The notes under the pieces are model-generated. The model ran no database searches. It saw nothing but the letters and a program-made list of their open reading frames with translations, and had not been told where the DNA came from. Below, piece after piece: positions 1 through 64,000 of a DNA stretch of 64,000 nt; the stretch's first letter is position 1, and each line of letters opens with the position of its first letter. Where the stretch lies: the NCBI GenBank assembly GCA_035380245.1, contig DAOSXA010000001.1:145925-209924 (forward strand), in the 5' to 3' direction. This DNA comes from Candidatus Zixiibacteriota bacterium. Its GTDB lineage: Bacteria > Zixibacteria > MSB-5A5 > GN15 > FEB-12. The translations under genes were made by a program, and so were the position numbers.

Positions 1-67
1 CCTTCTCATCCTCCGTAACTGCACATTTAGTTCATCCATATAGATATTAAATAACTATTTGCTTCGA

Positions 68-1363
68 TTAAAATCTTATGCCGAAGTTCACCATAGTACA
101 AATCTGTGAATCATAGTGATTCATTCGTCTCTGAACACTTGCAACCGCGCCATATATATTGCCAGTGTACCAACCAATTGATAGCACGCTCAGCAACACT
201 CCCGCTCCAACATTATCTCTCGAAAATGCTTCATATGTTGATAGAATAAACAAACCATTTACAAGAAACGATGATATGGCCGTCCCCCTGTAACCGGCAT
301 AATAATAACCTAGACCGGGTACTATCGAGAGTATTCCGGCCTTCGTAGCACTTTTATTACCGATAATACTTCGTTCACGACAGAGATTCGCATCATCGAC
401 AGCAATTGACGAAAATTTAGAAGACTTTGATATTGTCTTAAATAACCTACCGGCCTCATCCCACTGGTGTTGGTTTACGAGGGCTATTCCTTGAAGAAAA
501 GAAATCTCATTACTAGTCATGTCAGACGATGGTTCAAGCTGACTCAAGTATTCAAAAGCCAATCTGTAATTTCCAAGTAGCAGATAACAACGTGCGATAT
601 CCACACCAAGCCTGGATTGGAAATAAACTGAATCAGGTCCCTCAATCAAACTCAGTCCCCACCAGGCTGCTTCTTGAAATTCCTCTGCACGCATGTAACA
701 TAGGAAAATAGACAGTGATGCCGACCTGCAATAGCTACTCATAGGATATTGCCACAGGAGTCTCTTGAATTCTATTGTTGCTTCAATCCAACTGTCAGTC
801 ATCATCAGTTGATTTGCAAAGCCCCATTGCAGACTGTCAGATGATCCGACATTTGAAGTTAATACACATGAAGCTTTATCACCTATTGATTCAGCAGAAG
901 GATTACTTGTCACAGATTCTTCGCGAGCGTCTATGTCCATACCAGTTGAGTCAATTACTTCGGATATTTGAAGTTCTAGTGAATCAATAAATCTCGGGTG
1001 ACCGGCGACAGTTATTGACTCATAATAATCCAAATCATGACCACAACGTAGCAGCCTGTCCGCTGTCAACAGCCATGCCTTCACTGGATTAAATCGTTCA
1101 AAAGCCAATCTGCTGTATGCGGAGCAGTGAGGCACCATTGGACATCCCGTTCCTTTGCTTGGACTTATTAGTGTTTGATACAGCGATAAACTACTCGATG
1201 CGAGTAATCGTTGTGGTGAAACGGGAGTCGGTTGTTTTAGCTGATTCTTTCCTGATCCACCTTCACTCTCGACATATGCCGGCTTTGAGATAACCACCTG
1301 GCTCGCTTGACAACAAGCGTTAGCCGTAAAGCCTAATAGTTGAACAACAACACTGATGAGCAA
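68..1363 (-). CDS. YidD-domain (membrane protein insertion efficiency factor-like) protein fused to a helical TPR-like region and C-terminal transmembrane segments
   Basis: 431-aa ORF. It carries the YidD/DUF37 signature YQTLISPSKGTGCPMVPHCSAYSRLAFERFNPVKAWLLTADRLLRCGHD and a hydrophobic C-terminus (GILSIVPGLGYYYAGY...LLSVLSIGWYTGNIYG). The start is uncertain: TTG at 1363 has no SD, while an in-frame ATT at 1381 lies 4 nt after GGAGGG. Confidence 0.6.
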   Translation of the reverse strand: MLISVVVQLLGFTANACCQASQVVISKPAYVESEGGSGKNQLKQPTPVSPQRLLASSSLSLYQTLISPSKGTGCPMVPHCSAYSRLAFERFNPVKAWLLTADRLLRCGHDLDYYESITVAGHPRFIDSLELQISEVIDSTGMDIDAREESVTSNPSAESIGDKASCVLTSNVGSSDSLQWGFANQLMMTDSWIEATIEFKRLLWQYPMSSYCRSASLSIFLCYMRAEEFQEAAWWGLSLIEGPDSVYFQSRLGVDIARCYLLLGNYRLAFEYLSQLEPSSDMTSNEISFLQGIALVNQHQWDEAGRLFKTISKSSKFSSIAVDDANLCRERSIIGNKSATKAGILSIVPGLGYYYAGYRGTAISSFLVNGLFILSTYEAFSRDNVGAGVLLSVLSIGWYTGNIYGAVASVQRRMNHYDSQICTMVNFGIRF

Positions 1364-1752
1364 AACTAAGAAGCTTCTAATGCTACCCTCCGATGAAGGA
1401 TTATCAGTAGGTTTGATTACAGTTTACATGATTATGGGGTATTTTGTCAAGTATCATTGATAGACAAAAGAACCAATGTTGAAAACAGAAAGCCGGAGTC
1501 TCATCGACTCCGACTTTCACGATCAAGACGATTTTATATAATGGTAAGCGTTTCTGCGCAACGATAGTTTTTCTATCAGGGGGCAAACAACCTGACCGGC
1601 ATTTAATACAGCTCCATTAATAAGCTAGGCGTCAAGGTAAATCACTGACGCCTGGTTGGTCATTATCAAATGATTCGAGAGGTGTCGGGTTTCTGTGTTC
1701 CCGGGGCTTCACCCCCGCTCACTTCGGAATCCGACCTACGACAGCGGCGGAG

Positions 1753-1774
1753 TTCCCACCCGTGGACGGATGGG
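1753..1774. repeat. REP-like palindromic unit (CCCACCCG-N4-CGGATGGG)
   Basis: The 22-mer ttcccacccgtggacggatggg is identical to 28656-28677. It belongs to the hairpin family clustered at 28307-28677. Confidence 0.7.
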
Positions 1775-1897
1775 TCACCAGCCGGAGAGCTCGCATGAAA
1801 ACGCCCGGGATCTCGGGAATACCGGGCTACGGCGGTTGTTGCCGGTGCTGAAAACCACAGCATCACCAGTAGGACAGGGATACCGGGCTACGGACTT

Positions 1898-1922
1898 GGG
1901 CACGTCTCGGAGAGACGTGCCC
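1898..1922 (-). terminator. Stable hairpin downstream of lysS (possible terminator or REP-like element)
   Basis: Perfect 11-bp inverted repeat gggcacgtctc/gagacgtgccc, 13 nt after the lysS stop. There is no U-tract. The same gtctcggagagac core recurs at 10531-10543. Confidence 0.3.
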
Positions 1923-1935
1923 AACAATTCCTGTC

Positions 1936-3519
1936 TTAGTCTTCGCCCTCTTCCTCGGCCAGTTGGACGAGGATTTTCGAGACCGGTACGTTGCCTTCCT
2001 TGATATCCTTCATCTGCGGGAAAAGCAGGACGTCGCGGATGTTGTGCTGATTGGTCAGCAACATGATCAAACGATCGATGCCGAATCCCAGTCCACCGGT
2101 CGGCGGCATGCCGTAAGCCAGCGCGGTGATAAAATCATCATCGAGCGGCTGGGCCTCTTCGTCACCGGCTTCGAGCGCTTTTCCCTGCTGGAGGAAACGC
2201 TGGATCTGGTCGATCGGATCGTTCAACTCGCTGAAAGCGTTTCCCATTTCCTGGGTGGCGATAAACAGCTCGAAGCGCTCCGTCAACCGCTCGTGGTCGC
2301 GATGAGCCTTGGCCAGCGGTGAGATTTCTTTGGGGAAATCGGTAATGAAAGTCGGCTGAACCAACGTCGGCTCGACCGCACTCTCCCAGACCGCCTCGAC
2401 CACCTTGCCCCAATTGATCAGCTTCTCGACATCCTCGACATACGGCTTAGCCGCAGTTTTGGCTTCCTCGAAACTCATCGGACCGAAATCGACCCCGGTC
2501 GCCTCCTTGATCGAGTCGATCATCGACACCCAGCGGAACTCCGGCTCGAAATCAATCATGTGGTCGCCGTAGGGAATGCGATAAGTCCCATGGAGCTCGA
2601 ACACCACGTGCCGGAACATCTCTTCGATCAGCCGGGCGATATCGCGATAGTCGGCGTAAGCCCAGTAGAGTTCGATCATCGAGAATTCCGGATTGTGCAG
2701 ACGGTCGATCCCCTCGTTGCGGAAATCCTTGCACATCTCCCAGACCTTCTCGAAACCGCCCACGATCAACCGCTTGAGATAAAGTTCGTCGGCAATGCGC
2801 AGATACAACTCACGACTCAGGCGGTTGTGGTAGGTCTTGAACGGCAGCGCGTTACCGCCGCCGTAGAGCGGCTGCAGAATCGGCGTCTCGACCTCAAGGA
2901 AACCGCGCTCGTTAAGGAAATCACGGATCAATTGAATAATCCGAGTGCGTTGCCGGAAAACATCGCGCACCTCGGGATTGACGATCAGATCGGCATAGCG
3001 CCGACGATACCGCGTTTCGACATCGGTCAGCCCGGCGTGCTTGTCCGGCAACGGATGAAGCGCCTTGCAGAGCAACTCGAATGATTCGATCGAAAGGGTC
3101 TTCTCACCTGTACGGGTAACGAACAAGGTTCCTTCACAACCGAGAATATCGCCGAGATCAAGCGAGTCGAACAGAGCATAAGCCTCCTCACCCACGTTGT
3201 TGAGCTTGGCGTACACCTGAATTCGTTCGGAACCGTCGCGAATGTCGGCAAAGGTCGATTTACCCATTTTCCGTTTGAGCATGATTCTTCCCGCCACGCG
3301 CACTTTGGTTGCATCGGCCGCGAACTGCTCGAATTTCTCCCGCAACTCGGCGATATCATGCGTGCGTGTGTAACGATACGGGTAGGCGTTGATCCCTTCC
3401 TCCCGCAACTGACGAACTTTGGTCAGACGGGTGCGTATCAACTCCGCCAGCGGAATCTGGGTCTCACTGTCGGAAGGGACCTGATTGTTGGCCTGGGGCT
3501 CATCCTGAGAATGGGTCAT
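1936..3519 (-). CDS. lysS: Lysine--tRNA ligase (class II)
   Basis: 527 aa. Class II aaRS motifs are present (FRNEGIDRLHNPEFSMIELYWAY; GMPPTGGLGFGIDRLIMLL), with an N-terminal OB-fold region. Confidence 0.95.
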   Translation of the reverse strand: MTHSQDEPQANNQVPSDSETQIPLAELIRTRLTKVRQLREEGINAYPYRYTRTHDIAELREKFEQFAADATKVRVAGRIMLKRKMGKSTFADIRDGSERIQVYAKLNNVGEEAYALFDSLDLGDILGCEGTLFVTRTGEKTLSIESFELLCKALHPLPDKHAGLTDVETRYRRRYADLIVNPEVRDVFRQRTRIIQLIRDFLNERGFLEVETPILQPLYGGGNALPFKTYHNRLSRELYLRIADELYLKRLIVGGFEKVWEMCKDFRNEGIDRLHNPEFSMIELYWAYADYRDIARLIEEMFRHVVFELHGTYRIPYGDHMIDFEPEFRWVSMIDSIKEATGVDFGPMSFEEAKTAAKPYVEDVEKLINWGKVVEAVWESAVEPTLVQPTFITDFPKEISPLAKAHRDHERLTERFELFIATQEMGNAFSELNDPIDQIQRFLQQGKALEAGDEEAQPLDDDFITALAYGMPPTGGLGFGIDRLIMLLTNQHNIRDVLLFPQMKDIKEGNVPVSKILVQLAEEEGED

Positions 3520-3603
3520 AATAGAATCTCTGAAAAAGAAGGTAACGTTATATAGATCATTTGTTCTGCCTGTCGGGATTCCTCATGAGGGCGACAGCGC
3601 TGC

Positions 3604-4104
3604 TTAGCGCGAGGTTTTTTTAACGATAGCCGCAGCCACCAGCTCCGGGACCAGTGAGGTGATATCGCCACCGTGAAAAGCGACATCCTTGACGATAGTC
3701 GAGGACAAATAAACCCAGGACAATGCCGGCATTAAAAACACCGTCTCGATATCCCGAGCCAGTTTGCGGTTCATCAAAGCCATTTGAAATTCGAATTCAA
3801 AATCGGATACGGCTCGCAAACCGCGAACAATCGCCGTCACGTTCAACTCCATGGCCAGATTAGCCAGGAGTCCGTCGAAACCGATTACCTCGGCCCTATC
3901 TTCATACCCCTCCAGCGCGACAACCTGGCGGACCATTTCGATTCGTTCATCATAAGTGAACATGGGGTCCTTGGCTTCGCTCCTGGCCACCGCTACGTAG
4001 AGCCGGTCAAAAAGATTCAGCCCGCGCTCGATCAGCGAGATATGACCATTGGTAACCGGATCGAAAGTTCCGGGGTATATTGCTATGCGTTGCTGTTGAC
4101 TCAT
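3604..4104 (-). CDS. coaD: Phosphopantetheine adenylyltransferase
   Basis: 166 aa with the IAIYPGTFDPVTNGHISLIERG nucleotidyltransferase motif. Length is typical for the family. Confidence 0.92.
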   Translation of the reverse strand: MSQQQRIAIYPGTFDPVTNGHISLIERGLNLFDRLYVAVARSEAKDPMFTYDERIEMVRQVVALEGYEDRAEVIGFDGLLANLAMELNVTAIVRGLRAVSDFEFEFQMALMNRKLARDIETVFLMPALSWVYLSSTIVKDVAFHGGDITSLVPELVAAAIVKKTSR

Positions 4105-4321
4105 CGTATCGTCTTATCCTCTTAAGGCGGGACAATATAACGATTGATCGCCAAAGTGCAAACGATTAAACATTCCGCGCCTGACAGACCCTGTCGAAAA
4201 CGCTCCTTCACGGCAAAGACAGGCCGTTTTGCTATACCGCCTGGAACCCTTAGCAGGCGATTTTGTATCGCCGGCATTGAGGTTGTTATTTGAATTGGAT
4301 ATAGAACCGCACGGCCATTCG

Positions 4322-5182
4322 TCACTCCGGTACGGTCAGACCGAGAGCAACCAGGTATTTTTCCAGCGGTATTTTCTCGGCTTGTCCCGGATTGCGGAAA
4401 AAGCCCCCGGATATGCTCGGCCAGGCCACCTCGACTCGAAACAGCTCGGTAATTGCCGCCCGGATCGGTTCGCTAAGACAATCCCCGGACAATACCAATC
4501 CCGATAGCGGCCGACTGATACCGTTTTCTGACAGAGCCGACAGTTTAAGCCCCACCAGCATCTTCAACTCGGTCGCCATTCGGCCTATCCCTCCGGCATC
4601 ATCCAGATCGAACCGTCCCGCCGCAAGATGCGCCACCTGAGCCGGTCGCCCTTTATAAATCAAGGCAACCGAGATAATCTCCCGGCCAACATCAACCAGA
4701 CAAACGAAATCACCCGAGGTCTGTTTACAAAAATGCAGATAACCCAGGGCAAGGGCAACCCCGCGCGAGCGAACGGTACCCCGGTTGCCGTTGTCGCGCG
4801 GCGGCAACAGTCCCGTCAATTGATCGAGCAATTCACCCCTGATCGCCGTGGCGAGCCATCGGTCCGGTTGGGCGGTTTCATAGGCAGAATAAAGAAACAC
4901 CTGTTCGTCCTCGATCAATGTCTGCGACAGTTCGAACTGTGCCAACAACAACGGATCATGTTTCCCGGGATTCGGCAGTAATAAGTTTTTTGAGATGGCC
5001 CGGTTATCCGCCACCGAAAAACGAACCTGTCCATCCTGTACCAGATGATGCTCTCCCAGATTGGCCCGGTCGAACCGCGCCAGCGCCCGTATTTCCGGTC
5101 GGCCGGAGTTATCATGCACCCGTGCGATATAGAAGAAATCGCCTCGATTATCAACTCCGATAACAGCAGGGATATCGCTCAT
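4322..5182 (-). CDS. Hypothetical protein, weakly PilM/actin-like ATPase fold
   Basis: 286 aa. The N-terminal IGVDNRGDFFYIARV and C-terminal EKYLVALGLTV resemble PilM-family ends. No clear ATP-binding motifs. The 4-nt overlap with the upstream ComEA-like gene suggests an operon. Confidence 0.3.
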   Translation of the reverse strand: MSDIPAVIGVDNRGDFFYIARVHDNSGRPEIRALARFDRANLGEHHLVQDGQVRFSVADNRAISKNLLLPNPGKHDPLLLAQFELSQTLIEDEQVFLYSAYETAQPDRWLATAIRGELLDQLTGLLPPRDNGNRGTVRSRGVALALGYLHFCKQTSGDFVCLVDVGREIISVALIYKGRPAQVAHLAAGRFDLDDAGGIGRMATELKMLVGLKLSALSENGISRPLSGLVLSGDCLSEPIRAAITELFRVEVAWPSISGGFFRNPGQAEKIPLEKYLVALGLTVPE

Positions 5183-5610
5183 TCGGCGCTCACTTTCAAA
5201 AACGGTCTGATCTTCTCAAGCGTGGCCGGTCCGATCCCCGGGATATTCGTCAAGTCAGCGAGACTGTCAAAACGATGGTTTTGGCGATATTCGACGATAC
5301 GTCGCGACAACACCGGACCGAGATGCCGGACCAATTCGAGCGAATCAAGCGGCGCCGTGTTGATATCGACCTGGAAAAAGCCCTCGTAATTGTTTTCGGT
5401 CTCGGTCGTGATCGGGGCATATTCCGGCGGCGCCTGCTGCGAGGAGGCATGACTGCGAATGAATGTAAAGGTCGCCAACATCACCGCCGTAGCCGACAAC
5501 AGACCGACAAACCAAAGTTGACGGCGGGTAAAATCGAAATAGCGGTTCAGGCCCAAAACATCCTCACATTTCTTCGTTGTAAAAAAGACGCGCAAAGATA
5601 CTAAACGCAT
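5179..5610 (-). CDS. ComEA-like helix-hairpin-helix DNA-binding protein
   Basis: 143 aa. N-terminal TM segment, then tandem HhH (VDINTAPLDSLELVRHLGPVLSRRIVEYR...LTNIPGIGPATLEKIRPFL). Confidence 0.7.
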   Translation of the reverse strand: MRLVSLRVFFTTKKCEDVLGLNRYFDFTRRQLWFVGLLSATAVMLATFTFIRSHASSQQAPPEYAPITTETENNYEGFFQVDINTAPLDSLELVRHLGPVLSRRIVEYRQNHRFDSLADLTNIPGIGPATLEKIRPFLKVSAE

Positions 5611-5778
5611 TCTGTAAAAGCAACCGGGGGGCTTGAAATCAACGGCGAGTGGAAGATATTGATTCGGCGCAGGTTCGAAGACGGACCTGCACTACGGGGA
5701 TACGTGCACTTCGCTCATTGGCAGGTCCCGGGGGAAGATATCTGCCATACATCGTAAGGTATTTTATGAAGAAGAAAG

Positions 5779-6333
5779 TCAGGGTTGTTCAACGCCCGCA
5801 CCGAAAAGCGTCCCTCGGACTTCGCGCATAATCTTGAACCGGGTGATCTCCTGATCGGAGCGGAATCCATAGCCGGTGGCCCATTCATTCTCTTTGGTTA
5901 TCCGCACGAACTCATCGGTGGAAATTTCATCGCCGTACGAATCCCAGCGCAAATACTCGGTCTGCAGTTTATAACCGTTGCGACTGACCAGCAACACATT
6001 GCCGTAGATATCCATCAGGCCGGTACCCTCACGGATCACCGCTGAGTCCCCCTTGAGCATGCCGCTGGGCATCCCGGTCGAGTCATAACCGTTGATATTC
6101 ACGACATAGGCCATGCCGGAATCGATGGCCTCGAACTGCACATAATGCTCGAACTGAATGGTGGAAGTCACCACTCCTTTATCGGAGAGGTTGATGATCG
6201 CCTGAAACATCTCCGAATCCGGCACCAGAACGGAGTCGGCATCGCCTCGGTCGCTGACAGCCTCACGTTCCGAGCACCCAACGGCGGCCAGAAGAACTGC
6301 CGGGGCCAAATATGTCAGAATTCGGTTAATCAT
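5779..6333 (-). CDS. LptC-like LPS export protein (lipoprotein form)
   Basis: 184 aa with lipobox LLAAVGC. The C-terminal LQTEYLRWDSYGDEISTDEFVRITKENEWATGYGFRSD fits the LptC pattern. Sits directly downstream of the kdsA-kdsC-kdsD-acyltransferase genes. Confidence 0.5.
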   Translation of the reverse strand: MINRILTYLAPAVLLAAVGCSEREAVSDRGDADSVLVPDSEMFQAIINLSDKGVVTSTIQFEHYVQFEAIDSGMAYVVNINGYDSTGMPSGMLKGDSAVIREGTGLMDIYGNVLLVSRNGYKLQTEYLRWDSYGDEISTDEFVRITKENEWATGYGFRSDQEITRFKIMREVRGTLFGAGVEQP

Positions 6334-6383
6334 CTTCTATTATACGGTTCGGGACCTGCAATGTTAATAATATCGGCAGAAAG

Positions 6384-7292
6384 TCAAGCAGAGTTTCGCG
6401 GTGAGGTAAGCCAGCGGTTTTTCATCCAGATCCACTGATCCCGATATTGATCGATTATCTCTTCCAGAACAGCCGTACAGGCGGCGGTCATCCGGTCCAC
6501 ATCGGCATCGAAATTATCACTACGCTCAATCTTCACTTCCGGCCGGAAAATCAACCGATAGCGATCTCGCTCGGTCCGAAGACAGGCGCAGGGGACAAAC
6601 GCCGATCCAGCCCTAAGTCCGATATTAGTCTGGCCGATAGGAGTCAGGGCCAGTCGACCGAACACCGGTACGAAGGTGCTGCGAATACGGATTGAGTCGA
6701 TATCGATCAGCACCCCCAACACCCCTCCGTTTTTCAGCCAGGTCAGGATTTTTCGAGCGGAGTCGGTGGTAGAGATATTGTGGACGCCGAGCGCCTCACG
6801 ATTCTCGACCAGCATTTTATCGAGACGCCGGTCGTACATTTCCCGGCCAATCACAGCAGTCTTGTACCCTAGACCAGCCACGTGAACTGCCAACAATTCG
6901 AAATTTCCCAGGTGCCCGGTAAAGCCGATTACCCCTTTTCCCGCTTTGTAGGCCCGGTCCAGATGTTCCAGCCCCTCGACCTCGATCAATTCCCTGATCT
7001 CCGAGTTATAGTGCCGTCGAAAGCGCAGGACCTCGACCAGGCTCTTGCCCGAACCGACGAAAAAACGCTGGGCCGTACGCTCCTTTTCGCGATAGCTCAT
7101 CTCGTCGCCGTAAACCAGCGAAAGATGCCGCACTATTTTATAGCGCTCCTTCGGCAACAATCCCCAGGCCATAAGCCCCAGTGTCGCTCCGACAAAGAGC
7201 GCCGCTTTACGCGGCAGGCAATTCAGCAGGGAGTTCATGGTCCGGGTCAGAAAAAGTGTGAGACCTCGCTTGAGTCGCTTGGTCAGTCGCAT
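6384..7292 (-). CDS. Lipid A biosynthesis (LpxL/HtrB-family) lysophospholipid acyltransferase
   Basis: 302 aa with an N-terminal TM segment and an HxxxxE acyltransferase motif (FTGHLGNFELLA). Lies in Kdo/LPS context. Confidence 0.7.
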   Translation of the reverse strand: MRLTKRLKRGLTLFLTRTMNSLLNCLPRKAALFVGATLGLMAWGLLPKERYKIVRHLSLVYGDEMSYREKERTAQRFFVGSGKSLVEVLRFRRHYNSEIRELIEVEGLEHLDRAYKAGKGVIGFTGHLGNFELLAVHVAGLGYKTAVIGREMYDRRLDKMLVENREALGVHNISTTDSARKILTWLKNGGVLGVLIDIDSIRIRSTFVPVFGRLALTPIGQTNIGLRAGSAFVPCACLRTERDRYRLIFRPEVKIERSDNFDADVDRMTAACTAVLEEIIDQYRDQWIWMKNRWLTSPRNSA

Positions 7293-7295
7293 AGC

Positions 7296-8261
7296 TCAGA
7301 CCAGTTTGGATTTGAGGATGTCGTGCAGATGAATCAAACCCGACAGGCGGCCCTCGGGGTCAATCGTCACCAGTTGTGTGATGGCATGTTGCTCCATGGT
7401 AGCCAGAGCGGTGTCCAGCAGGACGGTATCCCGGATCAGCTTCGGTCGTGGATTCATCACCTCGCTCGCTCTGAAACGGAAAATATCCTCCTCGCGCTCG
7501 GCCAGTCGCCGCAGATCGCCGTCGGTGAACATCCCCGCCGGGCGACCGTCGTCACCGACCATCACCACGCAACCGAGCCGCTTTGAGGTCATCTGGAGAA
7601 TCATCTCTTTCATTGTCGCATCCGCTCCGACCAGCGGCATCGCTTCACCGGTGTGGTACACTTCGTTAACCCGCTTGAGAAGGCGTCGCCCGATAAATCC
7701 GCCCGGATGAAGCTGAGCAAAATCCTCAGCGGAAAAATCACGAGCCTCAAGCAAAGCCAGCGCCAGTGCGTCACCCATGACCAGTGCTGCGGTCGAGGAT
7801 GAAGTCGGCACCAGGTTGTTGGGGCAGGCCTCACGTTCGATCGAGCAGTCCAGAATGATATCGGCTCGCTCGGCCAACTCCGATTCGAGCGTGGCGGTGA
7901 GAAGGATTATTTTTATGCCAAGCCGTTTGGCGGTCGAGACAATAATCTCCATCTCCCCCAACCGGCCGGATTTGGAAATCAGCAACAGGATGTCATCGGC
8001 TCGCACCAGGCCCAGGTCGCCGTGCATGGCTTCGGCCGGATGCAGGAAAAACGAGGATATCCCGGTCGAGTTGAACGTTGCGGCGATCTTTTTTCCGACC
8101 AACCCGGATTTTCCCATACCGGCCACGATTACCCGCCCTCGACATCGCAACACCTCGGCGGCCGCATCGGCAAACGAGGGTCCGATCCGATCCGCCATCG
8201 CGGCGACCGATTTCGCCTCATGGCGAATCACCTCGCGGGCGTATTCGATAAGGTCTTTCAT
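7296..8261 (-). CDS. kdsD: Arabinose-5-phosphate isomerase (KpsF/GutQ family; SIS + 2 CBS)
   Basis: 321 aa. SIS motif GRVIVAGMGKSGLVGKKIAATFNSTG, with a C-terminal CBS pair. Confidence 0.9.
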   Translation of the reverse strand: MKDLIEYAREVIRHEAKSVAAMADRIGPSFADAAAEVLRCRGRVIVAGMGKSGLVGKKIAATFNSTGISSFFLHPAEAMHGDLGLVRADDILLLISKSGRLGEMEIIVSTAKRLGIKIILLTATLESELAERADIILDCSIEREACPNNLVPTSSSTAALVMGDALALALLEARDFSAEDFAQLHPGGFIGRRLLKRVNEVYHTGEAMPLVGADATMKEMILQMTSKRLGCVVMVGDDGRPAGMFTDGDLRRLAEREEDIFRFRASEVMNPRPKLIRDTVLLDTALATMEQHAITQLVTIDPEGRLSGLIHLHDILKSKLV

Positions 8262-8788
8262 ATTACGAAATCCCTCGGGCTTTTTCCGCGCGATTCAAAA
8301 TATGCTTCCACAACTTCTCGCACCGCTCCATGACCACCCTTGATTGCAGTTACATAGTCGGCGACTTCGAGCAAACCGGTGGCGGAATCAGCAACGGCAA
8401 TTCCCAGGCCGGCTTTCTCGACCAGCGGAATATCGAGCAACTCGTTGCCGACAAAGGCCAATTCCTCGAATTTAATCCCCAGTTTCTTCAGCAGCGGCGT
8501 GATCTGATCCACCTTGTTTTTCATTTCCTGGAGAACATGTTTGACGCCGAGGTCTTTCATGCGCGTGTCGGTCGCCGCCGAATAACGTCCCGAAACCACC
8601 GCCACTTCGAGCCCGGAACGCATCGCCAATACGATAAAAAAACCATCCGAGATATTGAACCGTTTCATCTCGAAACCGTCGGGGCCGAAATATATACTGT
8701 CGTCGGTCAGGACACCGTCGACATCGAGCGCCAGCATTTTAATCGTTTTGAAACGCTCGACAAACTGTTCACGGGTAAGACGGCTCAT
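8258..8788 (-). CDS. kdsC: 3-deoxy-D-manno-octulosonate 8-phosphate phosphatase (HAD)
   Basis: 176 aa with HAD motifs [11 protein letters not shown] and [11 protein letters not shown]. Overlaps kdsD by 4 nt. Confidence 0.85.
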
Positions 8789-9594
8789 ACGTTCGGTCCT
8801 GACTGCCGAATGCGGTTGATTTCATCGAGCAGGTGCGGCATCCGGTCCAGGGGAAGCATCGCTCCGGCATCGGACAGCGCTTCTTTGGGATTGGGGTGCG
8901 TTTCGATAAAGAGACCGTCGATCCCCACCGCTACCCCGGCGCGAGCCATTGGAATCACGAACTCGGGCTGGCCGGTCGAGGTCTCCCCGGCTCCCGAGGG
9001 GAGCTGCAGCGAGTGGGTCACATCGTAGACGATTTTGAATCCGGTGCGACGCATGATCAACAGCGAGCGGAAATCGACCACCAGGTTGTGATAACCGAAT
9101 GACGATCCGCGCTCGGTCAGCATCACCTTGTCGGATTGAGCTTTGGCCGCCACCTTGGTCATGTCGTCCGGGGCCAAGAACTGTCCTTTTTTGATATTGA
9201 CCCAGCGGCCGGTTTGCCCGGCGGCGACGATCAGGTCGGTCTGCCGACAGAGAAAAGCCGGGATCTGGAGGACATCGGCCACTTCGGCCACTGCTTTGAT
9301 CTCAGATGTCTCGTGAATATCGGTCAGAACCGGTAAACCGGTTTTTTCCTTTACGGCCTGGAGGATTTTGAGCCCTTCATCGAGCCCCGGTCCGGTCGGT
9401 GAGTTGAGTGAAGTGCGATTGGCTTTTTTGTAAGAGCTTTTGAAAATGTAGGGAATACCGTGTTTGGCGGCCAATTCGGCTACTTTTTCGGCGGTTCGGA
9501 GACAGATTTCTTCCGACTCGATAACGCACGGTCCGGCAATGAGAAAAAACTCCCCACGCTGGACACGCTCCATGGTCTGGTCGTTGTTAGGCAA
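8785..9594 (-). CDS. kdsA: 2-dehydro-3-deoxyphosphooctonate aldolase
   Basis: 269 aa with [23 protein letters not shown] and DVTHSLQLP motifs. Confidence 0.93.
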
Positions 9595-9627
9595 GCTGTA
9601 TCCCTGAAATTTTCGAACCCGCGCCGG

Positions 9628-10071
9628 TTATTCTTCTTTCATTCCACCATGGCGATAATACCATCGAATCACATCACCGTTGTCGGGAGTTACCCGGTCA
9701 CAGGCGGTGGGGAGTATTTCATCGTTAACGGTGTAAATCCAGAAATACCCGTCCGGCCCGCCGACCTCGTCGATATGAGTCACGAATGCTCCCTGCACTG
9801 AAGTCATGTTCTTGACCTTGAACGCTTTTTGAAGCAGTTGCAGAACAGTGAGGGAGTCCACGCCGGTCATTTCGATCACGACCGAGTCGCGGGGGTTATC
9901 GGGCTGGAGATAGACAAAATCCACACCACCGGGTGGTTCCGGCTGATCGTCGCTGGAACAGGCCGCGAGGATCATGGTAACGGTCAGGGCAGCCATCGCC
10001 AGCAGGATTAATGACCTGGTTCCAAGGAGAGCCTTCTGGTTCGATAGCTCCGGCTGCAAAATCGGTCTCAT
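9628..10071 (-). CDS. DUF4430-like lipoprotein
   Basis: 147 aa with lipobox ILAAC. FVTHIDEVGGPDGYFWIYTVNDEILPTACDRVTPDNGDVIRWYY resembles the DUF4430 (transcobalamin-like) fold. Confidence 0.45.
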   Translation of the reverse strand: MRPILQPELSNQKALLGTRSLILLAMAALTVTMILAACSSDDQPEPPGGVDFVYLQPDNPRDSVVIEMTGVDSLTVLQLLQKAFKVKNMTSVQGAFVTHIDEVGGPDGYFWIYTVNDEILPTACDRVTPDNGDVIRWYYRHGGMKEE

Positions 10072-10374
10072 ACACGCACCTCAACCTTGAGTGTTCTATT
10101 TCAAGACAGGTCAAGATACCGATTTACAGCCTTCAGTCAAGTTTGTGATTGGGGGGCTCTTTATGGCAGGTCCAAACTCCTGTCCGCTAAGGGAAGGCCG
10201 CTCGCAAAACGAGGTTTAGCATCTTTCAGCCTCGATCGAGTCCGCAAGTCCGCCTTCGAACCTGTGCGGACGGTTGGTGAGCAGCAAAGATACTCGTTTG
10301 TCTCGGGATATATAGAGATTGACAATATCCGGAAAAAGTCACCCCGGTGGTGGGGAATGTTGAAAAACCTCTTA

Positions 10375-10497
10375 TGCGGCGGAGACAAGCCCCGCCGCTA
10401 CGCGCTAAAGGACCCTAACCTCGCGTAGCGGGCGGCCTTGAGTCGCCCGCATTACAGTTGTGTTTTACTGAATATCCGAATGTATGACTTTTTCAAC
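10375..10497. repeat. Dispersed repeat family A, copy 1 (two conserved GC hairpins plus conserved tail)
   Basis: 123 bp alignable without gaps to 23857-23979. The stems ccgctacgcg/cgcgtagcgg and gcgggcg/cgcccgc are identical in both copies. Confidence 0.8.
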
Positions 10498-10690
10498 AGT
10501 CCCGGAGACCGGGGGCCAGCGGTGCTGCAGGTCTCGGAGAGACCGGCAATTACAATTGTCGAAACCCTCAGGTTCCGACCTTATCTCTGGATGCCGGCCT
10601 TCGCCGGCATGACGGCCGTGAGGTTAACAGTGTCAAATACCAATGATCGGCTCCCCAGTGATGCGATAGTGCCGTATTTCCCCGCATCAT

Positions 10691-10799
10691 GCCGCTTTGC
10701 CTACGGCATAATTGTCGTATATTACATCCATTATGAAGCCTTGTAGAACGAGTGGGAGTTCTCTTCTGGAAACCCTGGGCAAGCCCAGGGCCACCCGAC
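10691..10799 (+). repeat. Dispersed repeat family B, solo copy (inverted relative to 28162-28471)
   Basis: The reverse complement aligns to the 155-bp units at 28162-28471 (ggtggccctgggcttgcccagggtttccagaaga.aactccc.ctcgttctacaaggcttcataat...). Confidence 0.8.
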
Positions 10800-10875
10800 C
10801 AAGATCACGGCTATGTACCAACGCGATGCCTGGTTGATGACAGGACCACTAGGATTCCGTCCTAAGAAATAAATC

Positions 10876-12612
10876 CTACATACTCACCTTCGTAACGGTT
10901 GCTTTCTGAGTAAAGCTCACTAGCTGGCTGCCGGGAGTGTAAGTTCCCCCACTATAAAGACCGTCTACCGCCGTGCCGGTCGTGCTGCCGCCGGTGTAGA
11001 CGTTATAGGTTGATCCCGTTTTAAGCGAAGACGACGAGAACACCACCGACTGGTACGACTTGGACGGCATGAAGGTAAAGAGCGTCTCACCCGAGGTCGT
11101 TTGCAGATTAAGCAGTTTCCCCGCCCGTTGTGTGCTCCAGAAAGTCATCATGACCGAGCATTGCGATGAGGAACTCCCCGGCCCCTGTGCCATGCCGGAA
11201 CTTCCCAGGGCCAGCAGATACCCGCCGGTTATCGAAAACGAAGCATCATAATCGATAGCACCGTTGCCGGAAGAAGTAGGGCCGTTGATAATGATGATTC
11301 CGTCGGACATGCGAATGGACCCGTTGATATCAATACCGTCCCCGACCGAGGTAATCGCTATGTAGCCACCGTTGACGTACAGATAATCGCCTGAGGCTAC
11401 CGGCTGACCCGGTCCGGAATCGCCGCCGCCGGCCACGTTGATTGCGTCGTCACTCGATACGATATGCATCTCACCGCCGTTGATAGTGATATCCCCGTCC
11501 GCGCTTTCGATTCCCTCGTAACATTTTGTGATGTTTATCTTTCCATCTTCGATTGTCAAATCGCTGTCGGCATGGATACCGTCATCAGCGGAAGACAGAG
11601 TGAGTGAACCGCCGTTAACGATCAGGACATTATTGGAATGAACAGCATCGTCGGCCGCACTCACATCGATCGTGCCGCCATCGATTTGTACCAACACCTC
11701 CGCCTTGATCCCCTTAGCCGAGGCATCACCGCTGACGCTGTAGCTGCTGCCGCCGCCCGAGACTATGGAAATTGTCCCGCCCGTAATTAATGCATCGGTG
11801 GCGGCGTCGATAGCATCTCCGCCCGCCGTAATATCAACGGTGCCTTCTTCGATTGCCACATATCCCCGACCGCTATCTTCATCGTTGGTTGATTTGAGAC
11901 CGTCACCGTCGGCGTTGACCGTTACTTCTCCCCCCCTGACGATAAGATAATCCTTACCGCGAATACCGTCGTCGACCGAGGTCACTTCAACCTGTGCTCC
12001 GGCAATGATCAAACCGTCCTTGCTTGCGACGGCGTCGTTGTAATTACCATCGATGCGCAACAACCCGCCGCCGTATATCGTCAAATCGGCCTTGCTGAAC
12101 AGAGCCGCGTTTGGTTCATCTTCACCCGGGTCATCGTAGTAGTAGGATGATCCGTCAACAAGACTGCTCTCGGTTCCTTCCGGAAGGATGATCACCACTT
12201 TCTCGGCATCGGCGACATGTATCGGTGCGCTGGTAGTGCAATTTATCGATGCTCCGTTCAGGATCAGCCTTACCACTTCCTCGTCATCGGTATCGACAAT
12301 AACCTGTCCGTTGCTAAGGTTCCCATTGAAACGATATGTCCCCGCCGCAGTCACGGTCATCACGCTGCCGTTAATCTCGATTCCATCATCGTTCGCCTGA
12401 ATACTGCTGCCGTTGAACTGGACTTCGACAACCTCCGACTCATCCCAGACATAGTCGTTCAAATCTTCATGATCAGTAACATTGACCGAATCGTAGTCGT
12501 TGTTGTTGTTCTCTTCATCGTTTGTGTCCGTTACTGTATCATTGTCGCAGGCCGTCAGTGCGATTGTCGCCATGGCGCACATCAGCCACAGCCACAACTT
12601 GTTCATTTTCAT
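10876..12612 (-). CDS. Secreted parallel beta-helix lipoprotein (Cthe_2159-like carbohydrate-binding family)
   Basis: 578 aa with lipobox ALTAC. Repetitive G/D-rich beta-helix rungs (VVRLILNGASINCTTSAPIHVADAEKVVIIL; DGIRGKDYLIVRGGEVTVNADGDGLKS; DDAVHSNNVLIVNGGSLTLSSADDGIHA). Confidence 0.65.
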   Translation of the reverse strand: MKMNKLWLWLMCAMATIALTACDNDTVTDTNDEENNNNDYDSVNVTDHEDLNDYVWDESEVVEVQFNGSSIQANDDGIEINGSVMTVTAAGTYRFNGNLSNGQVIVDTDDEEVVRLILNGASINCTTSAPIHVADAEKVVIILPEGTESSLVDGSSYYYDDPGEDEPNAALFSKADLTIYGGGLLRIDGNYNDAVASKDGLIIAGAQVEVTSVDDGIRGKDYLIVRGGEVTVNADGDGLKSTNDEDSGRGYVAIEEGTVDITAGGDAIDAATDALITGGTISIVSGGGSSYSVSGDASAKGIKAEVLVQIDGGTIDVSAADDAVHSNNVLIVNGGSLTLSSADDGIHADSDLTIEDGKINITKCYEGIESADGDITINGGEMHIVSSDDAINVAGGGDSGPGQPVASGDYLYVNGGYIAITSVGDGIDINGSIRMSDGIIIINGPTSSGNGAIDYDASFSITGGYLLALGSSGMAQGPGSSSSQCSVMMTFWSTQRAGKLLNLQTTSGETLFTFMPSKSYQSVVFSSSSLKTGSTYNVYTGGSTTGTAVDGLYSGGTYTPGSQLVSFTQKATVTKVSM

Positions 12613-12683
12613 ATTCGCATTCTTTCCAGCACATTCAGGTTAAAATCCGAAACGCACATCAATGTCTATATCATGAGGGGGAA

Positions 12684-12717
12684 AGAGCCGAGCGTCGGTA
12701 GCCTGACGCACGGCTCT
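12684..12717 (-). terminator. Hairpin downstream of the CotH-family gene
   Basis: 12-bp stem with one mismatch (agagccgagcgtc/gacgcacggctct), followed on the minus strand by TTCCCCC. The U-tract is weak. Confidence 0.3.
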
Positions 12718-12802
12718 TTGGCAAGCAGAGAGCCCCCGTTATTTCTCAGTCAGTTCCGTGAACGTTATTCACGGATTTTTCTTAACTTCCTTTTCCGTTT
12801 CC

Positions 12803-15800
12803 TTACGGACATGCCACCGGCGCCGGGCCGGAGCTGAACATGTAGGAGACCAGGTAAACCAGATCAGAGATATCCGGATCGCAGCCCCCGTCTCCGTTGA
12901 TGTCCGCTTCCGCATAGTAATGGTCGATGCAAACCACTCCGTCGGGATCGTCGCATAACGGCGCCGGTCCACTCTGGAACATATAGGTTACCAGGTAAAC
13001 CAGGTCTGCGATATCGGGAGCGCCGCCGCTGTGGTTGATGTCCGCCCGGTTCAAACAGCAGTCATCACCGATCACTACGTTCGATGCTCCCGGAGTCGGT
13101 GTATCGAAGAAGATCCAACTGGAGCCGCCATCAGGCCAACGTCCCTCACTGGTATCGGTGGTCTGAGCCCCGAAGGTGTAGCTGTCGATCACTTCATTGC
13201 CTGCCGTCAGTCGCCCGAACAGACCGATTGCCTCACCACTGGCGCCTAACTTGAAATTAGCATGAAGAGGACCATCTTCACTGTCATCATCGCACCAGAC
13301 CAGCATAAATCCGCCGGCTTCCAGTGTAGTATCCGGGAAAGGCCATTGGGTGGTGTTAGCCAGGTCATCGGTTAGAAACAGGCCGGTCATATCAACCGCG
13401 TTCGGTCCGGGATTGTATATCTCGACCCAGTCTTCGTAAGAGCTGGTCTCATCCATATTGACGCCGTCGTTGTCGGCCAGGAATTCATTGATGTAGAGTG
13501 TGATCGTTTCCGGTACCACGTTCGAGGCTCCCGGCGTCGGGGTGCCAAAGAATACCCAATTACTGCTGCCGTCGGGTAAACGTCCCTCACTGGTATCGGT
13601 GGTCTGAGCTCCGAAGGTGTAGCTGTCGATCAGTTCATTACCTGCGGTCAAGCGTCCGAATATGCCGATTGATTCACCACTGGCGCCTAACTTGAAATTA
13701 GCATGAAGGGGACCGTCCTCTTCATCATTGTCACACCAGACCAGCATGAAGCCGCCGGCTTCGAGCGTAGTATCCGGGAAAGACCACTGGGTGGTGTTAG
13801 CCAGATCGTCAGTCAGGTACAGGCCGGACATATCCACCGCGTTCGGTCCGGGATTGTATATCTCCACCCAGTCTTCGTAAGAGCTGGTCTCATCCATATT
13901 GATGCTGGCGTTGTCGGCGAGGAATTCGTTGATGTAGAGCGTGACCGTTTCCGACACCACGTTCGAGGCTCCCGGGGTGGGAGTGTCGAAGAAAATCCAG
14001 TTGCTGCTGCCGTCGGGTAAACGTCCCTCACTGATGTCGGTTGTCTGGGCTCCGAAAGTATAACTGTCGATTAGTTCATTACCTGAAGCCAGTCGTCCGA
14101 ACAAGCCAATTGCCTCACCACTGGCGCCTAACTTGAAATTAGTATGAAGGGGCCCATCCTCTTCATCATCGTCACACCAGACCAGCATGAAGCCACCGGC
14201 TTCGAGCGTGGTATCCGGGAAGGACCACTGGGTGGTGTTAGTCAGATCATCGGTCAGGTACAGCCCGAGCATATTTACCGGATCAGGCCCGGGGTTGTAT
14301 ATCTCGACCCAATCTTCGTAAGAGCTGGTCTCATCCATGTTGATGCTGGCGTTGTCGGCGAGGAATTCGTTGATGTAGAGCGTGACGGTTTCCGACGCCG
14401 TGTTCGATGCTCCCGGTGTGGGCGTATCGAAGAAAACCCAGGTTGCGCCTCCGTCGGTCGACCGGCCTTCACTGGTGTCGGTTGTCTGCACTCCGAAGGT
14501 GTAGCTGTCGATCAGTTCGTTGCCCGAGGCCAGTCGTCCGAACAGACCGATCTCTTCACCGTCCCCGCTCAGTTTGAAATTGGTATGCAACGGGCCGTCT
14601 TCTTCATCGTTGTCGCACCAGACCAGCATGAAACCGCCGGCTTCGAGCGTCGTGTCCGGGAAGGACCATTGCGTGGTGTTGGTCAGGTCGTCGGTCAGGA
14701 ACAGGCCAAGCATGTCAACCGGGTCCGGTCCGGGATTGTATATCTCGACCCAGTCCTCGTAGGTGTCGGTCTCATCCATGATGACACTGTCGTTGAGGGC
14801 GAGGAATTCGTTGATATACAGGACTACCGTTTCGGGATTGCTGGAGTTTTGATTCTCAGCGCCGGGAGTGGCAACACTCATCAATTGCCAGGCCCCGGTG
14901 CCGTTAGCCCAGCGACCCCAACTCACATCGGAGGCCAGCGCCGGGAATGTCACCTGATCGACCACAACATCGTCGTCAATCAGAAAAACTTCTTCGCCGT
15001 CGCCGTCCAGTTTGAACGGGGCGTGAAGACTACCCTCGCCCGGCTCTTCATCCGCCCATACCACGATGTACTCGCCGGGCTGGAGGGTAGTATCGGGAAA
15101 CACATAATCGGGGCTGCCTTCCCAATGGTCGGTCAGTCCGAGTCCGTTAAGCGAAATAGCACTTTCGCTGATATTGGCTACTTCGATCCAATCATCGAAA
15201 TCACCGAATTCGTCCGATGCCGTCGTGTTGTTGGAGGCCATCAGTTCGTTGATTACCAGTCCGTCGATCCGTGTCCAGGAGCCAATCAGGTTGGTCAAAT
15301 AGGTATGACGGGCCTGGATAAAAGGTTGCAAGCCGGGAGCAGCCATACCGCCGCCGCCGCCCGGGCCACCGCCGATGTCGGTTGTCATGGCATTCTCGAA
15401 CTGGGTGGTTGTGTACATGCAGTTGGGATCGGCATAAACGTAGGGTCTTACCAGATCGCGCAGTTCTTCCATCCGGGCAAACAGGGTGTCGGGATAAGCC
15501 GGACCCGCCATGAGCTTTTTCATGTGCCCCAGGTAGAGGTAATCATAAGCGGAAATCTGATAAAATCGTTCGGCCAACGGTCGTTCCTGGCCGAACTGCT
15601 GATTGTAATAATACGGTGATAATTGTTTTAACTGTGTTGAGGTCATGCCGTCATTATACACGCCCCAGGCCATATTCAAGTCCCATTTGGCGAAAACCAT
15701 GCGGTCATCGACATCACGGTGATACACGTAGTAGTTGGCGCAACGCCCGACATAACTGTCAAGATTGACCGTAAAATTGTCGATCGCCAGCATCGCCATA

Positions 15801-16552
15801 GCGGAGTTGACATCGACTATGTTATGCATCGTATCAGGAAGCATCGCCAGCGAAGTGTTGTTGAGCACGTCACAGAACTCGATCAGATCCGACCAGTCGT
15901 TTTCCTCTTCATTGGTCTTTAGTTCGTAAGAACTGTAATAGGATGACTGGTTGGTGCCGAGATATTCGAGCGAACCGTGATCGTCACCTTTCCAGAGATT
16001 GCCTTCTTCGCTCTCACCGTAACGGCTCTCGATCATTTCCTGATCGAACTGCTCAACCAGTACATAGACACCCCATAAGGTGCCGTTGATATACAGGTTG
16101 GCGTAGTTGGTGCGAACCGTCGCCAGGCCGAGCGCTTCACATAACTCGTAAGCGCAAATTTCACGTACGAAGCTGGGATCGGAATAACAGTTATTCAGGT
16201 TGAGTTTATCTAAACCGTAAACAGTCTGTCCTTCGACGTATTCGTCGATATCCAGCTTGAACGGTTTCTTCACTCCCGGATAGGAATAGCTGCTCAATCC
16301 CTTAAAACGCACCCCGATACTGTCGAAGTGCACATCTTCCCAGTCGAACTGAGCCGCGATGTATGGGATGTCGTCATAATGCTCGTAGTTATAAGCACAT
16401 AGATCGTACCAGTTGCTATCGTAGAAAGTAAGGTGAATTTCATGTACGGCGTCGCCGTCGAACATGGGATGGGTGCCTGGCGCCAGACTGGCCGACAGTA
16501 CCGGCGACAGCAGCAATACAAGCAGACAGGTTAGGGTCAGTTTCCTATGCAT
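12803..16552 (-). CDS. Secreted CotH-family kinase-like protein with five lamin-tail domains and C-terminal dockerin-like repeats
   Basis: 1249 aa.
- Signal peptide: LLVLLLSPVLSASLA.
- CotH-type N-terminal domain: KKPFKLDIDEY...LNLNNCYSDPSFVREICAYELC...LYINGTLWGVYVLVEQ.
- Gly-rich linker.
- 5 LTD repeats: LYINEFLA..DWVEIYNPGP..LYLTDD..FMLVWCD..FKL.
- 2 EF-hand/dockerin-like repeats: DINGDGGCDPDISDLVYLVSYMF. Confidence 0.85.
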   Translation of the reverse strand: MHRKLTLTCLLVLLLSPVLSASLAPGTHPMFDGDAVHEIHLTFYDSNWYDLCAYNYEHYDDIPYIAAQFDWEDVHFDSIGVRFKGLSSYSYPGVKKPFKLDIDEYVEGQTVYGLDKLNLNNCYSDPSFVREICAYELCEALGLATVRTNYANLYINGTLWGVYVLVEQFDQEMIESRYGESEEGNLWKGDDHGSLEYLGTNQSSYYSSYELKTNEEENDWSDLIEFCDVLNNTSLAMLPDTMHNIVDVNSAMAMLAIDNFTVNLDSYVGRCANYYVYHRDVDDRMVFAKWDLNMAWGVYNDGMTSTQLKQLSPYYYNQQFGQERPLAERFYQISAYDYLYLGHMKKLMAGPAYPDTLFARMEELRDLVRPYVYADPNCMYTTTQFENAMTTDIGGGPGGGGGMAAPGLQPFIQARHTYLTNLIGSWTRIDGLVINELMASNNTTASDEFGDFDDWIEVANISESAISLNGLGLTDHWEGSPDYVFPDTTLQPGEYIVVWADEEPGEGSLHAPFKLDGDGEEVFLIDDDVVVDQVTFPALASDVSWGRWANGTGAWQLMSVATPGAENQNSSNPETVVLYINEFLALNDSVIMDETDTYEDWVEIYNPGPDPVDMLGLFLTDDLTNTTQWSFPDTTLEAGGFMLVWCDNDEEDGPLHTNFKLSGDGEEIGLFGRLASGNELIDSYTFGVQTTDTSEGRSTDGGATWVFFDTPTPGASNTASETVTLYINEFLADNASINMDETSSYEDWVEIYNPGPDPVNMLGLYLTDDLTNTTQWSFPDTTLEAGGFMLVWCDDDEEDGPLHTNFKLGASGEAIGLFGRLASGNELIDSYTFGAQTTDISEGRLPDGSSNWIFFDTPTPGASNVVSETVTLYINEFLADNASINMDETSSYEDWVEIYNPGPNAVDMSGLYLTDDLANTTQWSFPDTTLEAGGFMLVWCDNDEEDGPLHANFKLGASGESIGIFGRLTAGNELIDSYTFGAQTTDTSEGRLPDGSSNWVFFGTPTPGASNVVPETITLYINEFLADNDGVNMDETSSYEDWVEIYNPGPNAVDMTGLFLTDDLANTTQWPFPDTTLEAGGFMLVWCDDDSEDGPLHANFKLGASGEAIGLFGRLTAGNEVIDSYTFGAQTTDTSEGRWPDGGSSWIFFDTPTPGASNVVIGDDCCLNRADINHSGGAPDIADLVYLVTYMFQSGPAPLCDDPDGVVCIDHYYAEADINGDGGCDPDISDLVYLVSYMFSSGPAPVACP
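13073..15271 (-). repeat. Intragenic tandem array encoding the 5 LTD repeats (441-bp period)
   Basis: Protein repeats start at residues 574, 721, 868 and 1015, an exact 147-aa spacing. A DNA motif at 13141 recurs at 13582. The four proximal units look roughly 85-90% identical by eye. The fifth (14834-15271) is diverged. Confidence 0.85.
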
Positions 16553-16593
16553 GATTCTTCTCCTCTGTAGTAGCAGTTGACCTCAATATAATA

Positions 16594-17268
16594 CTAAAAT
16601 TTCTCTTCGTCGAAAAATAAGCTAACTCCGCGCAGATCACGCAGATGTTTCAATTCGCTAATGAATTCGTTGCTTCGGTTTTCCTGTCGCAATTGAACGT
16701 AGTAGGCCAGCTCCAGGGTATCCGATGCTCCCGAGGACCTCACATTGATGACCTTGTGATGTCGACAATGTTTATCCATAACCGATAAATACGGCGGTGA
16801 GGTATCCCCGTTGGGCGTATAGAAAAACTGAAGCAGATATTCTCTTTTTTGTGGTACTCCGACCGCTGCTTTCGACAACAAATAAACGATCAGACCGATT
16901 ACCAGAGCACCGAGGATTGCCAGTCGATGATAACCGACACCGGCTGCCATTCCCACCGCAAGGCCGAAAAATATAAAAATGATATCGCGAGTTTCTTTCA
17001 CGGCAGTCCGAAAACGGATGATCGACATCGCCCCCACTAATCCAAACGCCCGGGCGAGATTGTTGCCGATCACCATTATCACCAGCGCCGTAATCATCGA
17101 CAGCAAAACAATCGAATGCGCAAAGTTGGCGGAATAACCCGGCCCCTGTTGTGTCCGTCGATAGAGCCAGGCTATGAACAAACTACATATAAGGGCTACA
17201 ATGATGTTTACAATGATATCTGCTGTTGTCGTAGGGAACAGGTTCAATCCCTGCAGGTCGTTAAACAT
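16594..17268 (-). CDS. DUF4956-like integral membrane protein
   Basis: 224 aa, about 4 TM segments. Conserved-looking ARAFGLVGAMSIIRFRTAVKETRDIIFIF, plus a soluble C-terminal domain. Its start overlaps the VTC gene stop by 8 nt. Confidence 0.65.
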   Translation of the reverse strand: MFNDLQGLNLFPTTTADIIVNIIVALICSLFIAWLYRRTQQGPGYSANFAHSIVLLSMITALVIMVIGNNLARAFGLVGAMSIIRFRTAVKETRDIIFIFFGLAVGMAAGVGYHRLAILGALVIGLIVYLLSKAAVGVPQKREYLLQFFYTPNGDTSPPYLSVMDKHCRHHKVINVRSSGASDTLELAYYVQLRQENRSNEFISELKHLRDLRGVSLFFDEEKF

Positions 17269-18073
17269 AGCGAGCCCCTCGTGGGTTAGTCATGTTCACG
17301 GCTCTCCCTGTTGTAGAATCGTCAAATGACCGTAGATGAGCACTTGAACAGCGACCGTGTGAATCCAGGCATATTGCATATTTCGAAAGAGCCAGTCGTG
17401 GCAGTTGATAACGTTCGATAAGCGACATGATCCATTGAGGAAGACCGCCGGCAAATTTAACTTCCATTATGAAATAACCGGGAAGAGCACTTCTCAGCGG
17501 CTCGTCGCTGAAGAGATCCTCAAGCGAAGGGAAAGGATTGCTGCGGATATTCTTATCGAATGTAATACGGAGAGCATGATCGAAGACACCTTGAAATGCC
17601 TCGCGTTCGTATACGATCAATATCGTCGACCCGAGAGCGAAACGATGGAAATTATAAAGGAAGCGAGCGGCATTATTAAGCGAATCACCGTTGCTGTCGT
17701 CGGCGAGGATGTATCTTTCCGGAGTATGTGAACTTAACACCGATGGAACATCCTTCCACCGCAACGCCGCTCGGTTCTTGGCTATGTAATTGACCTGTTT
17801 ACGTTTGATCTCCAAAAATACTATGTTGTCGTTGGCTGGGCGATCGTAGCCCCGTATGCGAAACTTCTTACGTGTTTTCAGTCCCTCAATTTTTTCGCAA
17901 TAACAGGCCATGTGCCTGGTGTCGAAGTAAATACTGCGAACGGTGTATTCATGTTCGGCCCTGTCTCGGGCGAAGGGATCGAATTCGACGAATGGCCTGA
18001 TTTCATCGCGAATCGTATCCCGTAGATAGTCAGGAACGAGGTACTTGTATTCGAGACGAAACGGTGCTTCCAT
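17261..18073 (-). CDS. VTC-domain (triphosphate tunnel metalloenzyme, polyphosphate-polymerase-like) protein
   Basis: The likely start MEAPFRLEYKYLV is the ATG at 18073, which overlaps the upstream TGA. Basic beta-strand pattern typical of VTC/CYTH tunnels (LEYKY, VRSIYFDT, RKKFRIRGY, FLEIKRK, LRITFDKNIR, FIMEVKF). Confidence 0.72.
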   Translation of the reverse strand: MEAPFRLEYKYLVPDYLRDTIRDEIRPFVEFDPFARDRAEHEYTVRSIYFDTRHMACYCEKIEGLKTRKKFRIRGYDRPANDNIVFLEIKRKQVNYIAKNRAALRWKDVPSVLSSHTPERYILADDSNGDSLNNAARFLYNFHRFALGSTILIVYEREAFQGVFDHALRITFDKNIRSNPFPSLEDLFSDEPLRSALPGYFIMEVKFAGGLPQWIMSLIERYQLPRLALSKYAICLDSHGRCSSAHLRSFDDSTTGRAVNMTNPRGARYV

Positions 18074-19200
18074 CAGAAAATCCCCGCTGCTGATATGAGG
18101 ATTTCTTTGGCTCCCTGCGCAATGCTCTTGGATCCGCAACGTACGTCACATTGTATCACCGTACCGGGGGGTGGGGTGTTGGTGCTGAACGGGACCTGGG
18201 CCAGGGCATAAGCTACCTGTCTGCCTTCCAGCACTTGTACTTGTTCTTCAACCCGTTTTAACTTAGCTGTCCCCGTGTATATATCCGACTGCCACCCTAT
18301 TATCACTGAATCGGAACTCGCTACTGTTCGGCTGTCGTTCCACTCCAGGGCCAATAATGCCAAACGATCGGAGTCATCATGGATTATCAGTACAGTATCG
18401 GTTACCTGTGCCCTGCAGATCATACCCGTGATAGGAGCGATGATGGTAAAGGACGCAATCCGCTCCTCAAGAACAGAGATTTGTTCCTTGAGCCCGGCAA
18501 TTTGCGTACGAATCATGTCTAATTCTTCGGCCTTGGCGCCGGCTCGAGCTTCCGTTAATTTGGCTGAGGCAAGGTCTCGGTCAAGTTCAAGCAGGGTTAA
18601 TTCGCCTTTGGCCACCTCATATTCCTCCGGCGAAACCATACCACGTTCTTGAAGAGCTTCCAGGCGGTCAACCACCCGTTTCTTATCATCCGCGGCTGCC
18701 GAGGCATACTGTTCTTCGCATTCAGCCACGCGGATTTCTTCCGGTCTCACCCCGGATGCACTGACCTTCAAGTTGGCCTGCGCCAATGCCAGCTCCGATC
18801 TGAGTCGAGTCAGTTCTTCAGTTGCCTCACTTGCTTGAAGATAACCGATGGTATCACCGAAATTGACATGACCTCTCAGCAGTACTCGATCATCAATTGT
18901 CAAACCGATCTGGCCTTCGGTCGAGGCCTGAAATACGACATAAGATTCGACCGATCCGGTGTAGTTGTTACGCAGCGTGGCCGCAAGCTGGCCATCGTTG
19001 CCGCGTACCAGAACCCAACTGCGGGCGGCCAGGATACGGCCAACCGCATGATAAGTACAGGGGATCTTGATCGGTACTACCAACAGTCCAACGACTATCA
19101 GTAAAAAAATGAGAAACAAATACGGGCGTTTGTTTGTCACTCTCAAGAAATCTGCCAGCCTTGTGTGATCGTGTAAAAACGATTGTGTGATGAGACGCAA
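18073..19200 (-). CDS. HlyD-family periplasmic adaptor (membrane fusion protein)
   Basis: 375 aa. N-terminal TM anchor, a long coiled-coil hairpin (LTRLRSELALAQANL...ELDMIRTQIAGLKEQISVLEERI), the lipoyl-like APITGMI motif, and a C-terminal beta domain. Confidence 0.6.
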   Translation of the reverse strand: MRLITQSFLHDHTRLADFLRVTNKRPYLFLIFLLIVVGLLVVPIKIPCTYHAVGRILAARSWVLVRGNDGQLAATLRNNYTGSVESYVVFQASTEGQIGLTIDDRVLLRGHVNFGDTIGYLQASEATEELTRLRSELALAQANLKVSASGVRPEEIRVAECEEQYASAAADDKKRVVDRLEALQERGMVSPEEYEVAKGELTLLELDRDLASAKLTEARAGAKAEELDMIRTQIAGLKEQISVLEERIASFTIIAPITGMICRAQVTDTVLIIHDDSDRLALLALEWNDSRTVASSDSVIIGWQSDIYTGTAKLKRVEEQVQVLEGRQVAYALAQVPFSTNTPPPGTVIQCDVRCGSKSIAQGAKEILISAAGIF

Positions 19201-19601
19201 CCGGTATTACTAACTCGCTTCGGCTTGATTATACCGACACCTGTGATATATCCATCTTGCCAACGTTTACGCTTAACAATGTCTGAAGAGAACTACGCTT
19301 GCCGAAGCTTCTCTCCAATTGGACGACATCCTGTCCGGATACTTGCGTTATCAAAGGTGAAAAGCCGCACCCCTGGCCGATTTATGACTTGTTGCAAGAC
19401 AATACGTTACACGCTTGAAAGAGGTGACGAGGACAACTGTTTTGTATCAATCGGCACGATTATGCCTGTTTAATCCCTATTGAACACCTGGTTGGATTCT
19501 ATTGCAGCAGAATCTGCGCTGGAAGGTCAATATCTCACGTAACAGACCACTTGGCGTAATCCGTTTTTCTGCCTCCCATATATATGCTGCTTTTCAGATT
19601 T

Positions 19602-20207
19602 CTAGCGGTCCTGCGTGCGTTCTTTATCCTGTGGCGGTGGTTTTCTGTCACCCATGGGGGGCGGCATTCTTCCATCTCGACCATCCATTGGCGGTTCGGG
19701 AGGAGTGAACGGATTACCTTCCATGCGTTCGGGAGGAGGGATACGTCCTCCCTGGAAGATGTTAAGAATGAGACCTTTCAGTCGCTCTTCCTGCTCCGGT
19801 CGACATATCTGCCTTATCTGCTCGAAATGTGCGAACAGCATCTGCTGTATTTCCGACTGCCTGGAGCCTATTTCCTCAGCCACCCGATTGACCAGTACGG
19901 TGTCGGGATTATCGGCAAATACCTCACTGAAAAGCTGTTCGTTCAACTGAGCCACCTGAAGTCTTATCGAGTCCGTGAAGTGCATATACTCACAACGCAT
20001 CGTTCTCAGAGAATCAGCCTGCTGTGCGTCGAACTGGAGTTCTTGAATCAGAAAATCCTGTGGATCATTGCCGCGCTCCTGCGGCTGTGGCGGTCGATCA
20101 AAATACTGAAACCAAAGCAACGTCACCGAGACGATGTTCAGGCATACCAGTACAATGATAATTCCGATACCATACCTGGTTTGATTGTTCTTTTGCACCT
20201 CGGTCAT
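19602..20207 (-). CDS. Spy/CpxP-like periplasmic protein with Pro-rich tail
   Basis: 201 aa. TM/signal anchor, helical core with an LxxxQ-type motif (LQFDAQQADSLRTM), and a P-rich C-terminus. Its ATG overlaps the upstream stop (TAATG). Confidence 0.45.
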   Translation of the reverse strand: MTEVQKNNQTRYGIGIIIVLVCLNIVSVTLLWFQYFDRPPQPQERGNDPQDFLIQELQFDAQQADSLRTMRCEYMHFTDSIRLQVAQLNEQLFSEVFADNPDTVLVNRVAEEIGSRQSEIQQMLFAHFEQIRQICRPEQEERLKGLILNIFQGGRIPPPERMEGNPFTPPEPPMDGRDGRMPPPMGDRKPPPQDKERTQDR

Positions 20208-20563
20208 TACTCCTGGGCCAGATCAAGTGTCTCGGAAACACTGGGCAAAGAGTATTCGTTGGCCACTGCTTCCACGTTGTTTCTTCTATATTCATTCCGG
20301 TCTTCCTGGACGTTCCGTATTACCATTATAGTAGTTACGGCATTGAGCAGGATGACAAGCGAAAGCAACGATGCTGCCAGGCGACCTCGAAAAAGAGACA
20401 ACCAGACTGGATTAATTTCGCCGGACTCGGTTTCCTTGATTTTTGCCATGAGCCGCGTGTAGAAATGCGGCCCAGTCTCAATGCTCTCCGTAGTATCAAG
20501 TCCGGCAAGCGTTTGTTCAATTTTACGGTCGATTTGTGCCAGGTCGTTATCAGTTCTTTTCAT
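20207..20563 (-). CDS. Putative anti-sigma factor (single-pass membrane protein)
   Basis: Small ORF directly after the ECF sigma gene, with a central TM segment (LAASLLSLVILLNAVTTIMVI). The SD AGAGGG lies 6 nt before the ATG at 20563. Assignment is by position only. Confidence 0.35.
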   Translation of the reverse strand: MKRTDNDLAQIDRKIEQTLAGLDTTESIETGPHFYTRLMAKIKETESGEINPVWLSLFRGRLAASLLSLVILLNAVTTIMVIRNVQEDRNEYRRNNVEAVANEYSLPSVSETLDLAQE

Positions 20564-20625
20564 ATATAGCCCTCTGTGAAACTTCAATCCTTTGGACGAC
20601 AATCAGCACCGTTACTTGTGTTTCC

Positions 20626-21210
20626 TCATGATTTTTTAACACTTCTCTCGTAATAAGTACGAAGTTTCTTCTTCAAGTTCTCGCGAGCGCGGTATATCAA
20701 AGATTCTACCGCCGACAGCGAAGTTCCGAGAGTGTCTGCAATTTCCTGGTATGTCATTCCGTCGTATGTACTCAAGATCAATGCCACATGCTGCTTTTTA
20801 GGAAGAGAATTCAGAGCTTGGGTCAATATATCGAGACTTTCCTTGTCTTCCAAAATCCTGTCGGGGCCGGTCCATGAGGGCGCCGGGATATCGACAGCCC
20901 TGGCATCCAACCTGACAGTTCCCTGCGATCCGCCGCCTCTTTTCAGGCGGCTGTATTGCTTGAGCAGATCCAGTGATTTTGAGACAGCTATCCGATGAAT
21001 CCAGGTGCCCAAACTGGATTGTTGTCGAAACCGATTGATTGAGAAGTATACTTCAATGAATGTCTCTTGAGCGAGATCCTCGGCATCGGTTTTATCCCGT
21101 ACGAACCTGTAACAGATATTAATCACCTGGTTTTGGTACAACTCCACCAGGCGCTGAAAAGCTCCTGATTTCCCTTCCTGAATGTCACTTAACAACTGCT
21201 CTTCGTTCAT
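20626..21210 (-). CDS. ECF-type RNA polymerase sigma-70 family factor
   Basis: Region 2 (DAEDLAQETFIEVYFSINRF) and region 4 HTH (MTYQEIADTLGTSLSAVESLIYRAR). The likely start is MNEEQLL at 21210. Confidence 0.85.
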   Translation of the reverse strand: MNEEQLLSDIQEGKSGAFQRLVELYQNQVINICYRFVRDKTDAEDLAQETFIEVYFSINRFRQQSSLGTWIHRIAVSKSLDLLKQYSRLKRGGGSQGTVRLDARAVDIPAPSWTGPDRILEDKESLDILTQALNSLPKKQHVALILSTYDGMTYQEIADTLGTSLSAVESLIYRARENLKKKLRTYYERSVKKS

Positions 21211-21382
21211 AAGGAATCCAAGCGACCGTCTGCCCCCTCCAAGATTCGACAACAGGCATTAAAACTGCAAGGGAAAAAGATTCAGGTTTGTTTGATACAA
21301 TTCTTGCGAAATTTATAACGATTAAAATAGAAGAACGTCGTGATTTGTTAACTACAATCCGGTTACCGAGTATGATACGACT

Positions 21383-22360
21383 CTATTCCCGGTAATCCGA
21401 TTCCAGTGTGTCGGCCCAGCTCTCAAAGAATGGATCTCCGGTGAAACGAGTTAATTGCCGGAGTTGTCTGATATGTAATTTATGGTAGTTGGCATCGTAA
21501 TGATGAAAGGTCAAACCGTAGAAACTCGGATTTCCCGGTCGGCGATAAGACGGGATATAGTTTCGGACAGTACTTATCGCTTCCTGAATAAGCCTGTCGG
21601 CATCGGCATTACCCGTCATTTGCCAATAATCGTAAAGCCCGTAAATCCCAAAAATAAAACCGTTCAAGGTCATGCTGGGAATCGGTTCAGTAACGTATTC
21701 CTCGATCCAAAAACAACCAGGCGTATCGTAAAAAACCGTCCAGGGAGTGTACTCCCCACGCGGACGCAGCATGGTCTGAAACACTTCATCGGCCAACTGC
21801 CGATATCGCTCGTCGCTGGTTAATGAATATAAACGACAAAGCGCCGATAACGCCTGCCCCTGTGCCATACCTGAGAAAAACGGCTTCGTTATTAAAGCGT
21901 CGTCGCGGCCGTGTACGCGGTAGTCAAATTGATACGGGAAATACAGGGCGCTGTCGATATGAATCCCCTGTGTCACCAGACAATCGACATACCGCCGAGC
22001 TGTAGTCAGGAATGCCGAATCTCCGTGATCGTGAAACAAATCAATATAGGCCAGCGCTCGGTGACACATCATAACCGGGTGGTAATAGAGCGTGTCATGC
22101 CATTCGAACAGGAGAATTCCCGAAGAATCGCGCGGTCCCGCAGTATCGGGGAGAAGATTCAATCCGGCGTCCGTGTAAGGGAGAGAATCCCAGGGAAGAT
22201 TAACCAGTTCGAATTGGAACTGTACGCACGAGTCCGGATATTCTATCGGTCGATCATCACGTCCTTTGGCTTTGTGGTCGGAATGACATGATAAGATCAA
22301 CAACAGCAGCGCCAGACACACCACTGCCGGTATTTTCAGTGTGTTGGTGTTGAGAGTCAT
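21383..22360 (-). CDS. Lipoprotein with D-glucuronyl C5-epimerase C-terminal-like domain
   Basis: 325 aa with lipobox LILSC. The pattern FFSGMAQGQALSALCRLY...FWIEEY...LNGFIFGIYGLYDYW resembles the C5-epimerase family. Confidence 0.45.
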   Translation of the reverse strand: MTLNTNTLKIPAVVCLALLLLILSCHSDHKAKGRDDRPIEYPDSCVQFQFELVNLPWDSLPYTDAGLNLLPDTAGPRDSSGILLFEWHDTLYYHPVMMCHRALAYIDLFHDHGDSAFLTTARRYVDCLVTQGIHIDSALYFPYQFDYRVHGRDDALITKPFFSGMAQGQALSALCRLYSLTSDERYRQLADEVFQTMLRPRGEYTPWTVFYDTPGCFWIEEYVTEPIPSMTLNGFIFGIYGLYDYWQMTGNADADRLIQEAISTVRNYIPSYRRPGNPSFYGLTFHHYDANYHKLHIRQLRQLTRFTGDPFFESWADTLESDYRE

Positions 22361-22555
22361 GCGAACATATTAGCCCTGTTGGATTATCTTGTCAATCTGG
22401 TTGTCGCACCGGGTCAGCCCGAAGTTTCCGATTGTATTTCATGAGGAGTAATTGCGTCCATGCCCCCGATCGTATAGATTGTATTGGACAGTATAAAGGC
22501 GGGGTCGTCTATTATTAACGAATTGTTTCTTCTTTAAGGAGCCGTAATTCACCTC

Positions 22556-23284
22556 ATGCAAGACAACAACTCCTCCAGAATTATCGAGACACTGTCTATT
22601 TCTTTTGGAATTTTCTTCACCGCCGTGGTGTTGCCGCGATTGTTGATCGACGGCGGTACGCTCAAGATTGCCACCACTCAGGCGCTGGAGCTGATTCTGT
22701 CGCTGGGGGCAATTCTTGTAGTCGGTCGTGGTGATTTCATTGCGTATGGCTTCTGTCGCCCGGCTCGTGATCCTTACGGTCGCATCCAATGGCTGGTACC
22801 CGTCCTGGTTGCGCCGGTAGTCGGAGCTGCAGCTTCTATCCTGACTTTAGCCTGCGGCGGCAGCGGGAATCCAACGGCTAAACAAATGACACTCCCGGAA
22901 ATTATCCTCTTTATCTGGATTCTTTCGAGCACTATCGAAGAACTCTTCACGCGCGGTTTCTTACAGAGCCACCTCGGTCCCATGAACGGACGACGGATTC
23001 ATTTTCTCTTTTGGCATATTGAACTGCCCGCTTTCATTTCAGCGGTTTTTTTCGCGGCTATGCACCTGGTGCTGCTGTTTGCCGGAGTGGACGCCGTTAC
23101 GATGATCACGGTGCTGCTTTTCACGTTTACCATCGGACTCCTGGCCGGGCATACCCGCGCCGGAACCGGAAGTCTCTATCCTGCTATCGGGGTCCACATG
23201 TTGGGAAATGTCGGTGGGATGATCGGAGGTATTCTTTACAGTGTTTACACCGTTCTCAGCGGTGGTCGTCTGCCCGGTCTTTGA
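22556..23284 (+). CDS. CPBP-family intramembrane glutamic endopeptidase (CAAX protease-like)
   Basis: 242 aa, polytopic. Contains the motifs EELFTRGFL, FAAMH and HMLGN. Confidence 0.85.
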   Translation: MQDNNSSRIIETLSISFGIFFTAVVLPRLLIDGGTLKIATTQALELILSLGAILVVGRGDFIAYGFCRPARDPYGRIQWLVPVLVAPVVGAAASILTLACGGSGNPTAKQMTLPEIILFIWILSSTIEELFTRGFLQSHLGPMNGRRIHFLFWHIELPAFISAVFFAAMHLVLLFAGVDAVTMITVLLFTFTIGLLAGHTRAGTGSLYPAIGVHMLGNVGGMIGGILYSVYTVLSGGRLPGL

Positions 23285-23507
23285 GAGGCATGTCATCTTG
23301 TTTAACCCAAGATATCATGTTTAATGCCAACGACTTATAAGGATTCGGAGTCTAATCTCCGATTTTCTCGAATAATTTCTGAGTTACCGCGTACCTGTTT
23401 CAGAACGGCCCGAATAAACGGACCACCGACTGAGTCGGAAAAGAAAACTTAGCCGGATAAAACAGAAAACAACACAGGACTTCGGGGGCGAGGCAGGAGG
23501 TTGGGAA

Positions 23508-23729
23508 ATGAACTTCAAGAATGGACTAAAAGATTTCGTGATCACCTTCGTGGTGATCTTCGTAGTCACCCTGGTGATCGCGGCCGGAGCGACTTATGGA
23601 TACGAGCTGATTGCTCACGGCGACGGCATCATTAACTGGGTAACCTCTTTCTATCTGGCGATAACGATGGGCGTCCTGTACGCGATGGTCAATATCTACA
23701 GCCGCAGAATCAAAGCACAAAACCGTTGA
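23508..23729 (+). CDS. Small two-TM membrane protein
   Basis: 73 aa with a strong SD (AGGAGG) upstream of the ATG and two hydrophobic helices. No family recognised. Confidence 0.45.
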   Translation: MNFKNGLKDFVITFVVIFVVTLVIAAGATYGYELIAHGDGIINWVTSFYLAITMGVLYAMVNIYSRRIKAQNR

Positions 23730-23856
23730 CGGTTGTTTGTTAAACACCGCAGCACTCCTGTAGAGCGGCAGGTTTCCTACCAGACCTGCCGCTTGTTTTA
23801 TGCTATAAACCGCCGGTTTGCCCGATGTGTACGCCTGGACACTTGTTCCGTTACAT

Positions 23857-23979
23857 TGCGGCGGAGACAAGCCCTGCCGCTACGCGTTCAGTGGCTCTGA
23901 CCTCGCGTAGCGGGCGGCCTTGCGTCGCCCGCATTACAGTTATGTCTCGAAGAATATCCGAGCGTATGACTTTTTCAAC
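23857..23979. repeat. Dispersed repeat family A, copy 2
   Basis: Aligns over 123 bp with 10375-10497. The stems are identical and the loops are diverged. Confidence 0.8.
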
Positions 23980-24243
23980 CATTTCTATGAGGATGTAACC
24001 TGAGTTCTCCGCAGGTCGGATCCGTCTTCGAATCCGACCACACATTATCGAAACATCGCTTCACGATCCCCCTTCGGTGGACAGGAGTTTCGACTTCTTC
24101 CATTCATGCGCCATTCTCGTTGTGCCGACCGTGTTCGAGACATAGATTAGGTTTGTGCGATAGGAACGGGTGGCTCCCCCTTCAAACGGATTCCCGTCAT
24201 CGCACAACAATCGCCGGTTAACTTAAATCGAAGGAGCTTGATA

Positions 24244-24876
24244 ATGCGTTCCATTCTAACTCGTTGCTTGCCCATAGCAATCGTTCTTACCGTCGTGGCC
24301 GGGTGGGGCGGAGTGGCGGCTCAGACCGCCGTTCCCGAGTTTTCCGGGGATGTGGTGATCACGAAAGCCGACTCAACGACCGTTCTCGGTCGAATCTACG
24401 TTCACGATCCGCGTGTCCACCGATTCGAAATAACGCCTGAAAACGGCGGAGAGGTGTATCTGAAGCCTTCGTCGTCGCGCGGACGAATCTGGATTCTCAA
24501 TCCGGCCAACAAACAATTTCGTGTGATCGGACCGGGCTTTGCCACCCGGACGGAGCCCTGGACATTTTGGACCGACTACCGCAACGACATGCGCGGCGGA
24601 ACGGCCGGCACGGATACGATATCAGGATTCTCCTGTACGGTCTATGAGTTCAAATATTCCGAGGAGGACCCGATCACGGCCCGCTGGTGGGTGGCCGACA
24701 CGCTGATGCGACCGATCAGGATCGAGGCCGACACTAAGATCGCCGTAGGAGTTGACTCCGCTTCCGCCTTCATCTATGAACCGGTCGCAGGGACTCTGGA
24801 AATTCGCAACATCAAGCTGGAGGACCTGCCCGATTCGCTGTTTGTTGTTCCGGAGGATTACACCGAGACGGAATAG
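24244..24876 (+). CDS. Secreted hypothetical protein
   Basis: The SD AAGGAG lies 7 nt before the ATG at 24244. Signal peptide MRSILTRCLPIAIVLTVVAGWGGVAAQ. No family recognised. Confidence 0.5.
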   Translation: MRSILTRCLPIAIVLTVVAGWGGVAAQTAVPEFSGDVVITKADSTTVLGRIYVHDPRVHRFEITPENGGEVYLKPSSSRGRIWILNPANKQFRVIGPGFATRTEPWTFWTDYRNDMRGGTAGTDTISGFSCTVYEFKYSEEDPITARWWVADTLMRPIRIEADTKIAVGVDSASAFIYEPVAGTLEIRNIKLEDLPDSLFVVPEDYTETE

Positions 24877-24986
24877 CCCTGTAATACCTTAAAAAAAGCG
24901 GAGAGGCAGGGATTCTCAGCCCACTTTGCAGCACAAGTCGTTGAATGACAGCCAACTATCTGCCGGACAACGAGAAACGCAAGATC

Positions 24987-25066
24987 AGTTTCGGTGAGTT
25001 TCGGTTAGTTTGAGTGAGTTTCAGCACGTTTCAGAGCGTCACGCCGTTAGAAAATCGTTAGAAAAG
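24987..25066 (+). repeat. Short tandem direct repeats (5 x 10 bp, then 2 x 11 bp), iteron-like
   Basis: agtttcggtg/agtttcggtt/agtttgagtg/agtttcagca/cgtttcagag at 24987-25036, then cgttagaaaat/cgttagaaaag at 25045-25066. Confidence 0.75.
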
Positions 25067-25268
25067 CGCACAGGATCGCCGCGAGACGGGATGGACCTCG
25101 CTCCCGAACTCGGCGAGCTTGCCGCCGGTTCGGCCGTACACGACCGGTGGGCTCAGCACATGGGGCCTCACTCATTAGTCTCGGCCCGAAGGTGCAGTCT
25201 CCCACGGATCCCATGTTGTCAGCGCTGTAGACAGAAACAGACGCTGTGAAAAAACAACCGTGTTCCGA

Positions 25269-26141
25269 CTAGTGCGATTTTATTCCACTAACCACGTGTA
25301 ATACCGATCCATCAAACCGGTAGGTGCGGTAAGGGGGTATGGTATCAGTAACATACAGAAAGGAAGCATCTGGAGCGATGACCGGGTCAAAGAAGCCGCT
25401 CAATCCAAGAATTTCGGTAACCCTATGCGTGGTGAAATCATACAGAGCGGGCTGCCCCCCGGAGGCGTTGAAGACGAGCTTGCGGTTGCCATCTATCAAA
25501 CTACATCTAGAATCCGCGCCTAAAAGTGGACTACCCGAATCGTCGACCAGCACTGCCTCGCTATCGTCCCGGAGGCTCACGACCTTGATTCGAGTTCCGT
25601 TGTACAGCAAAGAGTCCTTCCCTATAGGTGCCAGGCTGAAACAGAAGTCCATGAGCACTCCGAGGTGCAACTCCTCCAAGGCTCCGCTGTCGAAGTCGTA
25701 AACCCAAACATATGTTTCAGGTCCTTCATCTGTTCTCCCCCCGAAGAGAATGTAGAGCCGTCGTAGTCCGCTGTCGATACATGCCGCGTCTGCACTTATT
25801 CCCAGCAACATCTCCAGTTGCGTCTGCCCGCCGGTGTTGATGTTCAGCGTATGGTATGCAATGTCCTTGCTACCAATGAACAGGGTGCTGTCGTCGAGCC
25901 AATTGACAAACGGCCAATCTGTGCCGCGAGGCCACGACTCTACGGTTGCCATGAGGTCGCCGCTAGGAAGCAGCACCTTCAGGTAAGAGGAGTCATTGGC
26001 AAGTACTACAGTTGCGGTTAGTCCACGGTTAGGAGAAATGCACTCTACAGATCCATCTATGGGCACCCCCCCGACCCTTGCTTCACATGATGCACCGAGT
26101 ACGACCAGTGCAATTGCGACCAAGGCTATAGCACTCTTCAT
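25269..26141 (-). CDS. Lipoprotein, beta-propeller-like; candidate immunity protein for the upstream RHS toxin
   Basis: The SD AGGAG lies 7 nt before the ATG at 26141. Lipobox VVLGASC. Located 64 nt downstream of the rhs stop. The immunity role is inferred from position only. Confidence 0.45.
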   Translation of the reverse strand: MKSAIALVAIALVVLGASCEARVGGVPIDGSVECISPNRGLTATVVLANDSSYLKVLLPSGDLMATVESWPRGTDWPFVNWLDDSTLFIGSKDIAYHTLNINTGGQTQLEMLLGISADAACIDSGLRRLYILFGGRTDEGPETYVWVYDFDSGALEELHLGVLMDFCFSLAPIGKDSLLYNGTRIKVVSLRDDSEAVLVDDSGSPLLGADSRCSLIDGNRKLVFNASGGQPALYDFTTHRVTEILGLSGFFDPVIAPDASFLYVTDTIPPYRTYRFDGSVLHVVSGIKSH

Positions 26142-26205
26142 GATTGACTCCTTTAGCGATAGCACTCCATCAATACGTTTTCTCGCAACATATGTACAAT
26201 GCTGG

Positions 26206-28089
26206 TCAATGTGCCGAAGCAGCACTCAACCACAAAAGAGGCGGCTTAGGCATCCTCCAGCGCGTGTAGAGGAAATACTCAGGCGGCCTCTTATACGAGA
26301 AGCTAGCTTTATTGTGATCAGGCTTCCACGCTTCGGCCAAGCCAGGCTCAGAGTTACATAGCGTTGTAGGGTTAATGTGCACGCCAGCCTGAAATGAACC
26401 ACTCCGGCTAGGGTTCTGCACAGCACCAGGCAGAACCACGTCGAGATGACCGCTCAATTGCTGCCCGCCTGGCAGCACGTCTCCCTTCTGAGCAGCCACC
26501 ACTAGGTGGCCCGAGTTCACCAGATCCCCTACACGCGACTCGGCACAAGCGGACCACTCGCCAGACGAGCTGATGTCGTCGTATAGCTCGTTCGCTGACC
26601 TGGTTTGAGTTATCCCGTCGTCTTTCATTGCCCCTTCGAACGCAGTAGGGAACTTCATGGGGTCAGAAGATGCCGATTCATGTGCAGCGAGGATCTGAGT
26701 GAATTCAATTGTTGTTCTGACACATGCCAGTTTCTCGCCAATATGTTCATCGTGCACGAATTGTCCTGCGTCGGCCATGAACGACGTGATCACTGTTTCC
26801 CTCGTATCATGGTACTTGCCCCATAAGGCATCAGCCTCTACGCTCGACGCCGACAACACGGACGGCGGCAATTCACCATCTCCATCGCTCGAAGAAGGAG
26901 CGACAGTGCTCGGTGATGCTGCCCCCCAACTTGCCGTCCAGGCATCCAGCTTTGCCGCCCCTATATTGGCGAGAGTGGTGCCTGCCGTAAAGGCCAAACC
27001 GCCGACATCCCATTTGCCTTGCCGGGCGCTGTTATAGCCAAACCTTATCCCGTGTCCTTTGAGTCCTCCTATACACCCCAGTAGCTTTCCTTCCGCCTGG
27101 CTCATAAGCGCTAAGCCTAATGCGCTCCAACCTGCGTCACGCCCGCCGTATTTGAAGGCATTGTAGATGTTGCCGACTTGCTTAGCCGCACTGTACGCAG
27201 CATATGCCTTTAGTGCCCAAGCCAACGCAGCGACAGCCCAGTTTCCGTCCTGATCGACCATAGACACAGGGTTATTGGCACAATATACAAACCCGGATGC
27301 GAACTGTGAAGCCTTATCTATAGAGGTGAAACGTCCAAGATCTGAATCATAGTACCTGGCACCGAAGTAGTAATAATCGAATGAACCCTCATCGTCCTTC
27401 TCTTTTCCCGTGAAGCGCATGTCTGTCTTGTAGTTACCCCATGCCTCCATGGTGCCACCGTAAGGGTAATAGTTGTAAAATTGGACCACCGCGGCTGTGT
27501 CAAATATTCCTGAAGGATCGTTCATGACAATCCTCGTGGACCCCAAGTGGTCGCCTATGAAGTAATTCAGCTGAGCATTGTCGTTCTCGTGGAAAGTCGC
27601 AATTCGGCCACTGGGACCGTTAACATATAGGTCTATCACATCATCGTCTTGATCGAACGTGGCGATAAGAGTGCTGCCTTCATACAGATAGTATGTGTAC
27701 ACAGTGTTCTGCTTGACGCACAGCGTGCCTCCACCACCTCCAATCGCCTCGGTTGTAACACCCCCTAATTCAGGAAGGCTATTGACTCCGAATTCTATTC
27801 CGGGCACAGTGTCATCGTCACACTCTGTCCAGTAGTTGTAACGGTACTTCTTCATGATGCGCTGACCGGTGTGGTCGTAGCTACAGTCGACCGTACAATT
27901 GACACCTGGAATTGTGTTTGGGGGCTGCACCGCTCGTGTGACCAGATTGCGATAATCGTAGTACATTGAATCAAGGCCCTTTGCCGAGTCGGCAACCAAG
28001 TTTCCCAGCGCATCATAGTACATAGATTCACCGACAGGCATATCGCTCGTTCTGGCCAATCTCGAGGACCCGGTCGTGGTATCGTACAC
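26206..28089 (-). CDS. RHS/YD-repeat protein fragment: 5'-truncated repeats, RHS core, about 340-aa unassigned C-terminal toxin region
   Basis: YD repeats (YYDALGNLV, YDYRNLV) and RHS core (YYFGARYYDSDLGRFTSIDKA...NNPVSMVDQDGNW). The reading frame stays YD-like (RYYAYNALGNRTQTIFDGDTITYVYD) up to about 28161, where repeat B begins. No N-terminal domain and no SD. Confidence 0.8.
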   Translation of the reverse strand: MYDTTTGSSRLARTSDMPVGESMYYDALGNLVADSAKGLDSMYYDYRNLVTRAVQPPNTIPGVNCTVDCSYDHTGQRIMKKYRYNYWTECDDDTVPGIEFGVNSLPELGGVTTEAIGGGGGTLCVKQNTVYTYYLYEGSTLIATFDQDDDVIDLYVNGPSGRIATFHENDNAQLNYFIGDHLGSTRIVMNDPSGIFDTAAVVQFYNYYPYGGTMEAWGNYKTDMRFTGKEKDDEGSFDYYYFGARYYDSDLGRFTSIDKASQFASGFVYCANNPVSMVDQDGNWAVAALAWALKAYAAYSAAKQVGNIYNAFKYGGRDAGWSALGLALMSQAEGKLLGCIGGLKGHGIRFGYNSARQGKWDVGGLAFTAGTTLANIGAAKLDAWTASWGAASPSTVAPSSSDGDGELPPSVLSASSVEADALWGKYHDTRETVITSFMADAGQFVHDEHIGEKLACVRTTIEFTQILAAHESASSDPMKFPTAFEGAMKDDGITQTRSANELYDDISSSGEWSACAESRVGDLVNSGHLVVAAQKGDVLPGGQQLSGHLDVVLPGAVQNPSRSGSFQAGVHINPTTLCNSEPGLAEAWKPDHNKASFSYKRPPEYFLYTRWRMPKPPLLWLSAASAH

Positions 28090-28161
28090 ATATGTAATGG
28101 TGTCGCCATCGAAAATGGTCTGAGTCCTGTTTCCCAGGGCGTTGTATGCATAATACCGAGT

Positions 28162-28471
28162 GCCGGGTGGCCCAGGGCTTGCCCTGGGTTTCCAGAAGAA
28201 AACTCCCGCTCGTTCTACAAGGCTTCATAATAAATGTAATATACGACAATTGTGTCGTAGTGCAAAGCAGTATGACAGCGAAACCTCGCTGCGGCGCTTC
28301 GCAAATCCCACCCGAGGCCGGGTGGCCCTGGGCTTGCCCAGGGTTTCCAGAAGAAAACTCCCGCTCGTTCTACATGGTTTCATAATAAATGGAATATATG
28401 ATAATTGTGCCGTAGTGCATAGCGGTATGACAGCGAAACTTCGCTGCGTCGCTTCGCAAATCCCACCGAGG
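28162..28471 (-). repeat. Repeat family B, two tandem 155-bp units
   Basis: Units 28162-28316 and 28317-28471 align gaplessly. Each has an internal GC palindrome, an AT-rich core, and ends in a CCCACCC hairpin. Confidence 0.85.
28238..28265 (-). promoter_or_regulatory. Sigma-70-like promoter inside repeat B unit 1, facing the truncated rhs gene
   Basis: Minus strand reads TTGCAC-16 nt-TATATT. The -10 TATATT is conserved in all three B copies. The -35 varies (TTGCAC, ATGCAC, TTGCCT). Confidence 0.3.
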
Positions 28472-28677
28472 GGTGGGGCACCAAAAAGATGAAGAGGGAT
28501 TCCCGCTTTCGCGGAAAGACGCTTTCGGAGGTATGCTGCTGCAGGGGCAGACGAGACATCTGTCGCCCACGAAATCCCACCCGAGGGGTGGGGCACCTTT
28601 GTCCGAAACTTTCAGATTTATCCCACCCGTGGACGGGTGGGCCATTCGGCTGCAATTCCCACCCGTGGACGGATGGG
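28307..28677. repeat. Cluster of five REP-like hairpins (CCCACCC-N3-4-GGGTGGG)
   Basis: Hairpins at 28307-28325, 28462-28478, 28576-28593, 28622-28641 and 28658-28677, each preceded by an a/t-atc or attc motif. Confidence 0.75.
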
Positions 28678-28719
28678 CCACCCCTTAATACTCCCGCTAT
28701 AATCCTGCGCATAAAAAAG

Positions 28720-28809
28720 CGGAGAGGCAGGGATTCGAACCCTGGATAGAGCTATTAGCCCTATAACGGATTAGCAATCCGCCGCCTTCAGCCTCTCGGC
28801 CACCTCTCC
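28720..28809 (-). tRNA. tRNA-Ser (anticodon GCU)
   Basis: 90 nt. Acceptor GGAGAGG/CCTCTCC, anticodon loop TTGCTAA, long variable arm, T-arm CAGGGTTCGAATCCCTG, discriminator G. CCA is not encoded. Confidence 0.93.
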
Positions 28810-28887
28810 GGCGATAAGAACTTACGAGGATGGAATATATCGGACCGGCTCGGTTATTTCAAGCCCTTTTTCCGCCCGATTGATGAA

Positions 28888-30327
28888 TTAACTGCGGTCG
28901 GACCGGCTCAGCTTGGCGGTTACCACGTGAGTCCCGTCCTGGGAAAAGATGACACCGTCCATTTCCTCTTCGATTTCCTTGACCAGGCAACCGACGTGGA
29001 TTTTTACCCCCGGATAGACTTTACCGACGGCAATCACGCGGGCATCGCGAAGAGCCAGGAGTTTTTCTTCGGTCTCACGCTTCTTCTTCTCCAGAGCCTC
29101 AAGAGCAACCGGGACATGTTTCCCGAACTGCTCCAGTTTGGCCAGCCCCTCCTCCTGCTGCGGAGTGAGTTTCTTGTCCAGTTGGAGCTTATAAAGGTCG
29201 TATAGCTTCTCTTTGACACGGGCGGCGTCGGTTTTCAGGCGAGCTATTTCGTGTGTGGCTTCATGGTACTGGCGCAACAGTTTCTCATCGTAAGCAACCG
29301 TCAGAACGGTCTGGGTACCGGCATCGGAGCCGATATCGGTAGCGCGAATTTCTTTGCCGGCGTTGATTTCACCCCCGACAATTTTACCCTTACGCCCCTT
29401 GACCATCACCCGCTCATGAGCGGTAACATGACAGTTGACCAGTTCTCCCCCGGATATTACATGCTCTCCGGCCGTAATCGTCTGCCCCTGGGCGTACTTA
29501 ATCGTAACATCGCCGTCAGCGTGCATAACCCCATCACCGCCGCCGTAAAAACCGCCTCGAACAAGGATGTTCCCCTTACAGAAGACTTTGGCATCCTCGA
29601 CATTGCCGCTCACCTCGAGATCCCCCCCTACTTTGACCTCAAAGCCGGTATGTATGTGCCCGGTAATACGCAGCGAACCGACACAGTCCAGATTGCCGAC
29701 GTTAAAATCGACATCTTTGACCTGCATGACATCCTTGACCGAGACACGCCCCTGTTTGAAGATAATGGCCCCGTCGCAACGCGCTCTCATTTCGAGCCCA
29801 CCTCCCACGATTTCTACATTCTCGCCGGGACTGAACGGGATGTTACGACCGCGCGGCGCCGAAATAGGGCGACCATCGACACCGGTGCCGGAGATACCAT
29901 CGGCGGGAAGCGTGCGCTTGACCAGCAGATCTCCCTTGTGGACGTTCTGAATATAACCCATGTCGCGATAATCGATGCGACCGTCGGGACCTTCCTGGGG
30001 CTGAAAACGATTTTCAGTCTGGAAAAAATACTCGAATTCAGTGTGCTTGCCCTGAACCATCGGGCTGCCCTTGGCCACCTCGATGCTTTGGCCGTAAGCC
30101 TGGCCGATAGCGGCTTCGACAATGGCATCTTCGTTCAAGCCATAGGTAACCCCGGCCAAACTGATCGCCTGGCGAATTTCCTCTTCGGTGACAGGCGGTT
30201 CTCCGGTAGTAGGCTGACTGATCGCAATTGTAGCAATCAGGCGATCCTTGGTGATATTCACCCGGACCCTTTTACGTCTTACGACGCTGTCCTTGTTTTG
30301 TATGTCGGGAGTCTCGGCCGGCGTCAT
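28888..30327 (-). CDS. FapA-family (DUF342) flagellar assembly protein
   Basis: Beta-helical repeats (VGGDLEVSGNVEDAKVFCKGNILVRGGF...GKIVGGEINAGKEIRATDIGSDAGTQTVLTV) and a C-terminal coiled coil. The ATG at 30327 is preceded by AGGAG. Confidence 0.75.
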   Translation of the reverse strand: MTPAETPDIQNKDSVVRRKRVRVNITKDRLIATIAISQPTTGEPPVTEEEIRQAISLAGVTYGLNEDAIVEAAIGQAYGQSIEVAKGSPMVQGKHTEFEYFFQTENRFQPQEGPDGRIDYRDMGYIQNVHKGDLLVKRTLPADGISGTGVDGRPISAPRGRNIPFSPGENVEIVGGGLEMRARCDGAIIFKQGRVSVKDVMQVKDVDFNVGNLDCVGSLRITGHIHTGFEVKVGGDLEVSGNVEDAKVFCKGNILVRGGFYGGGDGVMHADGDVTIKYAQGQTITAGEHVISGGELVNCHVTAHERVMVKGRKGKIVGGEINAGKEIRATDIGSDAGTQTVLTVAYDEKLLRQYHEATHEIARLKTDAARVKEKLYDLYKLQLDKKLTPQQEEGLAKLEQFGKHVPVALEALEKKKRETEEKLLALRDARVIAVGKVYPGVKIHVGCLVKEIEEEMDGVIFSQDGTHVVTAKLSRSDRS

Positions 30328-30337
30328 CGGGGCTCCT

Positions 30338-30745
30338 CTAGGTCGGTTCGTTGGAAGTCTGGTTCGAAGCGGACAGGATGCGCCAGTAAGCCCGCTCCAC
30401 AACCAGCGATATCTCGTAGCTCTTGAACGGCTTGGTCACATATTCATCAGCACCCAGAAGAAGAGCATCTTTTACGGTGTACGTGTCACCATAAGCGGTC
30501 ATGATAATGACACCGATTTCAGGGTGGTCTTTCTTGATGATGCTGAGCAGCTCGAAACCGTCCATGCGCGGCATCTTCATATCCGAGATAACGATATCGA
30601 CCTTATTGTTTTTAAGATACTCCAGAGCGGCAACGCCGTCCTCCGCCGTGTTGATCCGGTACCCCTCACGCGAGAGGATCTTCATCAGCAGGTTACGCAT
30701 CATCAATTCATCATCGACGATCAATATCGATATCGAACTCTTCAT
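30338..30745 (-). CDS. Stand-alone response regulator receiver (CheY-like)
   Basis: 135 aa. Conserved residues are present: ILIVDDE, IVISDMKMP, IIMTAY, VTKPF. Confidence 0.85.
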   Translation of the reverse strand: MKSSISILIVDDELMMRNLLMKILSREGYRINTAEDGVAALEYLKNNKVDIVISDMKMPRMDGFELLSIIKKDHPEIGVIIMTAYGDTYTVKDALLLGADEYVTKPFKSYEISLVVERAYWRILSASNQTSNEPT

Positions 30746-30798
30746 CTATCCGTCTCCTTAATCAAGCACAAGTGCTCGCTCAGATTCCGTCCCCAACC

Positions 30799-31311
30799 TC
30801 AGCGTTGCAACGCTGAAGTTACTTCGGAGATGAACGTCTCCATCATTACCGGTTTGTACATCACCCTGCAGGCGCCCATAATCCCGGCTTCGGTTACCAG
30901 TTTCTCGGTAGCGTTACCGGTAATAATCATGACCGGCACCTCGGGTGAGATATCCTTGATAGCCGAGAGGACATCCAATCCGGACATTTCCGGCATAATG
31001 AGGTCCAGAGTGATCAGATCGTATTGACTGCCGCGTACTTTGGCGATGGCATCCTGGCCGTCGCCGGCGAGGTCTATATCGAAGGCCTGAGTAAGTTCGC
31101 AGAAATCTTTGAAAACGTCCTGAACCCATTTTTCGTCATCGACGATCAACACCCGGAACGGTTTGCCCCTTTGCCTGACCAGTTGGGTCAGCACCTCGGT
31201 TTCGGGAGAACTGTTCAAACCTGTCTCCTGTTCTGTAAGTCTATCGATCCGGTGGTTGGCACCGGTATATTGCATCTTTCGGCCCCTTTTGGTGCGTCGC
31301 AACCTCGGCAA
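30799..31311 (-). CDS. Response regulator receiver with short N-terminal extension
   Basis: Conserved residues are present: VLIVDDE, LITLDLIMPEMSG, MIITGN, YKPV. The start is uncertain (31311 or 31275). Confidence 0.8.
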   Translation of the reverse strand: MPRLRRTKRGRKMQYTGANHRIDRLTEQETGLNSSPETEVLTQLVRQRGKPFRVLIVDDEKWVQDVFKDFCELTQAFDIDLAGDGQDAIAKVRGSQYDLITLDLIMPEMSGLDVLSAIKDISPEVPVMIITGNATEKLVTEAGIMGACRVMYKPVMMETFISEVTSALQR

Positions 31312-31448
31312 TTTCGCCCGAAGCGGTTTATTCCGATCCGGACGCTGGTACGGGCTGTCGCCAGGGCGCCGAAACGACGCCTTTCTGTTATTATCGTCAT
31401 CTCAATCTCATCCTAAACGGCCGGACCGGCATAATCTTAACCGTCCGA

Positions 31449-31808
31449 TTACACGGTCAGGTCGGTAGATTTGGACAATGTATCCATGATCGAGGAACAC
31501 TGATCCAAAATCGAATTCAGTTTCAGTTCGATTCGATCTCTGGAGACAGCTCCGGAGGGGACATCGTAAGCCATTGTTTCCAAATGCCTTGCAGCACCTA
31601 CCAGATGTGTGATCTCCTGTACCGCCTTGATCGTGCCGTTGACCAGACGAACGAAGTCCGGTTCCATTTTGCCCAGTTCTTTGGAATTGGGTTTGGCCTT
31701 GGCCAGGTATATAGCCAGGTTCAGAGCCAGGACTTTTACTTCTTCGCTGAGACGGTCCACCTTGTTGACGATGGTAATCTCTCTGCGGCGATTTGTTTTT
31801 GACTCCAT
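31449..31808 (-). CDS. Small helical protein with remote similarity to the MCP signalling hairpin tip
   Basis: 119 aa. VKVLALNLAIYLAKAKPNSKELGKMEPDFVRLVNGTIKAVQEITHLV aligns gaplessly by eye to the MCP tip ([46 protein letters not shown]). The EQGRGF turn is not conserved. Confidence 0.3.
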   Translation of the reverse strand: MESKTNRRREITIVNKVDRLSEEVKVLALNLAIYLAKAKPNSKELGKMEPDFVRLVNGTIKAVQEITHLVGAARHLETMAYDVPSGAVSRDRIELKLNSILDQCSSIMDTLSKSTDLTV

Positions 31809-31810
31809 AT

Positions 31811-32167
31811 CTATTCCAATAGCTTGGCGATACTTTCTTTTAGCTCGGACAGATCGGACGACTTGACAAGGTAATCATCAGCGAGCCAGGTTTGAAAATC
31901 CGCCTTATAGATACTGTAAGCGGAGTTAATCACGACCCGAGTATCGGGTAATTTTTTGCGGAGTTCCTGAAGCGCTTCGATTCCGGTCATCTCCGGCATC
32001 TCAATATCGAGGACGATCAGATCGAACGACTCGGGCGGTCCGGCCTGAAGCAGCTTCACCGCAGAATCCATTGTCTCGACCCGGTAGCCGCATTCCTCCA
32101 GTTCGGTCTGATAGAGCAACCGGATATGCGGATCGTCGTCAACTACCAGGATTCTCTTCTGAGTCAT
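31811..32167 (-). CDS. Stand-alone response regulator receiver
   Basis: The ATG at 32167 is preceded by GGAGGA. Conserved residues are present: ILVVDDD, IVLDIEMPEMTG, INSAY, VKS. Confidence 0.85.
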   Translation of the reverse strand: MTQKRILVVDDDPHIRLLYQTELEECGYRVETMDSAVKLLQAGPPESFDLIVLDIEMPEMTGIEALQELRKKLPDTRVVINSAYSIYKADFQTWLADDYLVKSSDLSELKESIAKLLE

Positions 32168-33920
32168 TTTTCCTCCTGTGAATCGGAATCTTGACGTAGA
32201 GCGACGGCAACGACTGCAGGTTGGTTTGCAAACCATAAGTACCGCCATGATAACGGATCGTTTCACCGGCAACCATGACGGTCAGTCGTTGTGAGGCCCC
32301 CTTCTGTGAGAATATCTGTGTCAGCAGTTTGTGCATCTTGTCGCGGTTTTCCTCGGGAGTGTGCACATCGATAGTCATGCAAGCCTGGCCATCGACAATT
32401 TCCGTGTGAACCACGGCATCTCCGGGTGGAATCAGCTCCTCGGCAACCAGCTTGAGGAGTTGATAGACGGCATGAGCCAATTGATCGCTGTTGCCAAACA
32501 CTTCAATTCCCGGCTGTAGTTCCAGATTGATATCATCAAAAGCGCCACGGCACCGACCAGCGAGCGTACGATAGCTGCGCTCGATCAGGGCGGAGAAATC
32601 AACGACTTCGTTCCGGGCACGGCTGGCTTTGGAGAAATCCAACACATGAGCAAGAACGGTTTCGGCGCGACGAACCTCACCGGCAATGATATTCAGGTAT
32701 TCCCGATGATGATCGGCCAGGTCGGACTTGAGCAACAGGTTGGCGAAGCCACCGACGATGGTGAGCGGATTACGTAGTTCATGCGCTATCGCCGAAGTGA
32801 GTTCGCCGATCACCGACATTTTCTCGAACTGGATGATCTGATCCTGGGTCTCGGCCAGACGGCGATTGATACGCTCCATCTCCTGAGCACGTTGAAGCTG
32901 TATCTCATATAGTTCAGCGCGTTCCATCGCAACGGCAGCCTGATTCGATAATACCTGCAACAGGCGAACATCTTCATCGGTGATCGTACGCCCGGTGAAA
33001 AGGTTGTCGGCGACCAGTAAACCCTGGAGGTTTCCCTTGCTGACCATCGGGACCAGAGCCAACTCGCGCGAGCCAAGACGTAGTATAAGCGACTGAGTGA
33101 TTTCATCGACCGGGTCGTTCGGATCGAGAATAAACCATTGACCAAGATGACAGGCATTCTCAATATCCGACGGTTGGTTGAAATCGATGCTGTAATCTTT
33201 GATGAGCCCGGTAATTCCGCCTTCGACACCGACCTCGTCATGGATGCTGGCGGTCAGCAGATCGGACAAGGTCAGTCTATTCGAGTCCATATCGTGCCAG
33301 ATGCGTCCGGCCTCTTCGGCCGAGGTCGGCCCCACCGCCAGATGCCCCTGGAGCAATCGTTGCTTTTCATCGTACAGGAACAGGAAAGCCCGGTTGAAAC
33401 CGAGTCCCTGAGAAGCCGTAGCACCGGTCAGGATGGCCATGAGAATATGATCCAGGTCATGCGTGGATGAAAGCGCCGTGGCGACTTCGGCCAGGATTTG
33501 CAGTTCATCCTGAAGCTCGGCATAGGCCGCTTGATTTTCCAGTTTGCGAGTCTGGCGGACGAGAGCGACGATGCGGCGATCGTCGTTATATCCAAAAGCC
33601 TGACAGCAGAAATCCAACTCGCAGAATTGACCTCTCCGATTGGTACAATGCACTTCGGAAAGACAGAAGGGGCGATCGCCGTTCAGGACTTCATTGAAAT
33701 GTTCCTGGACATCTGAGTCGAATACATTGTCGATTCGTTCCAGAGAATAATCGATTCCCGGAGCTTGTTCATCGATACCCAGAAGTCGTGCGGCGGTTTC
33801 GTTGGTATGCACTATATAGCGATCGCGGTCGACCACGAACTGACCGATCTCGAACCGACTGAGCAGTTCGTCGCCGACGGTTGTCGGGATATTTGTGACT
33901 TGCTCTAACAGTCTGTCCAT
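32139..33920 (-). CDS. PAS-GAF-HisKA sensor protein with degenerate HATPase_c domain (putative pseudokinase)
   Basis: The H-box AHELRNPL is present. The C-terminal domain keeps the fold outline (TIRYHGGTYGL), but the N box is replaced by QLLKLVAEEL, G1 DxGxG by DVHTPEE, and G2 GxGLGL by ASQRLT. The start at 33920 lies 2 nt after the upstream stop. Confidence 0.7.
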   Translation of the reverse strand: MDRLLEQVTNIPTTVGDELLSRFEIGQFVVDRDRYIVHTNETAARLLGIDEQAPGIDYSLERIDNVFDSDVQEHFNEVLNGDRPFCLSEVHCTNRRGQFCELDFCCQAFGYNDDRRIVALVRQTRKLENQAAYAELQDELQILAEVATALSSTHDLDHILMAILTGATASQGLGFNRAFLFLYDEKQRLLQGHLAVGPTSAEEAGRIWHDMDSNRLTLSDLLTASIHDEVGVEGGITGLIKDYSIDFNQPSDIENACHLGQWFILDPNDPVDEITQSLILRLGSRELALVPMVSKGNLQGLLVADNLFTGRTITDEDVRLLQVLSNQAAVAMERAELYEIQLQRAQEMERINRRLAETQDQIIQFEKMSVIGELTSAIAHELRNPLTIVGGFANLLLKSDLADHHREYLNIIAGEVRRAETVLAHVLDFSKASRARNEVVDFSALIERSYRTLAGRCRGAFDDINLELQPGIEVFGNSDQLAHAVYQLLKLVAEELIPPGDAVVHTEIVDGQACMTIDVHTPEENRDKMHKLLTQIFSQKGASQRLTVMVAGETIRYHGGTYGLQTNLQSLPSLYVKIPIHRRKNDSEENPGS

Positions 33921-33922
33921 CG

Positions 33923-34768
33923 TTAATCCTTGTCTTCCGTCTCGACGCATCGATCCATCGCTTCGACCAGACTGCATATCCCGCTCAGGCGGCGATTTGC
34001 TTTGGAAACGCGAAGGGCGGCAGCTTCGATACGTCTCATACGCGACAGTTCCTTTTGACTGACCGCAGATTTCTCCATTACCAGGCATTGGATATTGCCC
34101 ACGATTACGGCCAGGGGGTTGTTAATTTCATGATTGACACTGGCGGCCAGACGCGCAGCTTCTCGCAGCCGCACCATGAGGTTGGCGCCCGATAAAACAT
34201 TCCGTTCACCAGTGGAATGCTGCTGCACTTCAGCCCGTGTGCGATTGAGTTCTTCGTCCAGTTGCAGCATCTGTAACGAGACGCCGAGGGGCCCGGCGAC
34301 CATCTCGGCCATCCGTAATTTCTCGTCGTCGTAGATATCCGCGGCAAAACAACCGAGATTGACCACTCCGACCAACTCCTCACCGTACAGCAACGGAATT
34401 GACAAAATGCTGCGATAATGACCGTCCGGTTCGGATAGAAAATCTTTCTTACGTAACGGAATCCGAGTGGGGCGACGGTTGGCTGCCACCCAGCCTTCGA
34501 GGCCGAGTCCGGATCCCAGTGACAGATAACTCAGGAATTGTACACGGCGTCCGACGCTGACCAATTCTTCAAGACGACGGCTCACACGGGACACCAGATG
34601 CACCGTTGCGCCATCGAACGGGATCAAATCCTTGAGTCTCTTCAACAGCGAGGCGCTTTTATCCGAAAGGGAGCCCTTAATATCGATCGGGCTGCACAAT
34701 CGAAGAAGCTTATTGAGACGATCCGCATCGTTTGATACGGTCGGGATGTCACTAGCGGTCGTGGTCAC
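33923..34768 (-). CDS. GAF plus HisKA/DHp-only protein (no ATPase domain)
   Basis: 281 aa. GAF-like region, then the H-box SVNHEINNPLAVIVGN. The ORF ends about 60 aa later, with no catalytic domain. Confidence 0.7.
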   Translation of the reverse strand: MTTTASDIPTVSNDADRLNKLLRLCSPIDIKGSLSDKSASLLKRLKDLIPFDGATVHLVSRVSRRLEELVSVGRRVQFLSYLSLGSGLGLEGWVAANRRPTRIPLRKKDFLSEPDGHYRSILSIPLLYGEELVGVVNLGCFAADIYDDEKLRMAEMVAGPLGVSLQMLQLDEELNRTRAEVQQHSTGERNVLSGANLMVRLREAARLAASVNHEINNPLAVIVGNIQCLVMEKSAVSQKELSRMRRIEAAALRVSKANRRLSGICSLVEAMDRCVETEDKD

Positions 34769-35397
34769 CCTTCCTCTCCTACAGTAGCCTGCTCCAGGTG
34801 CTCAGTTATCCGGCGACACAGTTTTTGTTCCAGCTCATGGAAGAAGATCTGTTTATCCGGTGCCGAGACATGAATTTCAGGATCATTGATGTTGTCATCC
34901 ATGGACATTTGCATGATCCGTTTGGCTTCTTTACTGATTTTGAAAGGCTCGGCGGTAATGACTCTCCCCCAGGACAAATCGATGAGGCGCAACTCACCTT
35001 CGATCACTCCGACAGTCGAATATTTGTGGAAAACCAGCGGGATATGCCAGCTTTTACGCCGTTCGAGCCGTTCGGAGTTAACATCGACCAGCAGCAAATA
35101 ACGCCCGCCCACTTCGCGTCCCCAGTTGACCAGCGAGTCGGTATCAAAGCGATTGGTCGGGAAAGGCGGAAGGTTATCCTGTCCGGGTTCTGCCAGCACC
35201 GGTCGCAGTTGTTCGTTGCGAGAGATATCCGCAGCCAGAATTTGTTCGATTTGCGGTTGTGACCAGGCGGACTCGGCCTGATCGACACGTATTATGATTT
35301 TACGTGCGAACGAATCAGCCAGGGCAACTCCGTTCAATACCATGATCAGTAATGCCAGAGCTATGCCGATCTTGACCAGTCGGGCAATCATAATCAC
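34765..35397 (-). CDS. Secreted or membrane-anchored hypothetical protein
   Basis: 210 aa with N-terminal hydrophobic segment IGIALALLIMVLNGVALA. No family recognised. Overlaps both neighbours by 4 nt. Confidence 0.4.
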   Translation of the reverse strand: MIMIARLVKIGIALALLIMVLNGVALADSFARKIIIRVDQAESAWSQPQIEQILAADISRNEQLRPVLAEPGQDNLPPFPTNRFDTDSLVNWGREVGGRYLLLVDVNSERLERRKSWHIPLVFHKYSTVGVIEGELRLIDLSWGRVITAEPFKISKEAKRIMQMSMDDNINDPEIHVSAPDKQIFFHELEQKLCRRITEHLEQATVGEEG

Positions 35398-35876
35398 ACC
35401 TGTTCCCGAGCTACGAACCGGTTGACGACCTCACGAACGGTCTTGTCGAAATGGTCAAACTGCTCGTCCAGAAGATCCATCTCGGAAGCCGACAGAATGT
35501 CATTCAAATTCTCGCGTGTAACGAACTGAACACCGGCAAGATTGCCGCTCTCATCCGTATCACAACGTTTGACCAGACCGAGAATACCGTTGAGGGTGCC
35601 GGTGTCACGAAGCAGGAAACGCATGGCGACGATGTCGCCTTCATTGACCGGCTGCTCCAGATCGAGCAGTACGCCGCCGGCGGAAATGTTCAGGATATTT
35701 CCCTGAATGCGATACTCATCTCCCTGCGGCCAGTAGTTTCCGAAAATGTCCTTAATGCGACTCAGTGAAGCGGGAGAGGTTATCTCGATTCTTACGAACT
35801 GACGTTTTTCGGTCGTATGCTCCTGAGCAGTCGCGACCTTGTTATCGTTGGCATCCTGCGTGGGTGATTTTCCCAT
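35394..35876 (-). CDS. PilZ-domain c-di-GMP receptor
   Basis: RxxxR (KRQFVRIE) and N/DxSxxG (NISAGGVLL) motifs are intact. Confidence 0.8.
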   Translation of the reverse strand: MGKSPTQDANDNKVATAQEHTTEKRQFVRIEITSPASLSRIKDIFGNYWPQGDEYRIQGNILNISAGGVLLDLEQPVNEGDIVAMRFLLRDTGTLNGILGLVKRCDTDESGNLAGVQFVTRENLNDILSASEMDLLDEQFDHFDKTVREVVNRFVAREQV

Positions 35877-35897
35877 GATTAACTCCTGTATCGATGG

Positions 35898-36659
35898 CTA
35901 CAATCTATTTTTCTTTTTCCAGGCAATCAGCGCCTGGTTCATCTCGGCCCGCTTAGGGGCGGTAAACTCAAACACGGCCGGGGGTAGAAGCTTGAGAATG
36001 TTCTCAGGTACTTCGACCCGCGCCTGCATGTCGGTGAGGAATTCCACACCGGTATAGAAATGCCCGGTTTCGGGCTGTATGCTGTGTCTGACACATCCGA
36101 TCATGAGAACCGGGAATTCGAATTGATCGAGGGCCAGATTAACGAATAACTTGGTGCCTTTTTCCAGGCGACTGGAGAGATCAAGTAAAAGACCGCCGCC
36201 GGAGAGATTGACGGATTCGGTTTCCATCCAGCGCATATTCTTGAGTTTCTTGGGATGAAAAGCCGGTCCGGCCATAACGGCCATGCGCACCGGGAACGAC
36301 ATGCGAACCCGAATGAAACGTCGGCGCATGAGCGGAAGAGCTTTATCGTCCAGAAAAATACGACAACGACCGCCGGAGGTGCGCTTAAGCAGGGCAGCAA
36401 CAGTGATTTCTTCTCCCTTGTATTGGAAACAGAGGGCAATTTGTTGATTGCTGACGAGCGTATCGATGCTTCTCTCGGCGCCGCCGCGATCCAGGGTGAG
36501 AGAATTTTCGCGAGCTTCAATCACTCGTGTGGCCAGCGGTCTTCCGGGGAATTGTTCCGAATGTACCGTAACGGAACGACCAACCATTGTCGAGAGATCT
36601 AACAAGGCAGTGTTGAACATGACATCATCATGCTGATCTCTGACGGCCTGGGTGACCAT
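35898..36659 (-). CDS. YcgR-like (PilZN + PilZ) protein
   Basis: 253 aa with RRRFIRVRM and NLSGGGLLL motifs and an N-terminal beta-barrel-like domain. Confidence 0.72.
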   Translation of the reverse strand: MVTQAVRDQHDDVMFNTALLDLSTMVGRSVTVHSEQFPGRPLATRVIEARENSLTLDRGGAERSIDTLVSNQQIALCFQYKGEEITVAALLKRTSGGRCRIFLDDKALPLMRRRFIRVRMSFPVRMAVMAGPAFHPKKLKNMRWMETESVNLSGGGLLLDLSSRLEKGTKLFVNLALDQFEFPVLMIGCVRHSIQPETGHFYTGVEFLTDMQARVEVPENILKLLPPAVFEFTAPKRAEMNQALIAWKKKNRL

Positions 36660-36661
36660 AT

Positions 36662-37420
36662 CTACAGCAATCCTTTCTGGCGCAGTTCTACTTGTTTATG
36701 GAAGATGAAACTGACCAATCGATTCTGAGCCACGCGGCCAAAATGCCTGACCGATGTCGGTAATTGCTCCAGTTCGTGACTCTCAAAGAATTTTCTGAGA
36801 TTGTCGGAGGTAATGAACTCAACGCCAACCATGCGCTGGCGTTCATCCAGAGCTTCACGGCGGCAGACAGCAACCACCGTTTCGGGAAGCTCGATACCCG
36901 GGAAAAAAGCAAATTTCAGCAACAGACGATCATCCACACGCGGTTCATCATTGATATGGATCAGGGCGCCGCCGCCGCTGAGATCAACGGTGGTAGAATC
37001 ATGCCAGGTGAGTGACTCCTCGAACGATTCGTAATCCATAACCGGTTTAATGAGTGCCCAGGACAGCTTCTCCGTGACCTCGATACGAGCGAACTGGCGG
37101 CGTTGTACGCGCTTAACGTTGCTCGGCGGAGTGAGGATATAAGCTTCACCGTTGGCGCGAATGAGTTTCTTGACAACCGACTGACATTGATAAACGGCAT
37201 CTTCACGAGTTATCAGAATCGAAACCGCGGCGTTGCTGCGGAGGAGGGTATTTCCTCGCACATACTCCGGCGCGTCAACCAGGATACCGGAGTTGACGAA
37301 ATCCTCGACGCGGGCGGTATAAATGCCCGCCTCACTACCCTCACCGATAACGATTTCGATCCGTTCCCAGATTTTAAGCGGTTTTGAAAGTCTGGGCAGC
37401 GGTAGTTCCGCAACAGCCAT
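36662..37420 (-). CDS. YcgR-like (PilZN + PilZ) protein, paralog
   Basis: 252 aa with RRQFARIEV and DLSGGGALI motifs. Confidence 0.72.
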   Translation of the reverse strand: MAVAELPLPRLSKPLKIWERIEIVIGEGSEAGIYTARVEDFVNSGILVDAPEYVRGNTLLRSNAAVSILITREDAVYQCQSVVKKLIRANGEAYILTPPSNVKRVQRRQFARIEVTEKLSWALIKPVMDYESFEESLTWHDSTTVDLSGGGALIHINDEPRVDDRLLLKFAFFPGIELPETVVAVCRREALDERQRMVGVEFITSDNLRKFFESHELEQLPTSVRHFGRVAQNRLVSFIFHKQVELRQKGLL

Positions 37421-37431
37421 GTTATCCTATC

Positions 37432-38616
37432 CTAAGCCGTTTTAAGTGCTTCCATGTTGGCCCGACCCTGCTCTATTGCCAGTTCGAGAATCTTACGAGC
37501 AAGCGCGGTTCGGGAGCGGTCGTTCCGATTGCGATAAATGAAATCCTGGCCGTACTTGATGGTGCTGTTGAAGTACTGACGAGCACCGTCGTAGTCCCCC
37601 ACGCGACGTGAAAGTTCCGCGATCAAGTACGAAGCCTGTAGCTGCTGATAACCGGGCGAGATATCGCGGCCATCGGAGAAAGCAGCCTGATAATAACTGA
37701 CGGCCTTTTCCAAAGCGGTACGTTCGTTGATAGTCACACCGTCCCAGGTCAGGCGGACTTCCTTGAGATAATCCGTAAAGGAATTGCGCCCGGCAAAGCC
37801 CACGCCGGTGACTCCATCCTGTTCGTCCAGCACCGTCCCCTTGTATTCATTGAGAGCCTGCCCCAGTTGATTCAACTGTGCTTCCATATCACCGAATGCC
37901 TGGCGGCAACCGTTGACACCGGACGCGATCGACTCCTGGAACGGTACCATCTGAGCTTTAATTTCCGAGGGTATCTCGGCATTATCGAACTGCGCCTGCC
38001 AGTGCCGCTCGAAAGCTCGCATCTCTTTGGCGAACGATTCCAGAGCGGAATCCATACCGGCGAAGCGGTTGTCAATGTCAGAGGTCAGATTACCGAGAGC
38101 ATTGGTAGCAGGATTACCGAGACGGTTCATCGCACGGAACACCCAGCCAATGCGAAGATAGAAACGACCGAGGTCGAGGTTCGACGGGTGATCGGCAAGC
38201 AGTTCATCGTAAACAGCCAAATGCAGTTTCAGGATGGCTGACTCGTTGGGAAAACGTTGGGTGTCGATCGCCTCACCCATCAGCTTCAGAACCGAACCAG
38301 CCTGTGCCAGTTGATCGAGGTGCTGAGGTTTGATGCTCTTCAAGCGGTACGTGATAAAATTGGTATCTTTCTTCCACTCCTTGAAGCTGTTGTTGAACTC
38401 GCGAGTGTAGAAGCAGTTACTGCACGTAGCGGTGAAATAGAGCAGTGGATTGTGGTTCTGATAGCGTTTGAAGCGCCATTCGATGTCGGTTGGGCAGAAA
38501 TCGGTATCTCTCCCCTGCTCGGTATAAGCCCCGACCCGAACCGTCTGTAGTTCGTTGATCGTTTTGCAGATCGGGCATTCGATCCGCGAGATGAAAAATG
38601 GGCTGTCTGTTGCCAT
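37432..38616 (-). CDS. DUF2225-like zinc-ribbon/TPR protein
   Basis: 394 aa. N-terminal CPICKT...NPLLYFTATCSNCFYT split zinc-ribbon pattern, with a TPR-like C-terminus (YYQAAF..., ARQYFNSTIKYG). Confidence 0.6.
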   Translation of the reverse strand: MATDSPFFISRIECPICKTINELQTVRVGAYTEQGRDTDFCPTDIEWRFKRYQNHNPLLYFTATCSNCFYTREFNNSFKEWKKDTNFITYRLKSIKPQHLDQLAQAGSVLKLMGEAIDTQRFPNESAILKLHLAVYDELLADHPSNLDLGRFYLRIGWVFRAMNRLGNPATNALGNLTSDIDNRFAGMDSALESFAKEMRAFERHWQAQFDNAEIPSEIKAQMVPFQESIASGVNGCRQAFGDMEAQLNQLGQALNEYKGTVLDEQDGVTGVGFAGRNSFTDYLKEVRLTWDGVTINERTALEKAVSYYQAAFSDGRDISPGYQQLQASYLIAELSRRVGDYDGARQYFNSTIKYGQDFIYRNRNDRSRTALARKILELAIEQGRANMEALKTA

Positions 38617-38635
38617 GTTTATCTCCAGAGAATAA

Positions 38636-39049
38636 TTAATTAGCCTTTAAAGTGAGCAGTTGCAGCTCCGTCTCTGAGATTGGGAGCACGCGCTGAATTT
38701 TCTCAGCGGAAGCACCGGCCTTAAGCATCTCCCGGGCGATACGATGGATATCGTTACGGTCGGTGCGGGCCATACGCGTTGTCGGAACAACGGCAGGCCT
38801 GGTCGGTGTCGGCGCCGTTTCGGGAGCTTTCGGATTCGAGAGATTCACGAAACTCCCGGTCTGCTCGGTCGGTTTCGGCGGCATCACACCAGGTGCAGCA
38901 GCGGCCAAAGTCGGCGATGCCGCAGCTTCAGCAGTTTCGGTGCGACGGTTGCTAAAAGCGCTGTAAACGATTAACGACAGCGCTCCGGCCGCCAGATAGC
39001 CCGCGATGTTAAGGGCCATGTCCAGTATGATGTTGCTTGAAAGTTCCAT
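38636..39049 (-). CDS. Membrane-anchored hypothetical protein with C-terminal HTH-like segment
   Basis: 137 aa. N-terminal TM segment, Pro/Ala-rich linker, and C-terminal IHRIAREMLKAGASAEKIQRVLPISETELQLL. Resembles small proteins found after fliA in some flagellar loci, but this is uncertain. Confidence 0.4.
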   Translation of the reverse strand: MELSSNIILDMALNIAGYLAAGALSLIVYSAFSNRRTETAEAAASPTLAAAAPGVMPPKPTEQTGSFVNLSNPKAPETAPTPTRPAVVPTTRMARTDRNDIHRIAREMLKAGASAEKIQRVLPISETELQLLTLKAN

Positions 39050-39068
39050 TTTCAGCTTCCTGTCTTGT

Positions 39069-39386
39069 TTATGCTTCCAGATCTATGCGGTCACCCGCCT
39101 GGGGAGCCGGCTCTTCCGATGTCCGGTCATCCGTTTCATTTTCAATCGTCTCTTCGTTCGGTTCTTCCTGTGGCTCGTCCGGTTGTGCTTCCGTGTTCTC
39201 CTGATCGGTGGCTTCTTCGCTTATGATCAGTTCATCCTCGCGTCGTTTCTTCTTTTTGAGTTCTTCCTTCAACTCCTTCAAGAAGCGCCGCTCGTTCTCA
39301 TCCCGCTTGGAGCGCACCAACGGGTTGACTTTCTCGTCGGGGGGCGTTCCGAACAACGGTTCGGTTCGTTCAATTTCCTGTGCCAT
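39069..39386 (-). CDS. Highly charged/acidic hypothetical protein
   Basis: 105 aa, K/E-rich then D/E-rich, immediately downstream of fliA. No FlgM-like C-terminus recognised. Confidence 0.4.
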   Translation of the reverse strand: MAQEIERTEPLFGTPPDEKVNPLVRSKRDENERRFLKELKEELKKKKRREDELIISEEATDQENTEAQPDEPQEEPNEETIENETDDRTSEEPAPQAGDRIDLEA

Positions 39387-39419
39387 GGCACTCCCTTTCC
39401 GAGCCTTGAGCTAATCCTA

Positions 39420-40292
39420 TCAACCGGTAAGGGCAAATCTCTCTTTCACCATGCCGCGCAGTTTGGCGACAGCCCTGGTGTGAATCTGCGATACGCGTGA
39501 TTCGGAGATGTGCATCACCTCACCGATCTCCTTCAGGGTTAATTCTTCGAAATAGTACAAAGCGATAACCAGCTTCTCCTGGTCGGTCAGGCGGTCAATG
39601 GCCACCACCAGGAAAGAGCGCAGTTCGCCTTTTTCGATATCGCTCAGGATATTCCCCACCGAGCCGTCGACAATCGTTTCGATTCGGGGGACCTGGCGGT
39701 TGTCATCCTCACGGTAGACAACTTCGTCGAGCGAGAGGACATTAGTTCCGTGGACATCATCCATAGCCAGGTGAAGCTCCTGCACCGAAATGTTCATGCG
39801 GTGCGCGATTTCTGCATTTTGCGGCTTACGACCGAGTTCGTTTTCGAGACCGGTGTAGGCGCGATCGATTTCGCGCGACTTGGCACGGGTCGAGCGCGGC
39901 ACCCAGTCCAGAGCACGCAGTTCATCAAGAATGGCTCCGCGGATACGCGGTACGGCGTACGTTTCGAATTTCACACCACGAGCGGAGTCATAATTTCCAA
40001 ACGCCTCGATCAACCCGATGACGCCGGTGTTAACCAGGTCCGATAATTCCACCGACCGGGGAAAACCCATAGCCATGCGCGAGGCAACATTGCGAACCAG
40101 CGGCAGGTATTTTTCGAGTAGTTGCTGGCGCATTTCCTCGGAACGGCATTTCTGATAGCGGGACCAATCCCGTTCAGTGACTTCCCACTTGCGAGATTTC
40201 CTGGCCCTGGCGGTCACAGCCGTTTGAGCCATCTGGGTCATATCGGCATCAGCCGGGTGTTTTCTGGTCGTCGATTTTTGCATCGTAGCCAT
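39420..40292 (-). CDS. fliA: Flagellar sigma factor FliA/WhiG (sigma-28)
   Basis: 290 aa with regions 2-4 (LVNTGVIGLIEAFGNYD; TLKEIGEVMHISESRVSQIHTRAVAKLR). Located after flhG. Confidence 0.9.
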   Translation of the reverse strand: MATMQKSTTRKHPADADMTQMAQTAVTARARKSRKWEVTERDWSRYQKCRSEEMRQQLLEKYLPLVRNVASRMAMGFPRSVELSDLVNTGVIGLIEAFGNYDSARGVKFETYAVPRIRGAILDELRALDWVPRSTRAKSREIDRAYTGLENELGRKPQNAEIAHRMNISVQELHLAMDDVHGTNVLSLDEVVYREDDNRQVPRIETIVDGSVGNILSDIEKGELRSFLVVAIDRLTDQEKLVIALYYFEELTLKEIGEVMHISESRVSQIHTRAVAKLRGMVKERFALTG

Positions 40293-40299
40293 TTGATTG

Positions 40300-41160
40300 C
40301 TATTCCCTTGTATCGGCCTTTATCGTTAAGCCATTGATTCTTTTTCTGTTTGAAAGCCGCGTCCCGGTCGGAGTTATCCCGAAATCGGTCAGCAGCCGGG
40401 CGGCGAGTTCATCGAACGCATATAGCGCATCGCTGGGCTGATCCAGCCCTGCCAGGGTGGTCTGACCGGCTACGCTCCGGCGTACTGATTCATCCTCCGG
40501 CAAAAAGCCCACGGTTTGCGGGGAAACGCCGAGGAACCGCTCGGAAAGCGCTGAGAACTTGCGGATGATATATTCAGCCTCTTCGACCCCTTCGGTCCGA
40601 TTGACCAACAGGCGGCAGTCAAGGCGGGGATTGCTGCGTTTGAGAAACTTGAACAGACCGTAACAATCGCTGATAGAGGAAAGCTCCGGTACCAGCAGCA
40701 ACAGGTTCAAATCTGAAGTATGGGCGGCCATAATGGCGGTTTGAGTAACACCGGAAGAATGGTCGACCAGGATGAAATCGTAATCAACAGCCTGTTTGAG
40801 CAGGTTGCGTATCAGGCGACGGGAAGCGGTTTCATCTTCAGGATCCAGATTTTCACTGTTGCGGAATCCTCCCAATAAGTCCCAACCCGGCTTGATTCGG
40901 TATACCGCTTCTTTAAGGCTCAGGCTTCGATCGGCGAACTCGCCCAAACCGAAATCGCAGGTTGCCTTGGCGAGAACATGCAGATTGCCGCTGTAAAGGT
41001 CACCGTCGACCATCAGGACGCGGAGCCCCCGAGCAGCCAGCCGGTCAGCCAGATTGAACGTTACAACAGTCTTGCCTACGCCGTTCTTACCGGACAGAAT
41101 GGAAATCACCACGGCAGCACGGCCATGTTCCGGGGCGCGGGTGAAAGTCTGCTTAAACAA
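40300..41160 (-). CDS. flhG: MinD/ParA-family ATPase FlhG (FleN/YlxH)
   Basis: 286 aa. Walker A is ILSGKNGVGKT (KNG instead of the usual KGG). Also VDGDL and FILVD. Located between flhF and fliA. Confidence 0.8.
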   Translation of the reverse strand: MFKQTFTRAPEHGRAAVVISILSGKNGVGKTVVTFNLADRLAARGLRVLMVDGDLYSGNLHVLAKATCDFGLGEFADRSLSLKEAVYRIKPGWDLLGGFRNSENLDPEDETASRRLIRNLLKQAVDYDFILVDHSSGVTQTAIMAAHTSDLNLLLLVPELSSISDCYGLFKFLKRSNPRLDCRLLVNRTEGVEEAEYIIRKFSALSERFLGVSPQTVGFLPEDESVRRSVAGQTTLAGLDQPSDALYAFDELAARLLTDFGITPTGTRLSNRKRINGLTIKADTRE

Positions 41161-42355
41161 GGAACGCCTCCACCTGCAACAGGTTACGAATCATCCGATC
41201 CGGATCGGGCGTCTTGATCTCGCCGATACCGGAAGGAGATTCGGTAATGAAACCGATCGGACATCCGGAGGCTTCGGCCGCAGCAATAGCGGTACCGCAG
41301 AGATCGGTCAGATCAAGCATCGTAACAACGACATTGGTAGGCTCAAAAACGGCGGCATTACGAGCCAGATGCGGGATATCACTCGACCGGGTAAGGGCGG
41401 AATAAACCGCCAGCACGTGCGTCGGATCGAGCGAGCGAGCCTGTTCCACCAAACGTTCCAGTCGATCAGGATCGCCCGGCAACGCAGGAGAATCGATCAG
41501 GGTGATGCTGTCCGGATTGAGATAGAGGTCTTTATCCTGAGACTGGACATCGACTACATCGGCGCCGAGGATACGACCGTATCCGGCGATCTCGTCGAAG
41601 GCAGCCATTTTAACCGTATCGAGGGTAATCAAACTGACCGGCAGCTTCTGCAGCATGATCAATTGAGCGGCCAGTTTGGCTACGACGCTGGACTTGCCGG
41701 CGCCGGCAGGCCCGACGAACAGAACGCGATCACCGGGCGCAAACGGCATTGACGGAGCCATCAGGCAGGCGGTCTCTTCTACCAGTATGGAGCGCGTCAC
41801 CGCCGTCAGGTCATCGCCGATTTTAGCTGAGCGATTGGCCTTTTCAATCAAGCGCTGAATAAATGGTTTCGGGAAATCGGCGTCGCGCAGGGTTTGTTCA
41901 ATGACATAAAAACCATCACGACGCTCGCGTTCGATACGCTGTTCGACCGATGTTTTATCAATCCCGGCAATCCGATTGTTTGTCTTGTTCTCGCGGGGCG
42001 TTTCAGCATATTCATCTTCCGGTACAACGTCGGTATCTTCTTCATCCATCACGGCCGTGGCCGTCGCGGCGGACCCAGCTTGCTCAGCCAGTTCCAAAGC
42101 TGCCGCCAGGGCATCAGGACGGTTATCATCGAATACGCTGTCGATCACCGTCCCCACCGGTGAGGTCAAAAGCAGAGTTGACTGCTCGACTGTGGGATTT
42201 TCCAGGCAGGCGGTTATTTCAACCGACAGACGACCGCCGCTGCCGGTAATTTGCCGTGTCTTCAGCACGATCGCCTCACCGCCCATTTGTTCGCGCACCC
42301 GCTTGAGAGCGGCGCTCGAAGAACGTTCTACGAAAGACTTAATGATCATCGTCAA
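41153..42355 (-). CDS. flhF: Flagellar biosynthesis SRP-type GTPase FlhF (G2-G4 motifs atypical)
   Basis: 400 aa with the N-terminal FlhF signature IKSFVERSSSAALKRVREQMGGEAIVL and P-loop GPAGAGKS. G2 is DTVK, G3 is DSPA and G4 is TMLD. Confidence 0.8.
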   Translation of the reverse strand: MTMIIKSFVERSSSAALKRVREQMGGEAIVLKTRQITGSGGRLSVEITACLENPTVEQSTLLLTSPVGTVIDSVFDDNRPDALAAALELAEQAGSAATATAVMDEEDTDVVPEDEYAETPRENKTNNRIAGIDKTSVEQRIERERRDGFYVIEQTLRDADFPKPFIQRLIEKANRSAKIGDDLTAVTRSILVEETACLMAPSMPFAPGDRVLFVGPAGAGKSSVVAKLAAQLIMLQKLPVSLITLDTVKMAAFDEIAGYGRILGADVVDVQSQDKDLYLNPDSITLIDSPALPGDPDRLERLVEQARSLDPTHVLAVYSALTRSSDIPHLARNAAVFEPTNVVVTMLDLTDLCGTAIAAAEASGCPIGFITESPSGIGEIKTPDPDRMIRNLLQVEAFLV

Positions 42356-44429
42356 ACCTCACGACTCCGGTGGAGATCAATTCGACATCCGGCATGATTT
42401 CGTTGTAGGAGACCACGGCCAGACTGGATACCCGGGCTTCAACCAGGCGGCGCAACGCCAGCCTGACGTTCGGCGAGGTAATGCAAATCGGGGTATGACC
42501 TTCGGTTTGCATTTTCTCCGTCTGCTTCTCGATTTTGCCCAGCAGGCGATCGGTCAGCGACGGGTCCATGACCAGCATGAGCCCCTGTTTGGTATTCTGG
42601 ACCGATTCGGAGAGTTTCTGCTCGACGGCCGGGTCTATGGTGAAGACATGGATGCGATTGTTTTTATCGCGGTACATGTCGGTTATTTGGCGACGCAGAT
42701 TCATGCGGACGTACTCGGCGAGGACATCAGGCTCCTTAGTCGCGCCGATGTAATCGGAAACCGTCTCGATTATGGATCCGAGATCGCGGATAGAAACACG
42801 TTCACTCAATAGCGACTGGAGAACTTTCTGGAGGTTGCCGAGCGAAACGACGTCGGGAATGGTCGAATCGACCAGGGCCGGAGAATCCTGCTTGAGATTA
42901 TCAACCAGGCGCTGGACATCCTGACGGCTCATGATTTCCGGCGCAGCGGTACGAATGATTTCGGTCAGATGAGTCGCCAGTACGGCTGTCGGTTCCACCA
43001 CGGTGTAATTCTTGGCCTCGGCGATTTCCTTGAGATTCGGAATGATCCAGGTTGCCTTGAGCTTGAAAGCCGGTTCGACGGCACTGAAGCCCTCGATCTT
43101 GTCGTCGACAAAACCGGGATTAATAGCCAGGAGGTGATCAATCATCAGTTCGTACTTGTCAACGGTAACTCCCTTGACCTTGATGCGATACTCATTCGGC
43201 TTAAGTTGAACATTATCACGGATACGCACCGGCGGCACGATGATGCCGAGTTCTGAAGCCAACTGTTTACGGATCGCCCCCACGCGCTTGAGCAGATCGC
43301 CTCCCTGTTTGGCGTCGACCAGCGGGATTAAACCATAGCCAATTTCCAGACTGAGAGTGTCGACTTTGAGGAGATCCTCGGCACGCGGTTCCGGCGGGGT
43401 TGCATTCTGCTGAGCCTGCTGACTTTCACGAACCCGTTCCACCCGCTGCTGTTTCTTCTGAGCCTGATTAGTGAAATAACCGGCCACTCCGGCAAGAGCA
43501 CCCAGCAATACGAAGGTCATGGTGGGCATGCCGGGAACAAAACCGAAAACCACCAGAACTCCGGCAGCCACCATGATGGCACGAGGTTGGCGGGTCAACT
43601 GACCTGACATATCCTTGCCCATGTTGCCGGAGGCCGCCGAGCGAGTGACGATGATACCGGACGCGGTTGAAATCAGCAGAGCCGGGATCTGTGTAACGAG
43701 ACCGTCACCAATCGACAGCAACGAATAGGTCCGGAGAGCTTCCGGCAACGTCATGCCGGATTGAACGATACCGATGATAAAACCACCGATGATGTTGATA
43801 ACGGTGATCAGAATACCGGCGATGGCATCACCCCGGACGAACTTGGAAGCACCGTCCATAGCACCGTAGAAATCGGCCTCACGCGCTATATCCTCGCGGC
43901 GACGGCGGGCTTCCTGCTCGGTGATAATGCCGGCATTGAGATCGGCATCGATAGCCATCTGCTTGCCGGGCATGGCATCCAAAGTGAAACGAGCGGCCAC
44001 TTCCGAGATACGAGTGGCGCCCTTGGTAATTACAACGAACTGGATAATGACCAGGATGACAAAGACAATGAAACCTACGACATAGTTACCCTGGACCACG
44101 AAATTACCGAAGGAGTTGATCACGTCACCGGCGAACGCCTGTCCGAGGATCAGGCGGGTCGAGGCAACGTTGAGGGAGAGCCGCATCAGGGTGACAATCA
44201 GAAGCATGCCGGGGAACACCGACAAATCCAGCGGCCGGGTGATATAGAGTGTGGTCAGCAACACCACCAGTGAAAAGGTGATGTTGAAGGCTAAGGCGAA
44301 ATCCAGCATTACGGTCGGGATCGGAATGATCAGGACGCCGATGATGGCAACCACACCCATAGCCAGCACGATATCCGACCGGTTGTTCAGGATTTGCATA
44401 ACTGATTGTTGTCCGGGTTGCTCAGCCAT
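42339..44429 (-). CDS. flhA: Flagellar type III export apparatus protein FlhA
   Basis: 696 aa with an 8-TM N-domain (FVRGDAIAGILIT) and a conserved cytoplasmic domain. Confidence 0.97.
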   Translation of the reverse strand: MAEQPGQQSVMQILNNRSDIVLAMGVVAIIGVLIIPIPTVMLDFALAFNITFSLVVLLTTLYITRPLDLSVFPGMLLIVTLMRLSLNVASTRLILGQAFAGDVINSFGNFVVQGNYVVGFIVFVILVIIQFVVITKGATRISEVAARFTLDAMPGKQMAIDADLNAGIITEQEARRRREDIAREADFYGAMDGASKFVRGDAIAGILITVINIIGGFIIGIVQSGMTLPEALRTYSLLSIGDGLVTQIPALLISTASGIIVTRSAASGNMGKDMSGQLTRQPRAIMVAAGVLVVFGFVPGMPTMTFVLLGALAGVAGYFTNQAQKKQQRVERVRESQQAQQNATPPEPRAEDLLKVDTLSLEIGYGLIPLVDAKQGGDLLKRVGAIRKQLASELGIIVPPVRIRDNVQLKPNEYRIKVKGVTVDKYELMIDHLLAINPGFVDDKIEGFSAVEPAFKLKATWIIPNLKEIAEAKNYTVVEPTAVLATHLTEIIRTAAPEIMSRQDVQRLVDNLKQDSPALVDSTIPDVVSLGNLQKVLQSLLSERVSIRDLGSIIETVSDYIGATKEPDVLAEYVRMNLRRQITDMYRDKNNRIHVFTIDPAVEQKLSESVQNTKQGLMLVMDPSLTDRLLGKIEKQTEKMQTEGHTPICITSPNVRLALRRLVEARVSSLAVVSYNEIMPDVELISTGVVRFDDDH

Positions 44430-44430
44430 G

Positions 44431-45501
44431 TTACCTGACTACCTTCTTTTTGAGGCGATAGACATAAGCCAGCAACTCAGCCACAGCCTTGAACAGCTTC
44501 TCAGGCACGACCTCGCCGATCTCGCACAACTTGAACAGGGAACGAGCCAGCGGTTTATCCTCGATAACCGGGATGTTATGCTGACGAGCTATTTCCTTGA
44601 TGCGCTGAGCCACGAGGCGCGCGCCTTTGGCGACAACCATCGGGGCGGACATTTCTTCGGGATCGTATTTTAGAGCTACCGCCAGATGGGTAGGGTTGGT
44701 TACCACGACATCGGCTTGCGGCACCGTCCGCATCATGCGCTGGCGAGCCATCTGGCGTTGAATCTGACGTACACGAGACTTGAGCTGCGGGGAACCCTCA
44801 GTCTCTTTATGCTCTTCCTTCAGTTCCTGTTTGGACATCCGGATTGATTTCTCGAACTCGTATTTCTGGTAAGCGTAGTCGAGTACGGCTATCACGACCA
44901 TGATGCCGCCGACCTTGAGACCAAGCATTATGGCCAGCTTGCCCATGGCCGAAGCGAGTTGAGCCACGGTCATATCGGGAAGCAGGAAAAATGATTCAAA
45001 CTCACCATCGATCGCCTTGTAGGCCACGATGCCGACAATCGTCAGCTTGATCAGATCGCGGCCGAGTTGGACGACGGAACGAGCCGAGAATAAACGCTTG
45101 AAGCCCTTGACCAGGTCTAATTTTTCGAATTTCGGTTCGAGCGACTTGGGCGTGATGCGGAAACCGACCTGCACGACGTTCGCTACCAGCGCCACTATCA
45201 CTACCACTGTGAGAACCGGCGCCATTATGGTAAAGAAGCGAATCACGTATTGGCTGAAAACCGTGGCAAAAGTCGGGTCAGAGGCGGCGATAGTCGCCGC
45301 ATTAGCCATGGTATACCTCATGAGCATCTGAGCCTGAGCAGCCATATACGGACCGAGGGCATACAGAGTCAGGAAACCGAAAATCAACATCGCGGCGGCG
45401 TTAACCTCCTGCGATTTGAGAACACGACCTTCCTCGCGGACTTTCTGGCGCCGCCTGTTAGTCGCTTTTTCAGTTCTTTCCTGGAAACTCTCGTCGGCCA
45501 T
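44431..45501 (-). CDS. flhB: Flagellar export switch protein FlhB
   Basis: 356 aa. N-terminal EKTEKATNRRRQKVREEG and the NPTH autocleavage site (VVVTNPTHLAVAL). Confidence 0.95.
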   Translation of the reverse strand: MADESFQERTEKATNRRRQKVREEGRVLKSQEVNAAAMLIFGFLTLYALGPYMAAQAQMLMRYTMANAATIAASDPTFATVFSQYVIRFFTIMAPVLTVVVIVALVANVVQVGFRITPKSLEPKFEKLDLVKGFKRLFSARSVVQLGRDLIKLTIVGIVAYKAIDGEFESFFLLPDMTVAQLASAMGKLAIMLGLKVGGIMVVIAVLDYAYQKYEFEKSIRMSKQELKEEHKETEGSPQLKSRVRQIQRQMARQRMMRTVPQADVVVTNPTHLAVALKYDPEEMSAPMVVAKGARLVAQRIKEIARQHNIPVIEDKPLARSLFKLCEIGEVVPEKLFKAVAELLAYVYRLKKKVVR

Positions 45502-45507
45502 GTACGG

Positions 45508-46398
45508 CTACGCCTCCCCAAGAGCATGGAAAATGATGAACATCTGCCGGTCGAGATAAGCGGTCGACTGCTTCAGCACGTAGGCAAAAATCGGCAGCGA
45601 CATACCCATCACTAAGAGACCGGCAGCAATCTTGATCGGGAAACCGACAAAGAACACGTTCATGGTCGGCATCGTCTTGGCAATCGTGCCCAGGGCGACA
45701 TCGGTCAGGAACAGCGTGATCATTACCGGTGCGGCAATTTTCAATCCGATTACGAATAGATAAGCAGTGTACTTGATCACCATTTCGCCGACAGCCGCCC
45801 CCTGCCCCATGCCGCCGGGCGGGATAACCGTATAGCTGTTGGCCAAGGCCGAGACCACCAGGTGATGACCGTCAATGGTCAGAAATATCAGCACAGCCAG
45901 GAGATTCCAGAACCGACCGAGAATGGATACCTGATTGGAGAGGTTCTTGTCATAAACGGTCACGATGGCAAAACCCATCTGATAACCGGCTATGGAACCG
46001 GCCGTAAAAACGCCGATGAACAACAGCTTGAAAATCAAGCCGATGATCAAACCGATCAGGAGTTCCTTAACGGCAAGCCCGGCCAACTGCCAGACCGACC
46101 CGGCCACCGGAACAGCCTGTGTCGAGAGCGATGACATCAGAAGCATCGACAGCAGAATCAACAATCCGGCTTTGACCAATCTCGGAATCTGACGCTCGCC
46201 CAGAACCGGAGCGATGACGAACAACCCACTGGCTCTCATGATCACCAGAAGCAGTAGTTGCAGTTTATCGGACCCGTAGTTTATGAACTCAAACAAGGCT
46301 GTATCCCATACACTTGTGGTTACTCGGTCAAACTGTATTTCAAACCCTGTGCCAATCTGAAACGCACTATTATCCCGCGGTAATCCCCAATGATTCAA
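45508..46398 (-). CDS. fliR: Flagellar export protein FliR (5' end probably over-extended)
   Basis: Polytopic. FliR-like from about LQLLLLVIMRASGLFVIAPVLGERQIP onward. The first ~30 codons of the ORF look non-coding. Confidence 0.88.
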   Translation of the reverse strand: MNHWGLPRDNSAFQIGTGFEIQFDRVTTSVWDTALFEFINYGSDKLQLLLLVIMRASGLFVIAPVLGERQIPRLVKAGLLILLSMLLMSSLSTQAVPVAGSVWQLAGLAVKELLIGLIIGLIFKLLFIGVFTAGSIAGYQMGFAIVTVYDKNLSNQVSILGRFWNLLAVLIFLTIDGHHLVVSALANSYTVIPPGGMGQGAAVGEMVIKYTAYLFVIGLKIAAPVMITLFLTDVALGTIAKTMPTMNVFFVGFPIKIAAGLLVMGMSLPIFAYVLKQSTAYLDRQMFIIFHALGEA

Positions 46399-46544
46399 TC
46401 GCTTACGAGATCGTTAAAATTAACCGAGAAATTGATCGGTCTGTTTTTGGAAGAATTCTCAGGTTATGCTGGGAACGTTTTGACCAGTGAGCAAAAAAGA
46501 GACAGCAACCGGCCGGTACGGCCGGTCGTTAACTAAAATTGGGG

Positions 46545-46814
46545 CTATCCGACAAGGGTTGGAATCAACTCGAAGATATGGCGGGTGAAATCGGTCGCCA
46601 TGTTGATCATCCAGGGAAGGAAAATCAACAGAGCCGTAGCCACGGCCAGGATTTTGGGGACAAATGTCAGGGTCATTTCCTGAATCTGGGTAATGGCCTG
46701 GAACAAGGCTATCAGAACGCCGACCACAAGTCCGAAAAGGAGCATCGGTCCGGCAATCATAACCGTCAACATGAGGGCTTCACGCCCGATACTTACAACC
46801 ATTTGCGGTGTCAT
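46545..46814 (-). CDS. fliQ: Flagellar export protein FliQ
   Basis: 89 aa from the ATG at 46814 (MTPQMVVSIGREAL...), with the SD AAGGAGAGAGG upstream. Confidence 0.93.
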   Translation of the reverse strand: MTPQMVVSIGREALMLTVMIAGPMLLFGLVVGVLIALFQAITQIQEMTLTFVPKILAVATALLIFLPWMINMATDFTRHIFELIPTLVG

Positions 46815-46833
46815 GTTTGACCTCTCTCCTTCT

Positions 46834-47586
46834 TCACATGTGGAACGATTCGACCAGCGACTTGACCAGCAGATACCAGCCGTCAACCAGGACGAACAAC
46901 AGGATTTTAAACGGTAAAGATACGATTACAGGCGGCAGCATCATCATACCCATGGACATGAGTACTGAAGCCACAACCATGTCGATCACCAGAAACGGGA
47001 TGAACAGAACGAAAGCAATCTGGAACGCAGTCCGCAGCTCCGAGATCACGAATCCGGGCACGAGCACTTCAAGCGGAACATCAGCGGCGGTCTCGGGACG
47101 TTCGAGCTTGGCAACATTGACGAACAGGGCAAGATCTTTTTCGCGCGTCTGGGCCAGCATAAACTTTTTAAATGGATCGACCGCCCGATCGAACGCCTCT
47201 TCCTTGCTGATCTGATCCTCCATGAACGGTTTGATACCGTTGTTGTAGGCATCACCGATAATCGGCGACATGATGAAGAAGGTCAGAATCAGAGCCAGCG
47301 ACACCAGCAACTGGTTCGGCGGCATTTGTTGAATCCCCATAGCCTGACGCAGAAATGCCAGCACTACCACAATTCTGATAAACGATGTGATCATTATCAG
47401 GATCGACGGCGCGAGGGCCAGCACGGTCATGAGGATAACTATCTGGAGAGTAGTGGAAAGGCTGTCGGAGTCTTCGGCCTTACCGACCTCGACCGAGACA
47501 CTCGGGAGTGTTTGAGGAGAAGCGCTGCTCGGAACCAGCATAAGAGCCAGCAGTACGAGCATAGATGTGGTGATCAGTTTTTTCAT
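46834..47586 (-). CDS. fliP: Flagellar export protein FliP
   Basis: 250 aa. Signal peptide plus conserved TSFIRIVVVLAFLRQAMGIQQMPPNQ. Confidence 0.95.
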   Translation of the reverse strand: MKKLITTSMLVLLALMLVPSSASPQTLPSVSVEVGKAEDSDSLSTTLQIVILMTVLALAPSILIMITSFIRIVVVLAFLRQAMGIQQMPPNQLLVSLALILTFFIMSPIIGDAYNNGIKPFMEDQISKEEAFDRAVDPFKKFMLAQTREKDLALFVNVAKLERPETAADVPLEVLVPGFVISELRTAFQIAFVLFIPFLVIDMVVASVLMSMGMMMLPPVIVSLPFKILLFVLVDGWYLLVKSLVESFHM

Positions 47587-47671
47587 GTCCTATATCTTCT
47601 CCGCAGGATTCGCAACATCCATATTGCGAACACCGCCCTGCGGTGATCCTATTATTCCGACCTGGAAACAG

Positions 47672-48268
47672 TTACGATTCCAACGCCGGTTCTTTTCGTT
47701 TCAGGCCCATCCTGGCCAGATGCTTTGCCGCTTTTCCGATCAACTGGTCGAATCCCTGCGCGGGCAGAGGTTCTTCCTTATCGGCCGCCAGCAGCTCGGC
47801 GGTTTGGTCTTCATCCAGTTCGATCAGCATCGAGATTTGCGATTCAGTCATTCCAATGAGAACCGCTTTCCCGGCAACACGAACGAGGGATATTTGTTTT
47901 TTAGGTGCGAGATAGGTGGTTTCAATCACTTCCAGGCTCTTGCCGGAACGATTGCTGCTGAATTTCTTGCCCATCGTCTTTTTCAGCAACAGCAGACCCA
48001 GATAGATGCAGGCGACTACCGCAACCAGGGCGATCCCCATACGCAACAAAGCCGGAGTAACGGACCCGGAGAACTCCTCGGCCAGAGCCGTGTCACTCTC
48101 CTCCGCAACGGCTGATGCCGGCGCTTCAGCGGTCGGGGCAGTCTGCTCAATCGCCGTCACGGCCGCATTACCGGCGGCTTTACCGTCGCCGACACTTAAC
48201 AGCGCCAGACCGGCGAAAGCCACACCGAGAATTACCAGCATGGTTTTCCATGAGGTCTTCGGTTTCAT
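47672..48268 (-). CDS. fliO: Flagellar protein FliO/FliZ
   Basis: Single TM segment plus LEVIETTYLAPKKQISLVRVAGKAVLIGMTESQISML. The ATG at 48268 lies 1 nt after the fliN stop. Confidence 0.65.
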   Translation of the reverse strand: MKPKTSWKTMLVILGVAFAGLALLSVGDGKAAGNAAVTAIEQTAPTAEAPASAVAEESDTALAEEFSGSVTPALLRMGIALVAVVACIYLGLLLLKKTMGKKFSSNRSGKSLEVIETTYLAPKKQISLVRVAGKAVLIGMTESQISMLIELDEDQTAELLAADKEEPLPAQGFDQLIGKAAKHLARMGLKRKEPALES

Positions 48269-48269
48269 C

Positions 48270-48893
48270 TTACTGCTCTCCGAGCGCCCGGAGACGTTCT
48301 TCGGGACTGAGCAACTGAGTGATACGAACGCCGAAGTTTTCGTCGATGACGACCACTTCACCGCGAGCCACCACCTTGTAGTTTACCAGCAGATCAACCG
48401 GTTCACCGGCGAGTTTGTTAAGCTCGACCACCGAACCCGGTCCCAGCGCCAGAATATCCTCAATGGTCATCCTGGTACGACCCAACTCGATCGAAACCGG
48501 TAAATTGACATCAAGAAGCAGATCGATGTTCTGTTTATCATCTTTGTGGGAGGACTCCGTCAACTGCTGAAATTCAGCCTTGGCTGCGGTGGCGGCGCCG
48601 AAGTCAATATCTTCGGGGCGTGCACCGGCGTCATCCTGCGGCAACTCATCAAGCATTGCCAGCATGGCCGCCTCGGCATCCTCCTCCGAGACATCACCCT
48701 TGTTTATCACCGGTCCACGACCGCCTCGCGGCAGATCGTTAAGCAGCGCTTCAGCCTCAGGATCGATGGAATCGTCATCGGCCGTGAGATTCGGCGTATC
48801 GTTTTCGGAAGCGGCCGCGGCCGCCGACTCATCCTGAGCGACAGCGTCAGCCTGAACTTCTTCCGGGGTTTCCAGTTTGTTTTCTTCGGTCAT
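48270..48893 (-). CDS. fliN: Flagellar motor switch protein FliN
   Basis: 207 aa. Acidic N-terminus and a C-terminal SpoA domain (VSIELGRTRMTIEDILALGPGSVVELNKLAGEPVDLLVN). Confidence 0.9.
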   Translation of the reverse strand: MTEENKLETPEEVQADAVAQDESAAAAASENDTPNLTADDDSIDPEAEALLNDLPRGGRGPVINKGDVSEEDAEAAMLAMLDELPQDDAGARPEDIDFGAATAAKAEFQQLTESSHKDDKQNIDLLLDVNLPVSIELGRTRMTIEDILALGPGSVVELNKLAGEPVDLLVNYKVVARGEVVVIDENFGVRITQLLSPEERLRALGEQ

Positions 48894-48896
48894 TTC

Positions 48897-49892
48897 CTAT
48901 ATCTCCTGCTGTTCCAGATCGCATCGTTCGGTGATCTGAATAGCCTTCTTTTTTCCGGACAAACCCGGGCGCGCCAGGAATTTTTTGCGTTTGTTGACAA
49001 ACACGTTGACGGGGGTAGAAATGCGGGTGTCGGCCGAAACGATATCACCGGCCTGTAACCGCAGAAAATCCTTTACCTTCAGATTGGTCTTGGCCAGTTC
49101 CGCCCAGATATCGACATCCACCCGAGAGACGTTGCGGTAGTTGGTCTCACGGTCAACTTCATGCACCCGGCGCTTGGTGGCGTCAATCCAGTTCTGCGCC
49201 GAGAGTTTGGTGATAATCGGTTCGAGTGAAACATAAGGATAGCAAATCGTCAGCAAACCGGTCGACTGGAACAGTTTGATCTGGAACGATACCACCACCA
49301 CCGTTTCACCGGGGGGAACGATCTGAATGAACTGCGGATTGGTCTCGAAGCTCTTCTGCTCGATCTGGATCTTCAGGATGTTTTCCCAGACTCGTTCCAG
49401 ATCGGCGTAGAGCTTGCCGACCAGACGTCCTACTACCGTTCTTTCGATACCGGTCAACTCACGTTCGGTTTCGAGAATCTTTCCGTTGCCGCCGAACATG
49501 CGATCGATCAGCGAGAAGGTCAGTGTCGGATTGAAATCGACCAGGCAACCGCCTTCCATCGGCGGCGCGGCAAAGGTATACGTGCACGAAGGTGTCACCA
49601 GAGACATGATGAACTCGGAGTATGTGATCTGATCGACCGAGACCAGATCCACATCGACGATCGTCCTGAGCACAGCCGACAACGTCGAGCCATAGTGACC
49701 CGCGAAGTTGTCATGCATGTTTTCAAGAGTCCGGATCTGATCCTTGGAGACACGGTTGGGGTGTTTGAAGTCGTAGGCAATGACCGATCGTAATTTGTCA
49801 TGGTCAAAGCTGTCTTCATCCGGCCCGTCGTCTCCGGCCGTCACGGTCGTCAATAGAGCATCAATCTCATCCTGAGAGAGAATCTTCGCCAC
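48897..49892 (-). CDS. fliM: Flagellar motor switch protein FliM
   Basis: 331 aa with the N-terminal CheY-P-binding-type LSQDEIDALL. Typical length and position. Confidence 0.92.
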   Translation of the reverse strand: MAKILSQDEIDALLTTVTAGDDGPDEDSFDHDKLRSVIAYDFKHPNRVSKDQIRTLENMHDNFAGHYGSTLSAVLRTIVDVDLVSVDQITYSEFIMSLVTPSCTYTFAAPPMEGGCLVDFNPTLTFSLIDRMFGGNGKILETERELTGIERTVVGRLVGKLYADLERVWENILKIQIEQKSFETNPQFIQIVPPGETVVVVSFQIKLFQSTGLLTICYPYVSLEPIITKLSAQNWIDATKRRVHEVDRETNYRNVSRVDVDIWAELAKTNLKVKDFLRLQAGDIVSADTRISTPVNVFVNKRKKFLARPGLSGKKKAIQITERCDLEQQEI

Positions 49893-49904
49893 GTCGGTTC
49901 CTTC

Positions 49905-50489
49905 CTATTGCAGCACGAAGTCGGTAAAATAGACACCGTTGATTTTATCAGTTTCCATAAGAGCAGCTACGCGTTTTTTAATCTGATACCGCACGATTTC
50001 CTTCTGCTTGGGATCAGTCAACTGCGTAACCGATTTCGACGAAAGAATCGTAATCAAGGCATCACGTACTATCGGTTCGCGGTCCTGAAACTTGGCTTCC
50101 AATGAAGGTGAACCCAGTTCGAAACTGACCGAGGCCGAGAGAAAGCGTGAGCCTCCGGTACCGGCCGGATTAACCACGATATCTTTCATTGCATATATGA
50201 TCGATGATCCCTTGCTTTTCCCCTCTTCGCCATGACCACCGTGACCTTCACTTTCGTGGGAGTCGTGGGAGGATTCAACCACTTCGGTTTCTTCCTCATC
50301 TGCGGGAGTTTCCTCCGAAGAACCGGACATCATCGGCTTTATCACGAACAAAGCCAGGAGCACACCGATAACGATAGCTCCGACACCTATTCCTCCGAAA
50401 AGGATCATCTTGTTGCCGCCTTTGGCCGGCGGCGGAGCGGCTTCAGCGTCGCCCGTCTGGACCGTAGTCTTTTCGTCGTCCGCTGCCAT
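49905..50489 (-). CDS. fliL: Flagellar basal-body-associated protein FliL
   Basis: 194 aa. Single TM segment plus IVVNPAGTGGSRFLSASVSFEL. Confidence 0.8.
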   Translation of the reverse strand: MAADDEKTTVQTGDAEAAPPPAKGGNKMILFGGIGVGAIVIGVLLALFVIKPMMSGSSEETPADEEETEVVESSHDSHESEGHGGHGEEGKSKGSSIIYAMKDIVVNPAGTGGSRFLSASVSFELGSPSLEAKFQDREPIVRDALITILSSKSVTQLTDPKQKEIVRYQIKKRVAALMETDKINGVYFTDFVLQ

Positions 50490-50491
50490 AA

Positions 50492-50716
50492 TCAGCTCCC
50501 TTCGATAATCTGTTCGGTGTCCACCTCTTCAGGACGGACACCGGACTTTCTCTTAAATTCAGCCACCCGCTCGATGATATCGTCGATCGACTCCTTGACC
50601 ATGATCTTCTTCCCGGTGGTCAGACAGATAATTGTCTCGGGGGTGGTCTCGACGAACTCGATCAGTTCAGCGTTGACCACCAGCGGCGAGTTGTTGATAC
50701 GGGTAACTTTAATCAT
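50492..50716 (-). CDS. flbD: Flagellar protein FlbD
   Basis: 74 aa: MIKVTRINNSPLVVNAELIEFVETTPETIICLTTGKKIMVKESIDDII. Confidence 0.85.
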   Translation of the reverse strand: MIKVTRINNSPLVVNAELIEFVETTPETIICLTTGKKIMVKESIDDIIERVAEFKRKSGVRPEEVDTEQIIEGS

Positions 50717-50722
50717 TGCCTA

Positions 50723-52675
50723 TTACCTCTTGATGTTCACCAGCTCATCGAGCATTTCGTCGGAAGTGGTGATAATCCTGGCGTTTGCCTGGAAACCGCG
50801 CTGAGCCGTGATCATACTGGTGAACTCCTCGGCAATATCCACCGAGGAAGATTCCAGCGCACCGGAGAACAAGGTTGCGCTGACCGTTTCACCGGCGACA
50901 CCTTCGAGCGCCTCACCGGAGTTACCGGTCGGCTGGTATTGCGTATTACCGGTCTTGCGCAAGCCGGCTTCGTTAGTGAAATCAGCCACCATGATTTGAG
51001 CCAGAACACGGGTGATACCATTGGAGAAGATACCGGAGATATTACCGGCCTGATCAATGCTGATTTCTTCGAGAATACCGAGTCCATAGCCGTCCTGACC
51101 AACGATGGCGGCAGTGTGCGAACCGCTGCCGAAGCCGGTGAGTCCGTCGAAATTACCGACAGTACCGGCATCGATCTGAATGGTCATATTGGACGCGCCG
51201 TTCTGCGGGTCGATCGTGATGCCGCTGGCGCCGCCGTTGTAGGCGAACGACTCAAGCGAACCATCGGAGTTGAAGCTTACATAGCCGCTTCCCCCGGCGG
51301 TAACACTTTCGGTTCCCGTCATCGAAGCAGTCCATTCCCAGCGGTTGCTGACAACCGACTTGAAGAATTCAATCGAAATAGTATGTTTGGTACCCTGTGA
51401 ATCATAGATAGACAGGGACGCGGTGTGGGTGGTCGGCAGAGTGTCAATAACCAACTCCTGCCCGGCCGAAGTAGCCTCGATTCCATCCGTACCGGTTCGG
51501 AGTGAGATACCGTCTCCGCCGATATCATCAAGTCCGATTACCATACCGGTCGTTTCATCGTACACCAGCGAGAGATCGGTTTCCACCGGACCGGCGGCAA
51601 CGCCGGTACCCTGATCAGGCTGGAAAGAATCGATCGCAACGAAAGTAGAGGCAGCGCCACCCGTGGAAGTGAAAGTGGTACCAACCGGTGATCCGGCCGG
51701 CAGGAAAAGCTGATCCACGATATTGCCCGCTGCGGAAGCCGATGATTCGAAACCGTATTCGATCGGATCCCCGGCGCGATCGCGTGTAATCTGAATTGCA
51801 TTGTTGCTGTCAAGCTCACAACTCACTCCGGCGATCTCGTCGATTGCCGAAATAAGATCCGATACGGTCGAATCGGCTGTAAGACCGGTAATGGATTCAG
51901 TGCGGCTGTTGTCGATCGTAATGTTGAAACCGGTAAAATCAGTCACACCGAGATCACCCAAAGTGGATGTAGAAGCCAATCCCTGTCGAGCACCGGAATA
52001 ACTTGCTTGTAGCGCCTGAGCGCCGGTGATCGATATCGTGTGAGTACCTCCGACACCGTCTTCAGCAGTACCGGTAACGGCAATCACGTTGGATGATCCC
52101 GCCGAAATCAGGGAAGCATCAGAATCGGTAGCGGTGGCATCAAGGTTGTTGGCCAGCGTAATCATCTCCGTCGCACGAGCCGGATCCTGCTGTCCGAACG
52201 GCAGCGTGATGCGATCAATCGTCGCCAGCGACGGAATACGGCCGGAGGAATCAGCCATCTTTCCAAGTACGTAAAGACCGGACGACGGATCGACCAGGTT
52301 GGAATCGGCATCAAAACCGAACGCACCGGCGCGAGTATAATAACGGTTGTCGTTATTGTCGCCCAGAATGAAGAAGCCGCTACCCTGGATCGCCAGATCG
52401 GTGATCTGACCGGTCGTTTCAAGACCGCCCTGTTCGAAGACGCTGTCAATCGAAGCGACCTGCATGCCAAGGCCCAACTGGACCGGATTGGTACCACCCG
52501 ATACGGAAGTCGGTCGACCGGCGCCGCGATACGTCTGTACCAACGCCTCCTGGAAATTTACCCGGCTTCCTTTGTAGCCAATCGTGTTGATGTTGGCGAT
52601 GTTGTTACCAATCACGTTCATCTTGACCTGGTGGTTGGTAAGCCCGGACACACCAGCAAAAAGTGATGCCATCAT
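50723..52675 (-). CDS. flgE: Flagellar hook protein FlgE (enlarged central domains)
   Basis: 650 aa with conserved termini (SGLTNHQVKMNVIGNNIANINTIGYK; ITAQRGFQANARIITTSDEMLDELVNIKR). Confidence 0.92.
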   Translation of the reverse strand: MMASLFAGVSGLTNHQVKMNVIGNNIANINTIGYKGSRVNFQEALVQTYRGAGRPTSVSGGTNPVQLGLGMQVASIDSVFEQGGLETTGQITDLAIQGSGFFILGDNNDNRYYTRAGAFGFDADSNLVDPSSGLYVLGKMADSSGRIPSLATIDRITLPFGQQDPARATEMITLANNLDATATDSDASLISAGSSNVIAVTGTAEDGVGGTHTISITGAQALQASYSGARQGLASTSTLGDLGVTDFTGFNITIDNSRTESITGLTADSTVSDLISAIDEIAGVSCELDSNNAIQITRDRAGDPIEYGFESSASAAGNIVDQLFLPAGSPVGTTFTSTGGAASTFVAIDSFQPDQGTGVAAGPVETDLSLVYDETTGMVIGLDDIGGDGISLRTGTDGIEATSAGQELVIDTLPTTHTASLSIYDSQGTKHTISIEFFKSVVSNRWEWTASMTGTESVTAGGSGYVSFNSDGSLESFAYNGGASGITIDPQNGASNMTIQIDAGTVGNFDGLTGFGSGSHTAAIVGQDGYGLGILEEISIDQAGNISGIFSNGITRVLAQIMVADFTNEAGLRKTGNTQYQPTGNSGEALEGVAGETVSATLFSGALESSSVDIAEEFTSMITAQRGFQANARIITTSDEMLDELVNIKR

Positions 52676-52782
52676 GGTAGGGATACCTCCATAATTATGC
52701 CCAGCGCCTCTCCATCAAAATGGAGTCCAGCTCTGGTTGTAATCCTATTGTTTATTCTCTTCATCTTATTCTCGAAACCATG

Positions 52783-53187
52783 TCAGATAATCACCGCCGA
52801 GTCGATCGATGTGACAACTCCGTCACGGAGGTTATTCTTGTCGAACACGGTTATAACAGTGCGATTCGGAACAGAAACTACGAAAGCCGCATCCTCGGAT
52901 AAAACCAGGGTTTCCTTGGAACCCTTGTCACCGGCTCGATCCAGCGCTCCGGCCAGCTTATCAAGCTGGTCGTCGGACAACTCCAGGCCACGCGAGTACA
53001 TACGGTCATGGGCGTGCTTGGAGAATTCGATACCCCGCGACTGAGCCAGTTCCCGCGAGAACATATCCTTGAAGGAGGTCTTCTCGGTTTGTTCGGTCTG
53101 GTTCTGAGACTGGGTACGCTGAGCGATCTCGATGAGATCGACCGGACGCTGCTGCTGAATGATCCTTGTTCCGGAAATCGCCGACAT
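52783..53187 (-). CDS. Flagellar operon protein (TIGR02530-like)
   Basis: 134 aa. EFSKHAHDRMYSRGLELSDDQLDKLAGALDRAGDKGSKETLVL, located between flgD and flgE as in Firmicute and spirochaete loci. Confidence 0.65.
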   Translation of the reverse strand: MSAISGTRIIQQQRPVDLIEIAQRTQSQNQTEQTEKTSFKDMFSRELAQSRGIEFSKHAHDRMYSRGLELSDDQLDKLAGALDRAGDKGSKETLVLSEDAAFVVSVPNRTVITVFDKNNLRDGVVTSIDSAVII

Positions 53188-53193
53188 AACTAT

Positions 53194-53886
53194 TTATTCC
53201 TCGTCGAATCCGCCCGATTCAGCAATTTCACTGATATCACCAAGAGCGACTTCGACACCGTTCACGGTCAGGTAAGCACCGCCGTCGCGATAGGTGATCT
53301 TCTCGACGGTACCGGTCAGTTCCATCGAAGGCTCGAACGTTTCACCGGAAGCGGCTGTCGCGGTAGCCTCGATGTAGTAATAACCGTCGTCGACACGATT
53401 ACCGATGGAATCACGTCCGTCCCATTCGATCGAGTTGACACCCGGCACGACATCTTCAGCCGTGAGCGTGGTCACAGTGTTGCCGTCCTCGTCGGTGATC
53501 GTGAACGTTATCTCAGTGGCATAAATATCGGTGGTGTAGTTGATGTCGGAGGCTTCACCATCCTCGACATAAACACCCGTAAAAGTAGCCTTGACATCAC
53601 GGCCGATCAGAGTCGAAGACATGGTGTTATTGATTGACTGCATTTGCAGATAATCCCATTCGTTCGATTCGGTGATGGCGTCGGCGATGTTACTCATCTG
53701 CTCGAGTGATGAGAACTGAGCGAGCTGGGCAATGAAATCCGTGTCGTCTGTCGGATCGAGTGGATCCTGGTTCTCCAGCTTGGTAACCAGCAGTTGCAGG
53801 AATTCATCCTTGCCTAAATCCGACGAAGCTGTAGTCGTATCTGTCGTGCTCGTCGTGGTATAGGTTACGTAAGGAATTTCAGTCAT
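53194..53886 (-). CDS. flgD: Flagellar hook capping/assembly protein FlgD
   Basis: 230 aa. [40 protein letters not shown] plus an Ig-like C-terminus. Confidence 0.88.
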
Positions 53887-53895
53887 GGTTTTCTC

Positions 53896-55503
53896 CTATG
53901 CTAAAAGGTTCACGCCCGAAGAACCCAGTTGTGCCGTTTCGTAGATCGGCATCGCTACTGAAGATTCCGTGGTCGAGAACGATAGCGAATCCAATTTTTC
54001 GTTTATAAAGCGCGGGCGACGTGACCAGTCGGACTGACGATTGAATAACTGGTCCCCCCGATCATCGCTGCTGACGTTGACATCGATTTGATCGAACTTG
54101 ATATCGGCTTTGTCAAGTTGTTGGCTCAGCTTATCGAGTGAGCCTTCGATCAAGGCCTTGGCTTCGTGAGTCTCAACGGTTAAGGTCGCCTTAATCGTGT
54201 CGTTCTGAAGACTCAACTTCAAGCGAGCCGGGCCAAGATGATCCGGCTGGATGCGAATCATAACCGACTGGCCGTTCGGCTTAAGTGTCTGATTAAGCCG
54301 GTCCGGAATATCGAACAGAACCTGTCGGGTAGTCGTTTTCGAATCGGTGTCGCTTGAGATGTCGCTAGTCTTATCCGTAAATTCCATCTGCCCCGGATCG
54401 ACGACTGCGGTATTGTTCGTTTGAACGGAGCCGGTGGTGAATTCGGAAGTGTTACGCTCCGGCGACACCGATGCCGACTGCGGCTGGGCCGGGCGTAACA
54501 CCAAGCAATTTTCCTGGTCCGTGTTGTTTTGCGGCTGATAGCCGGCCGTGTCGGCGGCAACTTTATCTACGGACAAATCATTTTTAGCGGCCTGCCGATT
54601 TTCAACAGCCGTGATATTGCTCGGCATCAGGCGGCTTTTTATTTCAAACGCGCTGCCGTTTTCTTCGGCAATCAGCGTGACTGTAACCGGTTTCTGGGTG
54701 TCGATCGTGGTAGCTTCGGAGGCCTCGGTATCGATGCCCTGACTGATTTCAAGTTGCTTAAAATTGAGATCACTAAGAAGCTGCTCCATCCGTTGCTCAG
54801 TTTGAGACATACCATCCAAACTCACTCGCTGAACCGAAGTAGTCTGATTCAGATCGTTGAGAATCTGCGCCGGAAGAGTGATTTTTACAGTTTGAGACGG
54901 TTGTTCGGAAGGGTGAACACTCAAGCTGAGCTTCTTGTCGATCACTTGACTGTCTTCAACCGTGTACGCACCGGTCTTGATCTCGGTCGGAACTTCCTGC
55001 AGCAATCGACGGAGCGAATCATTGGTCAGCGGCAGGTTTTCCGGTAATGACAGAGATTCATCGGTCGGCATGAACATGGAACCGTCAGCCGCCTGATCCT
55101 GAGCAATTGTTCCATCGATGCCAACGGTTACGGCATCAAGCGACGGTATCGACGAAGAACTGACTGTTTGATCCCCCGGATTGAGGGATATGCCGTTCTC
55201 CAGGCTGGCGGTCGGGGCTTGAACAGGCAGTGTAACTTGACCGGAAAGCGCCGCCAGCAGTGATTTGGCCGAATCAGTATCAGAGGATTGACTGGCCTCA
55301 TCAAGCGCCATGGAGAAATTCTCCGCATTCCCCGGCAGGACGTTGGTAATATCAGTATTCGACTGACCGAACAACTCGTCGAAAAGCACCGCGAACGGAT
55401 TGCCTTCGACATTACCGGTCGACTGAGCGCTTTGCCCGGTTTCGGGCTTACCCTCACCGGTTGGCAGGAAGAGCTGGTCGAGTATGTTCAGTCCGGGATT
55501 CAT
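53896..55503 (-). CDS. fliK: Flagellar hook-length control protein FliK
   Basis: 535 aa. S/T/Q-rich ruler region, with a C-terminal Flg_hook-like IRIQPDHLGPARLKLSLQNDTIKATLTVETHEAKALIE. Confidence 0.75.
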   Translation of the reverse strand: MNPGLNILDQLFLPTGEGKPETGQSAQSTGNVEGNPFAVLFDELFGQSNTDITNVLPGNAENFSMALDEASQSSDTDSAKSLLAALSGQVTLPVQAPTASLENGISLNPGDQTVSSSSIPSLDAVTVGIDGTIAQDQAADGSMFMPTDESLSLPENLPLTNDSLRRLLQEVPTEIKTGAYTVEDSQVIDKKLSLSVHPSEQPSQTVKITLPAQILNDLNQTTSVQRVSLDGMSQTEQRMEQLLSDLNFKQLEISQGIDTEASEATTIDTQKPVTVTLIAEENGSAFEIKSRLMPSNITAVENRQAAKNDLSVDKVAADTAGYQPQNNTDQENCLVLRPAQPQSASVSPERNTSEFTTGSVQTNNTAVVDPGQMEFTDKTSDISSDTDSKTTTRQVLFDIPDRLNQTLKPNGQSVMIRIQPDHLGPARLKLSLQNDTIKATLTVETHEAKALIEGSLDKLSQQLDKADIKFDQIDVNVSSDDRGDQLFNRQSDWSRRPRFINEKLDSLSFSTTESSVAMPIYETAQLGSSGVNLLA

Positions 55504-55511
55504 TATATATA

Positions 55512-56306
55512 CTATTTCTCAGAAATCGTGATCATCTTCTGCGACAGTCGCGCCGCCCTTTGCGGAGGCATCAAGGCAAGCAGCGACGAAGCATTCTTGG
55601 TTTTCATGCGCGGGATCAGCGCCACCATCGTTTCATCATCAAGGTTCTCAGCCAACTGGGCTACCGACCGCGGATCCATACCGTCATAAAGTTTGGCCAG
55701 TGAGCTGATGCGAGCAGTCTCGGCCTGTTCGAGCACAAGCAACTTGCGATTGACTTCGTTTTCGAGCTTCTGCAACTCACGGTAACGGTTGTTGACTTCC
55801 TGTTCGCGCTGGTCGAGTCCTTTTTCACGATCGGCCAACCGGGCTTTCTCACGGTCGAGCCAGTTCATATTTTCAATGGAGTCTTCCTGAGACATTCCCA
55901 TTTCCATCCCGGGGATATCCTCAGCCTCGGGTTGATAATCGAGAAAAGCCAGGTTTTCCATAATGTCGCCCAGAAGACTCGGGTCGTCGGTCTGTGCCGT
56001 CATGCCCTCGGTCAATTCTTCTGCGATCTCTTCCGCTGTGGGAGTATGAGCAACTTCAGCCTGGGCGGCTTTGGTGCTGTCAGGATGATTAGTGGTTTCT
56101 GAATGCTCAGCCGGTTCAGTCGCTTCTTCGGTTTGCGACACAGTATCACCGCCTGACATCATCTTAAGAGCAACTACTGAAACACCGGCCACAACGACTA
56201 CCGCCACCAGGCCTATAATGATATACTTCATCATGCCGCCGGACTTGGCGGGAGCTGGTTCTGGTGTCGCCTGTTGGGCTTCAGCGTTGTTGTTTTCTTC
56301 AGTCAC
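55512..56306 (-). CDS. MotE/YlxF-like flagellar protein (MgtE-N-like C-terminus)
   Basis: GTG start with AGGAG 7 nt upstream. TM segment, coiled coil, and C-terminal LYDGMDPRSVAQLAENLDDETMVALIPRMKTKNASSLLALMPPQRAARL. Confidence 0.55.
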   Translation of the reverse strand: MTEENNNAEAQQATPEPAPAKSGGMMKYIIIGLVAVVVVAGVSVVALKMMSGGDTVSQTEEATEPAEHSETTNHPDSTKAAQAEVAHTPTAEEIAEELTEGMTAQTDDPSLLGDIMENLAFLDYQPEAEDIPGMEMGMSQEDSIENMNWLDREKARLADREKGLDQREQEVNNRYRELQKLENEVNRKLLVLEQAETARISSLAKLYDGMDPRSVAQLAENLDDETMVALIPRMKTKNASSLLALMPPQRAARLSQKMITISEK

Positions 56307-56343
56307 AGATATACTCCTAACCTAATTCTCCGGCTTGATCCTA

Positions 56344-56359
56344 AGCATGCAGCGTGCCA
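56344..56359 (-). promoter_or_regulatory. Sigma-54 (-24/-12) promoter candidate for the flagellar operon
   Basis: The minus strand reads TGGCACGCTGCATGCT, against the consensus TGGCAC-N5-TTGCW. GG and GC are at the correct spacing. It lies 38 nt upstream of the GTG at 56306. Confidence 0.45.
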
Positions 56360-56534
56360 ACATCAACCGCGCAGCGCTAACGCGCTGTTGTACACCAACT
56401 TAATACTTGGAAGGCGGAAGTGATGCGGATAGGTAAAAGGAGTCTTCTGGAAAAAACTTCCGGAAATAACCGGTCAGATGTTCCACTAATCTCGAATTAG
56501 TGATGCGATGTGATGTGATGCGAGCGGCAGACGA

Positions 56535-57842
56535 CTAGCAATCTATGACAGAACCTAGAAGATGCTCGGGAGTAGCTGATTCGATGCGAACTTTTACGAT
56601 CTTTTTTCCTGAATCCAGGTCCGAAGGCAGCGTTACTCTCAAATAATTGTCGGAAATGCCCAGATGACGACCGTCAATACGGTGTTTGAATTCTGAGATA
56701 ACCTCAAGTGTATCACCGACTTGATCCAAATGAGCAAGACGCAGGCGTTCCCGTGATAAAGCTGTCAATAGCTTAGCTCGATGCCTGATCTCCTCCGGCG
56801 CCGTTTTATCCGGCATTGCAGCCGCTGCGGTGCCGGGGCGATCGGAATAGGAAAAAACATGCAGGTAATTCAATCCTGCGCGTTCCACCAGTTCAATGGC
56901 CTGCTCGAATTCCGCTTCGGTCTCCCCCGGAAAACCGACAATCACATCGGCGCCAATCACCGTTCCGGGGCGAGCCTGATAGAGTCGGCTCAGTTTGGCG
57001 GCAAATTGCTCGCGGTTGTAGGGCCGTCGCATCAGTTTGAGGATCCGATCCGATCCGGCCTGAAGAGGAATATGCCAATGACGACAAATGCGATGACCTG
57101 CGGTGCGGTACAGCTCGATCAGGTCGTCGTCAATCGTTTGCGGTTCTATCGAAGAAAGCCGGAGGCGGTAAATCTCAGTTTCGCTTAACAATAGCCGACA
57201 TAATCCGGCGAGATTACGAATCGGGGGCTGGTGCTCCGGATCCTGGTAATAACCCATGTTGACTGCCGTCAGAACAATTTCACGATACCCCGCACCGACC
57301 AGTGATTTAACTTCGGCAACGATATCATCAGCCGGTCGACATTTCAGATTGCCGCGTACGATTGTGACCAGACAATAAGCACAGGTTTGATTGCAGCCAT
57401 CGGAAATTTTTATCCAGGCTCGGTTACGCTGATAAAACTCCGCCAGGCCGGTCGGCTCGGTCGAACTGAGGCCAGAAAAAAGATCCGGTAAACGGGGCGG
57501 CAAGAGGTCACAGAGGAATTCTTTCTCACTGTTGCGGATGACGACATCAACCTCAGGCAAAGCCAGAACCTTTTCCGGGTCGGTTTCGACATAACAACCA
57601 ACCAGAACTACTTTGGCCCTGGGGTTATCCCGTTTCGCCTTACGGGCCAGATAGCGGCTGTCTTTGTCGGCTTTGTGGGTGACGGTGCAAGTGTTTATAA
57701 TGTACAGATCCGCCGGTTCGTTTCGCAAAACTCGTTCGAAACCGAATCGGGATAGATCGGCGGCCATTTTCTCCGTTTCGTATTGGTTGAGTCGACACCC
57801 TACCGTCTGAAACGAGACCTTGCGGCGTTTCTCAGCAGTCAT
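56535..57842 (-). CDS. mtaB: MiaB/RimO-family radical SAM methylthiotransferase, MtaB-like
   Basis: N-terminal SFQTVGCRLNQYE and a radical SAM cluster motif (DGCNQTCAYC). The start is 57842 or 57854. Confidence 0.78.
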   Translation of the reverse strand: MTAEKRRKVSFQTVGCRLNQYETEKMAADLSRFGFERVLRNEPADLYIINTCTVTHKADKDSRYLARKAKRDNPRAKVVLVGCYVETDPEKVLALPEVDVVIRNSEKEFLCDLLPPRLPDLFSGLSSTEPTGLAEFYQRNRAWIKISDGCNQTCAYCLVTIVRGNLKCRPADDIVAEVKSLVGAGYREIVLTAVNMGYYQDPEHQPPIRNLAGLCRLLLSETEIYRLRLSSIEPQTIDDDLIELYRTAGHRICRHWHIPLQAGSDRILKLMRRPYNREQFAAKLSRLYQARPGTVIGADVIVGFPGETEAEFEQAIELVERAGLNYLHVFSYSDRPGTAAAAMPDKTAPEEIRHRAKLLTALSRERLRLAHLDQVGDTLEVISEFKHRIDGRHLGISDNYLRVTLPSDLDSGKKIVKVRIESATPEHLLGSVIDC

Positions 57843-57885
57843 AACATTTCCCATATAAACGTAAAGGCGATGAACATTGAAAGAC

Positions 57886-60273
57886 TCACAGCATATCCTC
57901 CGGATCGACATCGACACCGATTCTTACGGCCGCCGGAAGATTAAAACGAGTCTGACTTCGTTCCCAAGCAGTCAGTGCCTTGATCAGCTTGACTATTTGA
58001 CCGGTTTTGACGAACAGGTGTCGGCGAAAACGTCCGCGAAGATATCCGAAAGTACAGGGAGCCGGGCCTAGTATCTGAGTCGAAATCCCGCATTGTTCAA
58101 CAATTCTATCGAGCGAAGAGCGAAACGATTTCGAGGCCCGGATTACGAGATCCTCGCGTGCGGAGCTGAAAACGAAGTTGACCAGGTGCGAGAAAGGGGG
58201 ATAATTTAGCGCTTCGCGCGATTCGATCTCACGCTCATAGAACGAATGGTAGTCCTGACGCGCGGCATCGTCAATCAACGGGCTTTCCGGTTGAAAAGTC
58301 TGCAAGATCACTTCCCCGGCTTGATCGGTGCGACCGGCTCGCCCCGCCACCTGGAGCAAACGGTCAAAGGTTTTTTCCGATGCCCGGAAATCCGGCAGAT
58401 AGAGGCTGGCATCGGCAGAAAGTACGCCAACCAGTGTTACGTCGGGGAAATCAAGTCCCTTTGTAACCATTTGAGTTCCGAGAAGGATGTTCTGTTTGCG
58501 AGCGCCGAAATCGGACAGAATTTTAAAAGCGCGACTGCGACCACCGGCTGAATCGGAATCCAAACGTATGGGGACCGCATTCTCGAACAAGCGAGGTATG
58601 ATATCTTCGATTTTTTGCGTTCCGGCGCCCAGATGTAATAATTCAGAGCTACCGCAGGCAGAACAAACCCGGTAGTCCGATTCCGTATAACCACAGTAAT
58701 GGCAGGTCAGACGAGCGCCCGCTTTATGGTACGTGAGATTAACCCGACAATTGGGACACCCGGGGACATGACCACACTGGGCGCATTTTACCTGTGGTGA
58801 AAATCCCCGTCGGTTCAAAAAGAGAATCACCTGACGATTATTGTCCAACCGGTCCTGGACCGCTTTTTTCAAGCCATAAGAAAAGGCATACAGATCACCG
58901 GCAAGACGGTCGCGCCTCATGTCGATAACTCGGACCGACGGCAGCCTGGCGCCAACCGGACGAGTTTTCAATTCAAGAAGTCGATAGCGTTTTCTCTGCA
59001 CATTATAATAGGTTTCCACCGACGGTGAAGCGGTACCCAGCAACACCGGTATGTTGCTGATTTTACCCCTCATAACAGCAGCATCACGACCGTGGAAACG
59101 AGGAGCCGGGTCGCTCTGTTTGTAAGAGGAGTCGTGTTCTTCATCGACAATAATCAGCCCCGGATCACATAACGGCGCGAAGAGTGCTGATCGGGGACCG
59201 ATCACCAAACGATAACGGCCGGTGCGGATACCGCGAAAACTCTCTGCCCGTTCGGAATCCGACATAGCGGAGTGGATTATCGTAACCTGATCGCCGAAAA
59301 ATCCCCGGCAGAAAGCCAGCACCTGTCCGGAAAGAGCGATTTCCGGGACCATTAACAAGGCGCTTTTACCTCTGTTCAGGAGTTCGCGGCAGATATGGCA
59401 ATAGACGAGGGTTTTGCCGGAGCCTGTAATACCATGAAGGAGTGTAACGGAGAATCCGGCATCGAGAGAGGCAATCATCTGGTCCGTTGCGCATTGCTGT
59501 TCTTCATTCAAACGGAATGAAATAACATCGTCACGCGGCGGTACGAATTCCTGTACGGAGACACGGGCTTCGCGAAAAACCGGTTGCAATGCGCCTGTTT
59601 TGGCGGCTTCACGAATCTGGTAGTTGGTCCACCCCTGTTCGCTTAGATCCGATGCGGACTTGATCCCCTCGAACAACTCCGGTTGGAATCGGCGGGTTTG
59701 GAAATGGCGAGTCCAGATATCGGCAGCACCTGTGCGATAACCAACTAAACGATTAGGTCCGGAATCATTAACTTCCGGCCATACCTCGGTAATCACTTTC
59801 TCTTCGATAAGCCTTTGCCAGAGCTTGCGGTCCCTGCGAAGTTCTCTTTCACGCACCGAAGACAGTAATCGACCGGCCTTTACCTGACCGAGGCGAGTTT
59901 GATCGGCCCAGTTCGGTGGTTTTTCCCAACAATAGCGGAGTGTCCGGCGACCTTTCATGGTTGGCGGTAAAGCCAGGGTCAGAGTGTCGGCAGGATTAGC
60001 AAAGTAGTAATCCGAAAGCCAAAGGCAGAAGTCGAACAACGTTTGACTGAAGAGAGTTTCAGCATCCAGAACAGAATGAATTTCTTTAAGGCTGACGCCT
60101 TCTGGTTTGCTCCCTGGACCAACATAGAAACCGATCTTATTGGAACGACCGAACGGGACAACCAGACGCTGTCCCGGTTGCAAATCAGGTAAATGCTCAG
60201 GACGGAGATAGGTAAAAGTCCGTCGCATCGGTCCTGAAACCGCGACTTCGGCCAATGCGGACGGGTTACTCAT
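57886..60273 (-). CDS. priA: Primosomal protein N' (replication restart helicase PriA)
   Basis: 795 aa with Walker A GITGSGKT, DEEHD, and a Cys-rich zinc-binding insert (CAQCGHVPGCPNC...CHYCGY...CSACGS). Confidence 0.93.
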   Translation of the reverse strand: MSNPSALAEVAVSGPMRRTFTYLRPEHLPDLQPGQRLVVPFGRSNKIGFYVGPGSKPEGVSLKEIHSVLDAETLFSQTLFDFCLWLSDYYFANPADTLTLALPPTMKGRRTLRYCWEKPPNWADQTRLGQVKAGRLLSSVRERELRRDRKLWQRLIEEKVITEVWPEVNDSGPNRLVGYRTGAADIWTRHFQTRRFQPELFEGIKSASDLSEQGWTNYQIREAAKTGALQPVFREARVSVQEFVPPRDDVISFRLNEEQQCATDQMIASLDAGFSVTLLHGITGSGKTLVYCHICRELLNRGKSALLMVPEIALSGQVLAFCRGFFGDQVTIIHSAMSDSERAESFRGIRTGRYRLVIGPRSALFAPLCDPGLIIVDEEHDSSYKQSDPAPRFHGRDAAVMRGKISNIPVLLGTASPSVETYYNVQRKRYRLLELKTRPVGARLPSVRVIDMRRDRLAGDLYAFSYGLKKAVQDRLDNNRQVILFLNRRGFSPQVKCAQCGHVPGCPNCRVNLTYHKAGARLTCHYCGYTESDYRVCSACGSSELLHLGAGTQKIEDIIPRLFENAVPIRLDSDSAGGRSRAFKILSDFGARKQNILLGTQMVTKGLDFPDVTLVGVLSADASLYLPDFRASEKTFDRLLQVAGRAGRTDQAGEVILQTFQPESPLIDDAARQDYHSFYEREIESREALNYPPFSHLVNFVFSSAREDLVIRASKSFRSSLDRIVEQCGISTQILGPAPCTFGYLRGRFRRHLFVKTGQIVKLIKALTAWERSQTRFNLPAAVRIGVDVDPEDML

Positions 60274-60290
60274 ATCGTTTCTGCCTGACT

Positions 60291-60326
60291 AAAAACGGCG
60301 GCAGGATTATAGGGCCTGCCGCCGTT
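60291..60326 (-). terminator. Rho-independent terminator after the TPR gene
   Basis: The minus strand reads ACGGCGGCAGG-ccctataat-CCTGCCGCCGT, an 11-bp GC stem, followed by TTTTT. Confidence 0.72.
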
Positions 60327-60380
60327 CATGGATAATTTGAGGTTGTTGCCGATCAGAGAATCAGCGGTAGTACGCTCGAT

Positions 60381-61799
60381 TTACTGGAGTTCCTTCAGCT
60401 TCTTGGCTACTTCGGCGGCCTTCTCTTTATTATTCACCTGCTTGTAGAGGCCTTCCAGTTGCTCCCACAGATCTCTCTTGGTCGGTTGTAATTCGACTGC
60501 TTTTTCGTAAGCCGTTATGGAGTTGTCGAACTGATCAAGATTGAGATAGCAGTCGCCCAGAGCTACCCAATGATCGGGATTAGTCGGTTGCAGCTTGGTG
60601 AGTTCATCAAAGGCTTTGGCTGCGCTTTCAAAATCCAAATCAATAGCGCTGAGAACAGCAAACATTTCCGTTGCTACCAATTCAGAGGGATCAACGTCAA
60701 ACACCTTGCCGAAATAAACCTTGGCCGAGTCAAGCAAACGATCACGTTCCGCTTTGTACTCTGTTACTTTGGCGGCGTCATCTCCGGCTTCGGACATTGC
60801 GTTACCGGCATTTTGTCCCATCTGGTTGTAATACCGACCGATACCGTTGAGAGCATCCAGATTGGCGGGATCAAGGGTCAACATCTTATGATAAGTATTA
60901 AGAGCATCCTCGTATTGGCCGCAGTTATTGTAGCAAATAGTCAGATTGAACATCGTTACCGTGTCAATGGCTGCGCTCGGATCATTGTTCAACTTAGCAA
61001 GTTCGGAATTAATATATGGCTCGAGGAATGGAACCGCTTCACAATACTGACCAATCTTGATGTAGTCATAGCCGATTGAGAATTCAAGCGCCGAGGAATC
61101 GGTCGAGGAGGTAGCGGCTTCCAATCCCTTAGTTTTCCATTCAACCGCTTTCTCTGTCTGCCCGGCTTCCTGATAAGCACTGCCAAGGCCGATATATGAA
61201 CGATTCTGGGCCGGATCAATGGCCATAGCGATTTCCATATTGGCTACGCAGGTATCGAATTTCGCCTGAATCTTTTCGTCATAGAATGCAATTTGAGTGG
61301 AGTCGGTCGTTTGAGCTTTTTCCTGGTTCATGTCGACCATCTCATTGACCTGAGCGATACCGGCATTGTAGAACTCACGCCAGTATTTGACCTTGATTGA
61401 GTCAGCCGCTGAGGTATGCACGTCACAATCCTTGCGGTTTTTTTTATCAATCTCCTCGTTGTCGCAACAGGCATGGAGAGAATCGACCAAAGCTACCATC
61501 TTTTTAACATAAGGGAGCTTAGCATTCGGGTTGGCCTGATTTTCCATGTAGTCGACCTGCATCTGCGACAGCAGGAAAAGTGCCTCGGCATTAGGGCCGT
61601 AATACATTATAAGTGAGTCGAGCATAGCCTCAGCCGAAGGATACCTATCCAAATCGCCGGAAATAATGTCAATCTTGGCTGACTTGATGTAGGCGCCCGG
61701 GGGGAGTTTTCGGTCTTTCGCATGAGTGGAAAGGACGAAACCGAGACTCGCCACTATCACCAGAAATAATACAACTGTCTTTCTCACAACAACCTCCAA
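60381..61799 (-). CDS. Secreted tetratricopeptide-repeat protein
   Basis: 472 aa. Signal peptide LFLVIVASLGFVLSTHA and multiple TPR-like units (ALGDCYLNLDQFDNSITAYEKAVELQP). Confidence 0.7.
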   Translation of the reverse strand: MEVVVRKTVVLFLVIVASLGFVLSTHAKDRKLPPGAYIKSAKIDIISGDLDRYPSAEAMLDSLIMYYGPNAEALFLLSQMQVDYMENQANPNAKLPYVKKMVALVDSLHACCDNEEIDKKNRKDCDVHTSAADSIKVKYWREFYNAGIAQVNEMVDMNQEKAQTTDSTQIAFYDEKIQAKFDTCVANMEIAMAIDPAQNRSYIGLGSAYQEAGQTEKAVEWKTKGLEAATSSTDSSALEFSIGYDYIKIGQYCEAVPFLEPYINSELAKLNNDPSAAIDTVTMFNLTICYNNCGQYEDALNTYHKMLTLDPANLDALNGIGRYYNQMGQNAGNAMSEAGDDAAKVTEYKAERDRLLDSAKVYFGKVFDVDPSELVATEMFAVLSAIDLDFESAAKAFDELTKLQPTNPDHWVALGDCYLNLDQFDNSITAYEKAVELQPTKRDLWEQLEGLYKQVNNKEKAAEVAKKLKELQ

Positions 61800-61878
61800 T
61801 CTTCACTGCGGATTCTCACAAACAACGTCCGAGAATCTAACAGAAGGTCCCTAGTTTGTCAACTGCCGATTACCAGCC

Positions 61879-63222
61879 TTACAGGTTGGTATAGCGCACT
61901 TTCAGGGTAACCGTGGTCCCCTGCCCTGCGGCAATCGGCAGGTTAATATGGAGCCGGGAGGCATCTTTACGTTCATATTGGGCGTTACAGCTCAGTACTT
62001 CCCAGTCACCATACATCAGTTTTTCGATACGCACGGTGATATCGGTATTTTTCCTGTTTCTTATTTCTATTTCGAAGGTGCGGTCGGTAACTTGTCGCGA
62101 GATTCTATCTTCGGCCATGACACGTTGCTCACCCACGACATCGAACGCATTCCCGATGGAAAGATTGACTTCTTCATCTCGCGGAGTATGAGAAATGGAC
62201 TCCTCGCCGAGCATGATCAGGGAACCGTCGTCATCGGCCTTGAACACGCGCACTCGACCGGCCGGAAGGGGCATGCCAAGACCGCTTTGTTCTGAATTAA
62301 TGAACTTAAGGGAGACATCAACCTTGCTGGGGTCCTGATCCGGACGATAGGTGAACAATTTCTCTACCTTAGTCTCGGCCGGATCAAACAAAGAGACCTG
62401 TTTTATCTCCCGATCGGCGATTGTCGCCGTACGCGGCAATGTATATAAGTGATATTCGAAGAAAGCCTTCTCCTCAAAGCTGGGGGATGCCATCGCTTCC
62501 ATAACAATCCCTTTGGCCATGCGTCGGGGGCTATTGTCGTACACCCGGTTGATGTCACCGGCAACGAGCTTCAGCTTAGCGTCATTATAGGTCTTGCCGG
62601 ATTGATTGGTTATCGAAGCCCAACCCGACATACCCAATTTACCTTCATCCGAGCTGAGTACGCCGACGTACTCGGCGCTCCAGTCCATGCCGCTGGTCTG
62701 ATACCCGACCTGAGCCTTGAGTTTTCCGGAAGTTTGCGAGTTGTATAACCAGAACAAGGTCGGACGGGTTATCAATCCCTCCGGAAGACTCGGGAAGTTG
62801 ATCTCAGCGATATTATCCAGTCGGATAAGCTTAATGCGACCGGAGTCATCCTGCAACGTTACCAGACCACTGCTGTAAGCCAGCAATCGTCCGGCATAGA
62901 GACGGCCGTCTTTATCAATCAGTTCAATTTGCTGGTCAAGATACCGATTATAAAGTTTCTCGGGACTGACCAGATCATAAGCATAGTTTTGTTCCAGAAT
63001 AGCCACCTGACCGGGATGGTCGACCAGTTCGAACCGAACCGAGGCAGGATCGATCTGAGCCGGAACATCACGGAATTGTATCTGGTGAGTGCCGGACTGG
63101 AACTCCATCGGGCGGATTTCACTGACCACACCGACGTTGGAATTATAGACCGTCACGGCTAAATCTTCTGCCGAAACCATGGCTGCCGTGAGAATCAGGA
63201 TGACAATTGCTACAAATCTCAT
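61879..63222 (-). CDS. DUF4139/DUF4140-like secreted protein
   Basis: 447 aa with a signal peptide. N-terminal VTVYNSNVGVVSEIR and an all-beta pattern typical of the family. Confidence 0.55.
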   Translation of the reverse strand: MRFVAIVILILTAAMVSAEDLAVTVYNSNVGVVSEIRPMEFQSGTHQIQFRDVPAQIDPASVRFELVDHPGQVAILEQNYAYDLVSPEKLYNRYLDQQIELIDKDGRLYAGRLLAYSSGLVTLQDDSGRIKLIRLDNIAEINFPSLPEGLITRPTLFWLYNSQTSGKLKAQVGYQTSGMDWSAEYVGVLSSDEGKLGMSGWASITNQSGKTYNDAKLKLVAGDINRVYDNSPRRMAKGIVMEAMASPSFEEKAFFEYHLYTLPRTATIADREIKQVSLFDPAETKVEKLFTYRPDQDPSKVDVSLKFINSEQSGLGMPLPAGRVRVFKADDDGSLIMLGEESISHTPRDEEVNLSIGNAFDVVGEQRVMAEDRISRQVTDRTFEIEIRNRKNTDITVRIEKLMYGDWEVLSCNAQYERKDASRLHINLPIAAGQGTTVTLKVRYTNL

Positions 63223-63460
63223 TGTTTTCTCCTTCGTGCCTTATACACCGACCATCCCGAATCCGGAGTCGGATCTGACCTTTTAACTGCTTCATGGTCT
63301 CGCCGAGACGGTCCGGGATCAAGTTTTAACGATATTACCCAGGACATATTTAAATCTTCCTAAAAATTACTGAAGTTATTGCAATCAGGCATCTTAGGAC
63401 GATCATTGGGGAACGTTTTTTATGTTTACGGGTAAACTGTTGTAGGGCAGATTGAGAGGT

Positions 63461-64000
63461 ATGGCAGGCAGATTGAAAGTTCTTCTTTTAACTCACAATT
63501 ACCCCCGCTACCAAGGTGATTTCAGCGGTGTGTTTCTTTCGCTGCTGACCCGAAGACTCACCGAGCTGGGTCATATAGTGCATGTCGTGGCGCCTCACGA
63601 CGCCGGTATTCCCGAAGAAGACGAACATGACGGAGTGCTGATTCACCGTTTTCGTTATGCCGACGATGAGGGCGAAACACTCGCCTATCGCGGCAATATG
63701 CACGAGGTGGCCCTCGGATCGGTCAAGGGACTGATGTTGTTGCGCCGCTTCCTGAAAGCATTTCAGAATAAAGCTCGGACATTAATTGAAAAAGAGTCGT
63801 TCGATTGTCTCGCCGGCCACTGGCTAGTCCCGACCGGGATTGTCATGAAACGATTACGGCGGAAGTTCAAGGGACCGATGATCCTGTCATCACACGGCTC
63901 CGATCTGCGGATAATAAGCAAATACGGAAAACTCCCATACAGGTATCTGCGGCCGATGTGCCTGCGCCTCGGTCGCTGGACGGTGGTCTCAAGTTGGTTG
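63461..64000 (+). CDS. Glycosyltransferase family 4 (N-terminal part; runs off the window)
   Basis: ATG at 63461 after GAGAGG. The frame stays open to 64000: MAGRLKVLLLTHNYPRYQGDFSGVFLSLL...GHIVHVVAPHD...ILSSHGSDL. Confidence 0.7.
   Translation, partial: MAGRLKVLLLTHNYPRYQGDFSGVFLSLLTRRLTELGHIVHVVAPHDAGIPEEDEHDGVLIHRFRYADDEGETLAYRGNMHEVALGSVKGLMLLRRFLKAFQNKARTLIEKESFDCLAGHWLVPTGIVMKRLRRKFKGPMILSSHGSDLRIISKYGKLPYRYLRPMCLRLGRWTVVSSWL

What the first reader, a model, noticed from the sequence alone, without database searches (positions are those of the whole stretch)
32139..34768. Adjacent pair of histidine-kinase-like sensors that both appear unable to bind ATP
Gene 33923-34768 encodes GAF plus an H-box (SVNHEINNPLAVIVGN) and stops about 60 aa later, with no catalytic domain.

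The next gene starts 2 nt after that stop. It encodes PAS-GAF-HisKA (AHELRNPL) and a C-terminal domain that keeps the HATPase_c outline (TIRYHGGTYGLQ...YVKIPI). The ATP-binding boxes are degenerate:
- The N box is QLLKLVAEEL, with no Asn.
- The G1 DxGxG position reads DVHTPEE.
- The G2 GxGLGL position reads ASQRLT.

Both proteins retain the phosphorylatable His, and three canonical receivers are encoded next door. They could act as phosphatases, as phosphotransfer hubs, or as heterodimer partners of a kinase encoded elsewhere.
Basis: partly seen in the sequence, partly recalled or inferred. Interest (0 to 1): 0.6.

Follow-up and report, generated by a model that had tools for sequence, protein, structure and literature searches.

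The report
ATP-blind histidine-kinase pair in flagellar operon
Two neighbouring sensor proteins at the end of a Zixibacteria flagellar operon keep the phosphorylatable part of a histidine kinase but have lost the ATP-binding site or the whole catalytic domain, a loss conserved across the lineage, so they most likely remove or shuttle phosphate on nearby receiver proteins.

Summary
Gene A (33923-34768, minus strand) encodes GAF plus a DHp hairpin and nothing more. Gene B (32139-33920) encodes PAS-GAF-HisKA plus a C-terminal domain with the kinase catalytic fold. That domain gets no HATPase_c match, and its N-box Asn, G1 and G2 residues are all replaced.

This is not decay:
- B is a single-copy ortholog in 100 of 151 Zixibacteria genomes, always in the same flagellar operon tail (flhA-flhF-flhG-fliA ... 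PilZ genes-[A]-B-RR1-small helical protein-RR2-RR3-FapA).
- Its dead catalytic domain is under purifying selection (dN/dS 0.05-0.19).
- None of 120 relatives has the Mg-binding Asn.
- Orthologs in two families still have an intact ATP site, and the site was lost at least twice.

B with the overlapping receiver RR1 is a ThkA/TrrA-type pair; RR1 is 46% identical to TrrA.

The phosphatase residue (Asn at His+4) is nearly invariant in both proteins. The His itself is replaced in some lineages. A and B each occur without the other.

My best reading is sensor-gated, ATP-independent phosphatases or phosphoryl shuttles acting on the adjacent single-domain receivers. This is a new family of a known kind (ChpT, Spo0B, PhyP, DivL). 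Biochemistry is needed to separate phosphatase from phosphotransferase.

The parts
33923..34768 (-). Gene A: 281-aa GAF + DHp (HisKA) hairpin protein with no catalytic domain. H-box is VNHEINNPL, with His213 at 34130-34132.
   Evidence: Pfam finds GAF and a partial HisKA only. The AF2 model shows GAF plus a helical hairpin. The family alignment A2 has His, Asn at His+4 and NPL invariant in 22 sequences.
32139..33920 (-). Gene B: 593-aa PAS-GAF-DHp protein with a degenerate CA-like domain; ortholog of ThkA-type sensor kinases.
32601..32825 (-). DHp / HisKA domain of B (residues 366-440). H-box is AHELRNPL, with His380 at 32781-32783 and Asn384 at His+4.
   Evidence: HisKA match at E 3e-14. Mean pairwise identity is 66%. 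Among 120 relatives, His is present in 115 and Asn384 in 119.
32175..32600 (-). CA-like domain of B (residues 441-582). It keeps the Bergerat-type alpha/beta fold. The N-box Asn is Leu491, and G1 and G2 are lost.
   Evidence: No HATPase_c match. KinB alignment. AF2 secondary structure. In 120 relatives, 0 have Asn at the Mg position and 0 have Gly at the two G2 glycine positions checked. dN/dS is 0.05-0.19 in orthologs.
32901..33440 (-). GAF domain of B (residues 161-340), the second most conserved part (LTGATASQGLGFNRAFLFL motif).
   Evidence: Pfam GAF. 53 of 180 columns are at least 90% conserved.
31811..32167 (-). RR1: 118-aa single-domain receiver, TrrA-like. Its start overlaps the last 29 nt of B, behind an AGGAGG.
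   Evidence: Response_reg E 9e-23. Best PDB match is 3a0r_B TrrA, E 1.1e-30, 46% identity with no gaps. Gene junction read.
31449..31808 (-). 119-aa helical protein with a faint resemblance to the chemoreceptor signalling tip. It is conserved after RR1 in all loci examined.
   Evidence: MCPsignal E 0.014 here and E 8.4e-5 in the L010 ortholog. Synteny.
30799..31311 (-). RR2: single-domain receiver (true start uncertain).
   Evidence: Response_reg E 6e-24.
30338..30745 (-). RR3: 135-aa single-domain receiver. Its best solved relatives are Spo0F proteins.
   Evidence: Response_reg E 1.4e-32. PDB top hits are Spo0F 6ifh and 1fsp.
28888..30402 (-). FapA (flagellar assembly protein A, DUF342), last gene of the module.
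   Evidence: FapA E 2.7e-62 and FapA_N E 8e-39.
34765..38616 (-). Upstream conserved genes: a 210-aa protein with an N-terminal hydrophobic stretch that looks like a signal peptide, three PilZ proteins (at least one with a YcgR-like N-domain) and DUF2225.
   Evidence: Same order in L001-L003.
39420..45501 (-). Flagellar genes heading the same strand run: fliA (sigma-28), flhG, flhF, flhA, flhB.
   Evidence: Pfam matches.

Best explanation
**What the proteins are.** A and B are ATP-blind transmitter proteins. They belong to a conserved signalling module at the end of the Zixibacteria fliA operon.
- B descends from a ThkA-type PAS-GAF sensor kinase. Its cognate partner is the overlapping TrrA-like receiver RR1.
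- In B the catalytic domain kept its fold but lost every Mg-ATP ligand.
- A is a GAF sensor fused to a bare DHp hairpin.

**Shown here.**
- Loss of the ATP motifs.
- Conservation of that loss across the lineage, and purifying selection on the remnant domain.
- Orthology to kinases with an intact site.
- Pairing of B with RR1.

**Inferred.**
- Neither protein can autophosphorylate. Both act on receivers that have already been phosphorylated by a kinase encoded elsewhere or by acetyl phosphate.
- The most likely activity is a GAF/PAS-gated phosphatase. The receiver docks on DHp helix 1, and the near-invariant Asn at His+4 positions the hydrolytic water.
- The retained His may also take the phosphoryl group back from the receiver. 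That would make the proteins a phosphate sink or a shuttle among the three receivers.
- The output is presumably flagellar behaviour or assembly, given the PilZ and FapA neighbours.
For: **ATP site absent.**
- No HATPase_c match by Pfam, by genome scan or by a CA HMM built from this genome's own kinases.
- The alignment to KinB shows Asn->Leu, GxG->H,P and GxGLG->QRLT.
- None of 120 relatives has the Mg-binding Asn or a glycine at the two G2 positions checked.

**Functional retention.**
- B is present as one copy in 100 of 151 genomes, in constant synteny.
- dN/dS of the CA-like domain is 0.05-0.19, against 0.16-0.22 for intact CA domains in the pairs tested.
- The AF2 model keeps the fold.

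**Ancestry.**
- Orthologs in families f12 and f16 score 104-121 bits for CA and carry N..N, DxGxG and GLGL motifs in the same gene order.
- The tree needs 2 changes of state.
- RR1 is 46% identical to TrrA without gaps. ThkA is B's second-best solved relative.

**Phosphatase reading.**
- Asn at His+4 is present in 119 of 120 B sequences and in all 22 A sequences.
- His is replaced by Q, D or E in 5 of 120 B sequences. It is replaced by K, Q, D or R in A-like proteins of families f14, f9 and f16, most of which keep NPLAIIAGNAQ.
- The residue at His+1 varies in A (E, Q, A, D).
- In CrdS, HK853 and two other kinases, the acid at His+1 is needed only for kinase activity and the T/N at His+4 only for phosphatase activity. 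CrdS H371A keeps phosphatase activity (PMC3510030).
- HK853 without its CA domain was reported to keep phosphatase activity in vitro at pH 8.0 (PMC7005713).
Against: - No biochemistry exists for any member of the family.
- His is still kept in 115 of 120 B sequences and in all 22 close A sequences, long after the ATP site was lost. Glu at His+1 is kept in 118 of 120 B sequences. Both facts fit a His-dependent phosphotransferase better than a purely hydrolytic phosphatase.
- The natural kinase-like proteins with a dead CA domain and a retained His that I read about (ChpT and PhyP; Spo0B from my own knowledge) turned out to be phosphotransferases (PMC3433190; bioRxiv 10.1101/2020.04.29.069633).
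- Asn at His+4 is also present in the kinase-competent orthologs, so it may simply be inherited.
- No phosphodonor kinase has been identified.
- The genome's chemotaxis cluster has its own CheZ, so these proteins are not needed as the CheY phosphatase.
Confidence: 0.5

Rival explanations
1. **Histidine phosphotransferase hub (Spo0B / ChpT / PhyP-like).** A kinase elsewhere phosphorylates one single-domain receiver, for example the Spo0F-like RR3. That receiver passes the phosphoryl group to His380 of B or His213 of A, which hands it on to RR1 or RR2, or in the reverse direction.
For: - The architecture matches ChpT: a DHp hairpin with His plus a Bergerat-fold domain that cannot bind ATP (PMC3433190).
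- His and Glu at His+1 are almost always kept in B.
- Three single-domain receivers lie next door. RR3's best solved relatives are Spo0F proteins.
- FapA is present in nearly all families of the main clade with a dead ATP site, and in the loci read there RR2-RR3-FapA follow the module. FapA is absent from all 15 genomes checked in families f11, f12, f16 and f17. The two intact-B loci read in full (L007, L010) lack RR2/RR3.
- PhyK and LovK accept phosphate from the single-domain receiver MrrA. PhyP, which has a degenerate CA domain, is a phosphotransferase (PMC5964349).
Against: - Five of 120 B sequences, and the A-like proteins of several families, lack the His but are otherwise conserved.
- Spo0B and ChpT carry no sensor domains, whereas B keeps a strongly conserved GAF domain.
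- No sequence match to ChpT or Spo0B appears in the PDB search at E <= 1.
- The co-occurrence of FapA with loss of the ATP site may reflect a single shared event in the phylogeny.
Confidence: 0.27
2. **DivL-like pseudokinase.** A and B do no phosphoryl chemistry. They bind a receiver in a manner that depends on its phosphorylation state, and they pass that information, or a GAF/PAS signal, to another protein such as FapA, the PilZ proteins or a kinase.
For: - His-less variants exist in both families.
- The CA-like domain is conserved even though it is useless for ATP binding.
- DivL provides a precedent (PMC4211667).
Against: His, Glu at His+1 and Asn at His+4 are all kept in the window's proteins and in most relatives. 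A pure binder would not need them.
Confidence: 0.1
3. **Partner of a real kinase.** A or B forms a heterodimer with an ATP-competent kinase, or is phosphorylated in trans by one. The precedent is the ChrS pseudokinase pairing with HrrS.
For: - ChrS lacking its CA domain forms heterodimers with HrrS (PMC9491836).
- In family f16, an A-like protein sits next to a kinase-competent B.
Against: - The window's genome has only one B-like gene at E <= 1e-40, and no HATPase_c gene lies in the 64-kb window.
- A and B each occur alone in many genomes.
Confidence: 0.08
4. **Cryptic kinase.** B still binds a nucleotide or another phosphodonor in a non-canonical way and autophosphorylates.
For: The fold and the F-box Phe are kept.
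Against: - Every canonical ligand is gone in all 120 relatives.
- The G1 region is hypervariable.
- An N-box Asn mutation alone kills CrdS kinase activity (PMC3510030).
Confidence: 0.03

Closest known systems
ThkA / TrrA of Thermotoga maritima (PDB 3a0r)
   Same: - RR1 is 46% identical to TrrA over 114 residues with no gaps. It shares the AYSxYxxDxxxWxADxYxVKS signature seen in the alignment.
- B's DHp matches ThkA at E 7e-14.
- Both are a PAS-linked HisKA sensor with an adjacent single-domain receiver.
   Different: - By my own knowledge ThkA has a working CA domain. B's has no ATP ligands.
- B also carries a GAF domain.
- The genomic context of ThkA could not be checked here.
ChpT (Caulobacter) and Spo0B (Bacillus), dimeric kinase-derived histidine phosphotransferases
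   Same: - A DHp hairpin with His, plus a C-terminal Bergerat-fold domain that cannot bind ATP.
[quoted passage not shown] In B's AF2 model only about 4 residues separate the two helices that flank the lid position.
   Different: - There is no detectable sequence relationship.
- ChpT and Spo0B have no sensor domains.
- Some members of the B and A families lack the His.
PhyP (Sphingomonas), and PhyK / LovK with the single-domain receiver MrrA (Caulobacter)
   Same: These are kinase-like proteins, PhyP with a degenerate CA domain, that exchange phosphoryl groups with single-domain receivers instead of autophosphorylating (PMC5964349).
   Different: - They belong to the HWE / HisKA2 types and act in the general stress response.
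- Here the proteins are HisKA type and sit in a flagellar operon.
Transmitter phosphatase activity of bifunctional HisKA kinases (CrdS, HK853, EnvZ); DrBphP as a phosphatase-only example
   Same: The H-E-x-x-N motif is shared. The Asn is the residue required only for phosphatase activity (PMC3510030).
   Different: Those proteins keep a working ATP site. Here it has been lost for good.
DivL (Caulobacter) and PsmA (Streptomyces), histidine pseudokinases
   Same: Both are kinase-derived proteins repurposed without kinase activity (PMC4211667, PMC12963549).
   Different: They have lost the His. The window's A and B keep the His and have lost the ATP site or the whole CA domain.

Membership tests
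Canonical HisKA + HATPase_c sensor histidine kinase | HisKA DHp domain with a phospho-acceptor His | tested here: met
   B matches HisKA at E 3e-14 with His380. A matches HisKA at E 1.4e-6 with His213.
Canonical HisKA + HATPase_c sensor histidine kinase | HATPase_c domain recognised by profile | tested here: not met
   No hit at E <= 0.1. None in the window by genome scan. No score against the own-genome CA HMM, against 104-121 bits for intact orthologs. A has no such domain at all.
Canonical HisKA + HATPase_c sensor histidine kinase | N-box Asn that binds Mg, G1 DxGxG and G2 GxGxG | tested here: not met
   Leu491, DVHTP and QRLT in the KinB alignment. 0 of 120 relatives have Asn at the Mg position or Gly at the two G2 positions checked.
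Canonical HisKA + HATPase_c sensor histidine kinase | Autophosphorylation with ATP | not testable with these tools
   Requires purified protein.
ThkA/TrrA-type two-component pair | Receiver closely related to TrrA and encoded directly after the sensor | tested here: met
   RR1 against 3a0r_B gives E 1.1e-30 and 46% identity; the next-best receiver scores 46 bits against 109. RR1 overlaps B by 29 nt.
ThkA/TrrA-type two-component pair | Sensor with PAS-DHp-CA and a functional CA domain | tested here: not met
   The DHp matches ThkA at E 7e-14, but the CA domain is degenerate. Orthologs in families f12 and f16 meet this feature.
Dimeric kinase-derived histidine phosphotransferases (Spo0B, ChpT, PhyP) | [quoted passage not shown] | tested here: met
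   True for B. A has only the hairpin.
Dimeric kinase-derived histidine phosphotransferases (Spo0B, ChpT, PhyP) | Sequence homology to ChpT or Spo0B | tested here: not met
   Neither appears among 36 PDB matches at E <= 1.
Dimeric kinase-derived histidine phosphotransferases (Spo0B, ChpT, PhyP) | Accepts a phosphoryl group from one receiver and passes it to another | not testable with these tools
   Requires phosphotransfer assays.
HisKA transmitter phosphatase | Thr or Asn at His+4 on DHp helix 1 | tested here: met
   Asn384 in B is present in 119 of 120 relatives. Asn217 in A is present in all 22. The role of this residue comes from PMC3510030.
HisKA transmitter phosphatase | Accelerates dephosphorylation of the cognate receiver | not testable with these tools
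   Requires an RR~P half-life assay.
DivL-type histidine pseudokinase | Phospho-acceptor His replaced | tested here: not met
   His is present in both window proteins. It is replaced in only 5 of 120 B relatives and in A-like proteins of some other families.

The most novel reading that the evidence does not exclude
In most Zixibacteria, an ancestral flagellar ThkA/TrrA-type two-component system was rewired into a kinase-free, multi-receiver phosphoryl network. Rewiring happened when RR2, RR3 and FapA were added to the operon.

In this reading, the dead-CA sensor B and the CA-less sensor A act as two differently gated (PAS/GAF versus GAF) valves. They drain or redistribute phosphoryl groups among three CheY-like receivers. 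The receivers are fed from outside, for example from CheA recruited through the chemoreceptor-tip-like 119-aa protein. Intracellular signals would thereby set flagellar rotation or assembly.

The lineage would also offer a natural series for study: orthologs with a live ATP site, orthologs with a dead ATP site, and orthologs without the His.
Probability: 0.2. Interest if true: 0.65.

Novelty: new member of a known kind. Interest (0 to 1): 0.45.

Why it matters
Histidine-kinase relatives that cannot bind ATP are known from a handful of cases: Spo0B, ChpT, PhyP, DivL and laboratory-evolved ChrS. How a kinase becomes such a protein is rarely visible.

This family shows several stages side by side:
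- Orthologs in one conserved flagellar operon exist with a live ATP site, with a dead ATP site (lost at least twice), and without the His.
- The dead domain has been kept under selection in about two thirds of the sampled genomes of an uncultured lineage.

That makes the family a tractable natural series for two questions. What does a CA fold do once it no longer binds ATP? How is motility signalling wired in Zixibacteria? Automated annotation calls these genes 'sensor histidine kinase', which is probably wrong as a statement of function.

Tried and rejected
phmmer, the Pfam profile, the own-genome CA HMM and a 120-sequence alignment all agree.
2. **Decaying gene or pseudogene: rejected.** The frame is intact, the protein is conserved from 76% down to about 27% identity, and dN/dS is 0.05-0.19.
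3. **Retained G1 Asp as a sign of residual adenine binding: rejected.** Only 6 of 120 relatives have Asp at that position.
4. **Obligate A-B heterodimer: rejected.** Each protein occurs without the other.
5. **Replacement for a missing chemotaxis system or a missing CheY phosphatase: weakened.** The genome has two CheA, two CheW and a CheZ next to CheA on another contig, and no CheC.
6. **Scan of genome contigs with the TrrA sequence, intended to see the Thermotoga locus: failed.** It returned only generic receivers, mostly from Actinomycetota. The genomic context of ThkA/TrrA therefore remains unchecked.
7. **NCBIfam: uninformative.** Only sub-threshold hits to AtoS, ZraS, KinD and similar families.
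8. **Literature search for Zixibacteria flagellar signalling: found nothing specific**.
Full report
**1. Observation.**

All genes discussed lie on the minus strand.
- Gene A (33923-34768) ends in TAA. Two bases later the ATG of gene B (32139-33920) follows, preceded by AAGGA.
- RR1 starts at 32167 behind an AGGAGG, inside the last 29 nt of B.

Domain content:
- A has GAF and a partial HisKA.
- B has a weak PAS, GAF and HisKA (E 3e-14). There is no HATPase_c hit even at E <= 0.1.
- A six-frame HATPase_c scan of the 3.75-Mb genome finds 52 domains, none in the window.
- A CA-domain HMM that I built from this genome's own kinases gives B no score at all.

phmmer aligns B 361-581 to the KinB DHp-CA structure 3d36.
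- Gln487 and Leu491 stand at the two N-box Asn positions.
- DVHTP stands for DTGVG.
- QRLT stands for GTGLG.

AlphaFold2 models support the same picture:
- B (pLDDT 77.5) has a long DHp hairpin and an alpha/beta domain with the CA topology. Only four residues lie between the two helices that normally flank the ATP lid.
- A (pLDDT 78.4) has GAF plus a hairpin and nothing more.
- Foldseek matches B's core to ZraS, CpxA, RetS and HK853.

**2. The state is conserved, not decay.**

B has more than 350 relatives. The best 120 (38-76% identity, about 590 aa) are named only as Zixibacteria or unclassified proteins, and none carries PF02518.

In 120 cluster representatives:
- The Mg-binding Asn position is never Asn.
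- The two G2 glycine positions checked are never Gly.
- The G1 Asp is present in 6.
- His380 is present in 115.
- Glu381 is present in 118.
- Asn384 is present in 119.

Mean pairwise identity by domain is 66% for DHp, 51% for GAF, 40% for the CA-like domain and 26% for PAS.

For orthologous pairs where synonymous sites are not saturated, dN/dS of the CA-like domain is 0.05-0.19. Intact CA domains give 0.16-0.22.

A whole-genome search finds one copy of B in 100 of 151 genomes of the lineage.

**3. Context.**

In the window and in every long locus examined the order is:

flhB-flhA-flhF-flhG-fliA, two small genes, DUF2225, two or three PilZ genes, a gene of about 200 aa, [A], B, RR1, a helical protein of about 120 aa with faint MCP-tip similarity, RR2, RR3, FapA.

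No HATPase_c gene lies in the 64-kb window. CheA, CheW and CheZ are on another contig.

**4. Ancestry.**

- RR1's best solved relative by far is TrrA of Thermotoga maritima. It scores 109 bits against 46 for the next receiver, with 46% identity over 114 residues and no gap.
- ThkA, the partner of TrrA, is B's second-best solved relative.
- Among class-level orthologs fetched from 50 loci, CA-HMM scores are bimodal: 22 bits or less, or more than 100 bits.
- Full-length orthologs with an intact CA domain (ALLNIFRNAIWAMP, KDTGFGI, FFTTK, GLGLT) occur in families f12 and f16. Their neighbours are the same. L010 has an A-like gene, B, a receiver and the MCP-tip-like gene. L007 has DUF2225, PilZ, B and a receiver.
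- In a maximum-likelihood tree, 59 degenerate sequences form one side of a branch with 99% SH-aLRT support.
- Family f11 is degenerate separately: its G1 is deleted while the N-box asparagines are kept. The ATP site was therefore lost at least twice. The tree included the CA columns, which may bias this count somewhat.

**5. Modularity.**

- Locus L003 has A but lacks both B and RR1. At least 14 genomes of family f1 have A and FapA but no B.
- Families f5 and f8 have B and RR1 but no A.
- B and RR1 therefore behave as a unit, and A is independent of B.
- FapA is absent from all 15 genomes checked in families f11, f12, f16 and f17. It is present in nearly all families of the main degenerate clade. 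Because of shared ancestry this may be a single event.

**6. Residue patterns that bear on mechanism.**

- In A (22 sequences) His213, Asn217 and NPL are invariant, while the residue at His+1 varies (E, Q, A, D).
- A-like proteins upstream of B in families f14, f9 and f16 have K, Q, D or R in place of the His. Most keep xNPLAIIAGNAQ.
- Five B representatives (P0073, P0084, P0087, P0096, P0101) have Q, D or E in place of His380 but keep ELRNPL. P0073 and P0101 are sisters in the tree.

Experiments on CrdS, HK853 and two other HisKA kinases set the framework (PMC3510030):
- The acid at His+1 is needed only for kinase activity.
- The Thr/Asn at His+4 is needed only for phosphatase activity.
- CrdS H371A still dephosphorylates its receiver (half-life 2.6 min, against 0.7 for wild type and 53.5 without enzyme).
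- An N-box Asn mutant is kinase-dead.

HK853 without its CA domain was reported to keep phosphatase activity in vitro at pH 8.0 (PMC7005713).

**7. Interpretation.**

Shown:
- Neither protein has the means to bind Mg-ATP.
- This state is ancient, selected and derived from a real kinase.

Inferred:
- Both proteins act on receivers phosphorylated by something else.
- I favour sensor-gated phosphatase activity. The Asn at His+4 is the most constant catalytic residue, and the His is dispensable in several lineages of both families.
- The strongest rival is a ChpT / Spo0B / PhyP-like phosphotransferase.

Points in favour of that rival:
- His and Glu are retained in most B sequences.
- Three single-domain receivers lie alongside.
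- RR3's best solved relatives are Spo0F.
- Other dead-CA kinase relatives turned out to be phosphotransferases (PMC3433190, PMC5964349).

The PhyP history is a warning: it was first called a phosphatase and later shown to shuttle phosphate. Sequence alone cannot separate the two activities, and they may coexist as back-transfer followed by hydrolysis. DivL-like scaffolding, trans-phosphorylation by a partner kinase and cryptic kinase activity are less likely, for the reasons given under the rival explanations.

**8. Novelty.**

- Kinase-derived proteins without ATP binding are a known kind.
- No curated family covers this one. Source annotations call it 'sensor histidine kinase', 'GAF domain-containing protein' or 'hypothetical protein'.
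- I found no literature on it.
- It is a new member of that kind. Its added value is that live, dead and His-less orthologs exist in a single conserved flagellar operon.

**9. Earlier scan notes.**

- A note on another genome (e1-3343701) described the same coupled pair with Asn at the His position of the A-like protein.
- Another note (e1-2983506) described a flagellar-operon kinase-like protein with Glu in place of His.
- I did not see those sequences. I did independently find His-less A-like and B sequences.

Noticed in passing
window 31449-31808 (-); L010:7291-7689 (-): The helical protein of about 120 aa after RR1 is conserved in every locus examined, including those with a kinase-competent B. 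It gives a faint MCPsignal match (E 0.014 here, 8.4e-5 in L010). B, RR1 and this protein look like the ancestral core trio.
   Followed up: partly
genomes G134, G061, G067, G100, G116, G148, G142, G095, G070, G077, G049, G088, G123, G092, G089: FapA (PF03961) is absent from all 15 genomes checked in families f11, f12, f16 and f17, which include the families with an intact-CA B. It is present in 105 of 151 genomes overall, including nearly all families of the main dead-CA clade. In the loci read, RR2-RR3-FapA come together.
   Followed up: partly
L007:3298-5106 (-), L023, L029: Family f12 orthologs with an intact CA domain have Gln at His+1 (HQLRNP, HQIRNP). In CrdS the equivalent E372Q mutation abolishes kinase activity, so these 'intact' orthologs may also be poor kinases.
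   Followed up: no
L043, L049-L053 (e.g. G084:C1:2906512-2907912): A second GAF-HisKA-HATPase paralog of about 545 aa, with an intact ATP site and Thr at His+4, occurs in genomes of families f11, f12 and f14. It is not found in the window's genome at E <= 1e-40. Its context was not examined.
   Followed up: no
genome contig C2:320339-322624: A chemotaxis cluster elsewhere in the genome holds CheA (584 aa) with a CheZ homolog next to it. A second CheA-like gene (1004 aa) and two CheW genes also exist. No CheC domain was found in the genome.
   Followed up: partly
window 34765-35397 (-): The 210-aa protein just upstream of A has an N-terminal hydrophobic stretch that looks like a signal peptide and no family match. 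A gene of about 200 aa holds the same position in all loci examined (e.g. L001 202 aa, L002 203 aa, L003 199 aa).
   Followed up: no
control genomes: Thermotoga maritima is the only one of 14 control genomes with a FapA match, and it is also the source of ThkA/TrrA. Whether the three genes are neighbours there could not be checked.
   Followed up: no
P0073, P0084, P0087, P0096, P0101: The B representatives without His mostly have N-terminal extensions: four are 635-657 aa and the fifth is 591-644 aa, against about 590 aa for typical members. P0073 and P0101 are sisters in the tree.
   Followed up: partly
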